From assembly GCA_027493775.1 (NCBI GenBank), contig JAOSKE010000001.1, forward strand, positions 741,651 to 805,650: a stretch of 64,000 nucleotides of DNA, read 5' to 3'. Source of the DNA: Kiritimatiellia bacterium. Its GTDB lineage: Bacteria; Verrucomicrobiota; Kiritimatiellia; CAIVKH01. Below are positions 1 through 64,000 of the stretch, in pieces (positions within the stretch are counted from its first letter, which is position 1; every line of letters starts with the position of its first letter). The notes beneath the pieces were generated by a model that ran no database searches, was not told the origin of the DNA, and saw only the letters and a program-made list of their open reading frames with translations. The translations under genes and the position numbers were made by a program.

Positions 1-756
1 CGTTTGCAACGCACCATAGAGGTCTTCGCGCACCGTCGCGCCCTCGCGCTCGAACGGCGGAATGTAAAGCGTCACGCGCGCGGGCGTGTCCTGCGTTGCG
101 CTCAGATGCGACTGCTGCAACCCGAGCAGCTTCGAGCGGCTGTACTGAAACACTTCGTTCATGATTCCACTTTCCTGCTGATTGATCGTCAGGAAGTCCG
201 CAAGCTCGGCGTTCACCTTGAACGACTCGTCCACCGGTTCAAAACGCAGGCGTCCCACATAATCCTGTTTCAATAAAAACCGACCCTTCAGATTACGCAG
301 CACCCAGTTGGCCAGCTCCTCGTACTGCTTGCTCATCGCGCGATTCGCAAACAACAAATTTTCGTTTTCACGCCGAATATTTGACGCCTCATCGGATGGC
401 CGCGACACATCCGCCTCCGCAACCCCGTGCCGCGCAGAAGGTGATGCAAGTTTTGCGGAGTCGTGTGTCGAAACGGCGGATGCGGACGCCGCGGCAACCG
501 CGCCCGGCATTTGCGCACTCGGGCCTCCCGCAATCAGCCAGCCCGCAAAGCCGAATCCGAGAAACCCCAGAACCACAAACGCCACGGCCACGCGACGCCG
601 GGCAACAATCGGGTCTGACGACGTTGACTGATTCGGAACCAACAGCGACGCGCGACAGTTCGGGCAATCCACCACCTGCCCGACCGCGCTGGACTCAATC
701 GCCAGTCGGCGGCGGCAGGCGGTGCATCGAAAAAATATCTCTCCGTTCGAGTCCAT
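1..756 (-). CDS. Hypothetical protein, partial (runs off the window start). N-terminal CxxC..CxxC zinc-ribbon, then one TM helix, then a soluble domain.
   Basis: The ATG is at 756 on the minus strand, right after an in-frame TGA. Translation runs MDSNGEIFFRCTACRRRLAIESSAVGQVVDCPNCRASLLVP, then a hydrophobic stretch VAVAFVVLGFLGFGFAGWLIA, then ...MSKQYEELANWVLRNLKGRFLLKQDYVGRLRFEPVDESFKVNAELADFL... with no stop to position 1. The ORF track misses it because it has no stop inside the window. The listed 4..276(+), 381..890(+) and 389..667(-) ORFs are Arg/Pro-rich alternative frames of this gene. Confidence 0.45.
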   Translation of the reverse strand, partial: MDSNGEIFFRCTACRRRLAIESSAVGQVVDCPNCRASLLVPNQSTSSDPIVARRRVAVAFVVLGFLGFGFAGWLIAGGPSAQMPGAVAAASASAVSTHDSAKLASPSARHGVAEADVSRPSDEASNIRRENENLLFANRAMSKQYEELANWVLRNLKGRFLLKQDYVGRLRFEPVDESFKVNAELADFLTINQQESGIMNEVFQYSRSKLLGLQQSHLSATQDTPARVTLYIPPFEREGATVREDLYGALQT

Positions 757-816
757 GCTGGCAGTGTAAATCGGTTGATGGCGTTTTCAAGAATCGGCGA
801 AAATCGGACGGACGAA

Positions 817-1719
817 TTAATCGCGGCGAATCACAATCTTCCGACCTGATTTCCTGCGTGGATCGGAGGTGTCATAAACCACGAACTTGATCCCCGGATA
901 TTCCTTGCCCAATTCCTTGTTAATAAATTTTTGAACCGCCTCCACGTTTTTCTGATCATCATCGGAAAAACCTACACTGATCGTTGTCGCCTTGGTTCGA
1001 TTGCGCACCAAACTCAGCGCGTGTTGGACAAACTCACGAATCGCGAACTGCTTCGCCTCCTCCGGACTTTCCGAACCGCCAATTTTGCGCCCCATCAACT
1101 GCTGGAACTCCGGCGACGTCACGCCACGGTACCGGCAGAGGTCAAGGAATTGCGACAGCACCTGCCGATCACTCATTCCGCTCGGATCGCCATCGAAATA
1201 CGCAATATAGCCGCGTAGGTTATCGAGCATCGCCTTCTTTTCTTCCGCCGTGAGCACACGACGAATAAAATACTCAACACCCTTCCGAATCGCCGCCGCA
1301 CTGTGTGAACGCGCGGTGATAATGGCGAATAATCGCCCCTCTATCAGGGCATTACGGAATTTCTGAAAGCTAGGCGCTCCCTTCGCCTTCCCACTGATAA
1401 TCGGACGCAACGCCTTCCGTGTATCATCCAGAAACGCGTCAATCCCACGGCTGCCAATGTCGTAAAAATCGGAGAACGCCAAATCCCAATCATTGCCGAC
1501 CGGGCGAAGGTTCTTCATCTCCCGTCGGACCCTTGCAAACTGCGCCGTTGTGACATCGTGTTTTTTCCAGCCGCTCCCCGATTTCTTTTCGAGATGAATC
1601 TTTGTTGGCATGTGGAGGATATTGTCGTCCCAGTCGAACATATAGTACTTGAGATGGAGCGGACGACCCCAAGTGAATACAGGACTTGCAGTCTTACGAC
1701 TTGTCTTCTTTTTGCTCAT
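817..1719 (-). CDS. HAD-superfamily hydrolase-like protein, possibly phosphatase/nucleotidase-like.
   Basis: 300 aa. FDWDDNI resembles HAD motif I (DxDx[TV]), FAIITARS fits motif II, and GKAKG and GFSDDD fit motifs III and IV. Its start overlaps the upstream amidase stop by 4 nt, so the two are probably co-transcribed. Confidence 0.45.
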   Translation of the reverse strand: MSKKKTSRKTASPVFTWGRPLHLKYYMFDWDDNILHMPTKIHLEKKSGSGWKKHDVTTAQFARVRREMKNLRPVGNDWDLAFSDFYDIGSRGIDAFLDDTRKALRPIISGKAKGAPSFQKFRNALIEGRLFAIITARSHSAAAIRKGVEYFIRRVLTAEEKKAMLDNLRGYIAYFDGDPSGMSDRQVLSQFLDLCRYRGVTSPEFQQLMGRKIGGSESPEEAKQFAIREFVQHALSLVRNRTKATTISVGFSDDDQKNVEAVQKFINKELGKEYPGIKFVVYDTSDPRRKSGRKIVIRRD

Positions 1720-2701
1720 TTACCCTCCAGTTGCGCACGCTTCGCTAAATTCAAATAATTGATCGTACCACGCGCAAGCGATTGCGCCAATGCCTCACGC
1801 CGGGATTCCTGCAAAAGCTGTTCCTCTTCGCGCGCGTTCGAAACAAATGCGCACTCCACCAAGACCGCCGGACACGGCGCATTCTTTAAAACCAGAAAGC
1901 GTGATCGCTTCACACCGCGGTCGTTCGCGCCCAAACGTTGCGTCATCGCGCGTTGGATCTGATATGCCACAACCGTGTTCGCGGCTTCAAAGCGATTTCC
2001 CGGTTGCGTCAAATTCGAAAGCCCGCCCGAGGTGGACTCGTAGCCGGCCGCCGCCAACACATACGTCTCCGCCCCTGCCGCTGCTGTACTGGCTGCGGAG
2101 TTGAGGTGAATACTAATAAACAAATCAGCGCCCCACCGTTGCGCCTTGCGACTGCGCTCGTCCAATTCGACGAAACGATCATTCTCGCGCGTGAGATACA
2201 CCTTGAATCCCGCATTCACCAAATGTGTGCGCAACCGACGCGCCACATCCAGCACCACCCGTTTCTCCTCCACCCCCGCTTCCCCTTCGCGCCCGTGTCC
2301 TTTCCGCCGTGCCCCGGATCAATCACAATCACCCGATGTCGCGCATTTTTCAGATAGCCCTCCGGTCGCTGCAACGGATCCAGCACCACTCGCGCGTCCA
2401 CCTCGCGCAGCGCCCACCGTCCGCGCACACGCACCATCGGAGAGTGCAGCCAGACCAGCGTGCCATCGTAAAGCACCTCCCGCCCGTCCGTTTTGAAAAT
2501 GATTTTTAGCGAGCGGTTTTGCAGCGTAATCCGCTGGGCCGCTGGCCCGACGATGTCCATTCGGTAAAGCGAGGCGATATCGCGCAACGCGATATATTTT
2601 TCCTTTTCGTGCCAAAACACGGGCAAATTCGTCGGCGCAGGCGCTGCGCGCAGGCCCGGCGCAAAAGCGAGGAGGATCGCAATAATCAGCAGGCGTCTCA
2701 T
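1716..2701 (-). CDS. N-acetylmuramoyl-L-alanine amidase (AmiC-like: signal peptide, AMIN domain, Amidase_3 catalytic domain). The frame is interrupted once at a C5 run, either a pseudogene or a sequencing error.
   Basis: The N-terminal frame (2216..2701) reads MRRLLIIAILLAFAPGLRA...VIVIDPGHGGKDTGAKG. The C-terminal frame (1716..2273) reads EEKRVVLDVARRLRTHL...ETYVLAA...VLVECAFVSN. Together these match Amidase_3. The frames switch at the ccccc run at 2273-2277. Confidence 0.7.
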
Positions 2702-2825
2702 AATTAATGCCGCGCATTCTAGGTGAGACCGGCCAGGAAACGAGAACATTGTTGTGCATCCGTGCATTCTGCTTTGCATTGTCTATTTCCACCGCGTGGT
2801 GTAGAGTTACTCCAGCGAGGTTGTT

Positions 2826-3263
2826 ATGAAGCGAATTCTTGTGCCGCTCGATTTTTCTTCAACCAGCGACAAGGTACTGGATGCTGCGATCGCTGCCGCC
2901 GAATCAATGAACGCCGAGCTTTGCCTACTCCACGTCGCAAAGCCCGAGCCGGAATTCGTCACCTACGAACCCGGCCCCGAATCCGTCCGCGAGGCGGTCG
3001 CGAGAGAGATGGCAGACCTGCACCACAAATTACAGAAACTCGAAAAAGATCTCAAAGCGCGGGGACTGAAAGTCAGCGCGCTGATGATTCAGGGCTACAC
3101 GGTGGAAAAAATTCTACAGGAGATGGAGCGCCTCAACGTTGATCTCGTCGTAATGGGCTCCCACGGACGCGGCGCGCTCTACAACATGCTCCTCGGCAGC
3201 GTCTCCGAAGGCGTCCTCCGCAAAAGCTCCCGCCCCGTGCTCATCGTGCCGGTGAGGAAATAA
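2826..3263 (+). CDS. Universal stress protein (UspA family).
   Basis: 145 aa. MKRILVPLDFSSTSDKVLDAAI... and the C-terminal VVMGSHGRGALYNMLLGSVSEGVLRKSSRPVLIVP are classic UspA signatures. Confidence 0.8.
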   Translation: MKRILVPLDFSSTSDKVLDAAIAAAESMNAELCLLHVAKPEPEFVTYEPGPESVREAVAREMADLHHKLQKLEKDLKARGLKVSALMIQGYTVEKILQEMERLNVDLVVMGSHGRGALYNMLLGSVSEGVLRKSSRPVLIVPVRK

Positions 3264-3383
3264 GCCGACCGCGGAATTGTGCGTTTTCCGCGATCAACAA
3301 TTTTACTGTCCCGTGGTGAACGATTGATTGGGCCGTGCGCTGCACAGCTTTCGAGTGTCGCGTTTCATCCCTCTGTTCCCTTT

Positions 3384-3806
3384 TCATTTAATCATCAATG
3401 TCACAATCAACCGCCCCTCGCCCTGGGGGACGCCGCCGAGGATGGTGGGTTTGTTGCGCTCTAGACCTACGCCGGTGCTGAGTAGTCGGGTGTCGCCTCT
3501 CTGCCAGGTTACTTCCACGCGATTCTTTTTTCCGCGTTGCAAATAAAGGACGTGACCGTCTTCCAACGCGACTGTGGCAGATGCGCCGTCGGGAAGAATC
3601 ACGGACGATTGCGCGAGAAGCCGGTAGGTTTCAAAACGCAGGACGGGGCGCAGCAAATAGTCCACGCGCTCCAAGCGACGATCCAGAGGGGCGGGTTCGT
3701 TCGATGCCAAAATCAGCATCGCCTCCACCTCCATCGGCGCGGCCTCGGTCGGCGTGACTACGCCCAAAAGAAACACCGCGAATAAAATGCCGGCAATTAC
3801 TTTCAT
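3384..3806 (-). CDS. Secreted hypothetical protein, third gene of the ECF sigma operon.
   Basis: Probable start MKVIAGILFAVFLLGVVTPTEAAP (signal peptide). It overlaps the anti-sigma stop by 4 nt. Confidence 0.4.
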   Translation of the reverse strand: MKVIAGILFAVFLLGVVTPTEAAPMEVEAMLILASNEPAPLDRRLERVDYLLRPVLRFETYRLLAQSSVILPDGASATVALEDGHVLYLQRGKKNRVEVTWQRGDTRLLSTGVGLERNKPTILGGVPQGEGRLIVTLMIK

Positions 3807-4291
3807 ATTCCCGCCTCGCCAACTGTACCCTCTTCGGGCGTCATCAGCCAAATAACAACTGCACCGCTCGCTTCATCCTCATACACCATAGCGCTGGAGC
3901 CCGGCAACTCCGCCTCCACCCATTCCACACGCGGAATCGCTGCATCCGCCGTCGTCGGCAACATCAAACGCACGCCGACAAATCCCAGTAATATCAGCAC
4001 AATCGCAGACGCGGCGAGCCAGCCCCAATTCCAATCGAATACACTAACTTTGCGCTCGGGCCGTCGCCCCGAAATCTGACGAAGCTCGCGTCGCACATTA
4101 TTCCAAACCACTTCCGCAGGTGGAACAGGAATCGCCTGATTGCGCAGCAACTCGCCGACCTCCGTCCACGCCCGCTCCGCCTCCGCAAGTTCCGCCGCGT
4201 GTTCAGCGCCCTGCCCCAGCTCGGCCTCGTGTGGGCGCAATTCGCCATCGCGCTTGCGACTGAGCTGTTCGAGTTGTTTTTCCAGTTTCAT
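3803..4291 (-). CDS. Putative anti-sigma factor (single-pass membrane protein).
   Basis: It sits immediately downstream of the ECF sigma gene with a 4-nt start/stop overlap. Helical charged N-terminus, then a TM segment WGWLAASAIVLILLGFVGV, then a periplasmic tail. The start was chosen at MKLEKQLEQL. Confidence 0.45.
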   Translation of the reverse strand: MKLEKQLEQLSRKRDGELRPHEAELGQGAEHAAELAEAERAWTEVGELLRNQAIPVPPAEVVWNNVRRELRQISGRRPERKVSVFDWNWGWLAASAIVLILLGFVGVRLMLPTTADAAIPRVEWVEAELPGSSAMVYEDEASGAVVIWLMTPEEGTVGEAGI

Positions 4292-4902
4292 CGCATTCCC
4301 TTCATTTGTTCCTGCACTAGCCGCCGCGCATAAAAAATACGGGACATCACCGTGCCCGCCCTGCACTTCATTACCTGACCGATCTCGCGGTACGACATCC
4401 CCTCCACCTCGCGCAAAATCAACGCCGTTCGATGTTCCGGCGACAACTGATCCAGCGCGCGCTCAAACGCTTCCTGCACTTCCTGACGCTCCAGCCCGCG
4501 ATCCGGCCGCCCATCATCCGGCCTCTGCCACTCCACCGCCGGACGCGGCTCGCGATCCGGCTCTTCATCCAGCGACACTTCCTTCCGCCGCGCGGAACGT
4601 CGGCCATGGTCCAGCACCGAGTTCACCGCGATCCGATACAACCACGTAAAGAACTGCGCATCGCCCTTGTAGCTGTCGAGCCGCTGCCACGCCTTCACCC
4701 ACGTCTGCTGCTCCAGCTCACGCGCGTCCTCCACATCACTGACCATTCGATAAATCACCCCGTACACCCTTCCATGGAACAGTTTCACCAACTCGCCGAA
4801 TGCATCCTCATCGCTTTGCCTCGCCCGAGCCACCAACTCCGCCACCACCTCCGGCGACGGGCCTTCATTTTTATTAGACGGCTCTGACGCGGGATTATTC
4901 AT
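4288..4902 (-). CDS. ECF-type RNA polymerase sigma-70 factor.
   Basis: The region-2 box reads FGELVKLFHGRVYGVIYRMVSDVEDARELEQQTWVKAWQRLDSY. The region-4 box reads LDQLSPEHRTALILREVEGMSYREIGQVMKCRAGTVMSRIFYARRLV. Start placed at MNNPASEP. Confidence 0.8.
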   Translation of the reverse strand: MNNPASEPSNKNEGPSPEVVAELVARARQSDEDAFGELVKLFHGRVYGVIYRMVSDVEDARELEQQTWVKAWQRLDSYKGDAQFFTWLYRIAVNSVLDHGRRSARRKEVSLDEEPDREPRPAVEWQRPDDGRPDRGLERQEVQEAFERALDQLSPEHRTALILREVEGMSYREIGQVMKCRAGTVMSRIFYARRLVQEQMKGMR

Positions 4903-4931
4903 ACGCGCCAAAATCAGCCGAACGCGAAAAC

Positions 4932-5043
4932 TTCCAACCCTTGGAAGTCGTTTCAGAACAAAGTTCCAACCCTTGGAACTTTTGGGACGAAAAAACTTCC
5001 AAGGGTTGGAAGTCGGACGCAAAAGGACTTCCAAGGGTTGGAA
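4932..5043. repeat. Four phased copies of a 15-bp palindrome TTCCAACCCTTGGAA (or TTCCAAGGGTTGGAA) at 32-33 bp spacing, in the ECF sigma promoter region.
   Basis: Copies lie at 4932-4946, 4964-4978, 4997-5011 and 5029-5043. The first two have a CCC centre and the last two a GGG centre. The same motif recurs twice at 21942-21989. Confidence 0.5.
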
Positions 5044-5104
5044 GTTTTAACTCGGGCGGCGGCGCACGCGCGAGAAACGGGGGTTTTGATGGAGAAAACG
5101 TGCG

Positions 5105-6046
5105 TCATTGATTTGGTGGGCGGCGCGCGGTCCAGCCGATGTCCACATATTCCCAATCCACGTTCTCTTTTCGGAGCGTCACGACGCCGAACCCTTCTTC
5201 TGTTCCAAACCACGGGCCGCGCCACCACTTCGCACACACCGCGCCGCCGGTAATGAAGGTCGTATCGCGCCAACGCAACAGTTCGTTGACGTGGTTATGC
5301 CCCTGCAACACCAACGGCAGGTGATGGCGTTTGAACACTTCCAACACTTCGCGATTGTTCACAATCGCGCGGTTCCTCGGCGCAGGCACATCGTTTCCCA
5401 GTGTTGCAGCCTGGAACGAGGAAAGCAATGGCATGTGCGTGACGAGGATAATCGGAGTCGTCGCGTCCACTCGCGAAACGTCATCGCGCAGCCACTTCAT
5501 CTGTTCGTCATCAATGAAGCCGCGATACTTCACTTCGTCGCGGGTGATTTGAACGCCGTCGAGCAGGATAACGTGATAACCGCCAGCATCGAACGAGCGG
5601 TAAATTTCTTTGATCCCTAACTCCTCTCGAAACATCGAGCGCGGGTCCGCTTCCGGCGCTGAGCCATCTTCCGGCATTGCGCCGACAATGTCGTGATTCC
5701 CCATCGCGACCTCGGTGGTCGGTTCCACTAGCTCAAACAGACTTTCACGAAACGCCTTCCAGCGCGGCGCGACAACGTCTCGTCCATTCTGGAAACCATC
5801 GGTGATGCAATCGCCCCCACAAATCACAAGGTCGGGCTTTCGCTCATTGATCAAGCGCGCGGTGAGTCGCAACGCCTCGGGTGTTTCCCATTCCACGCGG
5901 GTATGAATATCCGTAAAGAAGGCAATCCGGAGGGACTCGCGCGGGGCGTCGGGCGCGGCGGCCCAACTGGAGCGCTGCGGCCAGCCGATGGCCCAGGCGG
6001 CTGCACCTGCGCTCGTGGCCAGAAGAAACTGTCGGCGATTCATCAT
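5105..6046 (-). CDS. Tat-exported calcineurin-like metallophosphoesterase.
   Basis: MMNRRQFLLATSAGAAAWA is a twin-arginine signal. GNHD and the GDxxD/GDCITDG motifs are typical of the metallophosphatase fold. Confidence 0.75.
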   Translation of the reverse strand: MMNRRQFLLATSAGAAAWAIGWPQRSSWAAAPDAPRESLRIAFFTDIHTRVEWETPEALRLTARLINERKPDLVICGGDCITDGFQNGRDVVAPRWKAFRESLFELVEPTTEVAMGNHDIVGAMPEDGSAPEADPRSMFREELGIKEIYRSFDAGGYHVILLDGVQITRDEVKYRGFIDDEQMKWLRDDVSRVDATTPIILVTHMPLLSSFQAATLGNDVPAPRNRAIVNNREVLEVFKRHHLPLVLQGHNHVNELLRWRDTTFITGGAVCAKWWRGPWFGTEEGFGVVTLRKENVDWEYVDIGWTARRPPNQ

Positions 6047-6739
6047 AGCGCACTCACTCTGCGATCCCGTCGCTTTCGACGAGCCACATCATACCGTCCG
6101 ACAATGATCACAACAAGCACGAGCGTTCCCAAAACAATTTGCGCCTGCGCTTCCGTACACCACGTAATGATCTGGTTGCTGACCGGGCTGTGATAAACAC
6201 CGGGCCGCGCGCGCGCTTCCATTTCTGCCCGGCGATCAGGCGACCAATCGCGCCCCGACTCGCGCATACTGTGGCCGAACCAATGTTCAAGGAGTTGCTG
6301 TTCGCGAAATGCAATGGTGGCTAGGCGCGTATTTTCGCTTGGAGAATGTTGGCTGTCTCGGGAGAACTGATAGTTTCTGTCGCGCCGGAACAGTCGCACA
6401 CGAAATTCGTGGACGAACGGGTCGGAAATCGGCGTGTAGCGGCGCAAAAAGAAATCGTACTGCGCATCCCTGCCAAAGCGATTCATCTTGGATGCAACAT
6501 CCTTGGCGCGAAGTTCATCGGCGCTTTGCAAGTCTTCCTTGGTCAGGCGTGACTTGAACGTGCCCACCCCCCGCATCCGTGTGGAGATAGCCGTATTCGG
6601 TCATGACCTCCTCAAAGATGAATAAGTCGGGGCGATAGACATAAAACATCCGCCACAAGTCCGGCGTGTTCGATGCAATTCCGAACAACAGAATCAAAAT
6701 CAATCGCGTCTGCCGCCACGCCGTACGCGCGGAGCGCAC
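6043..6739 (-). CDS. Paralogous soluble domain of the upstream VanZ-like protein, frame-disrupted. Possibly a continuation of 6700..8556.
   Basis: ORF 6043..6576 aligns to the central domain of the 618-aa protein (YTPISDPFVHEFRVRLFRRDRNYQF versus YTPARDPFAHEAMVHLFRRNHYFTV). ORF 6515..6739 (…LILILLFGIASNTPDLW…) aligns to the TM stretch after a VanZ domain. The frames switch at the C6 run at 6567-6572 and the C5 run at 6774-6778. Confidence 0.4.
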
Positions 6740-8556
6740 ACCAAACGGCTTGCCGCACAGCGCGGGCGCGAAGCCCCCACCGCGAGGCCGAGCTGCATCA
6801 CTGCAACGGCCAATACGTTGATTCCGATGTCGCGGAAATCAAAATACCGGCCCGGTAGCGCCCACTGCACAATCTCATCGCCAATTCCGAGGATGCTGCC
6901 GAGTAACGTAGACACCACGTACGCGCCACGGTCGGGATAGCGCCGACTGAATGCGCGAAAGAGCAGAAGCGAAAGGATGCCATATTCGACGAGGTGCAGT
7001 GCCTCTTCCGGGCGACGCCGCAGGGCCCACGCCGTGGCCCCGTAGAGGATGAACATCCCGGCCAACACAAGACCTTGATGTCGGGTTATTGCGCCGACAT
7101 GCCGACGCAAATATGCAACCGCGCCAATCGCACCGGCAACGATAGCACCTGCGACGATCCATAAGAATGCGGTGATTCCGAAATGAGCGGCGACCCAGTG
7201 TTGAATCGCGCGGGCGAAGGGAATCAAACAGTAGATGAGAAGCGTCCAGAGAACGACCGGTCCCCAATCACGGGCCGGTGGCGACCATCTCGGTTTGCCC
7301 CAGCGAATGAAAATGAAGGCGTCCACGAGTAGAACGCAAAAAATGATCATCCATATCCCACGTTCCGTGAATCGGTGAATGAGATTTTCGCTCACCTCGC
7401 TGGTATAGCGGCGATCCAGTTGGGCATTCGCCTTCAGCGCTTCGTCCAGTTCCTCCGTCCACTGAAAACTCGTGTGCGCGAGGGTGTTTGAGAAGTAGCG
7501 TTCGAGGATTTGGTTTTCGCGATACGCGACATTCGCGTGAAATGCGTAAGACGCAGGGTCGAAGCGGTATTTGGGAAGAACGGTGAAGTAATGATTGCGC
7601 CGGAAGAGATGCACCATCGCCTCGTGCGCGAATGGATCACGGGCGGGTGTATAGACGGCCAGAAAGCGCTTGTACGCAGCAGGTGCTTTGTGCGCTTCAA
7701 TGATCGCGCCCACTTCGGCCCCGCGCTCTTTGTCCACCCAGATGAGATCGTCTCGGTCAAAACGCGAATAGAAGCGCAGGTGGTCCGGGTCTTCGTGACG
7801 CCACCCGTACTCGCTCATCGCTTGTTCGTTATCCAAGAGGAATGTTAGCGCCGGGAGTTGTTTGGAAATTTTCGCTGCGGCATAAGGCGTATTCGAGGCA
7901 CAGCATCCAAACAGCAGCGCTTGGGCGGCGACTAAAATGGTTGCACAGCGAATGCTGGCGGGGCGGATCGCCGATTTGATGAAGGGCGGAACAAAGCCAA
8001 CAGCGAGGCCGATTTGAACAAGCACAATCGCGAGCGCGTTGTGCGAGAGGTCGCGGGGGTCCCAGTAGCGGCCGGGAGTGAACCACTGCAAAATTTCGTC
8101 GGTTGTGCTGACCAGTGCGCCGATCAGCAGGACGTTCAAATAGATGAGCGGGTCGTGTTGGCGATGGGACAGTGCGCGGAAGATCAGGATGCTGAGTATG
8201 CCGTATTCAACGAAGTGAATCGCTTCCGAGGGCGTACTGGTTAGTTTGAAGGTACCGAGGAGAAAGACTCCCGCGATCGCAACGAGCGTTGCAATCCGCG
8301 CCCACGGCATACGTCGCAGTCCGCGCACGAGATGAATGAGGAGCAATACAGCAGCGACGACGATGAAAGCTACGGTGATCCATTGGAGGGATGCGTGGCC
8401 AAGATGCTGATTGAACCAGTCTTGGATTTTCCGTGCGAATGGGACGGTGCAGAAAATAGCGACCGCCCATAACGCAGCATAGAGCCAACTGACTGCTTCT
8501 TTTTTCTCGCGGTGGGGCCTGAAACAAACCGGTTCCTCTTCCGGCCTAACAGCCAA
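6700..8556 (-). CDS. Tandemly duplicated VanZ-like membrane protein, each unit a VanZ-like domain plus a soluble domain.
   Basis: Two VanZ signature blocks: STTDEILQWFTPGRYWDPRDLSHNALAIVLVQIGLAVG and GIGDEIVQWALPGRYFDFRDIGINVLAVAVMQLGLAVG. The N-terminal halves are similar too (…VPFARKIQDWFNQHLG versus IPFARAIQHWVAAHFG). The C-terminal 30 aa look frame-shifted. Confidence 0.6.
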   Translation of the reverse strand: MAVRPEEEPVCFRPHREKKEAVSWLYAALWAVAIFCTVPFARKIQDWFNQHLGHASLQWITVAFIVVAAVLLLIHLVRGLRRMPWARIATLVAIAGVFLLGTFKLTSTPSEAIHFVEYGILSILIFRALSHRQHDPLIYLNVLLIGALVSTTDEILQWFTPGRYWDPRDLSHNALAIVLVQIGLAVGFVPPFIKSAIRPASIRCATILVAAQALLFGCCASNTPYAAAKISKQLPALTFLLDNEQAMSEYGWRHEDPDHLRFYSRFDRDDLIWVDKERGAEVGAIIEAHKAPAAYKRFLAVYTPARDPFAHEAMVHLFRRNHYFTVLPKYRFDPASYAFHANVAYRENQILERYFSNTLAHTSFQWTEELDEALKANAQLDRRYTSEVSENLIHRFTERGIWMIIFCVLLVDAFIFIRWGKPRWSPPARDWGPVVLWTLLIYCLIPFARAIQHWVAAHFGITAFLWIVAGAIVAGAIGAVAYLRRHVGAITRHQGLVLAGMFILYGATAWALRRRPEEALHLVEYGILSLLLFRAFSRRYPDRGAYVVSTLLGSILGIGDEIVQWALPGRYFDFRDIGINVLAVAVMQLGLAVGASRPRCAASRLVCAPRVRRGGRRD

Positions 8557-8571
8557 CCCGAGTTTTCTGAA

Positions 8572-10104
8572 TCAGGGGTGGATGCGGCCGGTCTCTTCTG
8601 TCAGCTTACGCAGACGTTGTTTGATGTCTTCGGTAAGCATACCGGGCAGAAGGCGCCAGCGCCAGTTTCCACTTTTTGTGCCGGGCACGTTCATGCGCGC
8701 TTCGGTGCCGAGTCCGAGCAAGTCCTGCATGGGGAAAACGGCAGTGTTGGCATTGGAACGAAGGGCGAGTGCAATGAGGTCCCAGTGGATTTCACTTCCA
8801 TCGCTCTGGAGATAGTGAAGGATCGCATTGCGTTCTGCTTCGATTTCCGCGTGGCTGCGGGTGCTTCCCTCGCCCGGTTCGCTGCGGAACCAGCCGACGG
8901 TGGTGTCGTTGTCGTGCGTACCGGTATAGACGACGCAGTTGGGCGGGTAGTTATCGGGGCGATATTCCGCCGCCTTTGCATCGTTTCCAAATGCGAATTG
9001 CAGCACGCGCATTCCGGGCAAATTGAACTGATCGCGCAGAGCGTCCACATCGGGCGTAATCACGCCGAGGTCTTCCGCGATGATCGGCATATCGCCCATC
9101 TGCCGCAGCAGCGCGTTGAAGAGATCCGCGCCGGGGCCGGGAACCCATCGCCCATTGATTGCAGTCTCTGCGTCGCCGGGAATTTCCCAATAACCCGCGA
9201 AGCCACGGAAGTGGTCAATACGGACGATGTCCACCATCTCAAAAATTTTGAGCAGGCGCGCCACCCACCACTTGTAATCCTGTGCCTTATGCACATCCCA
9301 ACGATAAAGCGGATTGCCCCACAACTGACCCGTCGCGCTGAAATAGTCCGGCGGGACACCGGCGACAATGGAGCAGGAGCCGTCCTCTCTGATGTAAAAC
9401 AGTTCCGGGTTCGCCCACGCGTCCGCGCTATCGTGTGCGACAAAAATCGGGATGTCACCGATAATCTTGATTCCGCGTTCGTGGCAATAGTGCCGCAACT
9501 GCCGCCACTGTTCGTCGAACAGCCACTGCAAGATTTTCGCGTTGCGAATGGCGGTGCGATACTGTCGGCGCACATGAATGAGCGCTTCGGGGTCGCGCCG
9601 CACCAATTCCGGCTCCCAAGTGTGCCACGGCTCTAGGTTGTGCGCTTCTTTGAGCGCCATAAAGAGGGAGAAGTCCTCCAGCCACTCGCCGTTCCGCTCG
9701 CAGAACTCAACAAAAGATTGGCGCTGCGTCGGAGAGGCTTTGCGATCGAAGGAACGGCAGACGGAACGCAACACGGCAGTGCGCGCCTCGATGACGGGGC
9801 CATAGTCCACGCTATTCGACGGGAAGTGAGGGAAGCGAGTCAACGCCGTCGGATGCAACAAACCGTCTTCGACCAACATCTCCAGGCTGATGAAGAGCGG
9901 ATTTCCCGCGAAGGTGGAAAACGACTGATACGGAGAATCGCCGTAACCCGTGAGACCATGCGGCAGAATTTGCCAGAGGTGTTGTCCCATATCCACCAAC
10001 GCATCCGCGAACTCGCGCGCGCTGGGGCCGAGGTCGCCCATCCCGTACCTGCCGGGAAGCGAGGTGATGTGCATCAAAATACCACTTTCGCGTGGAAATT
10101 GCAT
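8572..10104 (-). CDS. malQ: 4-alpha-glucanotransferase (amylomaltase, GH77).
   Basis: ILMHITSLPGRYGMGDLGPSAREFADAL…GQHLWQILP…GDSPYQS… is the GH77 N-terminal signature. Start placed at MQFPRESGILMHI. Confidence 0.85.
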   Translation of the reverse strand: MQFPRESGILMHITSLPGRYGMGDLGPSAREFADALVDMGQHLWQILPHGLTGYGDSPYQSFSTFAGNPLFISLEMLVEDGLLHPTALTRFPHFPSNSVDYGPVIEARTAVLRSVCRSFDRKASPTQRQSFVEFCERNGEWLEDFSLFMALKEAHNLEPWHTWEPELVRRDPEALIHVRRQYRTAIRNAKILQWLFDEQWRQLRHYCHERGIKIIGDIPIFVAHDSADAWANPELFYIREDGSCSIVAGVPPDYFSATGQLWGNPLYRWDVHKAQDYKWWVARLLKIFEMVDIVRIDHFRGFAGYWEIPGDAETAINGRWVPGPGADLFNALLRQMGDMPIIAEDLGVITPDVDALRDQFNLPGMRVLQFAFGNDAKAAEYRPDNYPPNCVVYTGTHDNDTTVGWFRSEPGEGSTRSHAEIEAERNAILHYLQSDGSEIHWDLIALALRSNANTAVFPMQDLLGLGTEARMNVPGTKSGNWRWRLLPGMLTEDIKQRLRKLTEETGRIHP

Positions 10105-10215
10105 GAATCTTGCTCCTTCGTTTATCCTGCAAAATGCGGGCACTGTTATCTATGCCGCAAGGGATTGTCACGCTTTTTGCCTCTTCCGCGCATCTTCTTG
10201 ACACCGTGCGCGTGT

Positions 10216-10227
10216 TTGATATATCAA
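10216..10227. promoter_or_regulatory. AT-rich perfect palindrome TTGATATATCAA in the malQ/feoA divergent intergenic region. Candidate Fur-type operator for feoAB.
   Basis: The 12-bp palindrome is about 25 bp upstream of the feoA start. Fur boxes are AT-rich 6-1-6/7-1-7 palindromes, and feoAB is classically Fur-regulated. Confidence 0.25.
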
Positions 10228-10249
10228 CCAAACATTTGCTGTGCCAAAC

Positions 10250-10531
10250 ATGATCAAACCGCTGCCAATCACCTGTGTGCCACCGTCGGCGCCTCTTGAT
10301 TCCCTGAGCGCCGGAGAGAGCGCCGTGGTGAGTCACGTCGAGGCGTCCGACGATGATATGCGTCGCCTGATGACTCTGGGAATTTGCACGGGCCGGCGCA
10401 TTGAACTGGTTCAATGCGGAAATCCGATGATTGTCCGAATTTTCGGTTCACGCCTCGGAATCTCCCGCCGGCTCGCGTCGCGGGTCATGGTGCAACAGTG
10501 TCGCCATAACTCCACCACGGAATCTTTGTGA
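10250..10531 (+). CDS. feoA: Ferrous iron transport protein A.
   Basis: Small SH3-like protein (…LSAGESAVVSHVEASDDDMRRLMTLGICTGRRIELVQCGNPMIVRIFGSRLGISRRLASRVMV). Its stop overlaps the feoB start (ATGA). Confidence 0.7.
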   Translation: MIKPLPITCVPPSAPLDSLSAGESAVVSHVEASDDDMRRLMTLGICTGRRIELVQCGNPMIVRIFGSRLGISRRLASRVMVQQCRHNSTTESL

Positions 10532-12556
10532 TCGCTCCAGGCGCAACTCTTGAACAACCCGTCCGACGCTGCGTGTCCCGCGTCGTTCTGCTCGGAAATC
10601 CGAATGCGGGAAAAACATCGCTCTTCAACATGCTCTCTGGGCTGCGCGCGAAGACGGCGAATTTCCCCGGAACCACGGTTTCGCACCGGATGGCAAAACT
10701 GGAAACGGCGGGGCGCACGGTCCACCTCATAGATTTGCCCGGCTTGTACAGCTTGCAGCCGACAACGCCGGAAGAGCGGGTCGCGGCTGGCGCATTTAAA
10801 GGAGACTCCTCAATCGGCCCAAAGCCCGACGGCGCAATTCTTGTCGTGGACGCGACCAATCTTGAACGAAACCTGTTTCTGGTGAGTCAGGCGCTGGAAC
10901 ATGACACCCCCGACCGTTCTCGCGCTCAACATGATTGATGCCGCGGATGCGGATGGAATCAAAATTGATGTCGCAGGTCTGGCCATCGAACTCGGTTGCC
11001 CGGTGATTCCCGTCAGCGCGCGAACCGGGCGCGGGATTGACGACCTCAAGCGGGCGCTCGACGAAACTCTGGACAACCATACAGCGCGGAATCCGACAAC
11101 ACTACAAGCGGCGATGGCGTGCCACGCCTGCGCCATCTGTCCGTTTCAAAACCGTTACACGTGGACGGAGGGCGTCGCGAAGCGCCACGCAAAATCGAAA
11201 ACCGAAAAGCCGGACAGACACACCGAGGCGATTGACCGGATACTCACCCACCCCGTCGGCGGACTTGCGGCCTTTCTGTCTGTCATGGCGGTGATGTTCT
11301 ATCTGATTTTCCAGCTCGCAACCGTGCCGATGGATTTAATTGACCACCTCTTCGTCACCTTGGGAAGCGTGGTGGCGAAATGGATCCCGGCAGGTGATTT
11401 GCAAAGCCTAGCGGTCAATGGAATCATCGGAGGCGTCGGCGGGATTCTCGTCTTCCTTCCGCAAATCTGCATTCTTTTCTTCTTCCTCGCGCTGTTGGAA
11501 GACACGGGCTATCTCGCGCGCGCGGCATTTGTGATGGAGCGTTTAATGCGCCGAATCGGATTGCCGGGCAAGGCGTTCGTGCCGCTGCTGTCGGCCCACG
11601 CCTGCGCCATTCCGGCAATCATGTCCACGCGGGTCATTGAGGATCGCCGCGACCGATTCATCACCATTTTGATCGCGCCACTGATGTCCTGCTCCGCGCG
11701 TATTCCGGTGTACACCCTGGTCATCGCGCTGCTCTTCCCCCGCCAGCCCGGCCTCGCGGCGTTGACCTTTCTGGGCGCATACGCGGTGGGAATTGGAATG
11801 GGCCTGCTCGCGGCGTTCGTCATGAAGCGAACAATTCTTCCCGGCGAAGCGCGTCCGCTGGTTCTTGAATTGCCGCGGTATCGGATCCCCGGCGTACGCA
11901 CCGCGTTCCTCCACATGTACGATCAGGCGCGCATGTTCATCAAGCAGGCTGGGACGGTGATTCTGCTGATTTCGATTATTCTCTGGGCGCTGGCGACGTA
12001 TCCAAAATCGGAAACGCCGCAAGAGGTTCATGATATGCGCGCGGAAGCCGCGCAGCTCGCCGCCGCTGGTGACACCGACGGGGCCGCGTCGCTTACAAAA
12101 GAGGCAGCGCATCACGAGGATCAATACGCCCTTGCCAACTCCTACGCCGGTCGCCTCGGCCGTTTCTTTGAACCGGCGCTGGCGCCGTTGGGATTCAACT
12201 GGCAGATCGGCATCGGCATTGTGACTTCGTTCGCCGCGCGCGAGGTGATCGTCTCCACCCTCGCCGTGGTCTATGGCGTGGGTTCTGATCGGGCCGAGGA
12301 GGAGCCGAAATCGCTCTATGACAATCTGCGTTCCGCAAAACGCGCCGATGGATCGCCGGTCTTTACGACGGCCACCGCGTTCAGCCTGCTGATTTTCTAC
12401 ATCCTCGCCGCGCAGTGTCTCGCCACCCAGGTCGTCACGCGCAAAGAGACGGGCAGTTGGAAATGGGCCGCGCTGCAACTCGTCTATATGAACGTGTTGG
12501 CCTACGCCGCTTCGTTCGTGATTTATCAAACACTGCGCGCGTGCGGAATATCCTAG
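10528..12556 (+). CDS. feoB: Ferrous iron transporter FeoB. The G-domain and membrane domain are in two frames.
   Basis: 10528..10938 carries the G domain (VVLLGNPNAGKTSLFN, FPGTTV, IDLPG). 10901..12556 continues TVLALNMIDAADADGIKIDVAGLAIELGCPVIPVSARTGRGIDDL plus gate motifs and a polytopic membrane domain. The frames switch at the C5 run at 10907-10911. Confidence 0.8.
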
Positions 12557-12576
12557 CCGGAGAACCTCCAGCAAAC

Positions 12577-15443
12577 TCAGTGCGCGAGCTCGCGCAACTT
12601 TGCTTCGTCGGCGGAGGATATGATTTTTGAATTCGCCAGGGTCTCGCGCGCCAGCGCCGTTGCGGCTGGAGTATCGCCTTTTCGGGCGAGCCAATCTAGT
12701 TGCGCGAAAATCGCGCTGATCAACTCGGGGTTTGCATCCCGCGCAGTTTTAATTTCCTGTCCTGCACGCTCCAAATCGCCCTGTTCAAGAAACGCTCGAC
12801 CGAGCGCCTCGTGGGCGCGGGGATATTGCGGCATGCGCAGAATGGCTTCTGTGGCGGATTGAACAGCCGCATCCAACTCGCCACGTCGGCGCTGAACATT
12901 GGAAAGCTCAACGAGCACGCGGGGCGCACGCTGGCGGGCCAGTTGCTCCTTCAGAACAGCCTCGGCCAGATCCAACCGCCCTCTGGCCCGCAACAAAATC
13001 GCGAGCGCAAAATTTGCATCGTCATTGGTAGGCGCCACGGCAAGTATTTGATTCAACAACCGCTCCACGGAACTCCAGTTCTCCGTCGCCATTTCCAAAT
13101 CCAGCAGACGCTGCATGAGGGGGAAATCACCGGGACGCCGCGCAAGCGCAAGGGCGTAGTATTCGCGTGCGCCGGAAATGTCACCCTGTTGCTGGCGCAT
13201 CCGCCCCATCAGTTCCGAGACGATGGGCCAGTCTTGTCCCAAAAGCTTCATTTGTTTGAAGCTTCGCTCGACGGCGTCCGGACGGCCTTCGCGGAATCCG
13301 GCCAGCGCCGATATGATCCATGCGTCCGCAGAATCCGGGTGCGCGACAAGAAAACGCTCCAGGCGGCGATTTGCTTCGGGCGACTCGCCCTGCTCGAAAA
13401 GTCGCGTGATTATCTCCAAGTCCGGATCACTTTTTTGCGCGACTGCGTTTTCCGCGCCATTTGAGAGCAACTCCACAGCGGCGCGACTGCGTAAATGCCC
13501 ATAACGGACCGCAAGTCGCATCGGGCTGCGCGGCGGCGATCGCTGTAATTCCTCGGCAAGCAAGGTGGATGCGGCTGTGGTGTCCACCGGTTCGTCGGCA
13601 TCCCCGGCCAACACAAGGAGGTTCAACGCCGCGCTCACATTTTGGGGTTCGAAGGAAAGAGCTTTTTCGTACGCGCGGAGCGCTTCAGACGGATGTCCGG
13701 TATATTCCATAAATACTCCAACATCGTTTGCAACATGCGCGACTTGCAGGCGCAATCGCTCGACAAACAATTTACTCGTCGGGAAATTTGTAGAGAGTTG
13801 CGGCAGCGTTTTCTCCACCACATTCCAATAATCAACATTCCGCTGCCAAATCTGCTCCGGATCCAGATCCGAACGTTCCGCAGCGCCGAGGTATGTAATC
13901 CCCATCGGCACCGGCTCCAATCCCTCGATCAGCCAGATGTCCGGTCGGGTTGAAATAGCCAAGCGCTCCACTGCGGTTTCATCCTGCCGCAGCCAGGCTG
14001 AAATCAGCGGGCTGATCCCGGCCAATGCAAGACTTTGAAAACGCGGATCGTCAAATAAAGAGGAAACATACCGGCGATAGGTGAAGGCCTCGGCCTGATG
14101 CAAATTCACGTAGTTGAATTTCGCGCCGCGCCGAAACGCCTCCAGTTGCAGAAGGTCTTCCATCAAACCATCGCCCACCCACAAGGTGCGCCCGGACGCC
14201 AGGCCCAGTGTGGCGCGCGTCAGCGTGGCAGCGGCGGAGGCGGCGGATTTGGTATTGGCAGTCGGCAGATTTCTGGCCCCGACTGCGACAAATAAAATTA
14301 GGGTGCCGACGAGGAGGACAGGAAAAAACGAGCGACGCTTTCTCAGACTCCGCGTTCGAGACGCCACTCGCGCTTCATTGATCAGAGAAAATCGCGCGAT
14401 CAACAGGCCCAAGGAGTATGCGACGAGGAGATAGGGCGTGACCAGCAGGGGCGTTGTCCCCAAGACGCGCCACGGGGAGATTATTCCGTTGAAAAGAATC
14501 GTTAATAAAATACCGAAGAGCACGAGATAGAAAAGCAACATCCGCGCATTGGCTTCTTCGCGCCGTTGCGACAGCCAAAGAACGGCCCACGGCACGGTCG
14601 TCCCCACGAACAATAGCAGCCAGCCGTGGCGCGGCACGCTGGAAAGAACCAGTCGCTTCCGGTCCAACAAAAAGGTCTTCAGGACATCCCAGTAGGATGT
14701 CGCCTCGCGCCAGGTCGCCGCAGAAAGGTGATAATACTCTCGAACAGCGAGCAGGAAAAGAGAGGCGCCTAGAAGGCCGAGCAGCAAAGTGGGAGCCCCA
14801 GACGCGCGGGGTTAGCTGCCGCATTAAGAAGGACTGGTAAAACACGTAGCACGCGATCAATGGGAGAAATATCGCGAATGTGGCCACTTCCGCCAAGCCC
14901 ACGCCATAAGCGAACGCAAACGCAAAAAGCCAGGCCGGCCGGGTGGTGATGCGGTAACGCTGAAGAAGAAACAAGCTGCCGATAAGGAGAAGGAGGTCGA
15001 ACGAGGCAGGGTGAGCGCGGTTGGAAACAAGCCAAACCGGAATGCTGGTCATCAGGAATCCCGCCCCCGCCCCCGCTGCGAGTATTTTGATCCAAGGATT
15101 GCTCTGGGCCGTCGCCTTCTGAACGGACCCCGGACAGTAGCATCAGATATACGAGCGCAACACTTCCTGCGCCACACACGGCGCTAAAGAGATTCAGCGA
15201 GCGCGCAAAATGTGCCGGGGTCAGATGCGCAAGCGAGCGCGCAATCCACGACCACACCGGATATTCCATCGAAGGGAACGGCGCAATGTGGAGCATCTGC
15301 ACCAACCAGGAAGCGCTGATCTCAGGATCCACCTGAGACGAACCTGTGACAACAAATAGAGCAAGCGCCCCAAGCGACAAAATGACCGCAATCAGGCGCG
15401 CGCTTTGCTCAGCCTTTGAAGACAAGGTATTTTCGGCAGACAT
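12577..15443 (-). CDS. Large membrane protein. N-terminal polytopic domain (DUF2723/TMEM260-like glycosyltransferase-type fold, tentative), C-terminal TPR repeats. Two frame breaks.
   Basis: Three ORFs chain together. 14769..15443 gives the N-terminus (MSAENTLSSKAEQSARLIAVILSLGALALFVV…DPEISASWLVQMLHIAPFPSMEYPVWSWIARSL). 14375..15052 gives TM helices. 12577..14787 gives more TM helices and then many TPR-like repeats (LALARRPGDFPLMQRLLDLEMATENWSSVERLLNQILAVAPTNDDANFALAILLRARGRLDLAEAVL…). The frame changes coincide with C-rich runs at 15061-15076 and 14796-14799. Confidence 0.55.
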
Positions 15444-15903
15444 AATTAATCAACAACGCTGCAATTAACTTCCCAATATACGAAAAAGTCGTACTGAAGT
15501 GAAGGAATCGAATCATCGCCCACCCGAGAAAAGTTCCCACACAAACACTCGCGCCCGATACGGCATAGAACAACGCCATTTCGACGGCCCAGTGATAGCG
15601 GCCCGGCTCGAAGACCCAGAAAATATTAATCAGGTAGGCCGTCAAATTTGAAAAAATAAAGGCCAGCGCGGTGCAAATGACAAAGCGGCGGGAGCGCTCA
15701 GCTTCTTCGACATGCTCAACGGAGAGGTGCAGGCGGGTCACAAGGGGGTCATTTTCGCGCAACGCGGGAAATATCCGCCACGCGAGGAAAAAGAAAATGA
15801 CCATGTCCACAGCGGTGGCGACGCCGCCGGCAATGGCGTATTTCAGAAACTGCACGAACGGACCCGCATCGCGTTGTAGGAACTGTTGAAGAAATTCCTG
15901 CAT
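15409..15903 (-). CDS. GtrA-family membrane protein (polysaccharide/glycan synthesis accessory).
   Basis: 164 aa with 4 TM helices. FVQFLKYAIAGGVATAVDMVIFFFL… and …GKLIAALLINYVCRKYLVFK are typical GtrA-like. It overlaps the upstream TPR/membrane gene start. Confidence 0.65.
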   Translation of the reverse strand: MQEFLQQFLQRDAGPFVQFLKYAIAGGVATAVDMVIFFFLAWRIFPALRENDPLVTRLHLSVEHVEEAERSRRFVICTALAFIFSNLTAYLINIFWVFEPGRYHWAVEMALFYAVSGASVCVGTFLGWAMIRFLHFSTTFSYIGKLIAALLINYVCRKYLVFKG

Positions 15904-15915
15904 AAATCGAAGGGC

Positions 15916-17052
15916 CTATTCGCGGTTGATCAGCTCAAGGAGTTCAGCCGGAAGCGGCTGGACGGAAGCTAGGATCGCCTGCGTCTCGCCATGCTCGGAA
16001 GGCACGGTCAAACGCTCTCCGGCTGTGTGCCCGATCAGTGTCTCCGCCATTCGAGAGTTAGACGAAATGATGCCGTGTTCGGGATCGCCATCCCAAACGC
16101 CGAGGATGGAGTAGGTCTCCTTCTTACCATCGCCATATTCGAGCGTAACCACGGTACCCAGCCCCGCCTTGTCGAACGGGAGCTCGCGGAAATCGCTCGG
16201 GGCGACGCGATGCAGATCGGCCATCAGTTCGTCGCGCCGACGGAAGAGAATCGTCTGCGCCTCTTTTGCTGCCTTGTATTCATGGTTTTCGCGCAAATCG
16301 CCGTAGCTGCGCGCAAGGGCAATGTCTTTTGCAACCTGTGGAATTTCGACATTGATGATGCGATCCAGCAAATGCTGGCGTTCGCGGTAGCTCCGATGCG
16401 ATGTGATCGGCCCGCGTGACGCAACCGGCTGATCATCGCGAGCCGCAAGCAACGGGGCGAGATCCGGAGAGTTCTTCACCATGTGTCCCAGCACGGATGC
16501 GCGGTCAAGGGCGGGCCACCCGGTGGACTCCTTAATGCGCAACAGCAGGTGCTCCAGCTCGGGCCGGGATAACCGGCTCATCAAATCCTTGAGCCATTCC
16601 CGCTTTGAGAACCGTTCGCGGAGCTGGTTCTGCGCCTTCAGGCGTTCGCCGCTCGCCTCCTGTTCGGCCGCCTCCACCATAAGCTGCGCCATCAGGGCAA
16701 TCGAGCCAAGCTTCCACTCTTCGCACTTTTCAACATGGCGTCCAAGCCAGCTCAACAATTCCAATGAAGGCGTCCGAGCGTCAAAGGCGTGTTTGAAGAT
16801 TTTTGCGGCTTCCTGCTCGTAATTTGTTTCCTGGAGAAACAGCATGGCCTCGTTGAGAATCCCTATTTCGGAACCGCTCCAAACGCGCAAGCAGCAACGC
16901 CTGCACTGCTTCCTGATTTCTGCCGTACAGATAGTGCAGAAATAAACGCAGCGGGCGTGAGGGCAGTTGCTTGATCGTCTCGTCAAACACGCGGCCTTGG
17001 AAGAAATCAGGAACCCGCGCGCCATCCAGTTTCGCATCAAGTCCAAGCTCAC
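15916..17052 (-). CDS. GreA/GreB C-terminal domain protein, probably the C-terminal part of a large Gre-like factor.
   Basis: YGDLRENHEYKAAKEAQ matches the GreA YGDLSENAEYxAAKE motif, and …VVTLEYGDGKKETYSILGVWDGDPEHGIIS… is an FKBP-like C-terminal domain. The first roughly 60 aa of the ORF (Cys/Arg-rich) look out of frame. Confidence 0.6.
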   Translation of the reverse strand: MSLDLMRNWMARGFLISSKAACLTRRSSNCPHARCVYFCTICTAEIRKQCRRCCLRVWSGSEIGILNEAMLFLQETNYEQEAAKIFKHAFDARTPSLELLSWLGRHVEKCEEWKLGSIALMAQLMVEAAEQEASGERLKAQNQLRERFSKREWLKDLMSRLSRPELEHLLLRIKESTGWPALDRASVLGHMVKNSPDLAPLLAARDDQPVASRGPITSHRSYRERQHLLDRIINVEIPQVAKDIALARSYGDLRENHEYKAAKEAQTILFRRRDELMADLHRVAPSDFRELPFDKAGLGTVVTLEYGDGKKETYSILGVWDGDPEHGIISSNSRMAETLIGHTAGERLTVPSEHGETQAILASVQPLPAELLELINRE

Positions 17053-18100
17053 TGGCCGCCATCGCCAGCCGCGCCGGGGTGGCGAAATCCACGCTGGTCG
17101 CGCCTTTTAATCCGAACGCGAGGCGATCAAGCAATACGCGTTGCTGCGTCTCGGTGAACTCCTGCTCCGCTTTCCGTCCGGCAAGCTCTTCGAGAGCAGT
17201 AACGATCTTGGGAAGGCTCCGCTCGCGGGCCAGCGTGTCGAACCACTGGTCTTCCTGGGACTGGGAGCCGTCCTGAATGTGCAGGGGTTCGGAACGGCTC
17301 GCGGGGACGTAAATGGACGGATCCGCCTTGAGTTTTTTGCGCGCGGCTTCCCAAAACTTTTTCCAATCGCTCTCGTTGACAATTCCAGCGACAAGCGCGG
17401 CTTGAAGCTGGGCAACAGTCAATGGCCCCAAACTGCGCAACGCCATGCGAACCACTTCCGCCGGATTGTCCCTCACCAATACGCGAAGTTCTTCGGCTCG
17501 TTTGCGCTTCCACATCAAGAGATGGTCTTCGCCGACCGGCGACAGGCTCTCACCCGCATAGCTGAGCGACATCAGATGGCCAACGCGACGATCAAAATCT
17601 ATTTCTACCTTCTTGTTGAAACTATCCACGCGATTGACAACGCCGAGTCCCCACGTGCGGTCATAAACCAACACGCCCTCTTTCAGGCTCAGCAACATAC
17701 GCAAGCGGCGCACCGCCTCCGCCGGAGCGCCGGGGCGGGAAAAGCCAGCTTCGTCAACCAGCGCCTTTTCGGCCCACTCGCCCCCTAGGATATCCAGCGC
17801 TTCCTCCGTCCAGTTAATATCTTTCTTCCGGTCCAGCGCTGCCCATCGGGCGCGGAGATGCAATGCCTCCAGCGCCTCATCGGTTTTCTTGCGTTCAGCA
17901 AGCGTGTCCTGCAACAGCTCAACGCGTTGCTCCGCCTGCGCCGCATGTCCTCCATTGCGGAGTGCGCGCAGCGCTGCAAGCAGCAACGGCACATCTATGC
18001 GCGATTTTCCGATTTGGGCGAGAAACCATTCTTCGGTTTGACTTTCAGCGGACGGGATATCTTTTGTTTGTGATTCAGACATTGTGGGCAGCCCCTTCAA
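16781..18100 (-). CDS. Hypothetical protein, the likely N-terminal two-thirds of the Gre-like factor.
   Basis: 439 aa. The last roughly 25 aa (…NRDSQRGHAVSPGNKLRAGSRKNLQTRL) look out of frame. The alternative frame continues …ARLERSGSEIGILNEAMLFLQETNYEQEAAKIFKHAFD… into 15916..17052, so a single roughly 720-aa protein with one frame break near 16850-16880 is likely. Confidence 0.45.
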   Translation of the reverse strand: MKGLPTMSESQTKDIPSAESQTEEWFLAQIGKSRIDVPLLLAALRALRNGGHAAQAEQRVELLQDTLAERKKTDEALEALHLRARWAALDRKKDINWTEEALDILGGEWAEKALVDEAGFSRPGAPAEAVRRLRMLLSLKEGVLVYDRTWGLGVVNRVDSFNKKVEIDFDRRVGHLMSLSYAGESLSPVGEDHLLMWKRKRAEELRVLVRDNPAEVVRMALRSLGPLTVAQLQAALVAGIVNESDWKKFWEAARKKLKADPSIYVPASRSEPLHIQDGSQSQEDQWFDTLARERSLPKIVTALEELAGRKAEQEFTETQQRVLLDRLAFGLKGATSVDFATPARLAMAASELGLDAKLDGARVPDFFQGRVFDETIKQLPSRPLRLFLHYLYGRNQEAVQALLLARLERFRNRDSQRGHAVSPGNKLRAGSRKNLQTRL

Positions 18101-18177
18101 AGAGCAAGTAGCATAGAGTTTCGTGAAGCTGACTCAAGCATTGATGCACAGACTGTGCAAATCAGTGCGAACCCGAT

Positions 18178-19055
18178 ATGTTCCCACCCATGTCAACACC
18201 ACGAGTCCTCACTGTACGCCAAGTTGAACGAGGCACAAGCCTTGAACAATTCCTCATTATGCGCCTCGGCGTATCCCGCAAACAGGCCAAACGAATGCTG
18301 GACGAGCGCCGCGTCTTTGTGAACGGAAAACGAATCTGGATGGCCCGCCATGAATTGCGCTCGGGCGACGAAGTGGAGACGCCCCCGCGCCCGGCTCGAA
18401 ACCCGCCTCGCCCCGCCCCGCCACCCTTCGTGTCATCTATGAGGACTCACTCATTTTCGTAGTGGACAAACCCGCTGGCCTGCTGAGTACCGGCCCCGAT
18501 AGCGTTGAATCGCGCCTTCGCGCAATGCATCCGGAAATTTTACCCGTACACCGACTGGACCGCGAAACCAGCGGCTGCCTCATGTTCGCCCGAACTCCGG
18601 AAAGTCAGGCGACAATGGAAAAGGAATTTGAAGGGCGGCGTGTTGAAAAAGTGTACCAAGCAATTGCGATTGGACTCTTCCCCCCCACCCTCACCAAGCT
18701 GGAACGACCGGTCGGCGGACTCACCGCGCTCACCGAATTTCGCATCGTGCGTCGCAACCCCGTCGCATCTCATATTGAAGCCCGACCCCGCACCGGTCGA
18801 ACTCATCAAATTCGCGTGCATCTCCAACAAGCGGGGTTTCCACTCGCCGGTGATCGAATGCACTCCACGCGCGCCGTGAAGGACGAATTGATTCGGCAGC
18901 TTCCGCGTCAAATGCTTCACGCGTGGCGACTGTCCTGGAACGACCCCGTCAGTGGAGAACGGAAGAAAGCGCAGGCCACGCCTCCAGTAGATTTTCGCGA
19001 CACCCTCGTCGCGTTGCGGCTCGCGCCCCTGCCTAAACGCGGTGGCGGAAGGTGA
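18178..19055 (+). CDS. RluA-family 23S rRNA pseudouridine synthase (S4 domain plus catalytic domain). Frame break between the domains.
   Basis: 18178..18462 carries the S4 domain ([33 protein letters not shown]). 18462..19055 carries the catalytic domain ([19 protein letters not shown]…VEKVYQAIA). The alternative frame reads …[21 protein letters not shown] across the junction. The shift lies in ccccgccccgccaccc at 18411-18426. Confidence 0.75.
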
Positions 19056-19260
19056 TTCGACCCTTGGTCAAATCATAGGGCGACATTTCAATCTTCACAC
19101 GGTCGCCATTGGTAATTTTGATGAAGTGTTTGCGCATTTTTCCCGAAATGTGCGCAAGAATTTCGTGACCGCTCGCCAACTTCACGCGATACATCGTCGC
19201 GGGCAATACCTTCGTCACCGTCCCATCCACTTCAATAATGTCTTCTTTTCCGCCAGCCAT
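19033..19260 (-). CDS. infA: Translation initiation factor IF-1.
   Basis: 75 aa: [75 protein letters not shown]. It aligns almost residue-for-residue with the E. coli IF-1 S1-fold. Confidence 0.9.
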
Positions 19261-19694
19261 AGTTTCCTTTACGTTTTTTCAAACAACCGCGCACCATAGA
19301 CTCCCCCACCCACAAAGCGCAAGCGGTATGCACGGATTATTTGTGATCTCCAAGGTATCGGATTTTGCCATTCCTGAACTAAAATATTGCGATGGTTTCT
19401 CCGTAGCCGTCCGCGCTGAAGGCGGCGGGTGAACCAAGCCCGCGCGGTCAACACGGGCGACTACAGAAAACGACCCCTATCGCGCTCTATTGCCAGATAA
19501 ACATCTCATCATTTCCAACTACGGTTTTAACTGATAAACGCCTACTACCTGTGGTTCGTCCCCGACTCCAAGGTTCGCGCCATAAAATACAACAAGAGCG
19601 CCCGGTCACACGGCTGCTTGACTCACCCAAACGAACCGCTAGTATCGCCGACCAACGAACTCACATTTCGCCGCGTCTCACAGGATTCGCAATC

Positions 19695-20318
19695 ATGTCA
19701 AACACACCCCCACACAACCGCGCGGCGCGCTGGCGAATCAATCTCTCGCGCCTCGTCGCCATCGCGCTCCTAGTCCCCGCGCTTTTTACAGAAAGTCGCA
19801 TGGAATTGCATCCGATGGTTGAAGGTCTCCTGTTCCTTACGGGATGCGGATTTGTCGCGCTCGCAACCGTCGGCCGGCTTTGGTGCTCGCTCTACATCTG
19901 CGGCTATAAGACAAACAATCTGATCGCGGTCGGCCCCTATTCCCTTTCGCGAAATCCCCTTTATGTCCTCAGCCTGATCGGCGCAGTCGGTGTGGGCATG
20001 ACGACGGAAACGCTCACCATTTCTGCGCTCATTCTGCTCGCCTTTGCGATCTATTATCCCTCGGTCATCCGCTACGAGGAATCCGTGTTACGCGCTAGGC
20101 ACCCGGAAGAGTTCGCACGCTATTGCGCAGAGGTGCCGCGCTTCTGGCCGCAGCCCTTCCGCTTCTTTGTCGAACCGGCGGTGTATGAGGTGAAACCGCG
20201 CGCCTTCCGCAAAGCGATGGGTAGCGCGATCTGGTTTGTGATCTTGGTCGGCGTCTTGGAATTGGCCGAATCTTTGCGCGAAGCGCACATCATTCCGACG
20301 TGGTTTCAGCTCTGGTAA
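19695..20318 (+). CDS. Isoprenylcysteine carboxyl methyltransferase / phospholipid methyltransferase family membrane protein.
   Basis: …LIAVGPYSLSRNPLYVLSLIGAVGVGMTTETLTISALI…RYEESVLRARHPEEFARYCAEVPRFWP matches the ICMT/PEMT C-terminal signature. Start placed at MSNTPPHN. Confidence 0.65.
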   Translation: MSNTPPHNRAARWRINLSRLVAIALLVPALFTESRMELHPMVEGLLFLTGCGFVALATVGRLWCSLYICGYKTNNLIAVGPYSLSRNPLYVLSLIGAVGVGMTTETLTISALILLAFAIYYPSVIRYEESVLRARHPEEFARYCAEVPRFWPQPFRFFVEPAVYEVKPRAFRKAMGSAIWFVILVGVLELAESLREAHIIPTWFQLW

Positions 20319-20348
20319 TTACTTAACGCGGGTACACCCGCCTCCATC

Positions 20349-21960
20349 ATGAACACCGAGTTGCTCAACCGACCTGTTCCTTGGCACCTTCTCCTTCTGC
20401 TCGCTCTGCTCCTTTGGGGCGGCGAATACGTTCAGCGCCAACTTTGGGCGCCTGATGAGGCGCGCTATGCGCTAATCTCGCGCGAAATGCGGCAGGACTC
20501 GCACTGGCTCGTTCCGTTTCGACAGGGCGAATTCTATTCTCACAAGCCTCCGCTTATCTTTTGGCTGACCAATGCAGGCGTTGCGGCGGGACTGCCGGAG
20601 CGCGTCGCCGCGCGCGTGCCGAGCTTTCTCGGTGCGCTCATGGCGCTGTGGGCAATCACGCGCCTTGCTGTGCGCTGGTTCGATGTGCGCACGAGCTGGT
20701 GGGTCGCCCTGCTCCTTCCGACCTCTTTTCTCTTTTGGAACAAAGGCGGATTCGGCCAAATTGATGCCTTGTTGTTGGGTCTGGAAATGATGGGGCTATT
20801 CTTGCTCTTCACCTCCGATCCGACCAAGAGCGCACGCCGCATACCCGCGTATCTTTTTTTTGGCCTAGCCGTTCTCGCCAAGGGCCCGGTGGGACTGCTC
20901 ATTCCGATGGCGGTTTATGCCTCAGCCTCCTTCGCCGCCAACGAAGGCGTGCGCACGCGAGGCTGGCACTGGATTTGGGGCCCGTTGCTGGCGTTGGCTG
21001 TTCCCGGGCTTTGGCTCGCCGCCGCGTGGTGGCAGGGCGCACCGGATGGATTCTTTCGCGAGTTATTATTCAAACAAAATATCGGACGCGTCACCGGCGA
21101 ATTCGGCGGACACACCCAATCGTGGTACTACTACCTGCTCCACTTCCCGCTGGATTTTCTTCCGTGGACCCTCCTGCTGCCGCTCGCCGCGCTGGCGCTC
21201 CTGCGATGCGACAAAGATACGAAGGAATTTCGCCGACTCATCACGTGGATCGGAACCGTGATCATTCTCTTCAGCCTCAGTTCAAGCAAACGCAATCTCT
21301 ACATCCTCCTCGCCCACCCCGCCGCCGCACTGCTCATTGCAGCAAGCATTCCACATTGGTCGCTCGCCTCGGCAGCGCTGCTCCGGCGCAGCCGCATCAT
21401 CCTGCTCGCCTTCTTCGCCCTGCTTCCGGCAGGGCTGATCGCAATCGTATTCATTCCCCAGGTGCATATGCCGTGGTGGGCCAGCGCAGTGCCCGCGCTC
21501 GCGTCCCTTGCGGGTCTGATAATCGCCCTTCGCGCCACGCTGAAAAGTCCGGATTCGCCGCGCTGGCTCGCGTCGCTCGCCCTCGCCGTGTTGTTCACCT
21601 TCGCCAGCGTCGGCGCGATGATCTATCCGCAAATCAACGCGAAGAAAACGCCGCACGAAATCGAGCCCCATCGCCGCGCGCGTCCTCCAACCCGGCCAGT
21701 ATTTGATTTTATACAAACAGCAGGGCGAAATCGAAGCGCTCTATGCAAATCGGCCAGGCCGGATGGCGGACACGAAAGACGAGTTGCTTGAGCTGCTCGC
21801 CGCACAGCCCGCAAACCTCATCTTGGCAGATGCCAAGAATCTCGACATAGTGCTCTCCATCGTTGGCCCCGACCATCCGCATGGCTTTTTTGAGTACGGC
21901 GAGAAGAAACGGGTCTGGATCGAAATTGCGCCACCCCACATTTCCAACCCTTGGAAGTAG
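20349..21960 (+). CDS. ArnT-like / PMT-family (GT39/GT83) glycosyltransferase. The C-terminal roughly 85 aa are in a second frame.
   Basis: The N-terminus APDEARYALISREMRQDSHWLVPFRQGEFYSHKPPLIFWL is the GT83/GT39 signature, followed by about 12 TM helices. 21703..21960 (MILYKQQGEIEALYANRPGRMADTKDELLELLAAQ…) is the expected C-terminal soluble domain, in a different frame after the cccc run at 21666-21669. Confidence 0.7.
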
Positions 21961-21989
21961 TCCGCGAAAGTATTTCCAACCCTTGGAAC
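21942..21989. repeat. Two more copies of the TTCCAACCCTTGGAA palindrome, 33 bp apart, between convergent genes.
   Basis: Copies at 21942-21956 and 21975-21989. The first overlaps the last codons (…ISNPWK*) of the glycosyltransferase. Confidence 0.45.
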
Positions 21990-22176
21990 TTTTGCCCGAC
22001 AAAATGCAGTCAGCGAAAAGGCGAAAAAATCAGGAGAAATGGAAAAATGGGGTCAGATAGCATGAAAGGCGGTTAGATCTCCGTATTGACGGATATCGGT
22101 TTTTCTTCGCGCAATATGATGTTAGCGCCCCGCCCCTTCCCGGAGCGCGAGGGGGTCGGATGGATGTTCAGATGCC

Positions 22177-22950
22177 CTACTCGTTCTTGGCGTCGAAACC
22201 AAAGGTCCACGTCAACCCTGCCGTTGCAATGAAGTCCGGGGCATCGCCCTTGAGCTTCGATCCACCGGCAATATCGATCATGAGGCTTTCCACAGGAGTC
22301 CAGCGAAAGCCGGTGTTGTACTGCACGACCGTGTCGGCGCCGCCGGTTGTTTCCCGCTCGGCAAACACCTCGCCCACCCACTGCACGGCGTCCAGCGCCT
22401 GATAGTCAAGCGCCACGCCGTAATGGAAGACGTCCTCGTCCGGGCCGCCGATCCACGAATAGCCGACATTGAGATGTGCGCTCGCGCTTTCTCCGAGGGA
22501 ACGCGAGGCGATCCAGGACAGGTCGTAGTCCGTCTCGCCGCTTCCAAATCCCTTGTCCTCATCCGCAGTCGGGAACTTCACCGACGCGGCAAGAGCGTGC
22601 CGCGCGCCAAGCGGACAGGAATCGATGAACCGCCATTTCGCGCCGAGGGTCAAATCGCCGATGCTGCTTTCGCGGCGTGACACCTCCGCGCCGGCGTCAT
22701 CAAGCGCCTCCATTCGCCTCTCGAACTGCCCGCCAAAGCCCACGCCCGCCTCGACGTTGGGAGCCACGCCATACGCCAGACCGAACGGCATATCCCAATG
22801 CTTGTAGCCGGAATCGCGCTCGTAGGCGGCTCCCGCCTCGAACTCAAATTGCCCAACATCCACGGGGTCTGCATCGTCAATCGCCAGGGGCCGCCCGGCA
22901 AAGGCAACGCCCGCGCACGCCAACACACCCACATGACCGCCACACAAAAC
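22177..22950 (-). CDS. Outer-membrane beta-barrel protein (MetA/phenol-degradation-like transporter family, tentative).
   Basis: Alternating amphipathic beta-strand pattern (…LAYGVAPNVEAGVGFGGQFER…LTLGAKWRFID…ASVKFPTADEDKGFGSGETDYDLSWIAS…LNVGYSWIGG…VVQYNTGFRWTP…LTWTFGF). ORF 22177..23253 overlaps nikR, so the start was trimmed to a GTG/signal-like stretch (HVGVLACAGVAFAG). Confidence 0.45.
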   Translation of the reverse strand, partial: VLCGGHVGVLACAGVAFAGRPLAIDDADPVDVGQFEFEAGAAYERDSGYKHWDMPFGLAYGVAPNVEAGVGFGGQFERRMEALDDAGAEVSRRESSIGDLTLGAKWRFIDSCPLGARHALAASVKFPTADEDKGFGSGETDYDLSWIASRSLGESASAHLNVGYSWIGGPDEDVFHYGVALDYQALDAVQWVGEVFAERETTGGADTVVQYNTGFRWTPVESLMIDIAGGSKLKGDAPDFIATAGLTWTFGFDAKNE

Positions 22951-23072
22951 ATTCTCTTTTCGTTCACTCGCAATCCTCGCTCCGCTTTTCTCGCCCGTTT
23001 CACACGGACATGGCGTAATACGTATCAAGGAAACGTAATATTCTGCAAGCAGAATGGCCGGACCGGCGGCGC

Positions 23073-23486
23073 TCAGGAAAGCCGCTCGCCGGTCGTTGCG
23101 GCGGCAAGCGAAACGTGCTTCAACCCCTTCACCGCCTTGAGCCGCGTGAGCATGCGCCCGATCTCGCGGGGCGCACCCCGAACCGCGAGGATTTCCAAAC
23201 AGTTGTCGTGGTCCAGATGAATATGTTGAGTTGAAATGATGGCCTTGTGGCAATCGTGCTGAACCTCCGTCAGCGTCTTCACAATGTCCCGCTTGTGATG
23301 ATCGTAGACCATGACAATCGCGCCCGCCACCTCGTCACCCGCCTGCCATTCCTGCTGCACGAGACACGCACGAATCAAATCGCCAACGGCCTTTGATCGT
23401 GTGGGGCAGCGGTCAGCCCGAATCTTGGCGTCAAACCGCCGAACCAGTGCCGCATCGAGCGATATGCTGAAACGTGTTAACGACAT
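23073..23486 (-). CDS. nikR: Nickel-responsive regulator NikR.
   Basis: MSLTRFSISLDAALVRRFD is a ribbon-helix-helix N-terminus. The C-terminal metal-binding domain carries …IVMVYDHHKRDIVKTLTEVQHDCHKAIISTQHIHLDHDNCLEILAVRG, the NikR His/Cys cluster. Start placed at MSLTRF. Confidence 0.7.
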   Translation of the reverse strand: MSLTRFSISLDAALVRRFDAKIRADRCPTRSKAVGDLIRACLVQQEWQAGDEVAGAIVMVYDHHKRDIVKTLTEVQHDCHKAIISTQHIHLDHDNCLEILAVRGAPREIGRMLTRLKAVKGLKHVSLAAATTGERLS

Positions 23487-23808
23487 GCTGCTGCTCCCTT
23501 CGCTACGGGCGGGAAGCATAGCAGTCGGGGGATTCTGGGGCAACCGCATCGGATCCCCCTCCAGCGCATGGTGCAGGACAGGATTTTGGGTGAGCTCGGA
23601 TTCCGAGCGCACATGGCGATGGAAACGGCTCCCACGCTCAGACTTTCGTTCGTGATGGTAGGGCCCGACCGCCCTCCATAGACGGGCAAGCTGAGGCAGG
23701 CCGGGGATTGTTGAGAACGTCAGGGCTGGAACCGACCCCCGCCGCCTCAAAGAAAATGTCCTACATCCCGACGCACATCATCCGTGAACACGCGATTGTC
23801 GCGCGGCT

Positions 23809-24875
23809 CTATTTTTTCCCGTTAATCCGTCCCTCGACCCACGACACCACCACACCGGCGGCGAGAATCACGAAAACGAGCCCGAGCAGATAAACGTTGA
23901 AGCTCTCGCCGACGGCGGCCTTGAGCTGCTTGGCAAACAGCATCTTGAGCCCGACAATCATCAGCACGAGAGAGAGCGAAAGCTTGAGGTACTTGAAGCG
24001 GTCAAGCATACCGGCAAGGGCAAAATAGAGCGAGCGCAGGCCGAGGATCGCGAACACGTTGCTGGTGAAGACGAGAAACGGGTCGGCGGTGATGGCGAAG
24101 ATCGCCGGAATGGAATCGACCGCGAACACGACATCAACCGTCTCGATCATAATCAGCGCGAGCGCGAGCGGGGTGAGAAACAGCGTTCCGAGCGCGGCCT
24201 TCTGCAACGCCGGGTCGGTTGCGGCATCAATCGAGCCGGGCATGACGCCTTCGCCGGCCGCAACGGAACCGGCGCGCACGGCGAAATGTTGTCCGTGATA
24301 ATGAGCGGTCACCGGCAGGAATTTTCGCGCGACGCGCACCATGATGTTGCGGTCCGGCTGAATCTTCTCCGCCCGGGCAAAGAGCATCTTGATGCCGGTG
24401 ATGACGAGAAACACGCCGAACACGTAGAGAATCCAGTGGAAGCGGGTGATCAGCACCGCGCCGACGCCAATCATCGCGCCGCGCAGAACGAGAGCGCCGA
24501 GCACGCCCCAGAAAAGAACGCGATGCTGATAGAGGGCGGGCACACCGAAGAAGCTGAAGATCATCGCAATGACGAAGATATTGTCCACGCTCAGCGACTT
24601 CTCGACCACATAGCCGGTGACATACTTGATCGCCGCCGTGCGGCCATTGTTGATCAAACCGTCCGAGGCATCCACCGCGCCCCCATGCCCAGCCAGTGGT
24701 TCTCATAGCCGAAGTACACGAAGATCGAAAACAACAGGCCCAGCGTCACCCAGACCGCCGACCAGCCGAGGGCTTCGCGGACCGACACCACATGCGCCTT
24801 GCGATGGAACACGCCCAAATCAAGCGCGAGCATCGCGAGCACAAAAAGAATGAAGGCGGACCAGATAACGAGCAT
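23809..24875 (-). CDS. TerC-family integral membrane protein. One frame break.
   Basis: 24654..24875 is the N-terminus (MLVIWSAFILFVLAMLALDLGVFHRKAHVVSVREALGWSAVWV…). 23809..24675 carries the rest (…EKSLSVDNIFVIAMIF…). The frames switch at the C5 run at 24680-24684. Confidence 0.75.
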
Positions 24876-24902
24876 GAAAAGTCTCCGTGACGCGGCTGTA
24901 TC

Positions 24903-25396
24903 TAGCCCGGATTATTCACGAAAAAACATGAAATACCGTTAAAATAATATTGGAAAACCTTTGCAACGTGCTATTGTTTAGATTGTTACAAAAAACCATA
25001 ACACAAGGTCTTCCAACGCCTGATACTTGCACAGACTGTCTTCTTTTTCCAGAACTTTTTCACAAGCCTCTTCACGTCAAATTCTCCGACCAGCGCCCCT
25101 CCAGTGATGGCGGCCTTTTGCTCCTCAAGGCGCGTGACCGAAAGATGAATCTTTGTCCGCGTTTGGCCGATGCCATCCTGGATCGCCGAGACGCCGCCAA
25201 GGTCGAACACTCGCTGCTCACCGGCTCATCCCCCGGATGGCTCCGCTATGCCAATGAGCGCTAGCAATCGCGAGAAAAGCCGTCTCCGGCCGCGCTTTGC
25301 CGAGCTTCAACACCGCGAAAACTTCAACTCCACAAAACTCACCTTTGCCATCCCGGAATTTATGCGCGTCCCAAGAGGTTCATGAATAATCCGGGA
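24903..25396. mobile_element. Internally deleted (MITE-like) derivative of the IS4-superfamily element whose full copy is at 52383..54075.
   Basis: Left end CCCGGATTATTCACGAAAAAACATGAAATACCG… and right end …GAATTTATGCGCGTCCCAAGAGGTTCATGAATAATCCGGG match the ends of the full copy. Only about 490 bp remain, with no intact transposase. Confidence 0.6.
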
Positions 25397-25541
25397 TAGT
25401 GCGCCGAAAAATCTTTACAACACCCCAGCCCTCCAAGACAATTCCACAACCGACAGTAGACGCATACGATCAGAGCAAGGAGCACACAAACACTCGCCCA
25501 CTCAATCGGATGTGATCCTAAACCACACTCGGAGGTGAACA

Positions 25542-26213
25542 ATGAACCGATGGAGACTGAAGCAGAAGGTTGTTTTGCTGGCCATACTCGGGTTGGCCGG
25601 AGGAACCGCACACCCTGTCTTGGCCGATCTGTTTCTCGTGGATTATACGGTAACCATCAACATTGAGGACGGCGGCACCGTCTTCGGTGAATCTGGTTCG
25701 GTTTTGTTGAATGCATCCTATCTATTGGACACGGATGCTGCGCCTGTCATTCTAATCTCGGCGGGAACGTCTTTCGGGGAGTTCACGTACCCTGTGGACT
25801 GGTATGGCTATGACGCCTCTGCAGTATCCGCGTTGACGGCATCTTTCGGGACGAAGACATGGGAGGTCGATGATATAGAGTTACTGATCCCGGAATTCGG
25901 CATCCAATCCCATGTCTGGTTCGATGCTCCGCTCGTTCATGGCGCAACCCCGAACACATGGCTCACCCTCTCGGACGATGACGGAGATATAACCTTTGGG
26001 GGTAGTTTATGCGGGTCACCCAATTGCGAACTACAGAAGGAGGCGATAATTATCGAAAACACGTTAAACGATGATTATGGATATGGATCGCCGCTCACTG
26101 TAACGATAACGGCCGTGCCAGAGCCGCGAACGATCTCGCTGCTGCTGGCTGCTACAGCATCGCTCTATCTTGCACGCCGGAAAACGAGCTGCCGGAACGC
26201 GAGTCAGACCTGA
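25542..26213 (+). CDS. PEP-CTERM sorting-domain protein (exosortase substrate).
   Basis: N-terminal signal peptide. The C-terminus VPEPRTISLLLAATASLYLARRK has the PEP motif, then a TM segment, then basic residues. Confidence 0.7.
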   Translation: MNRWRLKQKVVLLAILGLAGGTAHPVLADLFLVDYTVTINIEDGGTVFGESGSVLLNASYLLDTDAAPVILISAGTSFGEFTYPVDWYGYDASAVSALTASFGTKTWEVDDIELLIPEFGIQSHVWFDAPLVHGATPNTWLTLSDDDGDITFGGSLCGSPNCELQKEAIIIENTLNDDYGYGSPLTVTITAVPEPRTISLLLAATASLYLARRKTSCRNASQT

Positions 26214-26462
26214 ATGGCACTAAGAGCCTATCCGAAAATTCATCATTTGACAGTTTTCGTGCGCTGAGGTTGTCGAGGTCGGCGTTTCATCTGCAAGCAC
26301 GTCGTTGACAAGATCGTCCATTCGACGGTCTCGCCCTTCGTGAAGGCCAGCGCTTCGGCCAATGCGTTGAGCGCCATTCGGGTCAGCCCTCAGCGGTCTA
26401 TTGGTTGTCTATTGCGGTCTATTGGGGTCGCGTCTAGACATTTGGTTCCGCTGAAAAACCCC

Positions 26463-26666
26463 CTACTTGCGGATGCGCCCTTTTGGTTTGGCGGGCTGCG
26501 TTCGGATAAGGTGAAGTTCATGGCGGTCGAGTAGTTCCCACTCGACTTCTTCACCGCCCCCCAAGCCGATGGCGGCGGCCAGCGGAATGGGGATGTTGAC
26601 GTAAAGGCGAACCTTCACGCCCTTGGATCGAATAGCCTGCACTTTTAATGGATAAGTTGTTGTCAT
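26463..26666 (-). CDS. Small AbrB/MazE-like (swapped-hairpin) protein, a passenger ORF inside the IS, divergent from the transposase.
   Basis: 67 aa. MTTTYPLKVQAIRSKGVKVRLYVNIPIPLAAAIGLGGGEEVEWELLDRHELHLI is AbrB-like. An identical ORF sits in copy B with one substitution. Confidence 0.35.
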   Translation of the reverse strand: MTTTYPLKVQAIRSKGVKVRLYVNIPIPLAAAIGLGGGEEVEWELLDRHELHLIRTQPAKPKGRIRK

Positions 26667-26713
26667 TTCGATACGCTATCTGATAGACTAGCTATTAGCA
26701 AGAGGAAATTATC

Positions 26714-28366
26714 ATGAGTCTTCCGCCTGTCCAGCAACAACGAAGTCTCTTTGAGGTCAACGTGCAATTCGCGGGCCTGTTCAAGTCGGCGCCAGCGAAT
26801 CGCTTTGGCTTCTTCAGCGACACGATCATGCCGCAACTGCGCGAACTGCGCCCGCAACTTGAAGCGATGTATTGCGCGGACAATGGCCGCCCCGCCGAGG
26901 AACCCTCGCGGATGTTGGCCGTGTTGATCTTGCAATTCATGGAGGGACTGCCCGATCGCAAGGCGGTGGAGGCATGCACCTATGATCTGCGATGGAAGAT
27001 GGCGCTATGGATGGAAACGGATGAAGCGGCCTTTCACGCCACCAGCTTGGTGAAGTTTCGCAATCGGCTCCTGGAGCACAACCTCGTCGAGATCGGATTT
27101 GACGCCGTGCTCCAAGCCATGCGCAAGGCGGGTTATCTCAAGGCCCATAAAGCGCAGCGTCTGGACTCGACGCATGTCATCGGTTTGGTCAGCCACATGA
27201 GCCGATTGGAATGCGTTCGAGAGGCCATGCGGCTGGCGATGGAAGTATTGGCGGAGTTGCCCGAAAGCACACGTCCTGGATCATGGTCCCTGTGGTGGGA
27301 ACGGTATGTGCAGAGCGCCTTGGACTTCAAAACGGATGTAGAGACGCTCAAGCAGAAGATGACTCAGGCGGGCGAGGACGCCCGCGCGATCTTGGCATGG
27401 ATCGAGACGCAGGTTGATGCGGTCAAAAGCATGAAGTCGGTGAGTGTTTTACGGCGGGTGTACGAGGAAAACTTTCAACAAGAAGTGGGCGGTCAGACCG
27501 AGCAGACCCACTCGCGACCGTCCGGTGCGGTATATAATCCGCACGACCCGGATGCGCAGTGGAGCGCCAAGGGGACTATCGCTGGCAAGAACAAGGAGTG
27601 GGTGGGTTACAAAGCCCAAATCGCGGAGACTCTGCCAAGCGCGAAGCCGGAGATGAAGGCGCCCACCGACGCGGTAATCACCGCCATGGTCACCCAACCA
27701 GCCATAACGAGCGATCACGGATCGATCTCGGATGTGGAAGAGGAGTGGAAGCGCGAAGATTTGGACAAGCCGAAAGAGCTTTATGTGGATGGCGGCTATA
27801 TCTCCGGGGAGGCGCTGGCCGATGCGGGGCGTGAAGAGCGCGAGATTCATGGCCCCGTTCAACCGGCCCCGAAGCGCGGCGACCGCTTCAGCGCTGAGAG
27901 TTTTGACGTGGACATCGATCAGCGGGTGGCGATCTGCCCGGCCCGCCATGCCAGCACCAACTGCAGTCGCCTCGATGAAGTCAGTGGTAAGATCCACTAC
28001 CGCTTCGAATGGAATAACCATCTCTGCCAAGCGTGTGAGCTTCGCAGCCGTTGCCTGGGAGCCAACCAACGCCATCGGACGCTACTGGTGGGTCAGTATC
28101 ATTCACACATTCAGGCCCGTCGCCGCGAAATGAAAACGGGGGCGTTCAAAGAGCGGATGCACAAACGCAATGGGGTGGAAGGAACGATCAGCGAGCTAAA
28201 AAGAGGCTACGGACTGAGGCGGTGTCGGTATCGAGGGTTGATAAAAACCAGTTTGCAAAACTACCTCATTGGGGCCGCCTGCAACATCAAGCGGTGGGCC
28301 CGCCGCTTGGCCTGGGAAGCGCTTGGAAATGATGAGATCGGAATAGATCAAGCAGTCAGGGCGTAA
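26714..28366 (+). CDS. IS5/IS1182-family DDE transposase (550 aa).
   Basis: The C-terminal KRNGVEGTISELKRGYGLRRCRYRGLIKTSLQNYLIGAACNIKRW is the DDE_Tnp_1_6 signature. A long helical N-terminal domain is also present. Confidence 0.85.
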   Translation: MSLPPVQQQRSLFEVNVQFAGLFKSAPANRFGFFSDTIMPQLRELRPQLEAMYCADNGRPAEEPSRMLAVLILQFMEGLPDRKAVEACTYDLRWKMALWMETDEAAFHATSLVKFRNRLLEHNLVEIGFDAVLQAMRKAGYLKAHKAQRLDSTHVIGLVSHMSRLECVREAMRLAMEVLAELPESTRPGSWSLWWERYVQSALDFKTDVETLKQKMTQAGEDARAILAWIETQVDAVKSMKSVSVLRRVYEENFQQEVGGQTEQTHSRPSGAVYNPHDPDAQWSAKGTIAGKNKEWVGYKAQIAETLPSAKPEMKAPTDAVITAMVTQPAITSDHGSISDVEEEWKREDLDKPKELYVDGGYISGEALADAGREEREIHGPVQPAPKRGDRFSAESFDVDIDQRVAICPARHASTNCSRLDEVSGKIHYRFEWNNHLCQACELRSRCLGANQRHRTLLVGQYHSHIQARRREMKTGAFKERMHKRNGVEGTISELKRGYGLRRCRYRGLIKTSLQNYLIGAACNIKRWARRLAWEALGNDEIGIDQAVRA

Positions 28367-28595
28367 TACGCCATCCAAAAGAACGAAGGCGCGGGCAAAA
28401 ATGAGCAATCGAACGAATACAGTATGGCAATGCGCATGCCACCCCGCACGTTACGTATGTGTTGTGGCGAAGCGACTGCATATAAGAATGCAGGTCTGTA
28501 AGTTTTGTTGAGCGATGAGTTTTTTAAAGAGGGGTTTTTCAGCAGAACCGAATGTCTAGACTTGACCCCAACTGCTCCCCCAACTGCTCCCCAAC

Positions 28596-28899
28596 TGCTG
28601 GTTTGCAAAATTACCTCATTGGGGCTGCCTGCAACATCAAGCGGTGGGCCCGCTGCATGGCCTGGGAAGCGCTTGGAAATGATGAGATGGGAATAGATCA
28701 AGCAGTCAGGGCGTAATACGCCATCCAAAAGAACGAAGGCGCGGGCATAAATGAGCAATCGAACGACTACAGTATGGCAATGCGCATGCCACCCCGCACG
28801 TTACGTATGTGTTGTGGCGAAGCGACTGTATATAAGAATGCAGGCCTGTGAGCTTTTTTGAGCGATGAGATTTTTGAAAGAGGGTTTTTCAGCAGAACC
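28596..28899 (+). mobile_element. Partial extra copy of the IS 3' end (transposase tail plus right end) between copies A and B.
   Basis: 28596..28716 repeats the last roughly 40 codons of the transposase (…LQNYLIGAACNIKRWARCMAWEALGNDEMGIDQAVRA*). The tail ends in GGGTTTTTCAGCAGAACCGAATGTC, abutting the left end of copy B. Confidence 0.5.
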
Positions 28900-28925
28900 G
28901 AATGTCGGTTCTGCTGAAAAACCCC

Positions 28926-29129
28926 CTACTTGCGGATGCGCCCTTTTGGTTTGGCGGGCTGCGTTCGGATAAGGTGAAGTTCATGGCGGTCGAGTAGTTC
29001 CCACTCGACCTCTTCACCGCCCGCCAAGCCGATGGCGGCGGCCAGCGGAATGGGGATGTTGACGTAAAGGCGGACTTTCACGCCCTTGGATCGAATGGCT
29101 TGCACTTTTAATGGATAAGTTGTTGTCAT
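28926..29129 (-). CDS. Small AbrB/MazE-like passenger protein, copy B.
   Basis: Differs from 26463..26666 by G to A at one position (…IGLAGGEEV…). Confidence 0.35.
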   Translation of the reverse strand: MTTTYPLKVQAIRSKGVKVRLYVNIPIPLAAAIGLAGGEEVEWELLDRHELHLIRTQPAKPKGRIRK

Positions 29130-29176
29130 TTCGATACGCTATCTGATAGACTAGCTATTAGCAAGAGGAAATTATC

Positions 29177-30826
29177 ATGAGTCTTCCGCCTGTCCAGCAA
29201 CAACGAAGTCTCTTTGAGGTCAACGTGCAATTCGCGGGCCTGTTCACGTCAGCGCCAGCGGATCGCTTTCGCTTCTTCAGCGACACGATCATGCCGCAAC
29301 TGCGCGAACTGCGCCCGCAACTTGAAGCGATGTATTGCGCGGACAATGGCCGCCCCGCCGAGGAACCCTCGCGGATGTTGGCCGTGTTGATCTTGCAATT
29401 CATGGAGGGACTGCCTGATCGCAAGGCGGTGGAGGGATGCACCTATGATCTGCGATGGAAGATGGCGCTATGGATGGAAACGGATGAAGCGGCCTTTCAC
29501 GCCACCAGCTTGGTGAAGTTTCGCAATCGGCTCCTGGAGCACAACCTCGTCGAGATCGGATTTGACGCCGTGCTCCAAGCCATGCGCAAGGCGGGTTATC
29601 TCAAGGCCCATAAAGCGCAGCGTCTGGACTCGACGCATGTCATCGGTTTGGTCAGCCACATGAGCCGATTGGAATGCGTTCGAGAGGCCATGCGGCTGGC
29701 GATGGAAGTATTGGCAGAGTTGCCCGAAAGCACACGTCCTGGATCATGGTCCCTGTGGTGGGAACGGTATGTGCAGAGCGCCTTGGACTTCAAAACGGAT
29801 GTAGAGACGCTCAAGCAGAAGATGACTCAGGCGGGCGAGGACGCCCGCGCGATCTTGGCATGGATCGAGACGCAGGTTGATGCGGTCAAAAGCATGAAGT
29901 CGGTGAGTGTTTTACGGCGGGTGTACGAGGAAAACTTTCAAGAAGTGGGCGGTCAGACCGAGCAGACCCACTCGCGACCGTCCGGTGCGGTATATAATCC
30001 GCACGACCCGGATGCGCAGTGGAGCGCCAAGGGGACTATCGCTGGCAAGAACAAGGAGTGGGTGGGTTACAAAGCCCAAATCGCGGAGACTCTGCCAAGC
30101 GCGAAGCCGGAGATGAAGGCGCCCACCGACGCGGTAATCACCGCCATGGTCACCCAACCAGCCATAACGAGCGATCACGGATCGATCTCGGATGTGGAAG
30201 AGGAGTGGAAGCGCGAAGATTTGGACAAGCCGAAAGAGCTTTATGTGGATGGCGGCTATATCTCCGGGGAGGCGCTGGCCGATGCGGGGCGTGAAGAGCG
30301 CGAGATTCATGGTCCCGTTCAACCGGCCCCGAAGCGCGGCGACCGCTTCAGCGCTGAGAGCTTTGACGTGGACATCGATCAGCGGGTGGCGATCTGCCCG
30401 GCCCGCCATGCCAGCACCAACTGCAGTCGCCTCGATGAAGTCAGTGGTAAGATCCACTACCGCTTCGAATGGAATAACCATCTCTGCCAAGCGTGTGAGC
30501 TTCGCAGCCGTTGCCTGGGAGCCAACCAACTCCATCGGACGCTACTGGTGGGTCAGTATCATCCACACATTCAGGCCCGTCGCCGCGAAATGAAAACGGG
30601 GGCGTTCAAAGAGCGGATGCACAAACGCAATGGGGTGGAAGGAACGATCAGCGAGTTAAAAAGAGGCTACGGACTGAGGCGGTGTCGGTATCGAGGGTTG
30701 ATAAAAACCAGTTTGCAAAATTACCTCATTGGGGCCGCCTGCAACATCAAGCGGTGGGCCCGCCGCTTGGCCTGGGAAGCGCTTGGAAATGATGAGATCG
30801 GAATAGATCAAGCAGTCAGGGCGTAA
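29177..30826 (+). CDS. IS5/IS1182-family DDE transposase, copy B (549 aa).
   Basis: Near-identical to 26714..28366, with a one-codon indel (ENFQEVGG versus ENFQQEVGG). Confidence 0.85.
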   Translation: MSLPPVQQQRSLFEVNVQFAGLFTSAPADRFRFFSDTIMPQLRELRPQLEAMYCADNGRPAEEPSRMLAVLILQFMEGLPDRKAVEGCTYDLRWKMALWMETDEAAFHATSLVKFRNRLLEHNLVEIGFDAVLQAMRKAGYLKAHKAQRLDSTHVIGLVSHMSRLECVREAMRLAMEVLAELPESTRPGSWSLWWERYVQSALDFKTDVETLKQKMTQAGEDARAILAWIETQVDAVKSMKSVSVLRRVYEENFQEVGGQTEQTHSRPSGAVYNPHDPDAQWSAKGTIAGKNKEWVGYKAQIAETLPSAKPEMKAPTDAVITAMVTQPAITSDHGSISDVEEEWKREDLDKPKELYVDGGYISGEALADAGREEREIHGPVQPAPKRGDRFSAESFDVDIDQRVAICPARHASTNCSRLDEVSGKIHYRFEWNNHLCQACELRSRCLGANQLHRTLLVGQYHPHIQARRREMKTGAFKERMHKRNGVEGTISELKRGYGLRRCRYRGLIKTSLQNYLIGAACNIKRWARRLAWEALGNDEIGIDQAVRA

Positions 30827-31152
30827 TACGCCATCCAAAAGAACGAAGGCGCGGGCAAAAATGAGCAATCGAACGAATACAGTATGGCAATGCGCATGCC
30901 ACCTCGCACGTTAAGTATGTGTTGTGGCGAAGCGACTGCATATAAGAATGCAGGTCTGTGAGCTTTTTTGAGTGATGAGTTTTTTAAAAGAGGGGTTTTT
31001 CAGCAGAACCGAATGTCTAGACTTGACCCCAATTCCCCTACTGCCGCGACCCCAATTCCCCGCCAATTCCCCGCGTAGCACGAGCGCCCGTCAGAACGCG
31101 AGTAGGTCCGAGGCCCGCACCAGTGGGCCGAGGTAACATGACATGCCAACGA

Positions 31153-31683
31153 TTACGGTTCAGCCGCAACAGCACCACGGTCAACGATGCTGACGTCAAC
31201 AGCGCTAAACTTCCACTGGCCGTTTGTCTCCACGACGCGGATATCGTACTTCTCGCGCACAGTCATCTTGCCCCGGGACGACACAACCACTGCAACGATC
31301 TGAGTAGGCGACTGATTGGGGAACGCTTGGAAGTCTTCCAGCTTGATGCTGTGGAAGCCCGCCCGTTCATGCGCAGCATTGAAATCACGGCCCCGAGATT
31401 CTGGAATGGCATCTTCGCGCTCAACACCCGCAATGGCTTTGCGCGCTTCGGGCGTCAGATAGAAAAGGTAATCCCGCAAATTCGCCTCCACGTTGCTCTT
31501 CAAGAACCCAAGGAACGTCTTTTGTGGGGTCGAACAGTCGCGATGCGGAAGAGTATTCGCCACCGCGCGCGAAAGCTCTTGTCCTTGAAGTGCTGCCAGC
31601 GAAGGAGACTCTTCGGGCGGGCCGCCATGCACAGACAACGCAAACGCGAGAAGAAGCGGAAATAGTGCTGTTGGCTTTACCAT
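31153..31683 (-). CDS. Secreted hypothetical protein (NTF2-like/SnoaL-like fold suspected).
   Basis: Start MVKPTALFPLLLAFALSVHG is a signal peptide. The gene lies directly downstream of, and overlaps, the 1143-aa protein gene. Confidence 0.4.
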   Translation of the reverse strand: MVKPTALFPLLLAFALSVHGGPPEESPSLAALQGQELSRAVANTLPHRDCSTPQKTFLGFLKSNVEANLRDYLFYLTPEARKAIAGVEREDAIPESRGRDFNAAHERAGFHSIKLEDFQAFPNQSPTQIVAVVVSSRGKMTVREKYDIRVVETNGQWKFSAVDVSIVDRGAVAAEP

Positions 31684-34600
31684 GATCCACCTGACTTTGT
31701 GACATTGGTCCAGACTGGCGTTCCCGACGTTTCGTCCCAATACCAATAGACGTGAGGACTACTGTTGGCATCGATGACACAGGCATTCCGCCCGACGCCG
31801 AGGTCATTGGCTTGCTTCCACGCATCCACAATAGAAGCGCCTCCGCCCAAGGCGGACAGGAAGTTGGAGATGATTCCCGCCGAACCTTGATTATCAAGCG
31901 GAGCAGACCAGTTATAGCCCAAGAAATACTTCGGCCCAGTCGGTTCCCACTGGGCACCGGGCGACCACGCTCCTCTGGCCGCATACCACTGCAGCCAAGT
32001 GCCCAAGCCGAAACTCTGTGCGCGGTAATCCTTAATATCCAAGACAGAGCACCCAGCAAGGACTACGTAGTGCATATCCTTGTCCCAATAGCCGGTGACG
32101 TCGCTTGCCGAAAAACCACCCTGCAAAACCGCGGTGTCATGGCCACCATGTCCCGAGTAGTAGAAGTAATCCGCCTGATTCATGAGCTGGCGTTTGTGAC
32201 TGATCCCACAACTGTACTCGGCGGTAAGCACCTCCCGCCCCGCCGCGATAAAGAAGGTCTCATCAACTGGACTATTCGGCGGCGTCGATTCGAGATCGCC
32301 GTAGTTGGTGCTGCGGCCTCGTGTTTCCGCAGATGAGCCGCTCTCGAACGCTTCGCCGTCCGTCAGATTGGAGGGATCGGAAGAACTGCTGCTTCCGTGA
32401 TCGATCCACGCCTTCTCCGTGACTGAATCGCTCTCCTGACTCGGCAGGACACCGAGCGAAATCAGTTGAGCGCGCGTCAGTGCAACCCGCAACTCGGAGT
32501 ACCCACTTCCCTGCGTCAACGTCGTGTTCTGCGCAGTCAACGTAAAGTCTTGGCCGCTCGGAGCGGTCTCCGAAGTCTTGATCTTCAACGTCGTGCCGAG
32601 TGCGTCGAAGATGGTTTGAAGGTCGTTTAGTTGTGGCGTGATCTTGATCTTTATCCGGGTGTCCTTGTCCGAGAGGATGACTTTCCTTTCCTCCAGGTCG
32701 GCCCATCCCGAGTCGTCCGGATCGGCGAAAGTGATGTCCACAGAGAGGACGGCCATCTTATACTCGCCGCCCAAGGTGTTCGTATAGTCCGGATGCATGC
32801 CGAGATCCTGCACGAACAAGTAAGGGCGCGTATCGGCTCCTGCGCTGGCGCTGGTCACAACCTCCTGGTCACTGAGCCAGTGGACCCCTTTTTCAGTTGC
32901 GCCCCGCCACACCACCCGAAATTCCTCTTGCGTGCGACCCTCTTTAACCCAAACACACAAATCCATATCCGCCTTTAATCCCTCGAAATAGGTTTTGACC
33001 CATCCCTCCAAGCCAATATCCGTCATTCCATCGTTTACCCAACCCGGCAGCGAAGATTCATACCTGATAACATAGGGCTGGGCCATGGTGGAGTTTATAT
33101 CGTTGGGATCGCTGTTTTGTGCCAATTCATCATAATTTGAGATGCCGTCCCCATCCGCATCCGCATACAGATTGGTGCCTGGAAATGCCATCTCCCAACT
33201 ATCGGGTATCCCGTTGGCGTTTTCGTCGAGTACCAAGGGATTCCAGCCGTTGGCGATTTCATACGGGTCGCTACCCCACCAGTCGGACACCGCGCCAGAT
33301 GGCGGCGGCCAAGGAAATATGTCGCCATCCGTCGCCCAAGTGTTGGGATTCGTGCCGTGGGTGATGCATTCGGCATAGTCGGAGAGCCCGTCTCCATCGC
33401 TGTCGGCGTTGTGGCGGTCTGTGGGTTCCCCATAAGGGTTCAGGCTGCCTGTCAATTCCTCCTGATCGGTAAGCCCATCCCCGTCTGAATCGGGAATGTC
33501 GGCGGAAGAATTGGAGGTTGGGCTGCTTGTATACTGCCAGTCCATCACTTGATCGGTATCGTGCCCGTTGAACCGCCGATAAAGGCTCCTGCCGGCCCCC
33601 GCCGAAAGGGCATTGCTGCTAATCCAGCCGGTGGTGTCCAGTCCATGCGGGTTGAAGTTGGCGGCATTGCCGCCATACATCAGGCAATCGGCCACAAAGG
33701 TATTCGTGCCCACTTCCGCTGCGAGCCGCACCGCCGCTGTTGCGTCATTGGTGAACCGGTTGGGCATGGTGAAATCCACTTCCAAATCGCGATTCGTCAC
33801 CAGCGATCCGCCCAGCAGCAGGAACCGGCCCGGATCAATCCAGGTATTAGGCGGGAACACATAAGCATTGGTATAAGCTGTATCGGCAACCTGAATGACG
33901 AAGCCACCGAGATCCACAGGATAGCGTCCGGCGGAATATAGTTCGATCCACTCCTTGCCCCAATCCGTACCCGACGCGTCGTAAAGAACTTCATTGAGAA
34001 CGACGCCCCGCGCCAGCTTGGGAGCGCTGAACCGGTCGAGCGGATCGGTTTCCTCGGCCAGTTCCTCCGCATCGCTCCACCCGTCCCCGTCGGTGTCAGG
34101 ATTTCCGGGATCGGTGCGGTGAATGAAGATTTCCGCGCCATCGGTCAGCCCGTCGCCATCGGAATCCAACCGGTTCGCCACGGCATAAAACCGGACTCGG
34201 GCACTGGTGGGAATGTTCGCATCTTCAAAGATGCCAACCCCGTTAGTCAACACCAGATTGGTTGTCAGGCATTCCCACGCGTTTTCGATGCCGTCGAAGG
34301 GCGGGGAAACCGGATGCCAAGCCGTATGGCTGTTGGTCAAAACTTCGTCGTATTCGTTGGTCCAAACCACCACGGAAACGCTGGACGTGTGCCAAACGGT
34401 ATAGGCGAACACTTCGGCGGCGCTCGCTCCGTTCGTTACCGTGATCCGCATGGAACCATTGGTCAGGCACTGAATCCCGGCTATACCGAACTCGTTTGCG
34501 CCCAAGCTGCGCAAGACCATCCCGCCGGTCTTTTTCGTTTTGGCGGTCCGGGCTTCTTCGTACTCCGCGATGCGGCTTTCGGTGTATAGGTACGGCTCGA

Positions 34601-35108
34601 CATCCTCGGAGGGAAGCAAATCCAGTTGCAAGGTCACGCGGGACGGATCGGCATCCTCCGGCCATTCTCGGAAAACTTGATCGGTACGGATGGCCGCAAT
34701 CAGCTTGCCATCGGCGTTGAAAACAAGCGTTTCCCGCGTATCGGGGTCCAGCGTCAGCGAAAGCGGATAGATTGCCACGCTGTTCTTGTCCTCTCCTAAA
34801 AGCTCGGCCAGAAACTTCTCGTCGAAGTTCCTGGCGTCGAAAGGTACCACAGCCGGGGACATTGGCTGCACCCAAGAAAATCCCGGCGGAGTCATGCGAT
34901 TAAACACACGGCGCTGGACTTCTGCGCCTTCCGCCAAGTCCTGAATGTCTAAAACCTCATTCGCCATGAAATCAGCGTATTGCTCGGCATCAATTGCGGT
35001 GGGTTCTTCGGCGCGGGGAGGAGGCGACGCAAATGAAACAAGACATAGCGCGGTCAAAAGCGCAGCGATCCCGATAGCGGCTTGGGGATGCGTGTTCGAC
35101 TTATTCAT
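31677..35108 (-). CDS. Large secreted multidomain protein: signal peptide, thrombospondin type-3-like Ca-binding repeats, a lamin-tail (LTD)-like domain, and a C-terminal caspase/clostripain-fold cysteine peptidase-like domain.
   Basis: Signal peptide MNKSNTHPQAAIGIAALLTALCLVSFASP. TSP3 repeats (DSDGDGLTDGAE, DTDGDGWSDAEE, DSDGDGLTDQEE, DSDGDGLSDYAE, DADGDGISNYDE). LTD-like segment VVLNEVLYDASGTDWGKEWIELYSAGRYPVDLGGFVIQ. C-terminal His/Cys dyad context DYFYYSGHGGHDTAVL … YVVLAGCSVLDI. Confidence 0.65.
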   Translation of the reverse strand: MNKSNTHPQAAIGIAALLTALCLVSFASPPPRAEEPTAIDAEQYADFMANEVLDIQDLAEGAEVQRRVFNRMTPPGFSWVQPMSPAVVPFDARNFDEKFLAELLGEDKNSVAIYPLSLTLDPDTRETLVFNADGKLIAAIRTDQVFREWPEDADPSRVTLQLDLLPSEDVEPYLYTESRIAEYEEARTAKTKKTGGMVLRSLGANEFGIAGIQCLTNGSMRITVTNGASAAEVFAYTVWHTSSVSVVVWTNEYDEVLTNSHTAWHPVSPPFDGIENAWECLTTNLVLTNGVGIFEDANIPTSARVRFYAVANRLDSDGDGLTDGAEIFIHRTDPGNPDTDGDGWSDAEELAEETDPLDRFSAPKLARGVVLNEVLYDASGTDWGKEWIELYSAGRYPVDLGGFVIQVADTAYTNAYVFPPNTWIDPGRFLLLGGSLVTNRDLEVDFTMPNRFTNDATAAVRLAAEVGTNTFVADCLMYGGNAANFNPHGLDTTGWISSNALSAGAGRSLYRRFNGHDTDQVMDWQYTSSPTSNSSADIPDSDGDGLTDQEELTGSLNPYGEPTDRHNADSDGDGLSDYAECITHGTNPNTWATDGDIFPWPPPSGAVSDWWGSDPYEIANGWNPLVLDENANGIPDSWEMAFPGTNLYADADGDGISNYDELAQNSDPNDINSTMAQPYVIRYESSLPGWVNDGMTDIGLEGWVKTYFEGLKADMDLCVWVKEGRTQEEFRVVWRGATEKGVHWLSDQEVVTSASAGADTRPYLFVQDLGMHPDYTNTLGGEYKMAVLSVDITFADPDDSGWADLEERKVILSDKDTRIKIKITPQLNDLQTIFDALGTTLKIKTSETAPSGQDFTLTAQNTTLTQGSGYSELRVALTRAQLISLGVLPSQESDSVTEKAWIDHGSSSSSDPSNLTDGEAFESGSSAETRGRSTNYGDLESTPPNSPVDETFFIAAGREVLTAEYSCGISHKRQLMNQADYFYYSGHGGHDTAVLQGGFSASDVTGYWDKDMHYVVLAGCSVLDIKDYRAQSFGLGTWLQWYAARGAWSPGAQWEPTGPKYFLGYNWSAPLDNQGSAGIISNFLSALGGGASIVDAWKQANDLGVGRNACVIDANSSPHVYWYWDETSGTPVWTNVTKSGGSW

Positions 35109-35141
35109 GAGTTATTTTTCGGGTCTATTGGGGGTCTATTC

Positions 35142-35566
35142 GGGTCGAGTAAAGACATTTTCTATTTAGCGCCTTCTCGCAATACAGATAAACGCATACT
35201 CGTGACGAATAGGTAGCTGAGGCGGGCAAGTGAGGTCGGCCAATACGGTGCTGTTGTAGGCGGTTGTTCAAACGAGTTGTCACAGGGTCTGACGACGAGA
35301 GCGAAGCGAGGAGGGACTCAGGGAACGAGTCGAAGCCACAGCAAGAAAGTTCATACGGTTGCAACATGTCTAGTTTTCCACGATTTTGCGCCATAATACA
35401 GCCCGCAAACGAACCACGCAGTTAACCATCAACCCTCCCCAGATCGTTGTCAACACGCCTTTTGCCTTGGCCAAAATCACCGATCATGAGAATTGATCCC
35501 CACTCCCCCGTTTTGATTTTTGGACGCGAGAACACAAACCAAATGTCGAATGTCTAGACTTGACCC
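35142..35566. repeat. REP/BIME-like non-coding element (about 425 bp) bounded by the inverted 19-bp palindromic termini GGGGTCRAGTCTAGACATT … AATGTCTAGACTTGACCCC. Copy 1.
   Basis: Left terminus at 35142-35159 (degenerate: gggtcgagtaaagacatt). Right terminus at 35548-35566. The interior is conserved with copies at 55022-55446 and 63017-63393. GGTCTATTGGGG direct repeats precede the left end. Confidence 0.55.
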
Positions 35567-35998
35567 CAACTGCTCTAACTGCTCCGGTGTCTTATTTAAA
35601 GCGTTGTTCAAATATTTTATACATACCTCAATTAGCTTTAGTCGCTCATCTTGCGCATCTACTAAACACGTGCTCAACTCTGCAGTGGCAGAGGTAGGCC
35701 ACACCTTTAATACACCACGAACATTCGGGTTCAAATAGACCTCAATACGACGCATCATGACATCACCGCTGATCCAAGTTCCAAATATAGAACACAAAAA
35801 CCTAAACAGATAGCTGCCAGCGTATTCACGCAAATATGAACCGCGCATCTCTCTTACAAAATAACCGCGACCATACGCGAGCAGGGTTATCTGTTCTTGT
35901 GGTGTTGTCGCAGAATCAACGCCTACATCCTGCCATCCATGGCGCTTCTTAATAAATTTTATATTGCTAATCTCATTCACCCGGCTCACGCCCTTCAT
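35477..35998 (-). CDS. Immunity-protein candidate for the CT3 Rhs toxin. Reads through its normal stop because of a 1-bp deletion relative to the paralogue at 55470..55877.
   Basis: The first 134 aa ([28 protein letters not shown]…CIKYLNNA) are identical to the 135-aa copy at 55470..55877. An A-run (tttaaag versus tttaaaag) shifts the frame, so the ORF extends into the REP-like element. The gene is AT-rich compared with the Rhs core. Confidence 0.5.
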
Positions 35999-36692
35999 TT
36001 TTTGGGGTTAGTTCATTTTCAATTGCCTCTCGTGCGGTCTGCTCTAGAAGTGCTTTAATCGGATGAGCCAACAGCGTCTTTAGATTAGGCCCATCATTAA
36101 TAAAATCTGCAATACCCTCAGAAGCGGGACCCTCGCCCAGAAGTGTGGTCACAATCTTCCTGATAAGCTCTTCGCTTGCCTGAATCGCTTGCCCGGGAAC
36201 CTTCAGTAGTTCTTTCGCTTGTTCTGCGAGTTGGGAGGCGACGTTGTCGTAAGCATCTACAAGATGCTCCCAAACCGCACCTGCAAAATTATTAAGCGTA
36301 TATTCTCCAGCTTTCCAAGCCGCATCGCGTGGGTTCTCTCCCAACCCAAGCGGGTCGATATAATTGACCGGATCCCCATGACAGTACAGATACAGATTTG
36401 CCTGTCCGCCCCGAAACAGTATGGGGTCTTTGGCCAGCCATCTCCCAGTCATCGGATCATAATCCCTGTAGCCAAATCGGACCAAGCCCGTGCCAGGGTC
36501 ATACATACCACCCGCGAATCCGAATGGCTGAAATCCCGGGTTCGTGTCCTCCAGAACACTGCCCCATTCGTCGTAGTCCATCCGCTGCGCAACGGCGCCG
36601 GTCTGGGCATCCACCACCAGCCGCACGCTGCCAAGATGATCTGTAATGATCCGATACACATTTCCGGTCGTCATCATGCCTATACTCTTCAT
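35973..36692 (-). CDS. Orphan Rhs C-terminal fragment: end of the Rhs core plus a C-terminal toxin domain of unknown activity (CT3).
   Basis: …[105 protein letters not shown] is the RHS repeat-associated core (DPxGL), followed by a roughly 130-aa CT domain. The same CT sits at 55852..56250. Confidence 0.7.
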
Positions 36693-36811
36693 GACGGTTA
36701 CCTCCGGGCTTCGTGGCGGGCCACCATGGCCGCGTCGTCAATTGCTTGATGGGCATTTTTACCCGCCCTTCATGTTATCTGACCCCGTTTGCCTGCTACG
36801 ACAATCACCCT

Positions 36812-36866
36812 CGCGATACCGAAATTTATCCGCGTCCCAAGAGGTTCATGAATAATCCGGGCTAAC
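36812..36866. mobile_element. Solo right-end fragment of the IS4-superfamily element (as at 54020-54075).
   Basis: CCGAAATTTATCCGCGTCCCAAGAGGTTCATGAATAATCCGGGCT matches the right terminus of 52383..54075. Confidence 0.45.
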
Positions 36867-36905
36867 CGCCTTTCATGCTATCTGACCCCTATTCCCTGAC
36901 CCCAA

Positions 36906-37619
36906 CTACTCCATCCCGTTCATCTCCCCTTGGCCATTACTGATGATCGCTTCGAACCACGATAGGTAATTCATAATGCCATGGCAGGCAATGGCAGGAT
37001 ATAGACTCTTATAGCGGTCATAAATCACTGTAATTGAAAAGATGAATATAACTCGAACAAGAAAACTCCGTACACTTGTTGTCGATGATAAGTGCATCAC
37101 CGAGTGTAGTAACGTAACAATTATCATACTCAGTGTTCTTCCCCAACGATCTCGCAAGGCTTGATAGATCATGCCTCGGTAAAGCATTTCTTCAGCAATA
37201 GGTGATGCCAATACACTGGTAAACCCGCGAACGGTTGTCAGCAGTATTACGCTTTTTATAAAGTGCTCGCCGGTGGAATCAAAAAGTATTGGGATCCTTA
37301 TAGCTGATGGAGAAACGACAACGTGTACAGTCAAGTATATGGCAAGACCAAGCACACCACCACGAATTAGGCCGCGACTGCGCTGCTCCCGCGTGAATCC
37401 AAGCAAATCCCACGTCGCAGAATGTCGGCGGAGTATTGTGCCGACTCCGACAAGGACCGCTACATCGTAAAGGAAAACGGCAACGTAGGGATTGTGTCGT
37501 AGTGAATTGCTGAAACAAACTGCGGTCCCTATCGTAACAACCAGCGCAAACGTCCACACAAAGGCGCAGTCACGTACAGACCATGGGACGCGATCGCCTG
37601 AGTGCGGAGTCGCGTTCAT
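36906..37619 (-). CDS. CPBP/Abi-family intramembrane metalloprotease (CAAX protease self-immunity). Immunity candidate for the CT2 orphan toxin.
   Basis: Polytopic membrane protein with the EEMLYRG (EExxxR) motif and HxxxH-like …LLHSVMH… It overlaps the stop of the 37616..39379 toxin gene. Confidence 0.65.
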   Translation of the reverse strand: MNATPHSGDRVPWSVRDCAFVWTFALVVTIGTAVCFSNSLRHNPYVAVFLYDVAVLVGVGTILRRHSATWDLLGFTREQRSRGLIRGGVLGLAIYLTVHVVVSPSAIRIPILFDSTGEHFIKSVILLTTVRGFTSVLASPIAEEMLYRGMIYQALRDRWGRTLSMIIVTLLHSVMHLSSTTSVRSFLVRVIFIFSITVIYDRYKSLYPAIACHGIMNYLSWFEAIISNGQGEMNGME

Positions 37620-39379
37620 TCATCCCCGAAATCCGGTTGGGTAAAGGAATCCAGAATGGGAGTGATTATATTCAACATGTCCACAGCTTGGTCTCCAGTC
37701 GCGGACGGGAGGCTGTCACGATACTCCTGGTATTGCTGATAGAAACCGAATGGAACACAGTCTGTGACATCCTTCCATGCATCGCAAAGACCTTTTCTTA
37801 CCTTGTCAATGGTGTCATCAATAAGATGGTAAATGATTTCAATTTCCTTTTTTGTCGAATCTATAATAATTTCTTGTATATCTTGAAAAAACAATTTAAC
37901 TTCTTCCCCTGTACCGTACGGATCAAATTTATTGACAGGATCGTTTCCAATATATACGTATAAATTCGCTTGTCCTCCCCGGAATAAAATAGGATCTTTA
38001 GCGAGCCAGCGACCCGTCGTTGGGTCATAATCCCGATAGCCGAACCGCGTCAGCCCGGTATCCGGATCGTACAGTCCACCCGCGAACCCGAACGGCTGAA
38101 AGCCCGGATTGCTGTCCTGTAGGACGTTCCCCCATTCGTCGTAGTCCAAGCGTTGCACCACATCGCCGCTGGCAACATCAATGACCAGCCGTACGCTCCC
38201 CAAGTGGTCCGTAATGATCCGATACACATTTCCGGTCGTCACCATATAGTCCGGCACATTTACCCTGGTGGCGTACACAAATCTGGCAACTACTTGATTA
38301 TTTGAGTTGACCTCCGCCGCCGGCGTCAGAAAGCCTTGATATACCCACCCTTTATTCAACACACCATTAACCTTCTTGCCCACGCGCCGCCCCAGCGGAT
38401 CCAAGAGATATTCGTATGTATTGGTCCCAACCCGTACCTCCATCAGGCTGCCCCGCGTATCATACCGCGTGGCTCGCGTCGGAACTGCTCCATACATATT
38501 GGTCACCTGACCGTTCGCATTGTACTGGTACTGAATCAGACCCCAGAAGCTGGCCGTCAGCCGATCCTGGGCATCGTATTGATATGTTCTCGATGATCCC
38601 GCAATCCAGCTATTAGTCCGGTTTCCATTGGCGTCATACCAGTACCGCGCGCGCAGGCTTCCATTGGTGTACACCTCGTGGAGTCGCCCCACGGAATCAT
38701 ACACATAGGCGTAATTGTTTGTGACGCCCTCGATTCTCTCCAACCGATTCGTGATCCGTCCCAGCTTGTCGTATGAGTAGTCCACGCCGTAATAGACGTA
38801 ATCGTTGTCGAATACAGCTTCGTATGAACTCATCTCTCCGAGGGCATTGTACTTCCGGCGGTCACCGATATCGCCGACGACGGCATTGGTCAACCAGCCG
38901 CTAACCGTATCGCGATATAGCGTCATCGTCCCTGCATTCGTCAACAATCCGTCCAGGTCATACCCATACGCAACCGCGCTACCGCCCAACTCGACGCTCG
39001 AAATCCGAAAGTCGTTGTTGTAGCTGTAGCTCATGCGCCCAGTGATTACACCGCTTTGCGTCAGGTTCGTCAACAGTCCTCCGTCATAACCGAAGATCAA
39101 GCTTGCCCCGTTGGTCGCGTAGATGCCGCCCAACCGCCCCCGTGCGAGTGCGTAAGCCGAGCATGGGGGCTTGGGGTCTGATCCCGCGCGCGCCGCACGC
39201 ATCGCAGGAGACATGCCAGTGCGTCGTCGCGCTGGCGCGGCTCCTGGGCGCGCGCGTCCGCCTGTGGCGAGCTTGTCGAGCCAGCGCGAGTGAGCGTACG
39301 CGAACGAGCATAACGAGCGACCAACGGGAGCGAGTAGCTCCGAGGGCCGCGCCAGCGGCCCGAGGCAAGAGACAATCAC
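37616..39379 (-). CDS. Orphan Rhs C-terminal module (YD repeats, Rhs core, and CT2 toxin domain). Rhs homology begins near 39190.
   Basis: From …CACGRLGGIYATNGASLIFGYDGGLLTNLTQSGVITGRMSYSYNNDF… onward it is about 85% identical to the main Rhs (39725..43631) through …[33 protein letters not shown]. Then comes a unique roughly 100-aa CT (…GTGEEVKLFFQDIQEIIIDSTKKEIEII…). The first roughly 85 aa of the ORF are out-of-frame GC-rich junk. Confidence 0.7.
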   Translation of the reverse strand: MIVSCLGPLARPSELLAPVGRSLCSFAYAHSRWLDKLATGGRARPGAAPARRRTGMSPAMRAARAGSDPKPPCSAYALARGRLGGIYATNGASLIFGYDGGLLTNLTQSGVITGRMSYSYNNDFRISSVELGGSAVAYGYDLDGLLTNAGTMTLYRDTVSGWLTNAVVGDIGDRRKYNALGEMSSYEAVFDNDYVYYGVDYSYDKLGRITNRLERIEGVTNNYAYVYDSVGRLHEVYTNGSLRARYWYDANGNRTNSWIAGSSRTYQYDAQDRLTASFWGLIQYQYNANGQVTNMYGAVPTRATRYDTRGSLMEVRVGTNTYEYLLDPLGRRVGKKVNGVLNKGWVYQGFLTPAAEVNSNNQVVARFVYATRVNVPDYMVTTGNVYRIITDHLGSVRLVIDVASGDVVQRLDYDEWGNVLQDSNPGFQPFGFAGGLYDPDTGLTRFGYRDYDPTTGRWLAKDPILFRGGQANLYVYIGNDPVNKFDPYGTGEEVKLFFQDIQEIIIDSTKKEIEIIYHLIDDTIDKVRKGLCDAWKDVTDCVPFGFYQQYQEYRDSLPSATGDQAVDMLNIITPILDSFTQPDFGDE

Positions 39380-39762
39380 CTAGCGCCAAGCGTAACATTC
39401 AAGGGCAAGACGGTGAACGCGGCAAAAACGACTGCAAGAATAACCAATAGAATGCCCGCGACTCGCAATGTGGCACTGTAATCGTGCGCGAAATGAATGC
39501 GCTGATTGACAACCCACAATAGAATTGACGCGGCCGCCAACACCCAAGGCAGGCACCACCAGACAGGCTGCATCACGTACAGCGAACCGGCCTTTTCTTC
39601 ATAAATTTCCAAAAGAAAAGGCCGAAGGCCGCGGACGAGAAACGCACACCCCAGCCAGAGCAACAACCCAAGAAAGGCAGAAGTCGAAATTGTTTGAATG
39701 TGTTTCAATGCGCGCTTCACAAAGTTACTTCTGTGGAGGATCGGGATCTGGTTTCTTGCCAC
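39376..39762 (-). CDS. Small membrane protein. Immunity candidate for the main Rhs CT1 toxin.
   Basis: 128 aa with 3 TM helices (…AFLGLLLWLGCAFLV…, …WWCLPWVLAAASILLWVV…, …GILLVILAVVFAAFTVL…). It overlaps the Rhs stop. Confidence 0.45.
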   Translation of the reverse strand: MARNQIPILHRSNFVKRALKHIQTISTSAFLGLLLWLGCAFLVRGLRPFLLEIYEEKAGSLYVMQPVWWCLPWVLAAASILLWVVNQRIHFAHDYSATLRVAGILLVILAVVFAAFTVLPLNVTLGAR

Positions 39763-42700
39763 ATCCTTGATCCTTCATTTGGTCCAGAATCCAGTCGATC
39801 AATCGTTGGTGCCGCCACACTTCGATCATTCCCCAGTAATTCCACTTATTGCCAGGCTGATCCAAAACAGCATCATCAACCTTATTCGCGATTTGGCCCA
39901 TAAGGTGGGCAAAACCTCCAAGAATAGATTCGCCGATGCTTTTCTCGAATTCGTTGATCACAGGGTCGGGGTGTCCAGAGGCGGGATTACCCGCTTGATA
40001 GCCTCCGACTTGGCTCGGCGGAACCCCCTGTTGTGCAACCTGCATCGCAATCGCTTGGCCTTCCTGGGCAAGACCAAGTGCGGTCTGCAATTCTTCGCAA
40101 GTGTAAAGGCCCCAGGGATCGATGTAGTTGATCGGGTCGCCGTAACAGTAAGCGTAGAGGTTCCAACCTCCTCTAAACAGGATGGGGTCTTTAGCGAGCC
40201 ACCTTCCAGTCATCGGATCATAATCGCGGTATCCGAACCGCGTCAGCCCGGTATCCGGGTCATACAGACCTCCCGCAAACCCGAACGGTTGGAATCCGGG
40301 GTTGGTGTCCTGCAACACGTTCCCCCACTCGTCGTAGTCCAACCGCTGAACCACCTCTCCGCTATCAACCTCAATGACCAGCCGCACGCTGCCCAAGTGG
40401 TCCGTGATGATCCGATACACATTCCCCGTCGTCTGCATGAAGTCCGGCACGTTTACCCGCGTCGCATACACGAACCGCGCCCGCAGGCTCCCGTCTGCGT
40501 TCAGTTCTGCGATCGGCCGCAGAAACGACTGGTAAATCCAGCCCCGCTCAAATTGGCCATTGACCTTCTTCCCAATGCGCCGCCCCAATGGATCGAGCAG
40601 GTATTCGATATCCGTTCCGTCGGGCAGTCCGACGAACGCCAAGCTGCCCCGCAGGTCGTAGTCATACGTGATGGTATCCCCGGAATTCGTGCTGAACTCG
40701 TCCACTGAAAAGTTCAACCAGCCGTTTGCGTGAAAATAGTTGGTCACCCCGCTGTACGAGGTCAACTGGTCCTGCTCGTTATACGTCCACTGGCGCGTCT
40801 GCCCCATCACCCAACTGCCGGTCCGGTTTCCATTCGCGTCATACCAGTACCGCGCACGCAGGCTTCCATTGGTGTACACCTCGTGGAGACGCCCAACAGA
40901 ATCATACACGTACGCATAGTTGTTTGTGGCGCCCTCGATTCTCTCCATCCGGTTCGTAATCCGCCCCAGTTTGTCGTATGAGTAGTCCACGCCGTAATAA
41001 ACGTAATCGTTGTCAAATACAGCTTCGTATGAACTCATTTCGCCAAAGCCATTGTACTGCCGCCGGTCGCTGATGTCGCCGACGACTGCGTTGGTCAGCC
41101 ATCCGCTCGCCGCGTCGCGGTACAACCTCATCCCTCCCGCATTCGTCAATAACCCGTCCGCGTCGTAGTTGTAGGCCGCGACGTTGCCACCGAATCCGAT
41201 CCCCGCCACCCGAAAGTCGTTGTTGTAGCTGTAGCTCATGCGGCCGGTGATTACACCGCTTTGCGTCAGGTTCGTCAATAGTCCTCCGTCATAACCGAAG
41301 ATCAAGCTCGCTCCATTGGTCGCGTAAATCCCGCCCAACCGCCCGCAGGCGCAGTCATAGACGTTGGTCACTTTGTTTTCCGGCCACTGAACACCAACCA
41401 GGAAGCCAGCCTGATTGTATTCGTTGGTGATTACGCGTCCATCAGGATACGAAATGCTCGTGAGATGGCGCGCTTCGTCCCAGGTCATCAACATGTTTGT
41501 CGGTCCGCCGACCGAAGGCGAGGAATAACGATCCAACAACCCCACGGCGGTGTAGCCCAACGTGTGCTCTGTCCTACCGGGCGGCGTTACCCCAATCGGG
41601 GCGGTTGTCGGCTGGGGTCTCAACCCGATTACAGAACTGTCGGGCAGCACAACATTCGTCACACGTCCAATAGCGTCTCCCCGCAACAATACCGATTCGT
41701 CCAATGCGTTGGTAAACGCAGCCCGAAAACCGTTTGTAGCATAGGCCAGATGCACGACCCGATTAGACTGTTGAATTTTACTCATACGGCCATAAACGTC
41801 ATAATCTACCGTCACAGGAATGATGCCGGGCATATTCCATTGAACGGGCCGCCACTGCGAATCGAATTCGACTGCGCTCGTCTTCCCCATCGGCGAAACA
41901 CTCTGTAGCGTACGATCAATGGAGCTGAAAACAACCTGTGAAGTCCGTCCATTTACCGTGATCCAGTTTGTAAACGAGAGCAGTTGGCTTGCCGGGTTGG
42001 TTGGAACGAGAAGCGAATATGACCTGCCGATGCGGATGTCGTTCGTCAATCCAGCAGGCGTACGCACCACAATTTGCGTCTCAACCATAACGGAGGAACC
42101 GAAGCGAGGATCAGCAACCGATCGGGTTAAGGTCACCATCCCATTGGGGCTGGTGACCTCGGAGGTCAGCCCGTCGGAACTGGTTCTGGTTCTCGTCACG
42201 GCGCCGGCTGAATTGATTGCTTCATCAACGCGGTCTCCATTCCAATCCGTAGATGAATTATAAACATTTGTCCGATTCAGCGAGTACGTATGTACAATAC
42301 TTTTTCGGTTATATACATTCGCTAGAGTCACCGCATCGAAGCCACCCGCCGGATCTTCCGCCCGCATGGCCTTGCCTTCGGCATCATAGGTGACCGCATA
42401 AACAAATCCTCGGCGCGAAACGATATTGGTGAGCAAACCCGATTCCGAGTATCGGAACAAGTTGGTTTCGCCGGCAGGATTAACCAATCCGGCGAGCCAC
42501 TCATTGCTGACAACAAGATCGGTCTTTAGCCCGAATGGCCCTATAATGGCGGTTACCTGCCCATTGGTCATTCTCACCAGCGTTGTGGTCAGGCTGTTTG
42601 CGTCAACGACCTCCGTCAACAGATTGTTCGTGTCGTACACGAACGTATAAATATCTGCTCCGGTCAGCGCATCGACCGTTCGTAAATGCCGCCCATCCGG

Positions 42701-43631
42701 ATCCAGGACATAGTATTCGCTGCCGTCCGTCGCAACGGCAGCAAATTCGTTTGTGGGCGGGGTATTGGTGATGGAGAAAGAACATTCGGCATATCCCACG
42801 GGCGCAATTTTTCGATCACGGCCTTGACCTTCATGTAGATACCCGCTTTTCCCGTCGTACGAATGATATAAATTGATCGTCCAGCCACCCAACCCCCGAG
42901 AGCTGGCGGGCAAAGCTCCGAGATAAGAAACATCCTTTTTTTTTGCGAGAGGTATACCAAGGGATAATCGGCCTCTGCCTCAGTTGATCTTCCGTATATA
43001 GTTCTGACTCTCCAGCTACAGAATACAAACCCGAACGCTCTGTAATCGGCTTGTTTACAATTGCATGCGGATCCAATACATATCCCCCGTCAATAGGGGA
43101 AATAGCGCCACGGCTGGAGGTGATAAATAGTCCTCCAGAATATCGTTCGCCGCTAACGTTTTCATATTCATCCAGCGTGAGTTTATCCATAAATATTGCA
43201 GTCGAGTCCACAACGGCTGGTGTTGTTCCATAAACAAAATTACTTTCGGCATCGCGACCATCCCACAAAAGGCTCCAATAGTGATTGGTGAATGGCGCCG
43301 CCTGTGTATGCCTGAATATGCGCCCGGCAATATTCACTGTTAACTCAACGGATATCATGTTGTTCGGAAATGTATTCGGGTCGGCATACCACACAACAAG
43401 GTTATACGCGGGCATATACCCGCGAGTTCTTCGGCTGGAATAGTGCAGCACAAAAGGCGTGCCTACAACCGGCATGTCTTCATGAAAGCTCGCATCGGAC
43501 AACACAATATATCCATAATTCGTGGGGGTGACGGGACTGTCGGGCGGGGTCTGTTTTGCGGCCCAGCCGTCTTGCGCAACGGCCCATACCACGCCAAGAA
43601 CGAGACCCATCAAGGAAAGGCGACGATTCAT
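39725..43631 (-). CDS. Rhs/YD-repeat polymorphic toxin (WapA-like, Sec signal peptide) with C-terminal toxin domain CT1. One frame break at an A9/T9 run.
   Basis: 42831..43631 is the N-terminus (signal peptide MNRRLSLMGLVLGVVWAVAQDGWAA). 39725..42913 carries many YD repeats (…GRITNRMERIEGATNNYAYVYDSVGRLHEVY…), the core …[33 protein letters not shown], and then a roughly 130-aa CT. The frames switch at the T9 run at 42936-42944 (…SRKKK…). Confidence 0.8.
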
Positions 43632-44278
43632 GGTTCACATCCTTTGCAGGGATTCCCTGAAATGACCCGGGGCAAAACGCGCTCAAAGCCCGATAAGGGA
43701 TTGCTCGCCATCGAGCGAGCCGCCAAATCTTGGGCAAGCGCTGGATTTGTCTCTTTCAACAACTGAAGCGCAACTATCCGATTTTGATCTTCGGCTTTAT
43801 CGGAGAGAAGCAATGCCGTCGCCGCATTTTCAATGTCGCTGGAAGAAGCCTTGGGGTCCGATTTCATCACCAGCATAGCCGTGCCGGCGCTTTTGTTTTT
43901 CACATCAAACGCCGTTTGTTTCAAAAAATCGCCAATGGCGCGTTGCTCCGAAGCCGAAACTTTCTCGCGCAGGTTTAGCTGTAAATACTGCATGATATAT
44001 TCGCGCGTAACGCGCTCGCAGTCAGTCTCGCCCGCAATCGCAATCAATCGCTGCGCCAAATTGGGAACAGGCGGCGATTTCGTTGTGATGCGCCGCAAGA
44101 GCCGATCTTTCTGTCCCAGCCATTCTCCGGCGGAAATATCCTTTGGCGGCTCTTTCATCGCAATGTAGGCCAACGCCCGTTCATCTTCGGTTAAGCCTTC
44201 ATTGGACCACACAAAGGGGTTCTGAGCCGCTGCGGAATATCCGGCAACAACAATGAACAAAATGAATAATGCCTTCAT
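43628..44278 (-). CDS. Secreted hypothetical protein between the giant LamG/TSP3 protein and the Rhs toxin (start/stop overlaps on both sides).
   Basis: Signal peptide MKALFILFIVVAGYSAAAQ. 216 aa, helical. ATGA-type overlaps at 44275-44278 and 43628-43631 indicate one operon. Confidence 0.45.
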   Translation of the reverse strand: MKALFILFIVVAGYSAAAQNPFVWSNEGLTEDERALAYIAMKEPPKDISAGEWLGQKDRLLRRITTKSPPVPNLAQRLIAIAGETDCERVTREYIMQYLQLNLREKVSASEQRAIGDFLKQTAFDVKNKSAGTAMLVMKSDPKASSSDIENAATALLLSDKAEDQNRIVALQLLKETNPALAQDLAARSMASNPLSGFERVLPRVISGNPCKGCEP

Positions 44279-47200
44279 GGTCCGCCGTGCCTCCCTATGA
44301 AGTTCGTCCCTTGGTAAACATCAATGATGTTGCAGAACGCGCCGGGTTGGTACTTGATGAACCGCACATTCAGCACGCCGGTTTCATCAAACTGCGAGGG
44401 CAGCCACTGATTGGTGATTCCACCATCTTCATACATGACGCCACCGATAATGACCTTGCCCTGAATTGACAAATCATCGAGCAAGGGACTCAGAACAAAT
44501 GGATTTTCGTACAAATAATAATCGGCGCTGCAGGCGCCTAGCCGCGTAAACCCGGTGTCCGAATCGGCTCCGAAACGAAAAGCGCGGGCTTTTGTTGAGG
44601 CGATGATCGGCCCCTGCGAACCCAAGCGGGCAACGATACCGTGTTCGTCGGGTGTCAATGCCGTAAGGCGGAATGTTCGCGGCGTTGCGTAGGCATCTTC
44701 TTCAATAATCAAATTATTGCCCGACTCAAGAAGCACATTCGTGGACAGGCCCGGAGACGTCCATGACCGGGGCACCCTATGCCAACACGCGGGGCTCTCG
44801 TCAAAGTTTGCTGAATATACGAGCACGGTAATGGCGCCATATTGAGTGGGACCAGCAGCGGGGTAATATGCGCCGGAAACCAGATAGCTTCCGGTTGAGG
44901 CAAACGTGTGGGCAATAGCAGCGCCGGCGGCAAGTCCCGTATAGTTGGAGCCACCCGTGATCGTAATGCTGTGCGTGCCTGATGTTGCCCCAACAGGAAA
45001 GGCCGATAACTTCAGTGCATCATTGAGCCGAATTGAAAGTGTGGCCCTATTCGTCAGCACATCGGTTGCAGACCACGTGACCAGACAGGTGGAAATCAAT
45101 CCGCTGTGCTGGAATTCAAAGCGGCAAGCGGTCGCATTGGTCAAGTTCAGCGGCACATTGGCGTACCACCGGCCATCAATACCGGACTGAACCGTGACTC
45201 CGCCATCAGCCGAAATCAGCCCGACGAATGGATCCGGTCCCTCCACACAGGCCGGCGAGATGGCGCTGGAAACGCTGTTTGTATCCAAGCCGCTCAATCG
45301 TGCCAGTCGGTTCTCTACCCAATCTTTCTGTCCGTCCTCATCCGTATCGGCGCCATCCAGTTGGATCAGTCGTATCGTATGGATACTCAGGCGACGGGCG
45401 TCGGATGCATTATCCCATTCAAGGGTCAGCGAATAAACACCTGCGGTCATCCATGGTGTGAAGAATCCCGCCCGCCCGCTTCCGTTGGTTTCAGCAAAGA
45501 GGATTTGTCGCCCCAGATAGGCTCCGCCTACCTTGGCTTTCAATTCATATGAGTTTAGCGTTTTCCACGACTCGCAATCGCCGCCCTCAACTTCGATGCG
45601 ATAGATATCGCCCGTGGGTATTGTCAGGTTATACCTAACGGCACCTCGCAATCCGACCGAGCACAGATAATCGCCGTCTTCAGTCCATGGCCCTAAACGG
45701 CTAACCGTAGCGGTTCCCGGCATTTCAGATACCGTGACATAATTCGTGTAGTCGGCTTGAAGCGGGTTGCTGCCGAAGTCATACACCTCCATGGCGTCAT
45801 CCAACCCGTCGCCATCACTATCTTGAGAAAAGGGATTTGTTCCGTGCTGGTATTCTTCAAGATTTGAAAGTCCATCCCCATCCGAGTCCAACAGGGCATC
45901 GCTTGGATCATTAGGATTAAGTCCGTTGATATATTCCCAATTATCGGGCAATCCGTCGGCATCGGTATCCGCACTTTGTGGATTCGTCCCAATACGATAT
46001 TCGTCCAGGTTGGATAACGTGTCGCCATCGGGATCTAAAACGGCATCTTCAGGTGCGTTTGTACTCAAAATAGCGGGCCATAAAACCTCCCATCGATCAG
46101 GCATTCCGTCGTGATCGGTGTCCTTGCTTACCTGGACGGAAATATCGTCGAAATAAACATGCCCCGGAGGGACAAGATTTACGGTCGGAGCGACAGTGCG
46201 CAGTGATATATGGGCGAACCCCGCGCGGCTGGGCACCAAGCTCGTGATTGAATAATACAGCCACGTATCTTTTGCATGTTCCGCAGTCATCCTTGCCGTA
46301 TCGACCCGTGTTTTGTGCCCATCTGTCGAGTCGTAATACTCCAAATCAATGACCGCATATCGGTCTCCGCTGAGCGCATTTGTATCGATACCATTTGTCA
46401 CGGAGGGGGTGTACAGCCAACCACCGACAACCAGTTCTTCTCCCGGATGCACGACAATCCGTTGATAGGCGCCGTCCAAGTCTCGGGCCACAAATGACCG
46501 AATCCCACTGTGAACGATTGAAGTAGAAACGCCGCCATCCAAGCCAAACCCGCCCCAATTGGGCATATTGGTATGCGAAGTGGGCGTCCCCGTTTCAAAT
46601 CCTCCGTTCCGAAAACGAGTTTTGTCTGGATCCAGCCGATAATCGGCATTGAAAAATTGCGGGCCAACCGCTTGCGGATAAACGATGTAATTATTGTAAC
46701 CGTATCCGTTTCCGAGTTCCTGAGGTTTATCGATAACCCACAGATATGATTCTTGCTGAGCATTCGTGAGCACTCGGAGAAGTATTGAATAATACGCTTG
46801 GACGTAGTTGCTTTCGACCGCCGACGGCATCGGCCACGAGAACTTGAACACCGGGAGCGTCACCTGCCCCATGGTTGGCATTCCATGGAAGGGATTCGCT
46901 GAAGCGATTACCACATTTGAATAAAATGTACCCGCATATTCGGGGGAAGCCCAATTGCTACCGTTTGTCGTCCAGGAAAATCGCAGGAACAGTTGAGTGG
47001 TACTGCCATCACGCAATCCAAGCTTCGGCGGCAAAACCAAAAATGCAGTATTGGTTTTCGAGTCGTAATCCACCATCAGGAAGCGCTGCCAGTTTTGCGG
47101 AACGGGTTCCCATGTCGCAATGCTGTCACTGGAGCGCGAATGATAAACCCAATTGCTGTTGATCCCCGTTATGGCAATCGTGTTGGTCGGATTGCGCCCC

Positions 47201-50200
47201 AAGATTAATTCTGTTCCGTCATCGATTCCATCGCTGTCCGTATCAAAAACCAGCGGACTGGTTCCGTATATAAAAAGCTCGTCGTAGTCTGAAATCCCGT
47301 CTCCATCCGTATCTGTCAGACGGGGGTCAGTACCATGAACATTGATTTCATCCCAATCAGATAAACCGTCTCCGTCAGAGTCTTGAACATTCGGATTCGT
47401 GCCCAGTTCGTATTCCTGAAGATTGGACAACCCATCGCCATCCGCATCTCCGAGGGCGTCGTACATCGTGGCCACGTCGTTGCTGGAGAGAGCGGAGGTG
47501 TAGAGACGAACGTCGTCGAGCTGGCCTTTCCAAAAATAGCTGTCGCCCGGATCGTTGGCCCAACCAATGCGCAGTTCTGGTTCCATCGCGGGTGAAAAAC
47601 TTCCGCCGTTGGAGGCGACTTCCACTCCGTCGCGATAGAGACGGGTGGTCGAACCGTCGCGGGTCAGGGTGATTTGCGTCCACTTTCCGGCAATCGGGGA
47701 TTGGTGAATCGGGAAGGAGCTTCCACCGGCACAATTAGCAAGAAAACCGCCATAGCCATTGTTGAAGTTGTCCCAACCGAGCCAGAAACCTTTGTACAGG
47801 TAGCCGCAAAGAATGAAGTCGGCGATGATGGAGGGGTAATGCGAAGTGAAGGTTCCGTCGAGATTTACCCAGGCGCTGGCCGTAAATGTCGAACCCGTTA
47901 TCATGGCCACGGGCTGCAAGACTCTTACGTAATCGTCCGTGCCGTCGAACGACAAGGCGCCGCCCAGCATCCCGGAGGTCCAGGCGTTGGTCGGCATGTT
48001 GACCAATTGCCCGTTATAGCCGCTGCCCGCCGAGTTCAATGCGTTTGTCCCTTCCGTTTCATCGAATTTCCACCAGCCCTCGCCCTCCGCGGGCACACGC
48101 GAGGTCGGATTGAATCCATGCAGCATCTCCCACCAATCCGGCATTCCGTCCGCGTCGGAGTCGGGATCGATGAGCACAAGGTTTGCGTTCGTTGTGCTTT
48201 GCGCCAGCAAAATAGGGTTGTTGCTATACGCTCCCCACGCCTCGGCGTTGTCTTTCGACGCATTCGTGTTCGAATCCCGATATGCCTTCAACCGGTAGCT
48301 GGTCTGATTGGGAATATTGCTGATCGTGTATGGGCCGGGACCGGGGATGGTTGTCGTGAAGAGGGAGAGGTTCGTTCCGGAACCTGTCGCATACAGGCTC
48401 GCTACTTCGTCGCCATCGAGGGTACGCGCGTAGATTTTCACCTCGTCAATGCGCCCCTTCCAGTAGCGATTGGGAGCCGTTGAGTATCCGTTTCCGATGG
48501 CCACGTTGTCCATGGATGGGTTGAGGCCCACCGTTCCACCCTGTCCCTGATGGGAGGAGTGAAACTTGTACGTCCCGTTGTAGTACCCCCACGCATTGCT
48601 CCGATTCCACGTCAGGACGATGTGTTGCCAGCTTGCCGTTGGCATGCTGGCGGTGTACCAACACTGGCCGGTCAGACCCAGGCCGCCCCCGATAAATTCC
48701 CCCGTGCTGTAGGCTTCAAACCGAATGCAGTCGTCCCATCCGGCATAGTCTGTGGTGAACGGGTTTCGCCAGTTTTCCACTTCATCGGGGTTAACCCAGT
48801 AGGAAATGGTTCCTTCGGGCAGTACCCCCATGGGGCCAACAAGGATGTGATCGTTGGTGCCGTCATACCAATAAGCGCCGCCGCGATAGCCATTTGTGAC
48901 ATAAACAGCGCCGTTAACGATTCCAGTATAAAGCGGTGAGATCAGGTTTGAAACGCGACTCGTGTTCGGAATGTCGAAATCGTAGTGAAGCAGAAGCCCG
49001 GCTTCGATTTCGGCGCTCACAATGATCGGCCCCGTTTGTCGCCCGCTATACGTGATCACGCCGGCAAGGTTGACGGGATAAGAATCGGGCTGAGTCGGAT
49101 CGGTGCCTGCCTGGAGTTCCAACCAGTCAGCAGCGCCATCGCCGTCGCTATCGGGATCATACAGATCAATATCCACGCCGACCTTGTCAGCGCCCAGGAG
49201 AAAGCCGTTGCCATCATAAAACCCGACGGGCTCAAAATAATCTCGCATGCCATTTCCGTTGCTGTCCAGCCAGGCCATTACCCAGTAGTTGCTCAGAGTC
49301 GGCACGTGCGCGAATGAATAGGCGCCTGTGGTTGATTGGGAGGTGGTGCGCGTGTATTCGTCCGTGAAGCTGCTGCGGTAAATCCCCGCAATTTCCGCAT
49401 CGGTCAAGGTGGCGCGATAAAGCTGCACTTCGTCCATGAGGCCCCTAAAGGTCCAACCAGCTCCAGGGGACAGGTCGCCCAGGGCAGCGGTTACGTTATT
49501 GGATCGAATGGGCTGCGTGGCGAACACCGCGCTGGTGGCCACGAGACTGCCGTTCAGATAGAGCTTCGTTTGGACGCCGTTATAGGTTGCGAAGAGGTGC
49601 TGCCAGACGCCGTTGGTGATAATTGAGTCCTTAATGGCATCGCGAACACCATTTTGGTCAGCCGGCAGTATGCGCGTTTCAACACTCGATCCGTTGTTAG
49701 CCAAAATCATGTAGAGAGAGTCATCCCCAAAATAGGTCTTGCCCAATATGCCACCGAGCCAGATGCCAGGCTCGGCCTGAATCCATGCGCCCCAACTCAG
49801 ATTGTTGATGCCGACGGCCTGATATAGTTTTCCGAGTGTGATGGTGTCATTCCCGTCGAACGAATAGGCGCCGCCATGCTTGCCATTCGTTGTCCAGGTC
49901 GCCCCATTGACGGTCAGCGGAGTCTGCCAGGCGCTGTTGTCATACGTCGGTCTTGTGGCATCAAAACTCAATGATAACGCCGGTTGGTTTGTGATTACGG
50001 GATAAGCGGTGAGCTGAATGTGCAAGGCGCCCGTCTGTGATCCCGTGTAGCCGATTCGGCCGCTGAGCGTTGCTGGGAATGAGGCAGGGTTCAGTGGGTC
50101 GGCGCCATAAAATATTTCGAAAAAGTCCGTAGCGCCATCCCCGTCGCTATCAGCGGACTGAGGGTCAGTGCCCAATGCGTATTCTTGAGCATCGCTCAAT

Positions 50201-50403
50201 CCGTCGCCATCCGTATCTGTCACGAAAAGATCGGAATAATCAATCCCTGCATCAAAAATTCCGTTCCCGTTGCTGTCCTCTATAAAGTCAGCCAGCCCAT
50301 CGCCATCCGCGTCATTCGTCGTGCCGTAATGGAAGCCGATATCCCCAATGGAATTGGTCTCGCGCAACCCGCTCGCATCCGTAGTGTAGTGGTACATTCC
50401 CAC
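44275..50403 (-). CDS. Giant (>2042 aa) extracellular protein with repeated LamG-like (concanavalin-A-like lectin) domains and thrombospondin type-3-like Ca-binding repeats. The 5' end is truncated or disrupted by the ISL3 insertion.
   Basis: Multiple LamG-type jelly-roll units (…GGAYSFDGNDTITLG…WQHLFATYNGVQTKLYLNGSLVA…, …WQHIVLTWNRSNAWGYYNGTY…, …WTQITLTRDGSTTRLYRDGVEV…). TSP3 repeats (DTDGDGLSD, DSDGDGATD, DPDSDGDGAADW, DADGDGLSNLQE, DSDGDGLSDWDE, DTDGDGISDYDE, DTDADGLPDNWE, DSDGDGLSNLEE, DSDGDGLDD). The listed start is a GTG. The frame stays open upstream to about 50520 (…ANYLHPGSPAVNAGGTNADAVGMYHY…), where the ISL3 begins. Confidence 0.7.
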   Translation of the reverse strand: MGMYHYTTDASGLRETNSIGDIGFHYGTTNDADGDGLADFIEDSNGNGIFDAGIDYSDLFVTDTDGDGLSDAQEYALGTDPQSADSDGDGATDFFEIFYGADPLNPASFPATLSGRIGYTGSQTGALHIQLTAYPVITNQPALSLSFDATRPTYDNSAWQTPLTVNGATWTTNGKHGGAYSFDGNDTITLGKLYQAVGINNLSWGAWIQAEPGIWLGGILGKTYFGDDSLYMILANNGSSVETRILPADQNGVRDAIKDSIITNGVWQHLFATYNGVQTKLYLNGSLVATSAVFATQPIRSNNVTAALGDLSPGAGWTFRGLMDEVQLYRATLTDAEIAGIYRSSFTDEYTRTTSQSTTGAYSFAHVPTLSNYWVMAWLDSNGNGMRDYFEPVGFYDGNGFLLGADKVGVDIDLYDPDSDGDGAADWLELQAGTDPTQPDSYPVNLAGVITYSGRQTGPIIVSAEIEAGLLLHYDFDIPNTSRVSNLISPLYTGIVNGAVYVTNGYRGGAYWYDGTNDHILVGPMGVLPEGTISYWVNPDEVENWRNPFTTDYAGWDDCIRFEAYSTGEFIGGGLGLTGQCWYTASMPTASWQHIVLTWNRSNAWGYYNGTYKFHSSHQGQGGTVGLNPSMDNVAIGNGYSTAPNRYWKGRIDEVKIYARTLDGDEVASLYATGSGTNLSLFTTTIPGPGPYTISNIPNQTSYRLKAYRDSNTNASKDNAEAWGAYSNNPILLAQSTTNANLVLIDPDSDADGMPDWWEMLHGFNPTSRVPAEGEGWWKFDETEGTNALNSAGSGYNGQLVNMPTNAWTSGMLGGALSFDGTDDYVRVLQPVAMITGSTFTASAWVNLDGTFTSHYPSIIADFILCGYLYKGFWLGWDNFNNGYGGFLANCAGGSSFPIHQSPIAGKWTQITLTRDGSTTRLYRDGVEVASNGGSFSPAMEPELRIGWANDPGDSYFWKGQLDDVRLYTSALSSNDVATMYDALGDADGDGLSNLQEYELGTNPNVQDSDGDGLSDWDEINVHGTDPRLTDTDGDGISDYDELFIYGTSPLVFDTDSDGIDDGTELILGRNPTNTIAITGINSNWVYHSRSSDSIATWEPVPQNWQRFLMVDYDSKTNTAFLVLPPKLGLRDGSTTQLFLRFSWTTNGSNWASPEYAGTFYSNVVIASANPFHGMPTMGQVTLPVFKFSWPMPSAVESNYVQAYYSILLRVLTNAQQESYLWVIDKPQELGNGYGYNNYIVYPQAVGPQFFNADYRLDPDKTRFRNGGFETGTPTSHTNMPNWGGFGLDGGVSTSIVHSGIRSFVARDLDGAYQRIVVHPGEELVVGGWLYTPSVTNGIDTNALSGDRYAVIDLEYYDSTDGHKTRVDTARMTAEHAKDTWLYYSITSLVPSRAGFAHISLRTVAPTVNLVPPGHVYFDDISVQVSKDTDHDGMPDRWEVLWPAILSTNAPEDAVLDPDGDTLSNLDEYRIGTNPQSADTDADGLPDNWEYINGLNPNDPSDALLDSDGDGLSNLEEYQHGTNPFSQDSDGDGLDDAMEVYDFGSNPLQADYTNYVTVSEMPGTATVSRLGPWTEDGDYLCSVGLRGAVRYNLTIPTGDIYRIEVEGGDCESWKTLNSYELKAKVGGAYLGRQILFAETNGSGRAGFFTPWMTAGVYSLTLEWDNASDARRLSIHTIRLIQLDGADTDEDGQKDWVENRLARLSGLDTNSVSSAISPACVEGPDPFVGLISADGGVTVQSGIDGRWYANVPLNLTNATACRFEFQHSGLISTCLVTWSATDVLTNRATLSIRLNDALKLSAFPVGATSGTHSITITGGSNYTGLAAGAAIAHTFASTGSYLVSGAYYPAAGPTQYGAITVLVYSANFDESPACWHRVPRSWTSPGLSTNVLLESGNNLIIEEDAYATPRTFRLTALTPDEHGIVARLGSQGPIIASTKARAFRFGADSDTGFTRLGACSADYYLYENPFVLSPLLDDLSIQGKVIIGGVMYEDGGITNQWLPSQFDETGVLNVRFIKYQPGAFCNIIDVYQGTNFIGRHGGP

Positions 50404-50510
50404 GGCATCGGCATTGGTTCCACCCGCGTTGACTGCGGGGCTGCCTGGGTGAAGATAGTTGGCTCCCCGCTGTTCTGTGTGGGTAGCCGATCGGGGGCTC
50501 TGCCCCCCGG

Positions 50511-52085
50511 ACCCCCGGGATTTTTCGCTTTGAGGCTACCCCGCAGGCGGGTAGGACAGGCGCCACGGCGGTCTGTGGCCGCCGTGGCGGCCTGCGGGTT
50601 TAGCCCCTGAGTCGGCGCTCGGGTTGCATCCCTGCAGTGCCCTATCCTCCGCTCAGGCCGCCCGGAATGTACCGCAGGGGCGTCGGATGGGACAAGTCTA
50701 TGCAGATGAACGAGCTGTTTCGGGTCGCGCTGGGGTTGGATGCCCCGTGGCAGGTCACCAAGGTCGAGTTTTCCGAATCCGACGGAAAACTCCAACTGTG
50801 GCTGGATTTCCCGGCCGGCAGCACGTTCCCGTGTCCGGTTTGCGCCAAGTCCGGCTGTGGCGCGTACGATACCGAGGAGCGAACTTGGCGGCACCTGAAC
50901 TTCTTCCAGCACCAGACGTTGCTCCACGCCCGCCAACCCCGCATCCAGTGTCCGGAACACGGCGTCAAGACCGTGGAGGTGCCTTGGGCGCGTCCCGGAA
51001 GCGGCTTCACGCTGCTGATGGAGGCGTTCATTCTCCTGCTGGTGCAAGGCGGGATGACCGCGGCTCAGGTCGGCCGCCTGATCGGTGAGCACGACACGCG
51101 GATCTGGCGAGTTCTCCAGCACTATGTCCAAGACGGACGTCGCCGGGCCGATTTCTCGGATGTGAGCTTGGTGGGGATGGACGAGACGTCGCGGGCGCGG
51201 GGGCACTCCTACATCACTCTGTTCATGGACTTGATGCCGGGCCATCGGCGCGTGCTCTTTGTCTGCCCGGAGCGCGATGCCCAGACGGTCGGCTTCTTTC
51301 GGGAAGACTTCGTGCAGCATGGGGGTGATCCCGACGCCATCCGCCGGGTCTGCATGGACATGTCGCCGGCCTTTATGAAGGGAGCGGCGGAGCATCTGCC
51401 GCACGCCCAGATCACATTCGACCCCTTCCACGTTGCCAAGCTCGCTGGCGAGGCAGTCGATGCCGTGCGACGGGAGGAACAGAAACGACGCCCGGAGCTC
51501 AAGGGGACGCGCTATCTCTGGCTCAAGAACGAGTGGAATCATACCGAGAAACAGGCCGAGCAGTGGGCGGCCATCAAAGGTTGCCGTCTCGAAACCGGCC
51601 GCGCCTGGTTGCTCAAGTCCGCGCTACAGGATGTGTTCCTGCCCGAGAACCGGGTCGATGGCCCAGCGCTTCTGACCAAGTGGTGTGCGTGGGCACAGCG
51701 TAGTCGGCTGGTCCCCATGCTCGAACTGGCCCGCACGCTCCGGCGGCACTGGACAGGCGTCGTCAACTGGTTCGACTCCCAGATCAGCAACGGCGTTCTG
51801 GAGGCCATCAACGGGTTGGTCCAAGCCGCCAAACGCCGCGCCCGCGGCTACCGCAACGTCAACCACCTCATCACCATGATCTACCTGCTGCTGGGCAAAC
51901 TCGACTTCCACTTGCCCACACTGTCACCGGCGGTTACCCACACCAAATAGCGGAGAGGCAACATTTAAGACCGTGCCCCACCGTGGTAAGGCGCGTGGCA
52001 AGCGACCTCAGGTGATCTTAACTTAGCGCCATTCAGGGCTGACCCCTTTTGGCTTGGCGAGGTCGTTTTTCGAAAAGATTTTCCA
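50511..52085 (+). mobile_element. ISL3-family insertion sequence (boundaries approximate) inserted in the 5' part of the giant LamG gene.
   Basis: The transposase has ISL3 hallmarks. The left region contains a GC hairpin GCCACGGCGGTCTGTGGCCGCCGTGGC. I could not define inverted repeats cleanly. Confidence 0.5.
50700..51950 (+). CDS. ISL3-family transposase.
   Basis: N-terminal zinc ribbon (CPVCAKSGC…CPEHG), then VGMDETSRARGH, DPFHVAK and ISNGVLEAINGLVQAAKRRARGYRN. Start placed at MQMNELF rather than the upstream-extended 50637. Confidence 0.85.
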   Translation: MQMNELFRVALGLDAPWQVTKVEFSESDGKLQLWLDFPAGSTFPCPVCAKSGCGAYDTEERTWRHLNFFQHQTLLHARQPRIQCPEHGVKTVEVPWARPGSGFTLLMEAFILLLVQGGMTAAQVGRLIGEHDTRIWRVLQHYVQDGRRRADFSDVSLVGMDETSRARGHSYITLFMDLMPGHRRVLFVCPERDAQTVGFFREDFVQHGGDPDAIRRVCMDMSPAFMKGAAEHLPHAQITFDPFHVAKLAGEAVDAVRREEQKRRPELKGTRYLWLKNEWNHTEKQAEQWAAIKGCRLETGRAWLLKSALQDVFLPENRVDGPALLTKWCAWAQRSRLVPMLELARTLRRHWTGVVNWFDSQISNGVLEAINGLVQAAKRRARGYRNVNHLITMIYLLLGKLDFHLPTLSPAVTHTK

Positions 52086-52124
52086 AATATTTTTGAGCAG
52101 GGGTTTTTCAGCAGAACCAAATGT

Positions 52125-52345
52125 CTAGACGCGACCACAACTGTTGCACGTGGTGCGAAAAGTCATTCCGGCTGAAAAGGGAAAGCAGTTGGCTGAACAA
52201 ACTGGCCTTGTGTGCGCTCATCTTGCGGGGTCTCCTGGTCGGGCTTGTTGGATATTTTCACCTTCAGCCGACCTCCAGAGCCCTTTTCTAAAAACTTGTT
52301 TTGGCTGCCTAGCCGAATATTTTCTTCAGCATCACGCAAGATGCG
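52125..52345 (-). pseudogene. 5' fragment of an IS4-family element (same family as 58120..59475), truncated by insertion of the IS4-superfamily element at 52383.
   Basis: About 95% identical to 59270-59480, including the transposase start (MSAHKASLFSQLLSLF…) and the upstream IS end (…CCCTTTTCTAAAAACTTGTTTTGG…). Confidence 0.5.
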
Positions 52346-52382
52346 ACTTTCAAGAAGCCCCTTCGACACGAGAAATCTGCCG

Positions 52383-54075
52383 CTCCCACTAGCCCGGATT
52401 ATTCACGAAAAAACATGAAATACCGTTAAAATAATATTGGAAAACCTTTGTAACGTGCTATTGTTTAGATTGTTACAAAAACCATAACACAAGGTTTTCC
52501 AATGCCTGATACTTGCACAGACTGTTTTCTTTTTCCAGAACTTTTTCACAAGCCTCTTCACGTCAAATTCTCCGACCAGCGCCTCTCCAGTGATGGCGGC
52601 CTTTTGCTCCTCAAGGCGCGTGACCGGAAGATGAATCTTTGTCCGCGTTTGGCCGATGCCATCCTGGATCGCCGAGACGCTGCAAAGGTCGAGCACTCGC
52701 TGCTCAGCCAACTCCAGCAACGCATCTTTGCTCTGGCCGCAGGCTATGCAGATACCAACCAAGCCGCCGCCCTGGCCAATGACCCGATGTTCAAGCTCGC
52801 CTGCGGACGCTCTCCTTGACGATTCGGCTCTCGCCAGTCAACCCACGCTCTCGCGCTTTGAAAATACCGCCAGCGCCTCCGATTTATATCGGATGAGTTC
52901 TGCGTTCATTGATGCCTTGCTCGCGTTGCTGCAAAAGCGTCACCGCGCTCCGCGGCGAATATGGATGGATGTAGATCCCACCTGCACTCCCACCTACGGC
53001 GCACAGCAACTGACCCTCTTCAATGGATACTATGATACGTGGTGCTATCTGCCCTTGGTCTTCACCATTTCATTCGACGCTGATCCTCGCAAATATCCGC
53101 TCGTACTGCTCTTGCGCCCAGGCAATGCGGACGCCATGCAGGGTGTTTTGCCCGTTCTTCGCCGCTTGATCCCTCGCCTGAAGACGCTCTGGCGCAAAAG
53201 CCATCTCTGGCTGCGCGCGGACAGCGCGTTTGCTCGATCCGACTTGCTCGACTGGCTTGACCAGCAGCGTATCGGCTACGATATAGGAGTCGCCTCCAAT
53301 GGCGTGTTGGCGCGTGAAATGAAAGAAGCGCTGGAGGTGGTGCGCGAGCTGGCGACACGCGACCAGGAGACGGTCACCTTCTACCTCGACACTTTATATC
53401 GCGCGAAGAGGTGGAGCCGCCCACGGCGGGTACTCTGTAAAGTTGAGGTGGTTCATGCTCTTGAGAAGGCGCCACGGGACAATGTTCGCTATCTGGTCAC
53501 GACGGGTACGAGCAGTCCGAAGCACGGTTTTGGACGGTACTACGGACATTCGGACATGGAGAATAGTATCAAGGAACTTAAGCACGATGCGGCCTTGGGT
53601 CGCTTTTCTTGCTCTCGGGCCAGCGCCAACCAGTTTCGAGCGATTCTTTCGTTGGTTGCGCTGACGCTTGTTCAGGGCTTGGCCTCCTCGTGGAAGGGCG
53701 GCGAGCTTCGTTCGCAAATGGATACGCTGCGCACTTGTTTGCTGAAGGTTGCGGTTCGGGTCAAGGAGACGGCCCGGCGAATCGTGATTGAGCTGGCCGA
53801 GGATTATCCTTGGAAACATCGCTTTCGGCGCTGCGCCCTGGGACTTGGTGCGGTTCCGATTTAGCCGCAACGACGCTCTGTAAATCCAGCCCTGCTCCCC
53901 GGCTCATCCCCGGATGGCCCCGCTATGCCAATGAGCGAAAAAAATCGCGAGAGAAGCCATCTCCGACAGCGCTCTGCAGAGCTTCAACACCGAGAACTCA
54001 TCAAATCCACGAAATTCACCCTCGCGATCTCGGAATTTATGCGTGTCCCACGGGGCTCATGAATAATCCGGGCTA
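52383..54075 (+). mobile_element. IS4-superfamily (IS4/IS701-like) insertion sequence with roughly 17-bp terminal inverted repeats CCCGGATTATTCA(C/T)GA.
   Basis: Left end CCCGGATTATTCACGAAAAAACATG. Right end …CATGAATAATCCGGGC. A deletion derivative sits at 24903-25396 and a solo end at 36812-36866. Confidence 0.65.
52502..53864 (+). CDS. DDE transposase of the IS4-superfamily element, in two frames (52502..52819 and 52656..53864).
   Basis: The N-terminal frame ends …DPMFKLACGRSP*. The second frame continues …LLDDSALASQPTLSRFENTASAS… through the DDE region (…WMDVDPTCTPTYG…, …LRADSAFARSDLLDWL…, …YGHSDMENSIKELKHD…). The break lies near 52810-52820. Confidence 0.65.
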
Positions 54076-54338
54076 GCAGCGGACGCAAGATTTGTCTCCA
54101 ATATGCGATAACCCGGCCTAAACGACACTTCTACCCCATACTTCGACCTCATCCACAATGTCAATTCGTCGTCACTCTGAGGAAGCCTTTTTTCAACGGC
54201 AACGTACTCGTTCAATGCGAGCGTGAAGTGTCGATCACGCATAGCAACAAACAACCATTTGTACAATGATATTACTAGCATCGCGGCCAACGCAAGGATA
54301 GCCAGCCACACGACGACGCGCTTTCTAATTTTTCTCAT
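54057..54338 (-). CDS. Small membrane-anchored protein. Immunity candidate for the CT4 orphan toxin.
   Basis: 93 aa with an N-terminal TM (VVVWLAILALAAMLVISLYKWLFVA). It lies directly downstream of 54359..55000. AT-rich. Confidence 0.4.
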   Translation of the reverse strand: MRKIRKRVVVWLAILALAAMLVISLYKWLFVAMRDRHFTLALNEYVAVEKRLPQSDDELTLWMRSKYGVEVSFRPGYRILETNLASAASPDYS

Positions 54339-54358
54339 CTGGCATTGCTATAGGTGGA

Positions 54359-55000
54359 TTACGGCTGCGGAAGCAGGTTTTGGCATGCTGTTCTACAGTT
54401 GTGGCCGATCAGATTATACTCCGGCTGCATAGCCGTATATGCCTCGGCACGTATGTCGGCTGCTGTTGCCTCCTCGGGACTAACCGGATGAGCAACATAG
54501 TCATCACTGGGAAGCAACTGTTTGTCGAGTGGCAGAGGGGGGCCGTAAGTAGCCAGACCGGGAACCCAATCAAGCAGCGTCGAGAGTGTTAAGTCATTCG
54601 CTGGCCGGAAGTCGAATCTGCGATAGCCATCTGGCGTCGGAATTAGCAGATATGTGTGATTAATTCCTTCTGGATTCATTCCAGTGTAGACGGCATTGCC
54701 TTCTCCCAATCCCAACGAATCCACCCAATTGACCGGGTCGCCATGACAGTAGAGATAGAGGTTCGCTTGGCCACCTCCGAATAGGATGGGGTCTTTGGCT
54801 AGCCATCTTCCAGTCATCGGATCATAATCCCGATACCCGAACCACGTGAGACCCGTATCCGGGTCGTAGAGCCCCACCCGCAAACCCGAACGGCTGAAAG
54901 CCCGGATTTGTGTCCTGTAGGACGTTCCCCCATTCGTCGTAGTCCATCCGCTGCGCAACCGCGCCGGTCTGGGCATCCACAACCAGCCGCACGCTGCCAA
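54359..55000 (-). CDS. Orphan Rhs C-terminal fragment with a distinct CT4 toxin domain. One frame break.
   Basis: The core …[58 protein letters not shown] is followed by a roughly 120-aa CT ending …[20 protein letters not shown]. The upstream part ([47 protein letters not shown]) is in another frame (ORF 54822..55073), with an extra C in the run at 54872-54875. Confidence 0.6.
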
Positions 55001-55021
55001 GATGATCCGTAACGTCTATTC

Positions 55022-55446
55022 GGGTCGAGTCTAGACATTTTACAGTTAGCGTCTTCTCGCAATACAGATGCACGTATATTCCGGGACGAACAGGTCGCTG
55101 AGGCGGGCGAGTGAGGTCGGTTAATGCGGTGCTGTTGTAAGCGGTTGTTCGAGCAAATTGTCACAGGGGTTAGTGACGAGAACGAGGCGAGGGACTCAGA
55201 GAGGTAGTCGAAACCACAGCAGGAAAGTTCATTCGGTTGCATCGCATCTACCCTTCCACGATCTCGCGTCATAATTCAGCCCGCAAACGAACCACGCAGT
55301 TAATCATCAACCCTCCGCCGCCTTAGGTCAACACGTCTTTTGTCTTGGCCAAAATCACCGATCATGAGAATTGATCCCCACTCCCCCGTTTTGATTTTTG
55401 GACGCGAGAACACAAACCAAATGTCGAATGTCTAGACTTGACCCCA
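55022..55446. repeat. REP/BIME-like element, copy 2 (GGGTCGAGTCTAGACATT … AATGTCTAGACTTGACCCC).
   Basis: Termini at 55022-55039 and 55428-55446. The interior is about 90% identical to 35142-35566. Confidence 0.55.
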
Positions 55447-55469
55447 ACTGCTCTAACTGCTCCGGTGTC

Positions 55470-55877
55470 TTATTTAAAAGCGTTGTTCAAATATTTTATA
55501 CATACCTCAATTAGCTTTAGTCGCTCATCTTGCGCATCTACTAAACACGTGCTCAACTCTGCAGTGGCAGAGGTAGGCCACACCTTTAATACACCACGAA
55601 CATTCGGGTTCAAATAGACCTCAATACGACGCATCATGACATCACCGCTGATCCAAGTTCCAAATATAGAACACAAAAACCTAAACAGATAGCTGCCAGC
55701 GTATTCACGCAAATATGAACCGCGCATCTCTCTTACAAAATAACCGCGACCATACGCGAGCAGGGTTATCTGTTCTTGTGGTGTTGTCGCAGAATCAACG
55801 CCTACATCCTGCCATCCATGGCGCTTCTTAATAAATTTTATATTGCTAATCTCATTCACCCGGCTCACGCCCTTCAT
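55470..55877 (-). CDS. Immunity-protein candidate for CT3 (intact copy, 135 aa).
   Basis: [26 protein letters not shown]…[10 protein letters not shown]. It lies immediately downstream of the CT3-encoding Rhs fragment. Confidence 0.5.
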   Translation of the reverse strand: MKGVSRVNEISNIKFIKKRHGWQDVGVDSATTPQEQITLLAYGRGYFVREMRGSYLREYAGSYLFRFLCSIFGTWISGDVMMRRIEVYLNPNVRGVLKVWPTSATAELSTCLVDAQDERLKLIEVCIKYLNNAFK

Positions 55878-57862
55878 TTTTTGGGGTTAGTTCATTTTCA
55901 ATTGCCTCTCGTGCGGTCTGCTCTAGAAGTGCTTTAATCGGATGAGCCAACAGCGTCTTTAGATTAGGCCCATCATTAATAAAATCTGCAATACCCTCAG
56001 AAGCGGGCCCCTCGCCCAGAAGTGTGGTCACAATCTTCCTGATAAGCTCTTCGCTTGCCTGAATCGCTTGCCCGGGAACCTTCAGTAGTTCTTTCGCTTG
56101 TTCTGCGAGTTGGGAGGCGACGTTGTCGTAAGCATCTACAAGATGCTCCCAAACCGCACCTGCAAAATTATTAAGCGTATATTCTCCAGCTTTCCAAGCC
56201 GCATCGCGTGGGTTCTCTCCCAACCCAAGCGGGTCGATATAATTGACCGGATCCCCATGACAGTACAGATACAGATTTGCCTGTCCGCCCCGAAACAGTA
56301 TGGGGTCTTTGGCCAGCCATCTCCCAGTCATCGGATCATAATCCCTGTAGCCAAATCGGACCAAGCCCGTGCCAGGGTCATACATACCTCCCGCGAACCC
56401 AAATGGCTGAAATCCCGGATTTGTGTCCTCCAGAACATTGCCCCATTCGTCGTAGTCCATCCGCTGCGCAACGGCGCCGGTCTGGGCATCCACAACCAGC
56501 CGCACGCTGCCAAGATGATCTGTAATGATCCGATATGTCGTTCCCGACCGCACCATATAGTCCGGCACATTCACTCGCGTCGCGTACACGAACCGGGACT
56601 TCACGCTTCCATCCGCATTCAACTCCGCAATCGGCTTCAGGAAGTCCTGATAGACCAGCCGTTGCACGGTCGTGCCATTCACACTCTTGGCGATGCGCCG
56701 CCCCAGAGGGTCAACGCTGTACCGAATCGCAGAAACCGTGGAGCTGACGGCAAGCAGGCTGCCCCGAGCGTCATAGCGGTATGCGGTTCCGACTCCGCCA
56801 ACGCTCTTGTTCGTCAGCGTGCCACGGTCATCATGCTGGTAGGTCGTCGCCCCGTAGCTCAACAGGCGATCCTGCGCGTCGTAGTGACCCACAAGCGACG
56901 ACCCGCTCAGTATGGCATTTGTGCGGTTCCCATTTGCGTCGTATTGATATTTTGCGCGCAGCGAACCATTGGTATGCACCTCAATCAGCCGCCCCGCCGC
57001 ATCATAGGAATAGGTGTATAGGTTCGTCTGATTCTGAATGCGCTCCACCCGGCTGGTCATCCGCCACATTGCATCGTACCCATAATCGAATGACAGCAGA
57101 TTTGTTCCGCCAAAATCACTGGCGGATGCCTGTAGCTCCCCAAATTTGCTAATTTGTCGCATATCGCTCACATCGCCCAGAACCGTGTTCGTCACAAACC
57201 CACTTGCGGCATCCCGATTCAGCCGCAATTGACCGGCATTGGTCAACAATAGATCAAGATCATAGCCGTATCCAATACCATCACCATTGAGCGTAATCTG
57301 GCTCAAGCGGAGGTCCGGACTCCATGCATACCCTACCCGTCCCGTGACAGAGCCACCCCCAGGTCACGTTTGTCAGCAGGCTGCCATCCCAGTCTAAAGC
57401 CAGAGAGGACCCGCTTGTGGCAACGATGGAAATCGGGTGCCCGTTTGCGTAGGCGACCGCAATCCGGTTCTCCGGCCACCGGACCTGACTCGCCTGCCCC
57501 GCCGCATTGTACTGGTTGGTGATGGTCGCCCCGCCCGGCAGCCGTATGCTCGTCACCTGGCGGCGCGCATTCCACGTGAGGAGAAGATTCGTGTCCACAC
57601 CAGCCAAGCCGGGGGCCGAATAGCGACCCAGAAGACCAACGTTGTTGTAGTCCATCTGATGTTCAGCCTTATCGGGCGGCCGTACTCCGCCCAGGTTGGA
57701 AGACTTGTCGTACCGCAGTCCGATGGTCTTCGCATCCGGTTGCAGCAGATTCGTGACCCGACCGGCGGGATCGGAATCCAGCCGGTACGACTGCAGCAAA
57801 CTGTTGGTGAGCGCGCCCCAAAATCCATTCGTTGTATAACCGAGTCCAAAAGCACGACGCAC
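55852..57862 (-). CDS. Rhs fragment (about 670 aa of YD repeats and core) ending in the CT3 toxin. One frame break at a C5 run.
   Basis: ORFs 57281..57862 and 55852..57306 abut. The paralogue 60837..63230 reads straight through the same region with cccc (62233-62236) where this copy has ccccc (57356-57360). Core …[35 protein letters not shown]…, then CT3 identical to 35973..36692. Confidence 0.7.
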
Positions 57863-57876
57863 AGCTCCAGTGTGTT

Positions 57877-58066
57877 TTGGGGTCGAGTCTAGACATTGTA
57901 CAGTTCGCCGCTTGTCTTTGAGATGGCCTCTCGATTGCGACCGCGCGACGTCACATGGTGCCGGACGCCTTCAATGTCAATTCTCAATGGCCTGCTCATA
58001 CCGATCTTGTATTCATTCTCGACACGTCGGCGCAAGCCACAATGTCGAATGTCTAGACTTGACCCT
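57877..58066. repeat. REP/BIME-like element, copy 3 (190 bp), whose interior is an inverted 5' fragment of the RAYT gene seen at 63440-63520.
   Basis: Termini GGGGTCGAGTCTAGACATT (57877-57895) and AATGTCTAGACTTGACCC (58047-58065). The reverse complement of the interior (…caagatcggtatgagcaggccattgagaattgacattgaaggcgtccggcaccatgtgacgtcgcgcggtcgcaatcgagaggccatc…) matches 63405-63500. Confidence 0.5.
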
Positions 58067-58119
58067 AACTACTCTCAACATCACTGCTGTCCAAAACGCG
58101 CGAAAGTCTGACGAAAGAG

Positions 58120-59475
58120 GGGCCCTATTCCCTGAAAAAAGCATCGTTGGGTCGTTTGCGCAAAACCGATCCCCCCCCTTTTATGAAGGACATGGGTTCT
58201 GCTGTCCAAGATCGAGTTCCCAGAACTCAGCTTGAACGAAAGGGGGCGGAAACGGCGGTGTTTCATAGGGACGCTCGATCCAGACCCACAAGTCCCGGTA
58301 GGTGAAAAGGTTCAGCCGCAGCAGCGCCACGAGGTTGGAGAGGTGCCAGCCGCATTTGGATTTGAACTGCAGGTACTTGATCAGGAGTATGGCGATCAAT
58401 GCTGTCCAAATCTGGATATGCACCGCGTTGGCGGAGGTGCCGACGAAGGTCTTGATGCGGAGATTCTGCTTGAGGTCCTTGAAGAACAGTTCGATCTGCC
58501 AGCGGGCTTTGTAGATCTGGGCGATGGTGGATGCGGCCAGATGCAGATTGTTGGTGAGAATCACCAGTTCCTCCTGTTTGTCTTCCCGCCAGACCGTGAT
58601 CCGGCGGTACTGCCTTTTGATCCGCCGTCCAGCCTGAAAGACGTGAAACTCCCCGATCTCATCGGCGCGGACGGGTGAGTCGGCAGGCACCTCGCGCGAC
58701 TCGGTGCGATACCAGTCGGCGTGCTTCTTCATCCGTGTCACGAAGAACACGCCCTCGGCGCTCCAGCGCTCAAAAAGGTGGTAATCCACATAGGCGCGGT
58801 CCATGACCACGATACTGCCCTTGGGCAACGGTAAACCCCGAGCAGTCTTTAACTCGTGCTCACGACCCTCGGTGATATGCGCAAAGACCGGAAGACAGCC
58901 GTCATGGTCCAAAAGAAGGTGCATCTTTACCGCCCCTTTGGTCTGGCGGTATTTCGCCCAGTCGAATGCGGAAGCACACAGGTCAATCACCGTGGCATCG
59001 AGGCTCATCAGTTTGTTTTTGAAGCGGAATGGCTTGCCTGGGGCGACCGCCCGACAGGTTCCAAGCAGATCGTAGAAGAGCCGTTGAAAAAGCTGCCAGG
59101 GGCGATGTTGGTTCGCGTAGGCCAGCGTCGAGCGCGCCGGACCGACACTCATCCCCAGATGGGATAGTCGGCCTTCACAACATTGCAGACCCTGCGTGAT
59201 CTCCCGGAGACTGCGACTGTTGGTGAGCTGGCAGAAGAGCATGGCCACAAACTGATCCCAGCAACTGAAGCCCTTCGATCGGTACTCGGCATTCACCTCG
59301 CGCACGTGGTGCGAAAAGTCATTCCGGTTGAAAAGGGAAAGCAGTTGGCTGAACAGACTGGCCTTGTGTGCGCTCATCTTGCGGGGTCTCCTGGTCGGGC
59401 TTGTTGGATATTTTCACCTTCAGCCTACCTCCAGACCCCGTTTCTAAAAACTTGTTTTGGACACTACTGTCTCAA
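58120..59475 (-). mobile_element. IS4-family insertion sequence (boundaries approximate).
   Basis: Contains the transposase 58181..59377. The 5' flank sequence is shared with the truncated copy at 52125-52345. Confidence 0.55.
58181..59377 (-). CDS. IS4-family DDE transposase (398 aa).
   Basis: …VVMDRAYVDYHLFERW…, …LVILTNNLHLAASTIAQIYKARWQIELFFKDLKQNL… matches the IS4 YREK signature. Confidence 0.85.
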   Translation of the reverse strand: MSAHKASLFSQLLSLFNRNDFSHHVREVNAEYRSKGFSCWDQFVAMLFCQLTNSRSLREITQGLQCCEGRLSHLGMSVGPARSTLAYANQHRPWQLFQRLFYDLLGTCRAVAPGKPFRFKNKLMSLDATVIDLCASAFDWAKYRQTKGAVKMHLLLDHDGCLPVFAHITEGREHELKTARGLPLPKGSIVVMDRAYVDYHLFERWSAEGVFFVTRMKKHADWYRTESREVPADSPVRADEIGEFHVFQAGRRIKRQYRRITVWREDKQEELVILTNNLHLAASTIAQIYKARWQIELFFKDLKQNLRIKTFVGTSANAVHIQIWTALIAILLIKYLQFKSKCGWHLSNLVALLRLNLFTYRDLWVWIERPYETPPFPPPFVQAEFWELDLGQQNPCPS

Positions 59476-59656
59476 CATGACGGGCCACTATGGCCGCGCC
59501 TTCAATTGCTTGATGGGCATTTTAATCACGCTTCGGCGTGAATGCCGCATCTACGGGCTCTAACCGCCTTTCATGCTATCTGACCCCTTTAGTCTCTGAC
59601 CCCTTTAGTCTCCGGGAGAAACGGGATACAAGAACCGATCCCATTCGTCCGGCACG

Positions 59657-60298
59657 CTAAAACGAGGATTCATTACGTCTCGCTTCGATCTCCGTAATCA
59701 TGCCATTTACAAGCCGCCGAATATCACCGCTTTCGTCGTATTTGATATTTTCAAGATATTGACTGCGACTTTCAGAATTGGTGCCCACAAAGTAGAGCGC
59801 GACGCCCAAACAGGCTTTAATGCGACCATCGCTATTTCTATATCGTTCTTCCAACTCAGCGATATTATTCGTGGGCCGGGTTAGCGCTAACGCAATAGAG
59901 AGTTCACGCTGTACCTGCCAATATTCTTCCGTTTGGACAAGCGCCAATAGGTCTGGCTCTACCGTTCCGTCTCGGAACCTACCCAGTGATTGCACGGCGA
60001 AAAAACGAATGCGCCAAGAAGGGTTCGCCAGTTGCGATACTAAAATCGGAACTGCATCCGCCTCTGTGCGCCGCCCCAAATACTGCATCGCCATGATCGA
60101 GACCGTCTCATTTGTATCGCGAACGAGATCAACAATATCGTCAGTGTGGATGATGGAGGAATGTAAATTTGTGAGAACCGAAATATCATCAGTCATCAAT
60201 AGTTCACGTAATTCATCTTTAGATATACGCTTAGAACAAGCCGTGCCTATAAATATCGCGCAAATTACTGCGCCGAGAAGCATTCCTTTTTGATTCAT
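59657..60298 (-). CDS. HEAT-repeat lipoprotein. Possible immunity or accessory protein of the CT5 module.
   Basis: Lipobox MNQKGMLLGAVICAIFIGTAC|S. PBS-lyase/HEAT-like repeats (…DAVPILVSQLANPSWRIRFFAVQSLGRFRDG…). AT-rich. Confidence 0.45.
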   Translation of the reverse strand: MNQKGMLLGAVICAIFIGTACSKRISKDELRELLMTDDISVLTNLHSSIIHTDDIVDLVRDTNETVSIMAMQYLGRRTEADAVPILVSQLANPSWRIRFFAVQSLGRFRDGTVEPDLLALVQTEEYWQVQRELSIALALTRPTNNIAELEERYRNSDGRIKACLGVALYFVGTNSESRSQYLENIKYDESGDIRRLVNGMITEIEARRNESSF

Positions 60299-60571
60299 CT
60301 ATCGGGTACGCCTTCTTGGCAGGTCTCTATATGGATTTCCCGGTGGAGGCCTATTGCCGAAATCAACACCCGAATCAAGCTCCTCAAACATATCGTAACT
60401 AATTGCATTATCGTTTAATAGCTCTACGTATGTCTCTGTAAATGTCGTAATCCCTTCAGTTACGGCGATTGGGCCACTCGGTGATGGATTAATCCAGAAC
60501 AGATTGACCGCGTCTGCACCAGTTGGCATAACCAATGCTGTTGGTTGGCGCGTGGCTTCATTGCTACTCAT
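60299..60571 (-). CDS. Hypothetical small protein (90 aa).
   Basis: ORF only, between the membrane protein and the lipoprotein, in the same orientation with start/stop overlaps. Confidence 0.3.
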   Translation of the reverse strand: MSSNEATRQPTALVMPTGADAVNLFWINPSPSGPIAVTEGITTFTETYVELLNDNAISYDMFEELDSGVDFGNRPPPGNPYRDLPRRRTR

Positions 60572-60789
60572 AAAGCACGATCACCGCTTACCTTGTTCTT
60601 GGTCGTGACCAACGTATTTATCAAAGCGACAATATCTTGTTGCAGACTTAGCCTAATGAATTGACACGCGCAGACCTGAAGACCAGCAGCAGACAAGATC
60701 ATAAAGACAAACCCCTCCACCACATTATGCCCGCTAACACTCACAACAAGAGCGGCCAAGAACATAAAACTAAATATAATCGCAGCCAA
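60568..60789 (-). CDS. Small two-TM membrane protein. Immunity candidate for the glycine-zipper CT5 toxin.
   Basis: 73 aa, MAAIIFSFMFLAALVVSVSG … FVFMILSAAGLQVCACQFI. It is the first gene downstream of the Rhs fragment. Confidence 0.35.
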   Translation of the reverse strand: MAAIIFSFMFLAALVVSVSGHNVVEGFVFMILSAAGLQVCACQFIRLSLQQDIVALINTLVTTKNKVSGDRAL

Positions 60790-60836
60790 TGTGGCGGTGA
60801 TATATTTTTTCTAATCGCTCTATTATCTATCATTAA

Positions 60837-63230
60837 TCACTTGAGGCGAGGAGTTGATGTTACCAAGGGATATGGCTCGAAGTTGATTAAATCATTTACT
60901 TCAATCAAATGATCCGCAACTGGTCCGTCACGCCAGTTGTCTACGACATCATCGATCTGATCAGGAACAGTTAACAGCTCCCAGATACCAAATATGACGA
61001 GTACAGCACCACCACCGATTACCAAAGGAAGACTTCCGATGGCCGCACCGCCACCAGCTACAATGCCTCCAAGCGCAGAAACAATTCCCTGCCATAGCAG
61101 CCCATTGGGATCAATATAGTTAATTGGATCCCCGTGGCAATAGAGGTACAGGTTGGCTTGGCCTCCTTCAAACAAGATAGGGTCTTTGGCCAGCCACCTC
61201 CCAGTCATCGGAGCATAATCGCGGTATCCGAACCGCGTCAGACCCGTGTCTGGGTCGTATAAACCTCCCGCAAACCCGAACGGCTGGAATCCCGGATTGG
61301 TGTCCTGCAACACGTTCCCCCATTCGTCGTAGTCCATCTGCTGCGCAACCGCGCCGGTCTGGGCATCCACAACCAGCCGCACGCTGCCAAGATGATCTGT
61401 AATGATCCGATATGTCGTTCCAGAACGCACCATATAATCCGGTACATTCACTCGCGTAGCGTACACGAACCGGGACTTCACGCTTCCATCCGCATTCAAC
61501 TCCGCAATCGGCTTCAGGAAGTCCTGATAGACCAGCCGTTGCACGGTCGTGCCATTCACACTCTTGGCGATGCGCCGCCCCAGAGGGTCAACACTGTACC
61601 GAATCACAGAAACCGTGGAGCTGACGGCAAGCAGGCTGCCCCGAGCGTCATAGCGGTATGCGGTTCCGACTCCGCCAACGCTCTTGTTCGTCAGCGTGCC
61701 ACGGTCGTCATACTGATATGTCGTCGCCCCGTAGCCCAACAGGCGATCCTGCGCGTCGTAGTGGCCCACAAGCGACGACCCGCTCAGTATGGCATTTGTG
61801 CGATTCCCATTTGCGTCGTATTGATATTTCGCGCGCAGCGAACCATTGGTATGCACCTCAATCAGCCGCCCCGCCGCATCATAGGAATAGATGTATAGGT
61901 TCGTCTGATTCTGAATGCGCTCCACCCGGCTGGTCATCCGCCACATTGCATCGTACCCATAATCGAATGACAGCAGATTGGTTCCGCCAAAATCACTGGC
62001 GGATGCCTGTAGCTCCCCAAACTTGCTAATTTGTCGCATATCGCTCACTTCGCCCAGCACCGTGTTCGTCACAAACCCACTTGCCGCATCCCGATTCAGC
62101 CGCAATTGACCGGCATTGGTCAACAATAAATCAAAATCATAGCCGTATCCAATGCCATCACCATTGAGCGTAATCCGGCTCAAGCGGAGGTCCGGACTCC
62201 ATGTATAGCCTACCCGTCCCGTGACAGAGCCACCCCAGGTCACATTTGTCAGCAGGCTGCCATCCCAGCCTAAAGCCAGAGAGGGCCCGCTTGTGGCAAC
62301 GATGGAAATCGGGTGCCCGTTTGCGTAGGCGACCGCAATCCGGTTCTCCGGCCACCGGACCTGACTCACCTGCCCCGCTGCATTGTACTGGTTGGTGATG
62401 GTCGCCCCGCCCGGCAGCCGTATGCTCGTCACCTGGCGGCGCGCATTCCACGTGAGGAGAAGATTCGTGTCCACCCCAGCCCAGCAGGGTGCCGAATAGC
62501 GACCCAGAAGACCAACGTTGTTGTAGTCCATCTGATGTTCAGCCTTATCGGGCGGCGTCACCCCGCTCAGATTGGAGGACTTGTCGTACCGCAGTCCGAT
62601 GGTCTTCGCATCCGGTTGCAGCAGATTCGTGACCCGACCGGCGGGATCGGAATCCAGCCGGTACGACTGCAGCAAACTGTTGGTGAGCGCGCCCCAAAAT
62701 CCATTCGTTGTATAACCGAATCCAAAAGCACGACGCACACCTCCAGTGCCGATCGCGAACTGCTGCAACCGACCGTGAACATCATATGCAACATCGATGG
62801 GATACAACCCCGGTAGCTCTATCCGCTCCGCGCGCCCGTTTGCATTATAGATTACCCTGCGGGTTCTGCCCTCGGGACTCGTCAGCGACGCCATTCGATT
62901 CGACGCCTGATACGACGCTACATACGCTGGTCGGTCATTAATGCTGAAGACATTCGTGAAGGAAACGAGGCTTAACACGTCACCGGGATCCGACAACGAG
63001 GCGGCTCGGGATCTATTGGGGTCGAGTCTAGACATTTTATATTTAGCGCCTTCTCGCAATACAGATAAACGCATATTCGGGACGAATAGGTAGCTTAGGG
63101 GGTTGTTCGAGCAAGTTGTCACTGGGTTTGGTGACGAGAATAAGGCGATGGACTCAGAGTAGGAGTCGAAGCCACAGCAAGAAAGCTCATTCTGTTGCAA
63201 CATGTCTAGCTTCCCACGATCTTGCGCCAT
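60837..63230 (-). CDS. Rhs fragment (about 700 aa of YD repeats and core) with a glycine-zipper, membrane-type CT5 toxin domain. The ORF initiates inside the REP-like element and reads across its terminus.
   Basis: The N-terminal roughly 60 aa (MAQDRGKLDMLQQNELSCCGFDS…[12 protein letters not shown]) are encoded by element 63017-63393; MSRLDP is the translated palindrome AATGTCTAGACTCGACCCC. The Rhs body is about 97% identical to 55852..57862. The C-terminus …[71 protein letters not shown]… is a GxxxG-rich hydrophobic tip. Confidence 0.7.
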   Translation of the reverse strand: MAQDRGKLDMLQQNELSCCGFDSYSESIALFSSPNPVTTCSNNPLSYLFVPNMRLSVLREGAKYKMSRLDPNRSRAASLSDPGDVLSLVSFTNVFSINDRPAYVASYQASNRMASLTSPEGRTRRVIYNANGRAERIELPGLYPIDVAYDVHGRLQQFAIGTGGVRRAFGFGYTTNGFWGALTNSLLQSYRLDSDPAGRVTNLLQPDAKTIGLRYDKSSNLSGVTPPDKAEHQMDYNNVGLLGRYSAPCWAGVDTNLLLTWNARRQVTSIRLPGGATITNQYNAAGQVSQVRWPENRIAVAYANGHPISIVATSGPSLALGWDGSLLTNVTWGGSVTGRVGYTWSPDLRLSRITLNGDGIGYGYDFDLLLTNAGQLRLNRDAASGFVTNTVLGEVSDMRQISKFGELQASASDFGGTNLLSFDYGYDAMWRMTSRVERIQNQTNLYIYSYDAAGRLIEVHTNGSLRAKYQYDANGNRTNAILSGSSLVGHYDAQDRLLGYGATTYQYDDRGTLTNKSVGGVGTAYRYDARGSLLAVSSTVSVIRYSVDPLGRRIAKSVNGTTVQRLVYQDFLKPIAELNADGSVKSRFVYATRVNVPDYMVRSGTTYRIITDHLGSVRLVVDAQTGAVAQQMDYDEWGNVLQDTNPGFQPFGFAGGLYDPDTGLTRFGYRDYAPMTGRWLAKDPILFEGGQANLYLYCHGDPINYIDPNGLLWQGIVSALGGIVAGGGAAIGSLPLVIGGGAVLVIFGIWELLTVPDQIDDVVDNWRDGPVADHLIEVNDLINFEPYPLVTSTPRLK

Positions 63231-63393
63231 AATTCAGCCCGCAAACAAAACACGCGGTTAATCATCAGCCCTCCGCCGCTCGCTGTCAACACAGACCTAA
63301 ACCACCGATAACAAGAATTCATCCCCATTCCCCCGTTTTGATTTTTGGACGTGAGAGCACAGGCGCAAATGTCGAATGTCTAGACGTGACCCC
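63017..63393. repeat. REP/BIME-like element, copy 4, directly adjacent to the RAYT gene.
   Basis: Termini GGGGTCGAGTCTAGACATT (63017-63035) and AATGTCTAGACGTGACCCC (63375-63393). The interior is conserved with copies 1 and 2. Confidence 0.55.
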
Positions 63394-63462
63394 ATCTGCT
63401 CTGAAAACAAGATCGGCATGAGCAGACCATTGAGAATCGACATTGAAGGTGGGTGGATCATG

Positions 63463-64000
63463 TGACGTCGCGCGGTCACAATCGCGAGGCCATCTATCGA
63501 GACACAAAGGATCGAGCGCATTTCCTCGATCTGCTGGAACAGCTGAGCGAGCAGCATCGCATAGAGATTCATGCGTACGTGTTGATGACGAACCATTATC
63601 ATCTTTTAGTGCGTAGCCCTGAAGCCAACCTGAGCCGGGCGCTTCAATGGCTGAATGTCAGCTACAGCATCTGGTGGAATCGTCGCCACGGGCGGTGTGG
63701 CAGTGTGTTCCAGGGCCGATTCAAGGCGGCGCTTGTTGAGGGCGGGGCTTGGCTTCTGTCGCTGAGTCAGTATATCCATTACAATCCCGTGGCCGTGAAG
63801 GGATTGGGCTTGAGTAAGCAGGGCAAGGCGCTTGAGGGACGCGGCTGGGCGACGCCGACGGCGGAAATGGTCGCGATGAGATTGAAGGGATTACGAGAAT
63901 ATCGCTGGAGTTCCTATCCGGCGTATGTCGGCTATGCAAAGCCGCCAGCGTGGTTGAATACCAAAGAAGTGCTGGCCCGAGTGAAGGGCGGAAGGCGGGG
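63463..64000 (+). CDS. Y1 HuH transposase of the REP-associated type (RAYT / TnpA_REP, IS200-like superfamily). Partial: runs off the window end.
   Basis: GTG start. …IEIHAYVLMTNHYHLLVRSPEANLSRALQWLNVSYSIWWNRRHGRCGSVFQGRFKAALVEGGAWLLSLSQYIHYNPVAVKGL…YRWSSYPAYVGY… shows the HuH motif (HYH), the GxxWQGRFK block and the YIHxNPV block characteristic of RAYTs such as E. coli YafM. No stop before 64000. Confidence 0.7.

Follow-up and report, generated by a model that had tools for sequence, protein, structure and literature searches.

Background

That MITEs supply promoters and start codons has already been described. Correia elements of Neisseria and the palindromic elements of Rickettsia overlap ORFs, add in-frame peptides and carry promoters. 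The same holds for QMITE1 of Coxiella, a bacterial MITE which overlaps ORFs, adds in-frame peptide segments to them and carries sigma-70 promoters (PMC5896051). MITEAba12 of Acinetobacter is a non-autonomous, 113-bp element of the IS5 family which has its TIRs in common with the co-resident ISAba12, makes 9-bp target duplications, holds stops in all six frames and has predicted outward sigma-70 promoters, one of them transcript-supported (PMC6382973). Moreover, outward codons in its TIRs give neighbouring CDSs their first residues (MQQS), with up to 19 aa fused (PMC6382973).

Here we describe an element in a 64-kb window (the whole stretch of DNA analysed, 64,000 nucleotides) of a Kiritimatiellae metagenome-assembled genome. 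Like MITEAba12, it shares TIRs with a co-resident IS, and its outward codons start a neighbouring ORF; unlike MITEAba12, it is 390-445 bp long, bears an outward ORF of 73-96 codons, has no detected target duplication and sits at the break points of Rhs genes. QMITE1 and the Correia and Rickettsia elements are mostly internal or 3' insertions in otherwise intact genes, whereas here the whole 5' part of the gene is replaced.

IS1, IS10, IS903 and ISAba1 mediate adjacent deletions and inversions and provide outward or hybrid promoters. In the Rhs loci of E. coli, the ISAs1-family element H-rpt, of a different IS family from the IS1182-type element found here, is habitually present among Rhs core extensions and orphan fragments; it sits 3' of the Rhs fragments, and to our knowledge capping of their 5' ends has not been reported. 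Orphan Rhs modules of Salmonella, E. coli and Dickeya occur in arrays and consist of a 5'-truncated core running to a PxxxxDPxGL motif, a variable toxin at the C-terminus and one or more immunity genes 3' of it (PMC3967940, PMC7043789). Cluster A of the window (35973-42913) has this classical layout. Classical orphans lie directly 3' of full-length rhs and their 5' ends are scars of core recombination, whereas the 5' ends described below are transposon termini.

A reading frame that crosses the end of a palindromic element into an Rhs fragment

The features at the right end of the window are:

63012..63402 (-), the palindromic element of the preliminary description, MITE copy M63, ~390 bp, non-autonomous, IS1182-type
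63018..63036 (-), left TIR, 19-mer core AATGTCTAGACTCGACCCC, whose outward ATG at 63035-63033 reads MSRLDP
63375..63393 (+), right TIR, the inverted partner with 2 mismatches, 25 nt 5' of the RAYT start codon
63418..64000 (+), RAYT (REP-associated tyrosine transposase, Y1_Tnp) gene that continues past the window edge, frame broken after codon 14
60837..63230 (-), mechanically called ORF of 797 aa, N-terminal start MAQDRGKLDMLQQNELSCCGFD
60837..63011 (-), Rhs-derived part: YD-shell, Rhs-associated core and C-terminal domain
60837..62996 (-), NCBI CDS MCZ7591309.1, "RHS repeat-associated core domain-containing protein", 719 aa, TTG start
59657..60789 (-), three small ORFs 3' of the Rhs fragment, encoding proteins of 73 aa (membrane), 90 aa and 213 aa (HEAT-repeat)

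The 797-aa ORF is made of 73-74 codons of the MITE (63012-63230), followed in frame by ~723 Rhs codons that comprise the core, the C-terminal toxin region and the stop; the MITE/Rhs junction reads LDPNRSR/AASLSDPGDVLSLVSFTNVFSINDRPAYVASYQASNR. Thus the preliminary description was right about M63: the ORF opens at an ATG within the element, gives MSRLDP over the 19-mer and continues into an Rhs fragment. It was equally right that MSRLDP recurs in the ORFs 57669..57896, 57896..58111 and 35520..35738, and the peptide recurs in many ORFs because the repeat itself holds ATG TCT AGA CTC GAC CC. The exact 19-mer occurred 12 times in the window (0.03 expected by chance), and the core of the repeat, AATGTCTAGACATT, is a perfect palindrome. 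A search of Rfam families gave no match within 54000-64000. The start chosen by NCBI, TTG 62996, is 15 nt beyond the MITE and not within it.

The first base outside M63 is the onset of Rhs homology, position 63008 matching aa 297 of the Rhs ORF 39725..42913. The Rhs-associated core (TIGR03696) matched aa 634-711 of the 797-aa ORF and ends in GDPINYIDPNGL, a PxxxxDPxGL-type motif; identity to paralogues stops at aa 711, and the remaining ~86 aa form a glycine-rich, hydrophobic C-terminal domain unrelated to those of the paralogues. The segment 60837..63011 therefore has the 5'-truncated core, the motif and the divergent C-terminus of an orphan Rhs module. It is without the FN-plug, ~300 aa of the shell and an export signal, so that the fusion protein would not be a deliverable toxin. 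Among the three small ORFs at 59657-60789, which are candidate immunity genes of this module, the only family match was HEAT_2. Directly 5' of the Rhs fragment stand M63 and the RAYT gene, with more Rhs fragments beyond the window (MCZ7591317, -321, -322).

The element is a MITE of an IS1182-type insertion sequence

Two long insertion sequences and three further short elements of the window have related ends:

26422..28571 (+), full-length IS1182-type IS_A, 41-bp TIRs, 550-aa DDE transposase at 26714..28366
28907..31033 (+), second copy IS_B, 98% identical to IS_A
55015..55454 (-), MITE copy M55, left end adjoining Rhs fragment R54 (54359-55014) in outward frame b
35134..35576 (-), MITE copy M35, left end with its tip reiterated, internal ORF stopping at 35125
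57870..58074 (-), TIR-bounded element S57, containing a 36-codon RAYT 5' fragment

The 41-bp TIRs of the IS copies contain the 19-mer; IS_B lacks its left TIR, which gave way to a head-to-head junction with part of a right end (28601-28906). The 550-aa ORFs matched DUF772, DDE_Tnp_1 and DDE_Tnp_1_6 in Pfam, DUF772 and DDE_Tnp_1_6 exceeding the cut-off, and their best family match was IS1182: NF033551 was by far the best match to the transposase (E 1.6e-79), with 268 bits against a curated cut-off of 270. Four further metagenome contigs carried an identical transposase with the same TIRs; the flanks differed, and an Rhs gene was among them.

The palindromic element is a MITE of this IS1182-type insertion sequence and marks the 5' break point of the Rhs fragment: i) the copies are 390-445 bp long, below the ~600 bp usual as a limit, and hold no transposase; ii) their TIRs match those of an autonomous IS of the same genome, IS_A/IS_B, about 27-42 bp of the termini being common to MITE copies and IS while the interiors are unrelated; iii) the copies are multiple and dispersed, three in the window and one (L043m) in the metagenome contig L043, at 71-91% identity. 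The MITEs probably have their autonomous partner in IS_A. No direct repeat that could be a target-site duplication was found around any MITE copy; the flanks show no relation or have been rearranged, and it is the 6-9 nt at the very tips of the copies that are conserved or reiterated. IS1182-family elements have variable target duplications, so their absence here is weakly informative. The TIR 18-mer delimits small elements in many MAGs of the PVC group and others. A scan of the genome contigs for MITE-specific exact 22-mers gave no match, and a 20-mer scan of metagenome contigs gave 5 loci, none with the MITE.

Element termini are break points of Rhs fragments

Three Rhs fragments in a row (54359-63011) each carry an IS1182-type end as a cap: besides M63 and M55, the left end of S57 adjoins the Rhs fragment 55852-57869. 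Like element ends cap at least 4 other Rhs fragments at differing positions of the Rhs core, and the junctions vary between strains. The left end of M35 lies 15-25 nt 5' of an intact 1143-aa LTD/TSP3 gene (ATG 35108).

The preliminary description had offered, as one of two readings, that the element is a site where Rhs fragments are joined by recombination. This held up, as the termini are break points to the base both in the window and in metagenome contigs related to it. For example, a duplication of ~1.5 kb (55014-56535 = 35134-36656, 95%) stops exactly at the left terminus of the MITE with unrelated DNA beyond; contig L045 has the same S57 end as the window, joined 144 nt deeper into Rhs; in L042 an IS adjoins a 3'-truncated Rhs; in L043 a MITE stands where L042 has the toxin, before the same immunity-like gene; and L051 carries an allele of the LTD gene without a MITE and with unrelated DNA upstream. 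Furthermore, the copies themselves are mosaic: between M55 and M35 identity is 94% on the right and falls to 79-81% on the left, while between M35 and L043m it is 100% at the centre and 87% on the right.

The other reading, a portable cassette of promoter and start that reactivates truncated Rhs genes, ran into a condition that the preliminary description itself had set for its refutation: frameshifting indels separate the copies, and M63 alone shares the Rhs frame. Of the three frames leading out through the terminus, a and b are open while c is closed, and the five Rhs junctions fall in frames a (M63, P0015) and b (M55, S57, L045), a distribution at chance level. R54 is not in the MAQ/MSRLDP frame of M55, which offers it GTG as sole start codon, and S57 supplies no start codon; thus an ATG is absent at two Rhs junctions and any start codon at one. 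With the NCBI start also outside the element, these junctions argue against a start cassette.

The internal ORF of the MITE

The preliminary description had also reported a conserved ORF inside the element. An ATG and ~45 in-frame codons are indeed kept in all copies (MAQDRGKLDML in M63, MAQNRGKLDML in M35 and MTRDRGRVDAM in M55), but the frame is shifted by indels further on and no homologue was found. M63 is missing 38 nt that are present in M55, M35 and L043m, and M55 carries one base more; as a result, M63 and M55 share one frame over the final ~25 codons, including those read as MSRLDP, and M35 and L043m share another, reading KCLYSTRIDPQ* instead. The MAQ-ORF is in frame with Rhs only in M63. 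Pfam gave no match to the internal ORF, a search with the 73-aa element peptide found no homologue (a negative of limited weight, the same search method having missed MCZ7591309.1, which is present in the collection), and no similarity was seen between the MITE ORF and the 67-aa outward ORF of the IS.

Identity between copies was 79-84% in the ORF region, as against 83-94% in the non-coding part. The pN/pS of the internal ORF was 0.43-0.70, not convincingly below 1 (Fisher p 0.05-0.34, at the low power of three effective copies). The internal ORF is not a conserved gene.

Origin and possible expression of the fused frame

We consider it probable that the 797-aa ORF is a by-product of transposon-driven rearrangement at the element end that caps the 5' break point of the Rhs fragment, with no dedicated start cassette. 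The junctions may have come from transposase-mediated intramolecular events, namely adjacent deletion or inversion beginning at an element end; alternatively or additionally, homologous recombination between dispersed element copies may have made them. Such rearrangements would have chopped and shuffled the core, toxin and immunity modules of Rhs. As in IS-adjacent deletions, one break point is at the terminus and the other is variable, with nested variants (window versus L045), and neighbouring genes may be activated. Unlike with IS1, IS10, IS903 and ISAba1, the mechanism is one that we infer for the present IS, and recombination between copies is equally possible. Given the ATG directed outward from the repeat, and with no stop codon in two of its three outward frames, junctions of this kind would yield a long ORF beginning in the element about as often as expected by chance. 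Several observations count against a mere by-product: i) the annotated start of the paralogue MCZ7591321.1, outside the window, is the TIR ATG (MSRLDPKTH...); ii) zero of the five Rhs junctions use the closed frame c (probability 0.13); iii) over the first 45 codons pN/pS was below 1 in every pair; iv) despite the indels, every MITE copy retains an ORF that opens with ATG, measures 73 codons or more (73-96) and exits at the left end, as did only 3-5% of composition-matched shuffles, a comparison of low power as the copies are not independent.

The preliminary description had suggested looking for a promoter motif upstream of 63230:

63261..63289 (-), sigma-70-like motif TTGACA-17-GATGAT, directed to the left end

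The motif is there, but at a frequency equal to that of shuffled sequence: promoter-like matches came at one per 700-900 nt and the shuffles gave 0.7-0.8. An outward transcriptional cassette, in which promoter and stop-free leader of the MITE drive adjacent Rhs/immunity or other genes after loss of their native upstream DNA and the fused ORF is incidental or a leader, is an unlikely account. MITEAba12 (PMC6382973) and the sigma-70 promoters of QMITE1 (PMC5896051) are precedents, and box and ORF are directed at an adjacent same-strand gene in 4/4 MITE copies, a sample in which not all are independent. Moreover, the block around the box is nearly invariant in the four copies, and two intact genes have their ATG only 8-25 nt past the junction with the native upstream DNA absent. 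The box is conserved in M63 and M55 (TTGACC/GATGAT in the latter) and weaker in M35 and L043m (GATGGT), both below the scan threshold; the -10 is poor, what was scored is a sigma-70 consensus, and read-through from same-strand genes upstream is an equally good source of transcript. A functional translational fusion, in which the element gives start and N-terminus and a truncated Rhs toxin is made inside the cell, is very unlikely. The 797-aa frame is uninterrupted, no junction uses the closed frame, a second fragment of the genome is annotated from the TIR ATG, and the product might resemble the internally expressed, toxin-antitoxin-like Rhs toxin/immunity pairs of Salmonella (PMC7043789). In Salmonella, however, expression relies on promoters within the gene and on starts close to the toxin domain, with no 5' cap (PMC7043789); here the junction frames are distributed as by chance, ATG is lacking at two junctions and every start codon at one, the N-terminal peptide is not conserved between copies, no Shine-Dalgarno sequence is recognisable 5' of 63230 or 63035, and a shell without plug and first third would hardly fold. 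If the fragment is expressed at all, starts inside the Rhs part, or read-through or element-borne transcription for the downstream immunity genes, are more likely.

Quite doubtful, too, is that IS1182-type ends are a selected head-piece made of the promoter-like box, a leader stop-free in two frames and the ATG of the inverted repeat. Such a head-piece would restore transcription, and sometimes translation, of a toxin-immunity module left after transposon-mediated truncation, and would permit internal, toxin-antitoxin-like expression of undeliverable Rhs fragments. Were the element truly a driver of expression, truncated toxin-immunity modules would be kept alive by a mobile promoter and leader, with a bearing on how polymorphic-toxin arrays are maintained. 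If the fused frame is instead a by-product of rearrangement, long ORFs starting in the repeat are annotation traps, one paralogue having been given its NCBI start at the repeat ATG. In this Kiritimatiellae genome orphan-like Rhs fragments can arise via transposon ends, besides classical recombination and displacement.

It is extremely unlikely that the 19-mer represents a REP sequence and that the element is a REPIN-like doublet moved by the neighbouring RAYT. The palindromic core, the RAYT start 25 nt from the right repeat and the second RAYT fragment within S57 would suit this reading, but the repeats form the outer portion of inverted termini of 41 bp, which accompany a DDE transposase gene to sites with unrelated flanks, the elements measure 200-450 bp and have paired inverted ends, as against hairpins of 20-40 nt, and the RAYT here is frameshifted; a REP/REPIN identity was rejected, the repeats being termini of a DDE-transposase IS. 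An artefact of assembly, a chimeric join at a repeat, is hardly credible as the source of the M63/Rhs junction, although the genome is metagenome-assembled and rich in near-identical Rhs paralogues and IS copies, several ORFs are frameshifted and no independent contig recovered this very junction. Independent short-read contigs show the same junction classes: L045 is 100% identical over 184 nt across S57, L047-L050 span the immunity gene and the right end of the MITE, and L043 holds a complete MITE. The source contig is 1.4 Mb long.

The palindromic element is a MITE of a probable IS1182-type insertion sequence

The terminal 19-mer of the palindromic element occurs 12 times in the window at no more than three mismatches (0.03 expected) and forms the outer portion of the terminal inverted repeats (TIRs, 41 bp) of a 2.15-kb insertion sequence (IS). 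The 550-aa ORF of this IS carries the domains DUF772, DDE_Tnp_1 and DDE_Tnp_1_6, and its best family was IS1182 (E 1.6e-79; 268 bits, just short of the cut-off of 270). Four metagenome contigs with different flanks carry an identical transposase and the same termini, and on one of them (L042) it adjoins an Rhs gene. Moreover, the four copies of the palindromic element (71-91% pairwise identity) have only their termini in common with the IS, which is the anatomy of a MITE. The window belongs to a Kiritimatiellae MAG, on a contig of 1.4 Mb.

Repeat elements and ORFs (coordinates of the window)
26422-28571: insertion sequence, first copy; 2.15 kb, 41-bp TIRs
~28907-31033: insertion sequence, second copy; 98% identical to the first
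35134-35576: MITE copy M35
55015-55454: MITE copy M55
63012-63402: MITE copy M63, the "palindromic element" of the preliminary description
Contig L043: MITE copy L043m, the fourth copy
57870-58074: S57, fifth TIR-bounded piece; encloses a 36-codon RAYT gene fragment
63018-63036, minus: 19-mer AATGTCTAGACTCGACCCC; inverted partner at 63375-63393
60837..63230, minus: fused ORF, 797 aa, N-terminus MAQDRGKLDMLQQNELSCCGFD..., reading over the 19-mer into Rhs
42831..43631: FN-plug of cluster A, for comparison with what the 797-aa ORF is missing

Rhs break points lie at element ends

Three consecutive Rhs fragments (54359-63011) are each capped by an IS1182-type element end; cluster A (35973-42913) in the same window has the classical orphan arrangement instead. 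A 1.5-kb segment (55014-56535) that holds a MITE, an immunity-like gene, part of the core and a toxin end has a second copy at 35134-36656 (95% identity). The duplication breaks off precisely at the left end of the MITE; on the far side, one copy continues into an Rhs fragment and the other into the intact LTD/TSP3 gene. The MITEs themselves are mosaic: between M55 and M35, identity is 94% on the right and 79-81% on the left, and between M35 and L043m it is 100% centrally and 87% on the right, which indicates recombination between copies.

Related metagenome contigs added further junctions: i) in L045 (another sample), the S57 element is 100% identical over 184 nt and Rhs is joined 144 nt further in, a nested junction flush with the element terminus; ii) in L042 the IS lies against an Rhs gene truncated at its 3' end; iii) in L043 a gap of 8-9 nt separates the MITE from a downstream immunity-like gene, which in L042 follows its Rhs toxin; iv) L051 carries an allele of the LTD gene without the MITE, its homology to the window starting 15 nt upstream of the ATG and its upstream DNA being unrelated. 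On the shell reference ORF 39725..42913, the Rhs junctions fall at aa 93, 297, 385, ~433 and ~880. Target-site duplications were looked for and none was found. The break points at element ends, the mosaic copies and the nested L045 junction support the alternative raised in the preliminary description, namely that Rhs fragments are joined by recombination at the element.

Both insertion sequences inside Rhs loci (H-rpt) and IS-mediated adjacent deletions are well established. An IS1182-type element and its MITEs populate the Rhs region. The break points themselves are observed; as to the processes behind them, we infer that element copies inserted and recombined with one another and that the transposase caused adjacent deletions or inversions, most likely leaving one 5'-truncated Rhs fragment after another with an element end as its cap. 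The 797-aa ORF would then be one of the ORFs readily arising at such ends.

The fused ORF and the frames at the junctions

ORF 60837..63230 (797 aa) had been described correctly as starting in the element and running straight into Rhs sequence outside it: position 63008 pairs with aa 297 of the shell ORF, and Rhs homology runs from the first bases beyond the element. At that place P0015 (MCZ7591321.1), a 94% identical paralogue in the same genome, has the unbroken sequence ...SANVSRAASLSDTGDV.... For the gene under study, NCBI places the start at TTG 62996, which lies 15 nt beyond the element end, and the annotated protein has 719 aa (MCZ7591309.1). The 797-aa product would be without the FN-plug, ~300 aa of the shell and any export signal; judged by how Rhs proteins and teneurins are built, such a product could not be delivered as a toxin. 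We consider a functional fusion protein highly unlikely.

Two outward frames of the repeat are open and an ATG lies within it, so that ORFs "starting in the element" arise readily.

Outward frames of the repeat, and frames and element-derived starts at the five Rhs junctions
Frame a: ATG TCT AGA... (MSRLDP), open
Frame b: TGT CTA GAC... (CLDST), open
Frame c: AAT GTC TAG, closed, the TAG being part of the repeat
M63: frame a; MAQ ATG (63230) and TIR ATG (63035)
M55: frame b; only a GTG, 17 codons upstream of the junction
S57: frame b; none
L045: frame b; none
P0015 (outside the window): frame a; TIR ATG, NCBI annotation beginning MSRLDPKTH...

None of the five junctions is in frame c (probability (2/3)^5 = 0.13) and two are in frame a (~1.7 expected), a distribution at chance level. 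With S57 and L045 receiving no start codon and the NCBI start lying outside the element, the proposal that the element serves as a start cassette for truncated Rhs genes is unsupported.

Internal ORF and promoter-like motif of the MITE

The conserved internal ORF that had been reported holds for the ATG and ~45 codons, which share one frame in 4/4 MITE copies. Past this point 38 nt present in the others are missing from M63 and one base is extra in M55; via these indels the last ~25 codons change frame, with one reading in M63 and M55 and another, ...YCEKALNRKCLYSTRIDPQ*, in M35 and L043m. Purifying selection was not borne out: pN/pS over the 45 codons was 0.43-0.70 (Fisher p 0.05-0.34), and the ORF part (79-84% identity) was no better conserved than the upstream non-coding part (83-94%). 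The internal ORF matched no Pfam family and showed no similarity to the 67-aa outward ORF of the IS. A word-indexed protein search returned no homologue of the element-encoded peptide, a negative to be read with caution since the search missed MCZ7591309.1, -317 and -321, which are in the collection and 94-100% identical to the query. An ATG-initiated ORF of at least 60 codons exits the left end of every MITE copy, versus only 3-5% of shuffles; this is a faint hint, not evidence for a gene.

Upstream of the ORF, TTGACA-17-GATGAT (63289-63261, minus strand) is the only sigma-70-like match in 62800-63700, at a frequency expected by chance (0.8). The homologous site passes the promoter scan in M55 (TTGACC/GATGAT) but fails in M35 and L043m (GATGGT). 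This motif would allow a putative outward promoter. That the MITE acts as an outward promoter or leader appears rather unlikely to us, yet it has real circumstantial backing: the MITE faces its neighbour in 4/4 copies, two intact genes begin just downstream of junctions and the block around the promoter-like box is well conserved. Such MITEs are documented: MITEAba12 has an outward promoter and gives first codons to neighbouring genes (PMC6382973), and the Coxiella QMITEs are of the same kind (PMC5896051); particular here are the IS family, the host phylum and the size of the outward ORF. Expression of orphan toxins needs no such cap: Salmonella makes its orphan Rhs toxins from internal transcription and translation sites (PMC7043789), or orphan toxins are activated via recombination with the main gene (PMC3967940). 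An origin of the repeats from REP/RAYT sequences is very improbable, as the adjacent RAYT gene (63418-64000) is frameshifted and the repeats move with a DDE IS; misassembly of the junction we regard as scarcely credible.

Further features of the IS ends and the Rhs region

The RAYT gene next to M63 (plus strand; Y1_Tnp, NF047646) begins 25 nt from the MITE, with the frameshift past codon 14. The second, diverged RAYT piece, a 36-codon 5' fragment (57900-58030, minus strand), lies between IS1182-type repeats, an arrangement 100% identical in L045.

In distant phyla, mini-elements of 68-130 bp have the TIR 18-mer at their ends, the repeat reading GGGGTC(N2)GTCTAGACATT (L002, L005, L018, L025 and L026, Planctomycetia MAG; L006 and L022, Verrucomicrobiota; L017, Armatimonadota; and other MAGs), which indicates a widespread transposon-end family. 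The 67-aa ORF of the IS (26463-26666, minus strand; counterpart at L042 791-994) diverges from the transposase toward the left repeat and was called by gene callers in three metagenome contigs; family matches were sought and none was found. At IS and MITE ends, the outermost 9-12 nt recur in tandem just beyond the repeat (26394-26423, 28566-28600; also 35121-35140, 35568-35585 / 55446-55463), on the left as GGTCTATTggtt GTCTATTgcg GTCTATT/GGGGTC and on the right as CCCC/AACTGCTCCCCC AACTGCTCCCC AACTGCT; possible causes include several binding sites for the transposase, abortive events that recurred or a preference for insertion beside the element's own tip. Where two IS ends meet head-to-head (28896-28911; L045 1990-2005), the palindromic core is gone from both repeats (AACCGAATGTC/GGTTC; AACCGA/CATTCGAC), as if an abutted inverted-repeat junction had been lost. 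An IS4-family element (58075-59460; 398-aa transposase 58181..59377) directly adjoins an IS1182-type right repeat, and 159 bp of its opposite end recur at 52146-52304 (97% identity) next to another solo repeat (52100-52140), suggesting targeting of that site or rearrangement between both places.

The Rhs fragment 60837-63011 is intact, whereas the other two IS-capped fragments (55852-57862 and 54359-55073) carry one frameshift each, near 57306-57360 and 54870-54900 respectively. Cluster A has its large teneurin-like/Rhs gene (39725-50403, minus strand) split into four consecutive ORFs of 2042 aa (LamG, TSP3 repeats), 216 aa, 266 aa (FN-plug) and 1062 aa (YD-shell). The FN-plug and shell ORFs overlap out of frame by 83 nt, owing either to a genuine frameshift or to an error in sequencing. 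After the Rhs fragment 37616..39379 comes a CAAX protease/Rce1-like (CPBP) membrane protein (36906-37619, minus strand), probably the immunity gene of that fragment.
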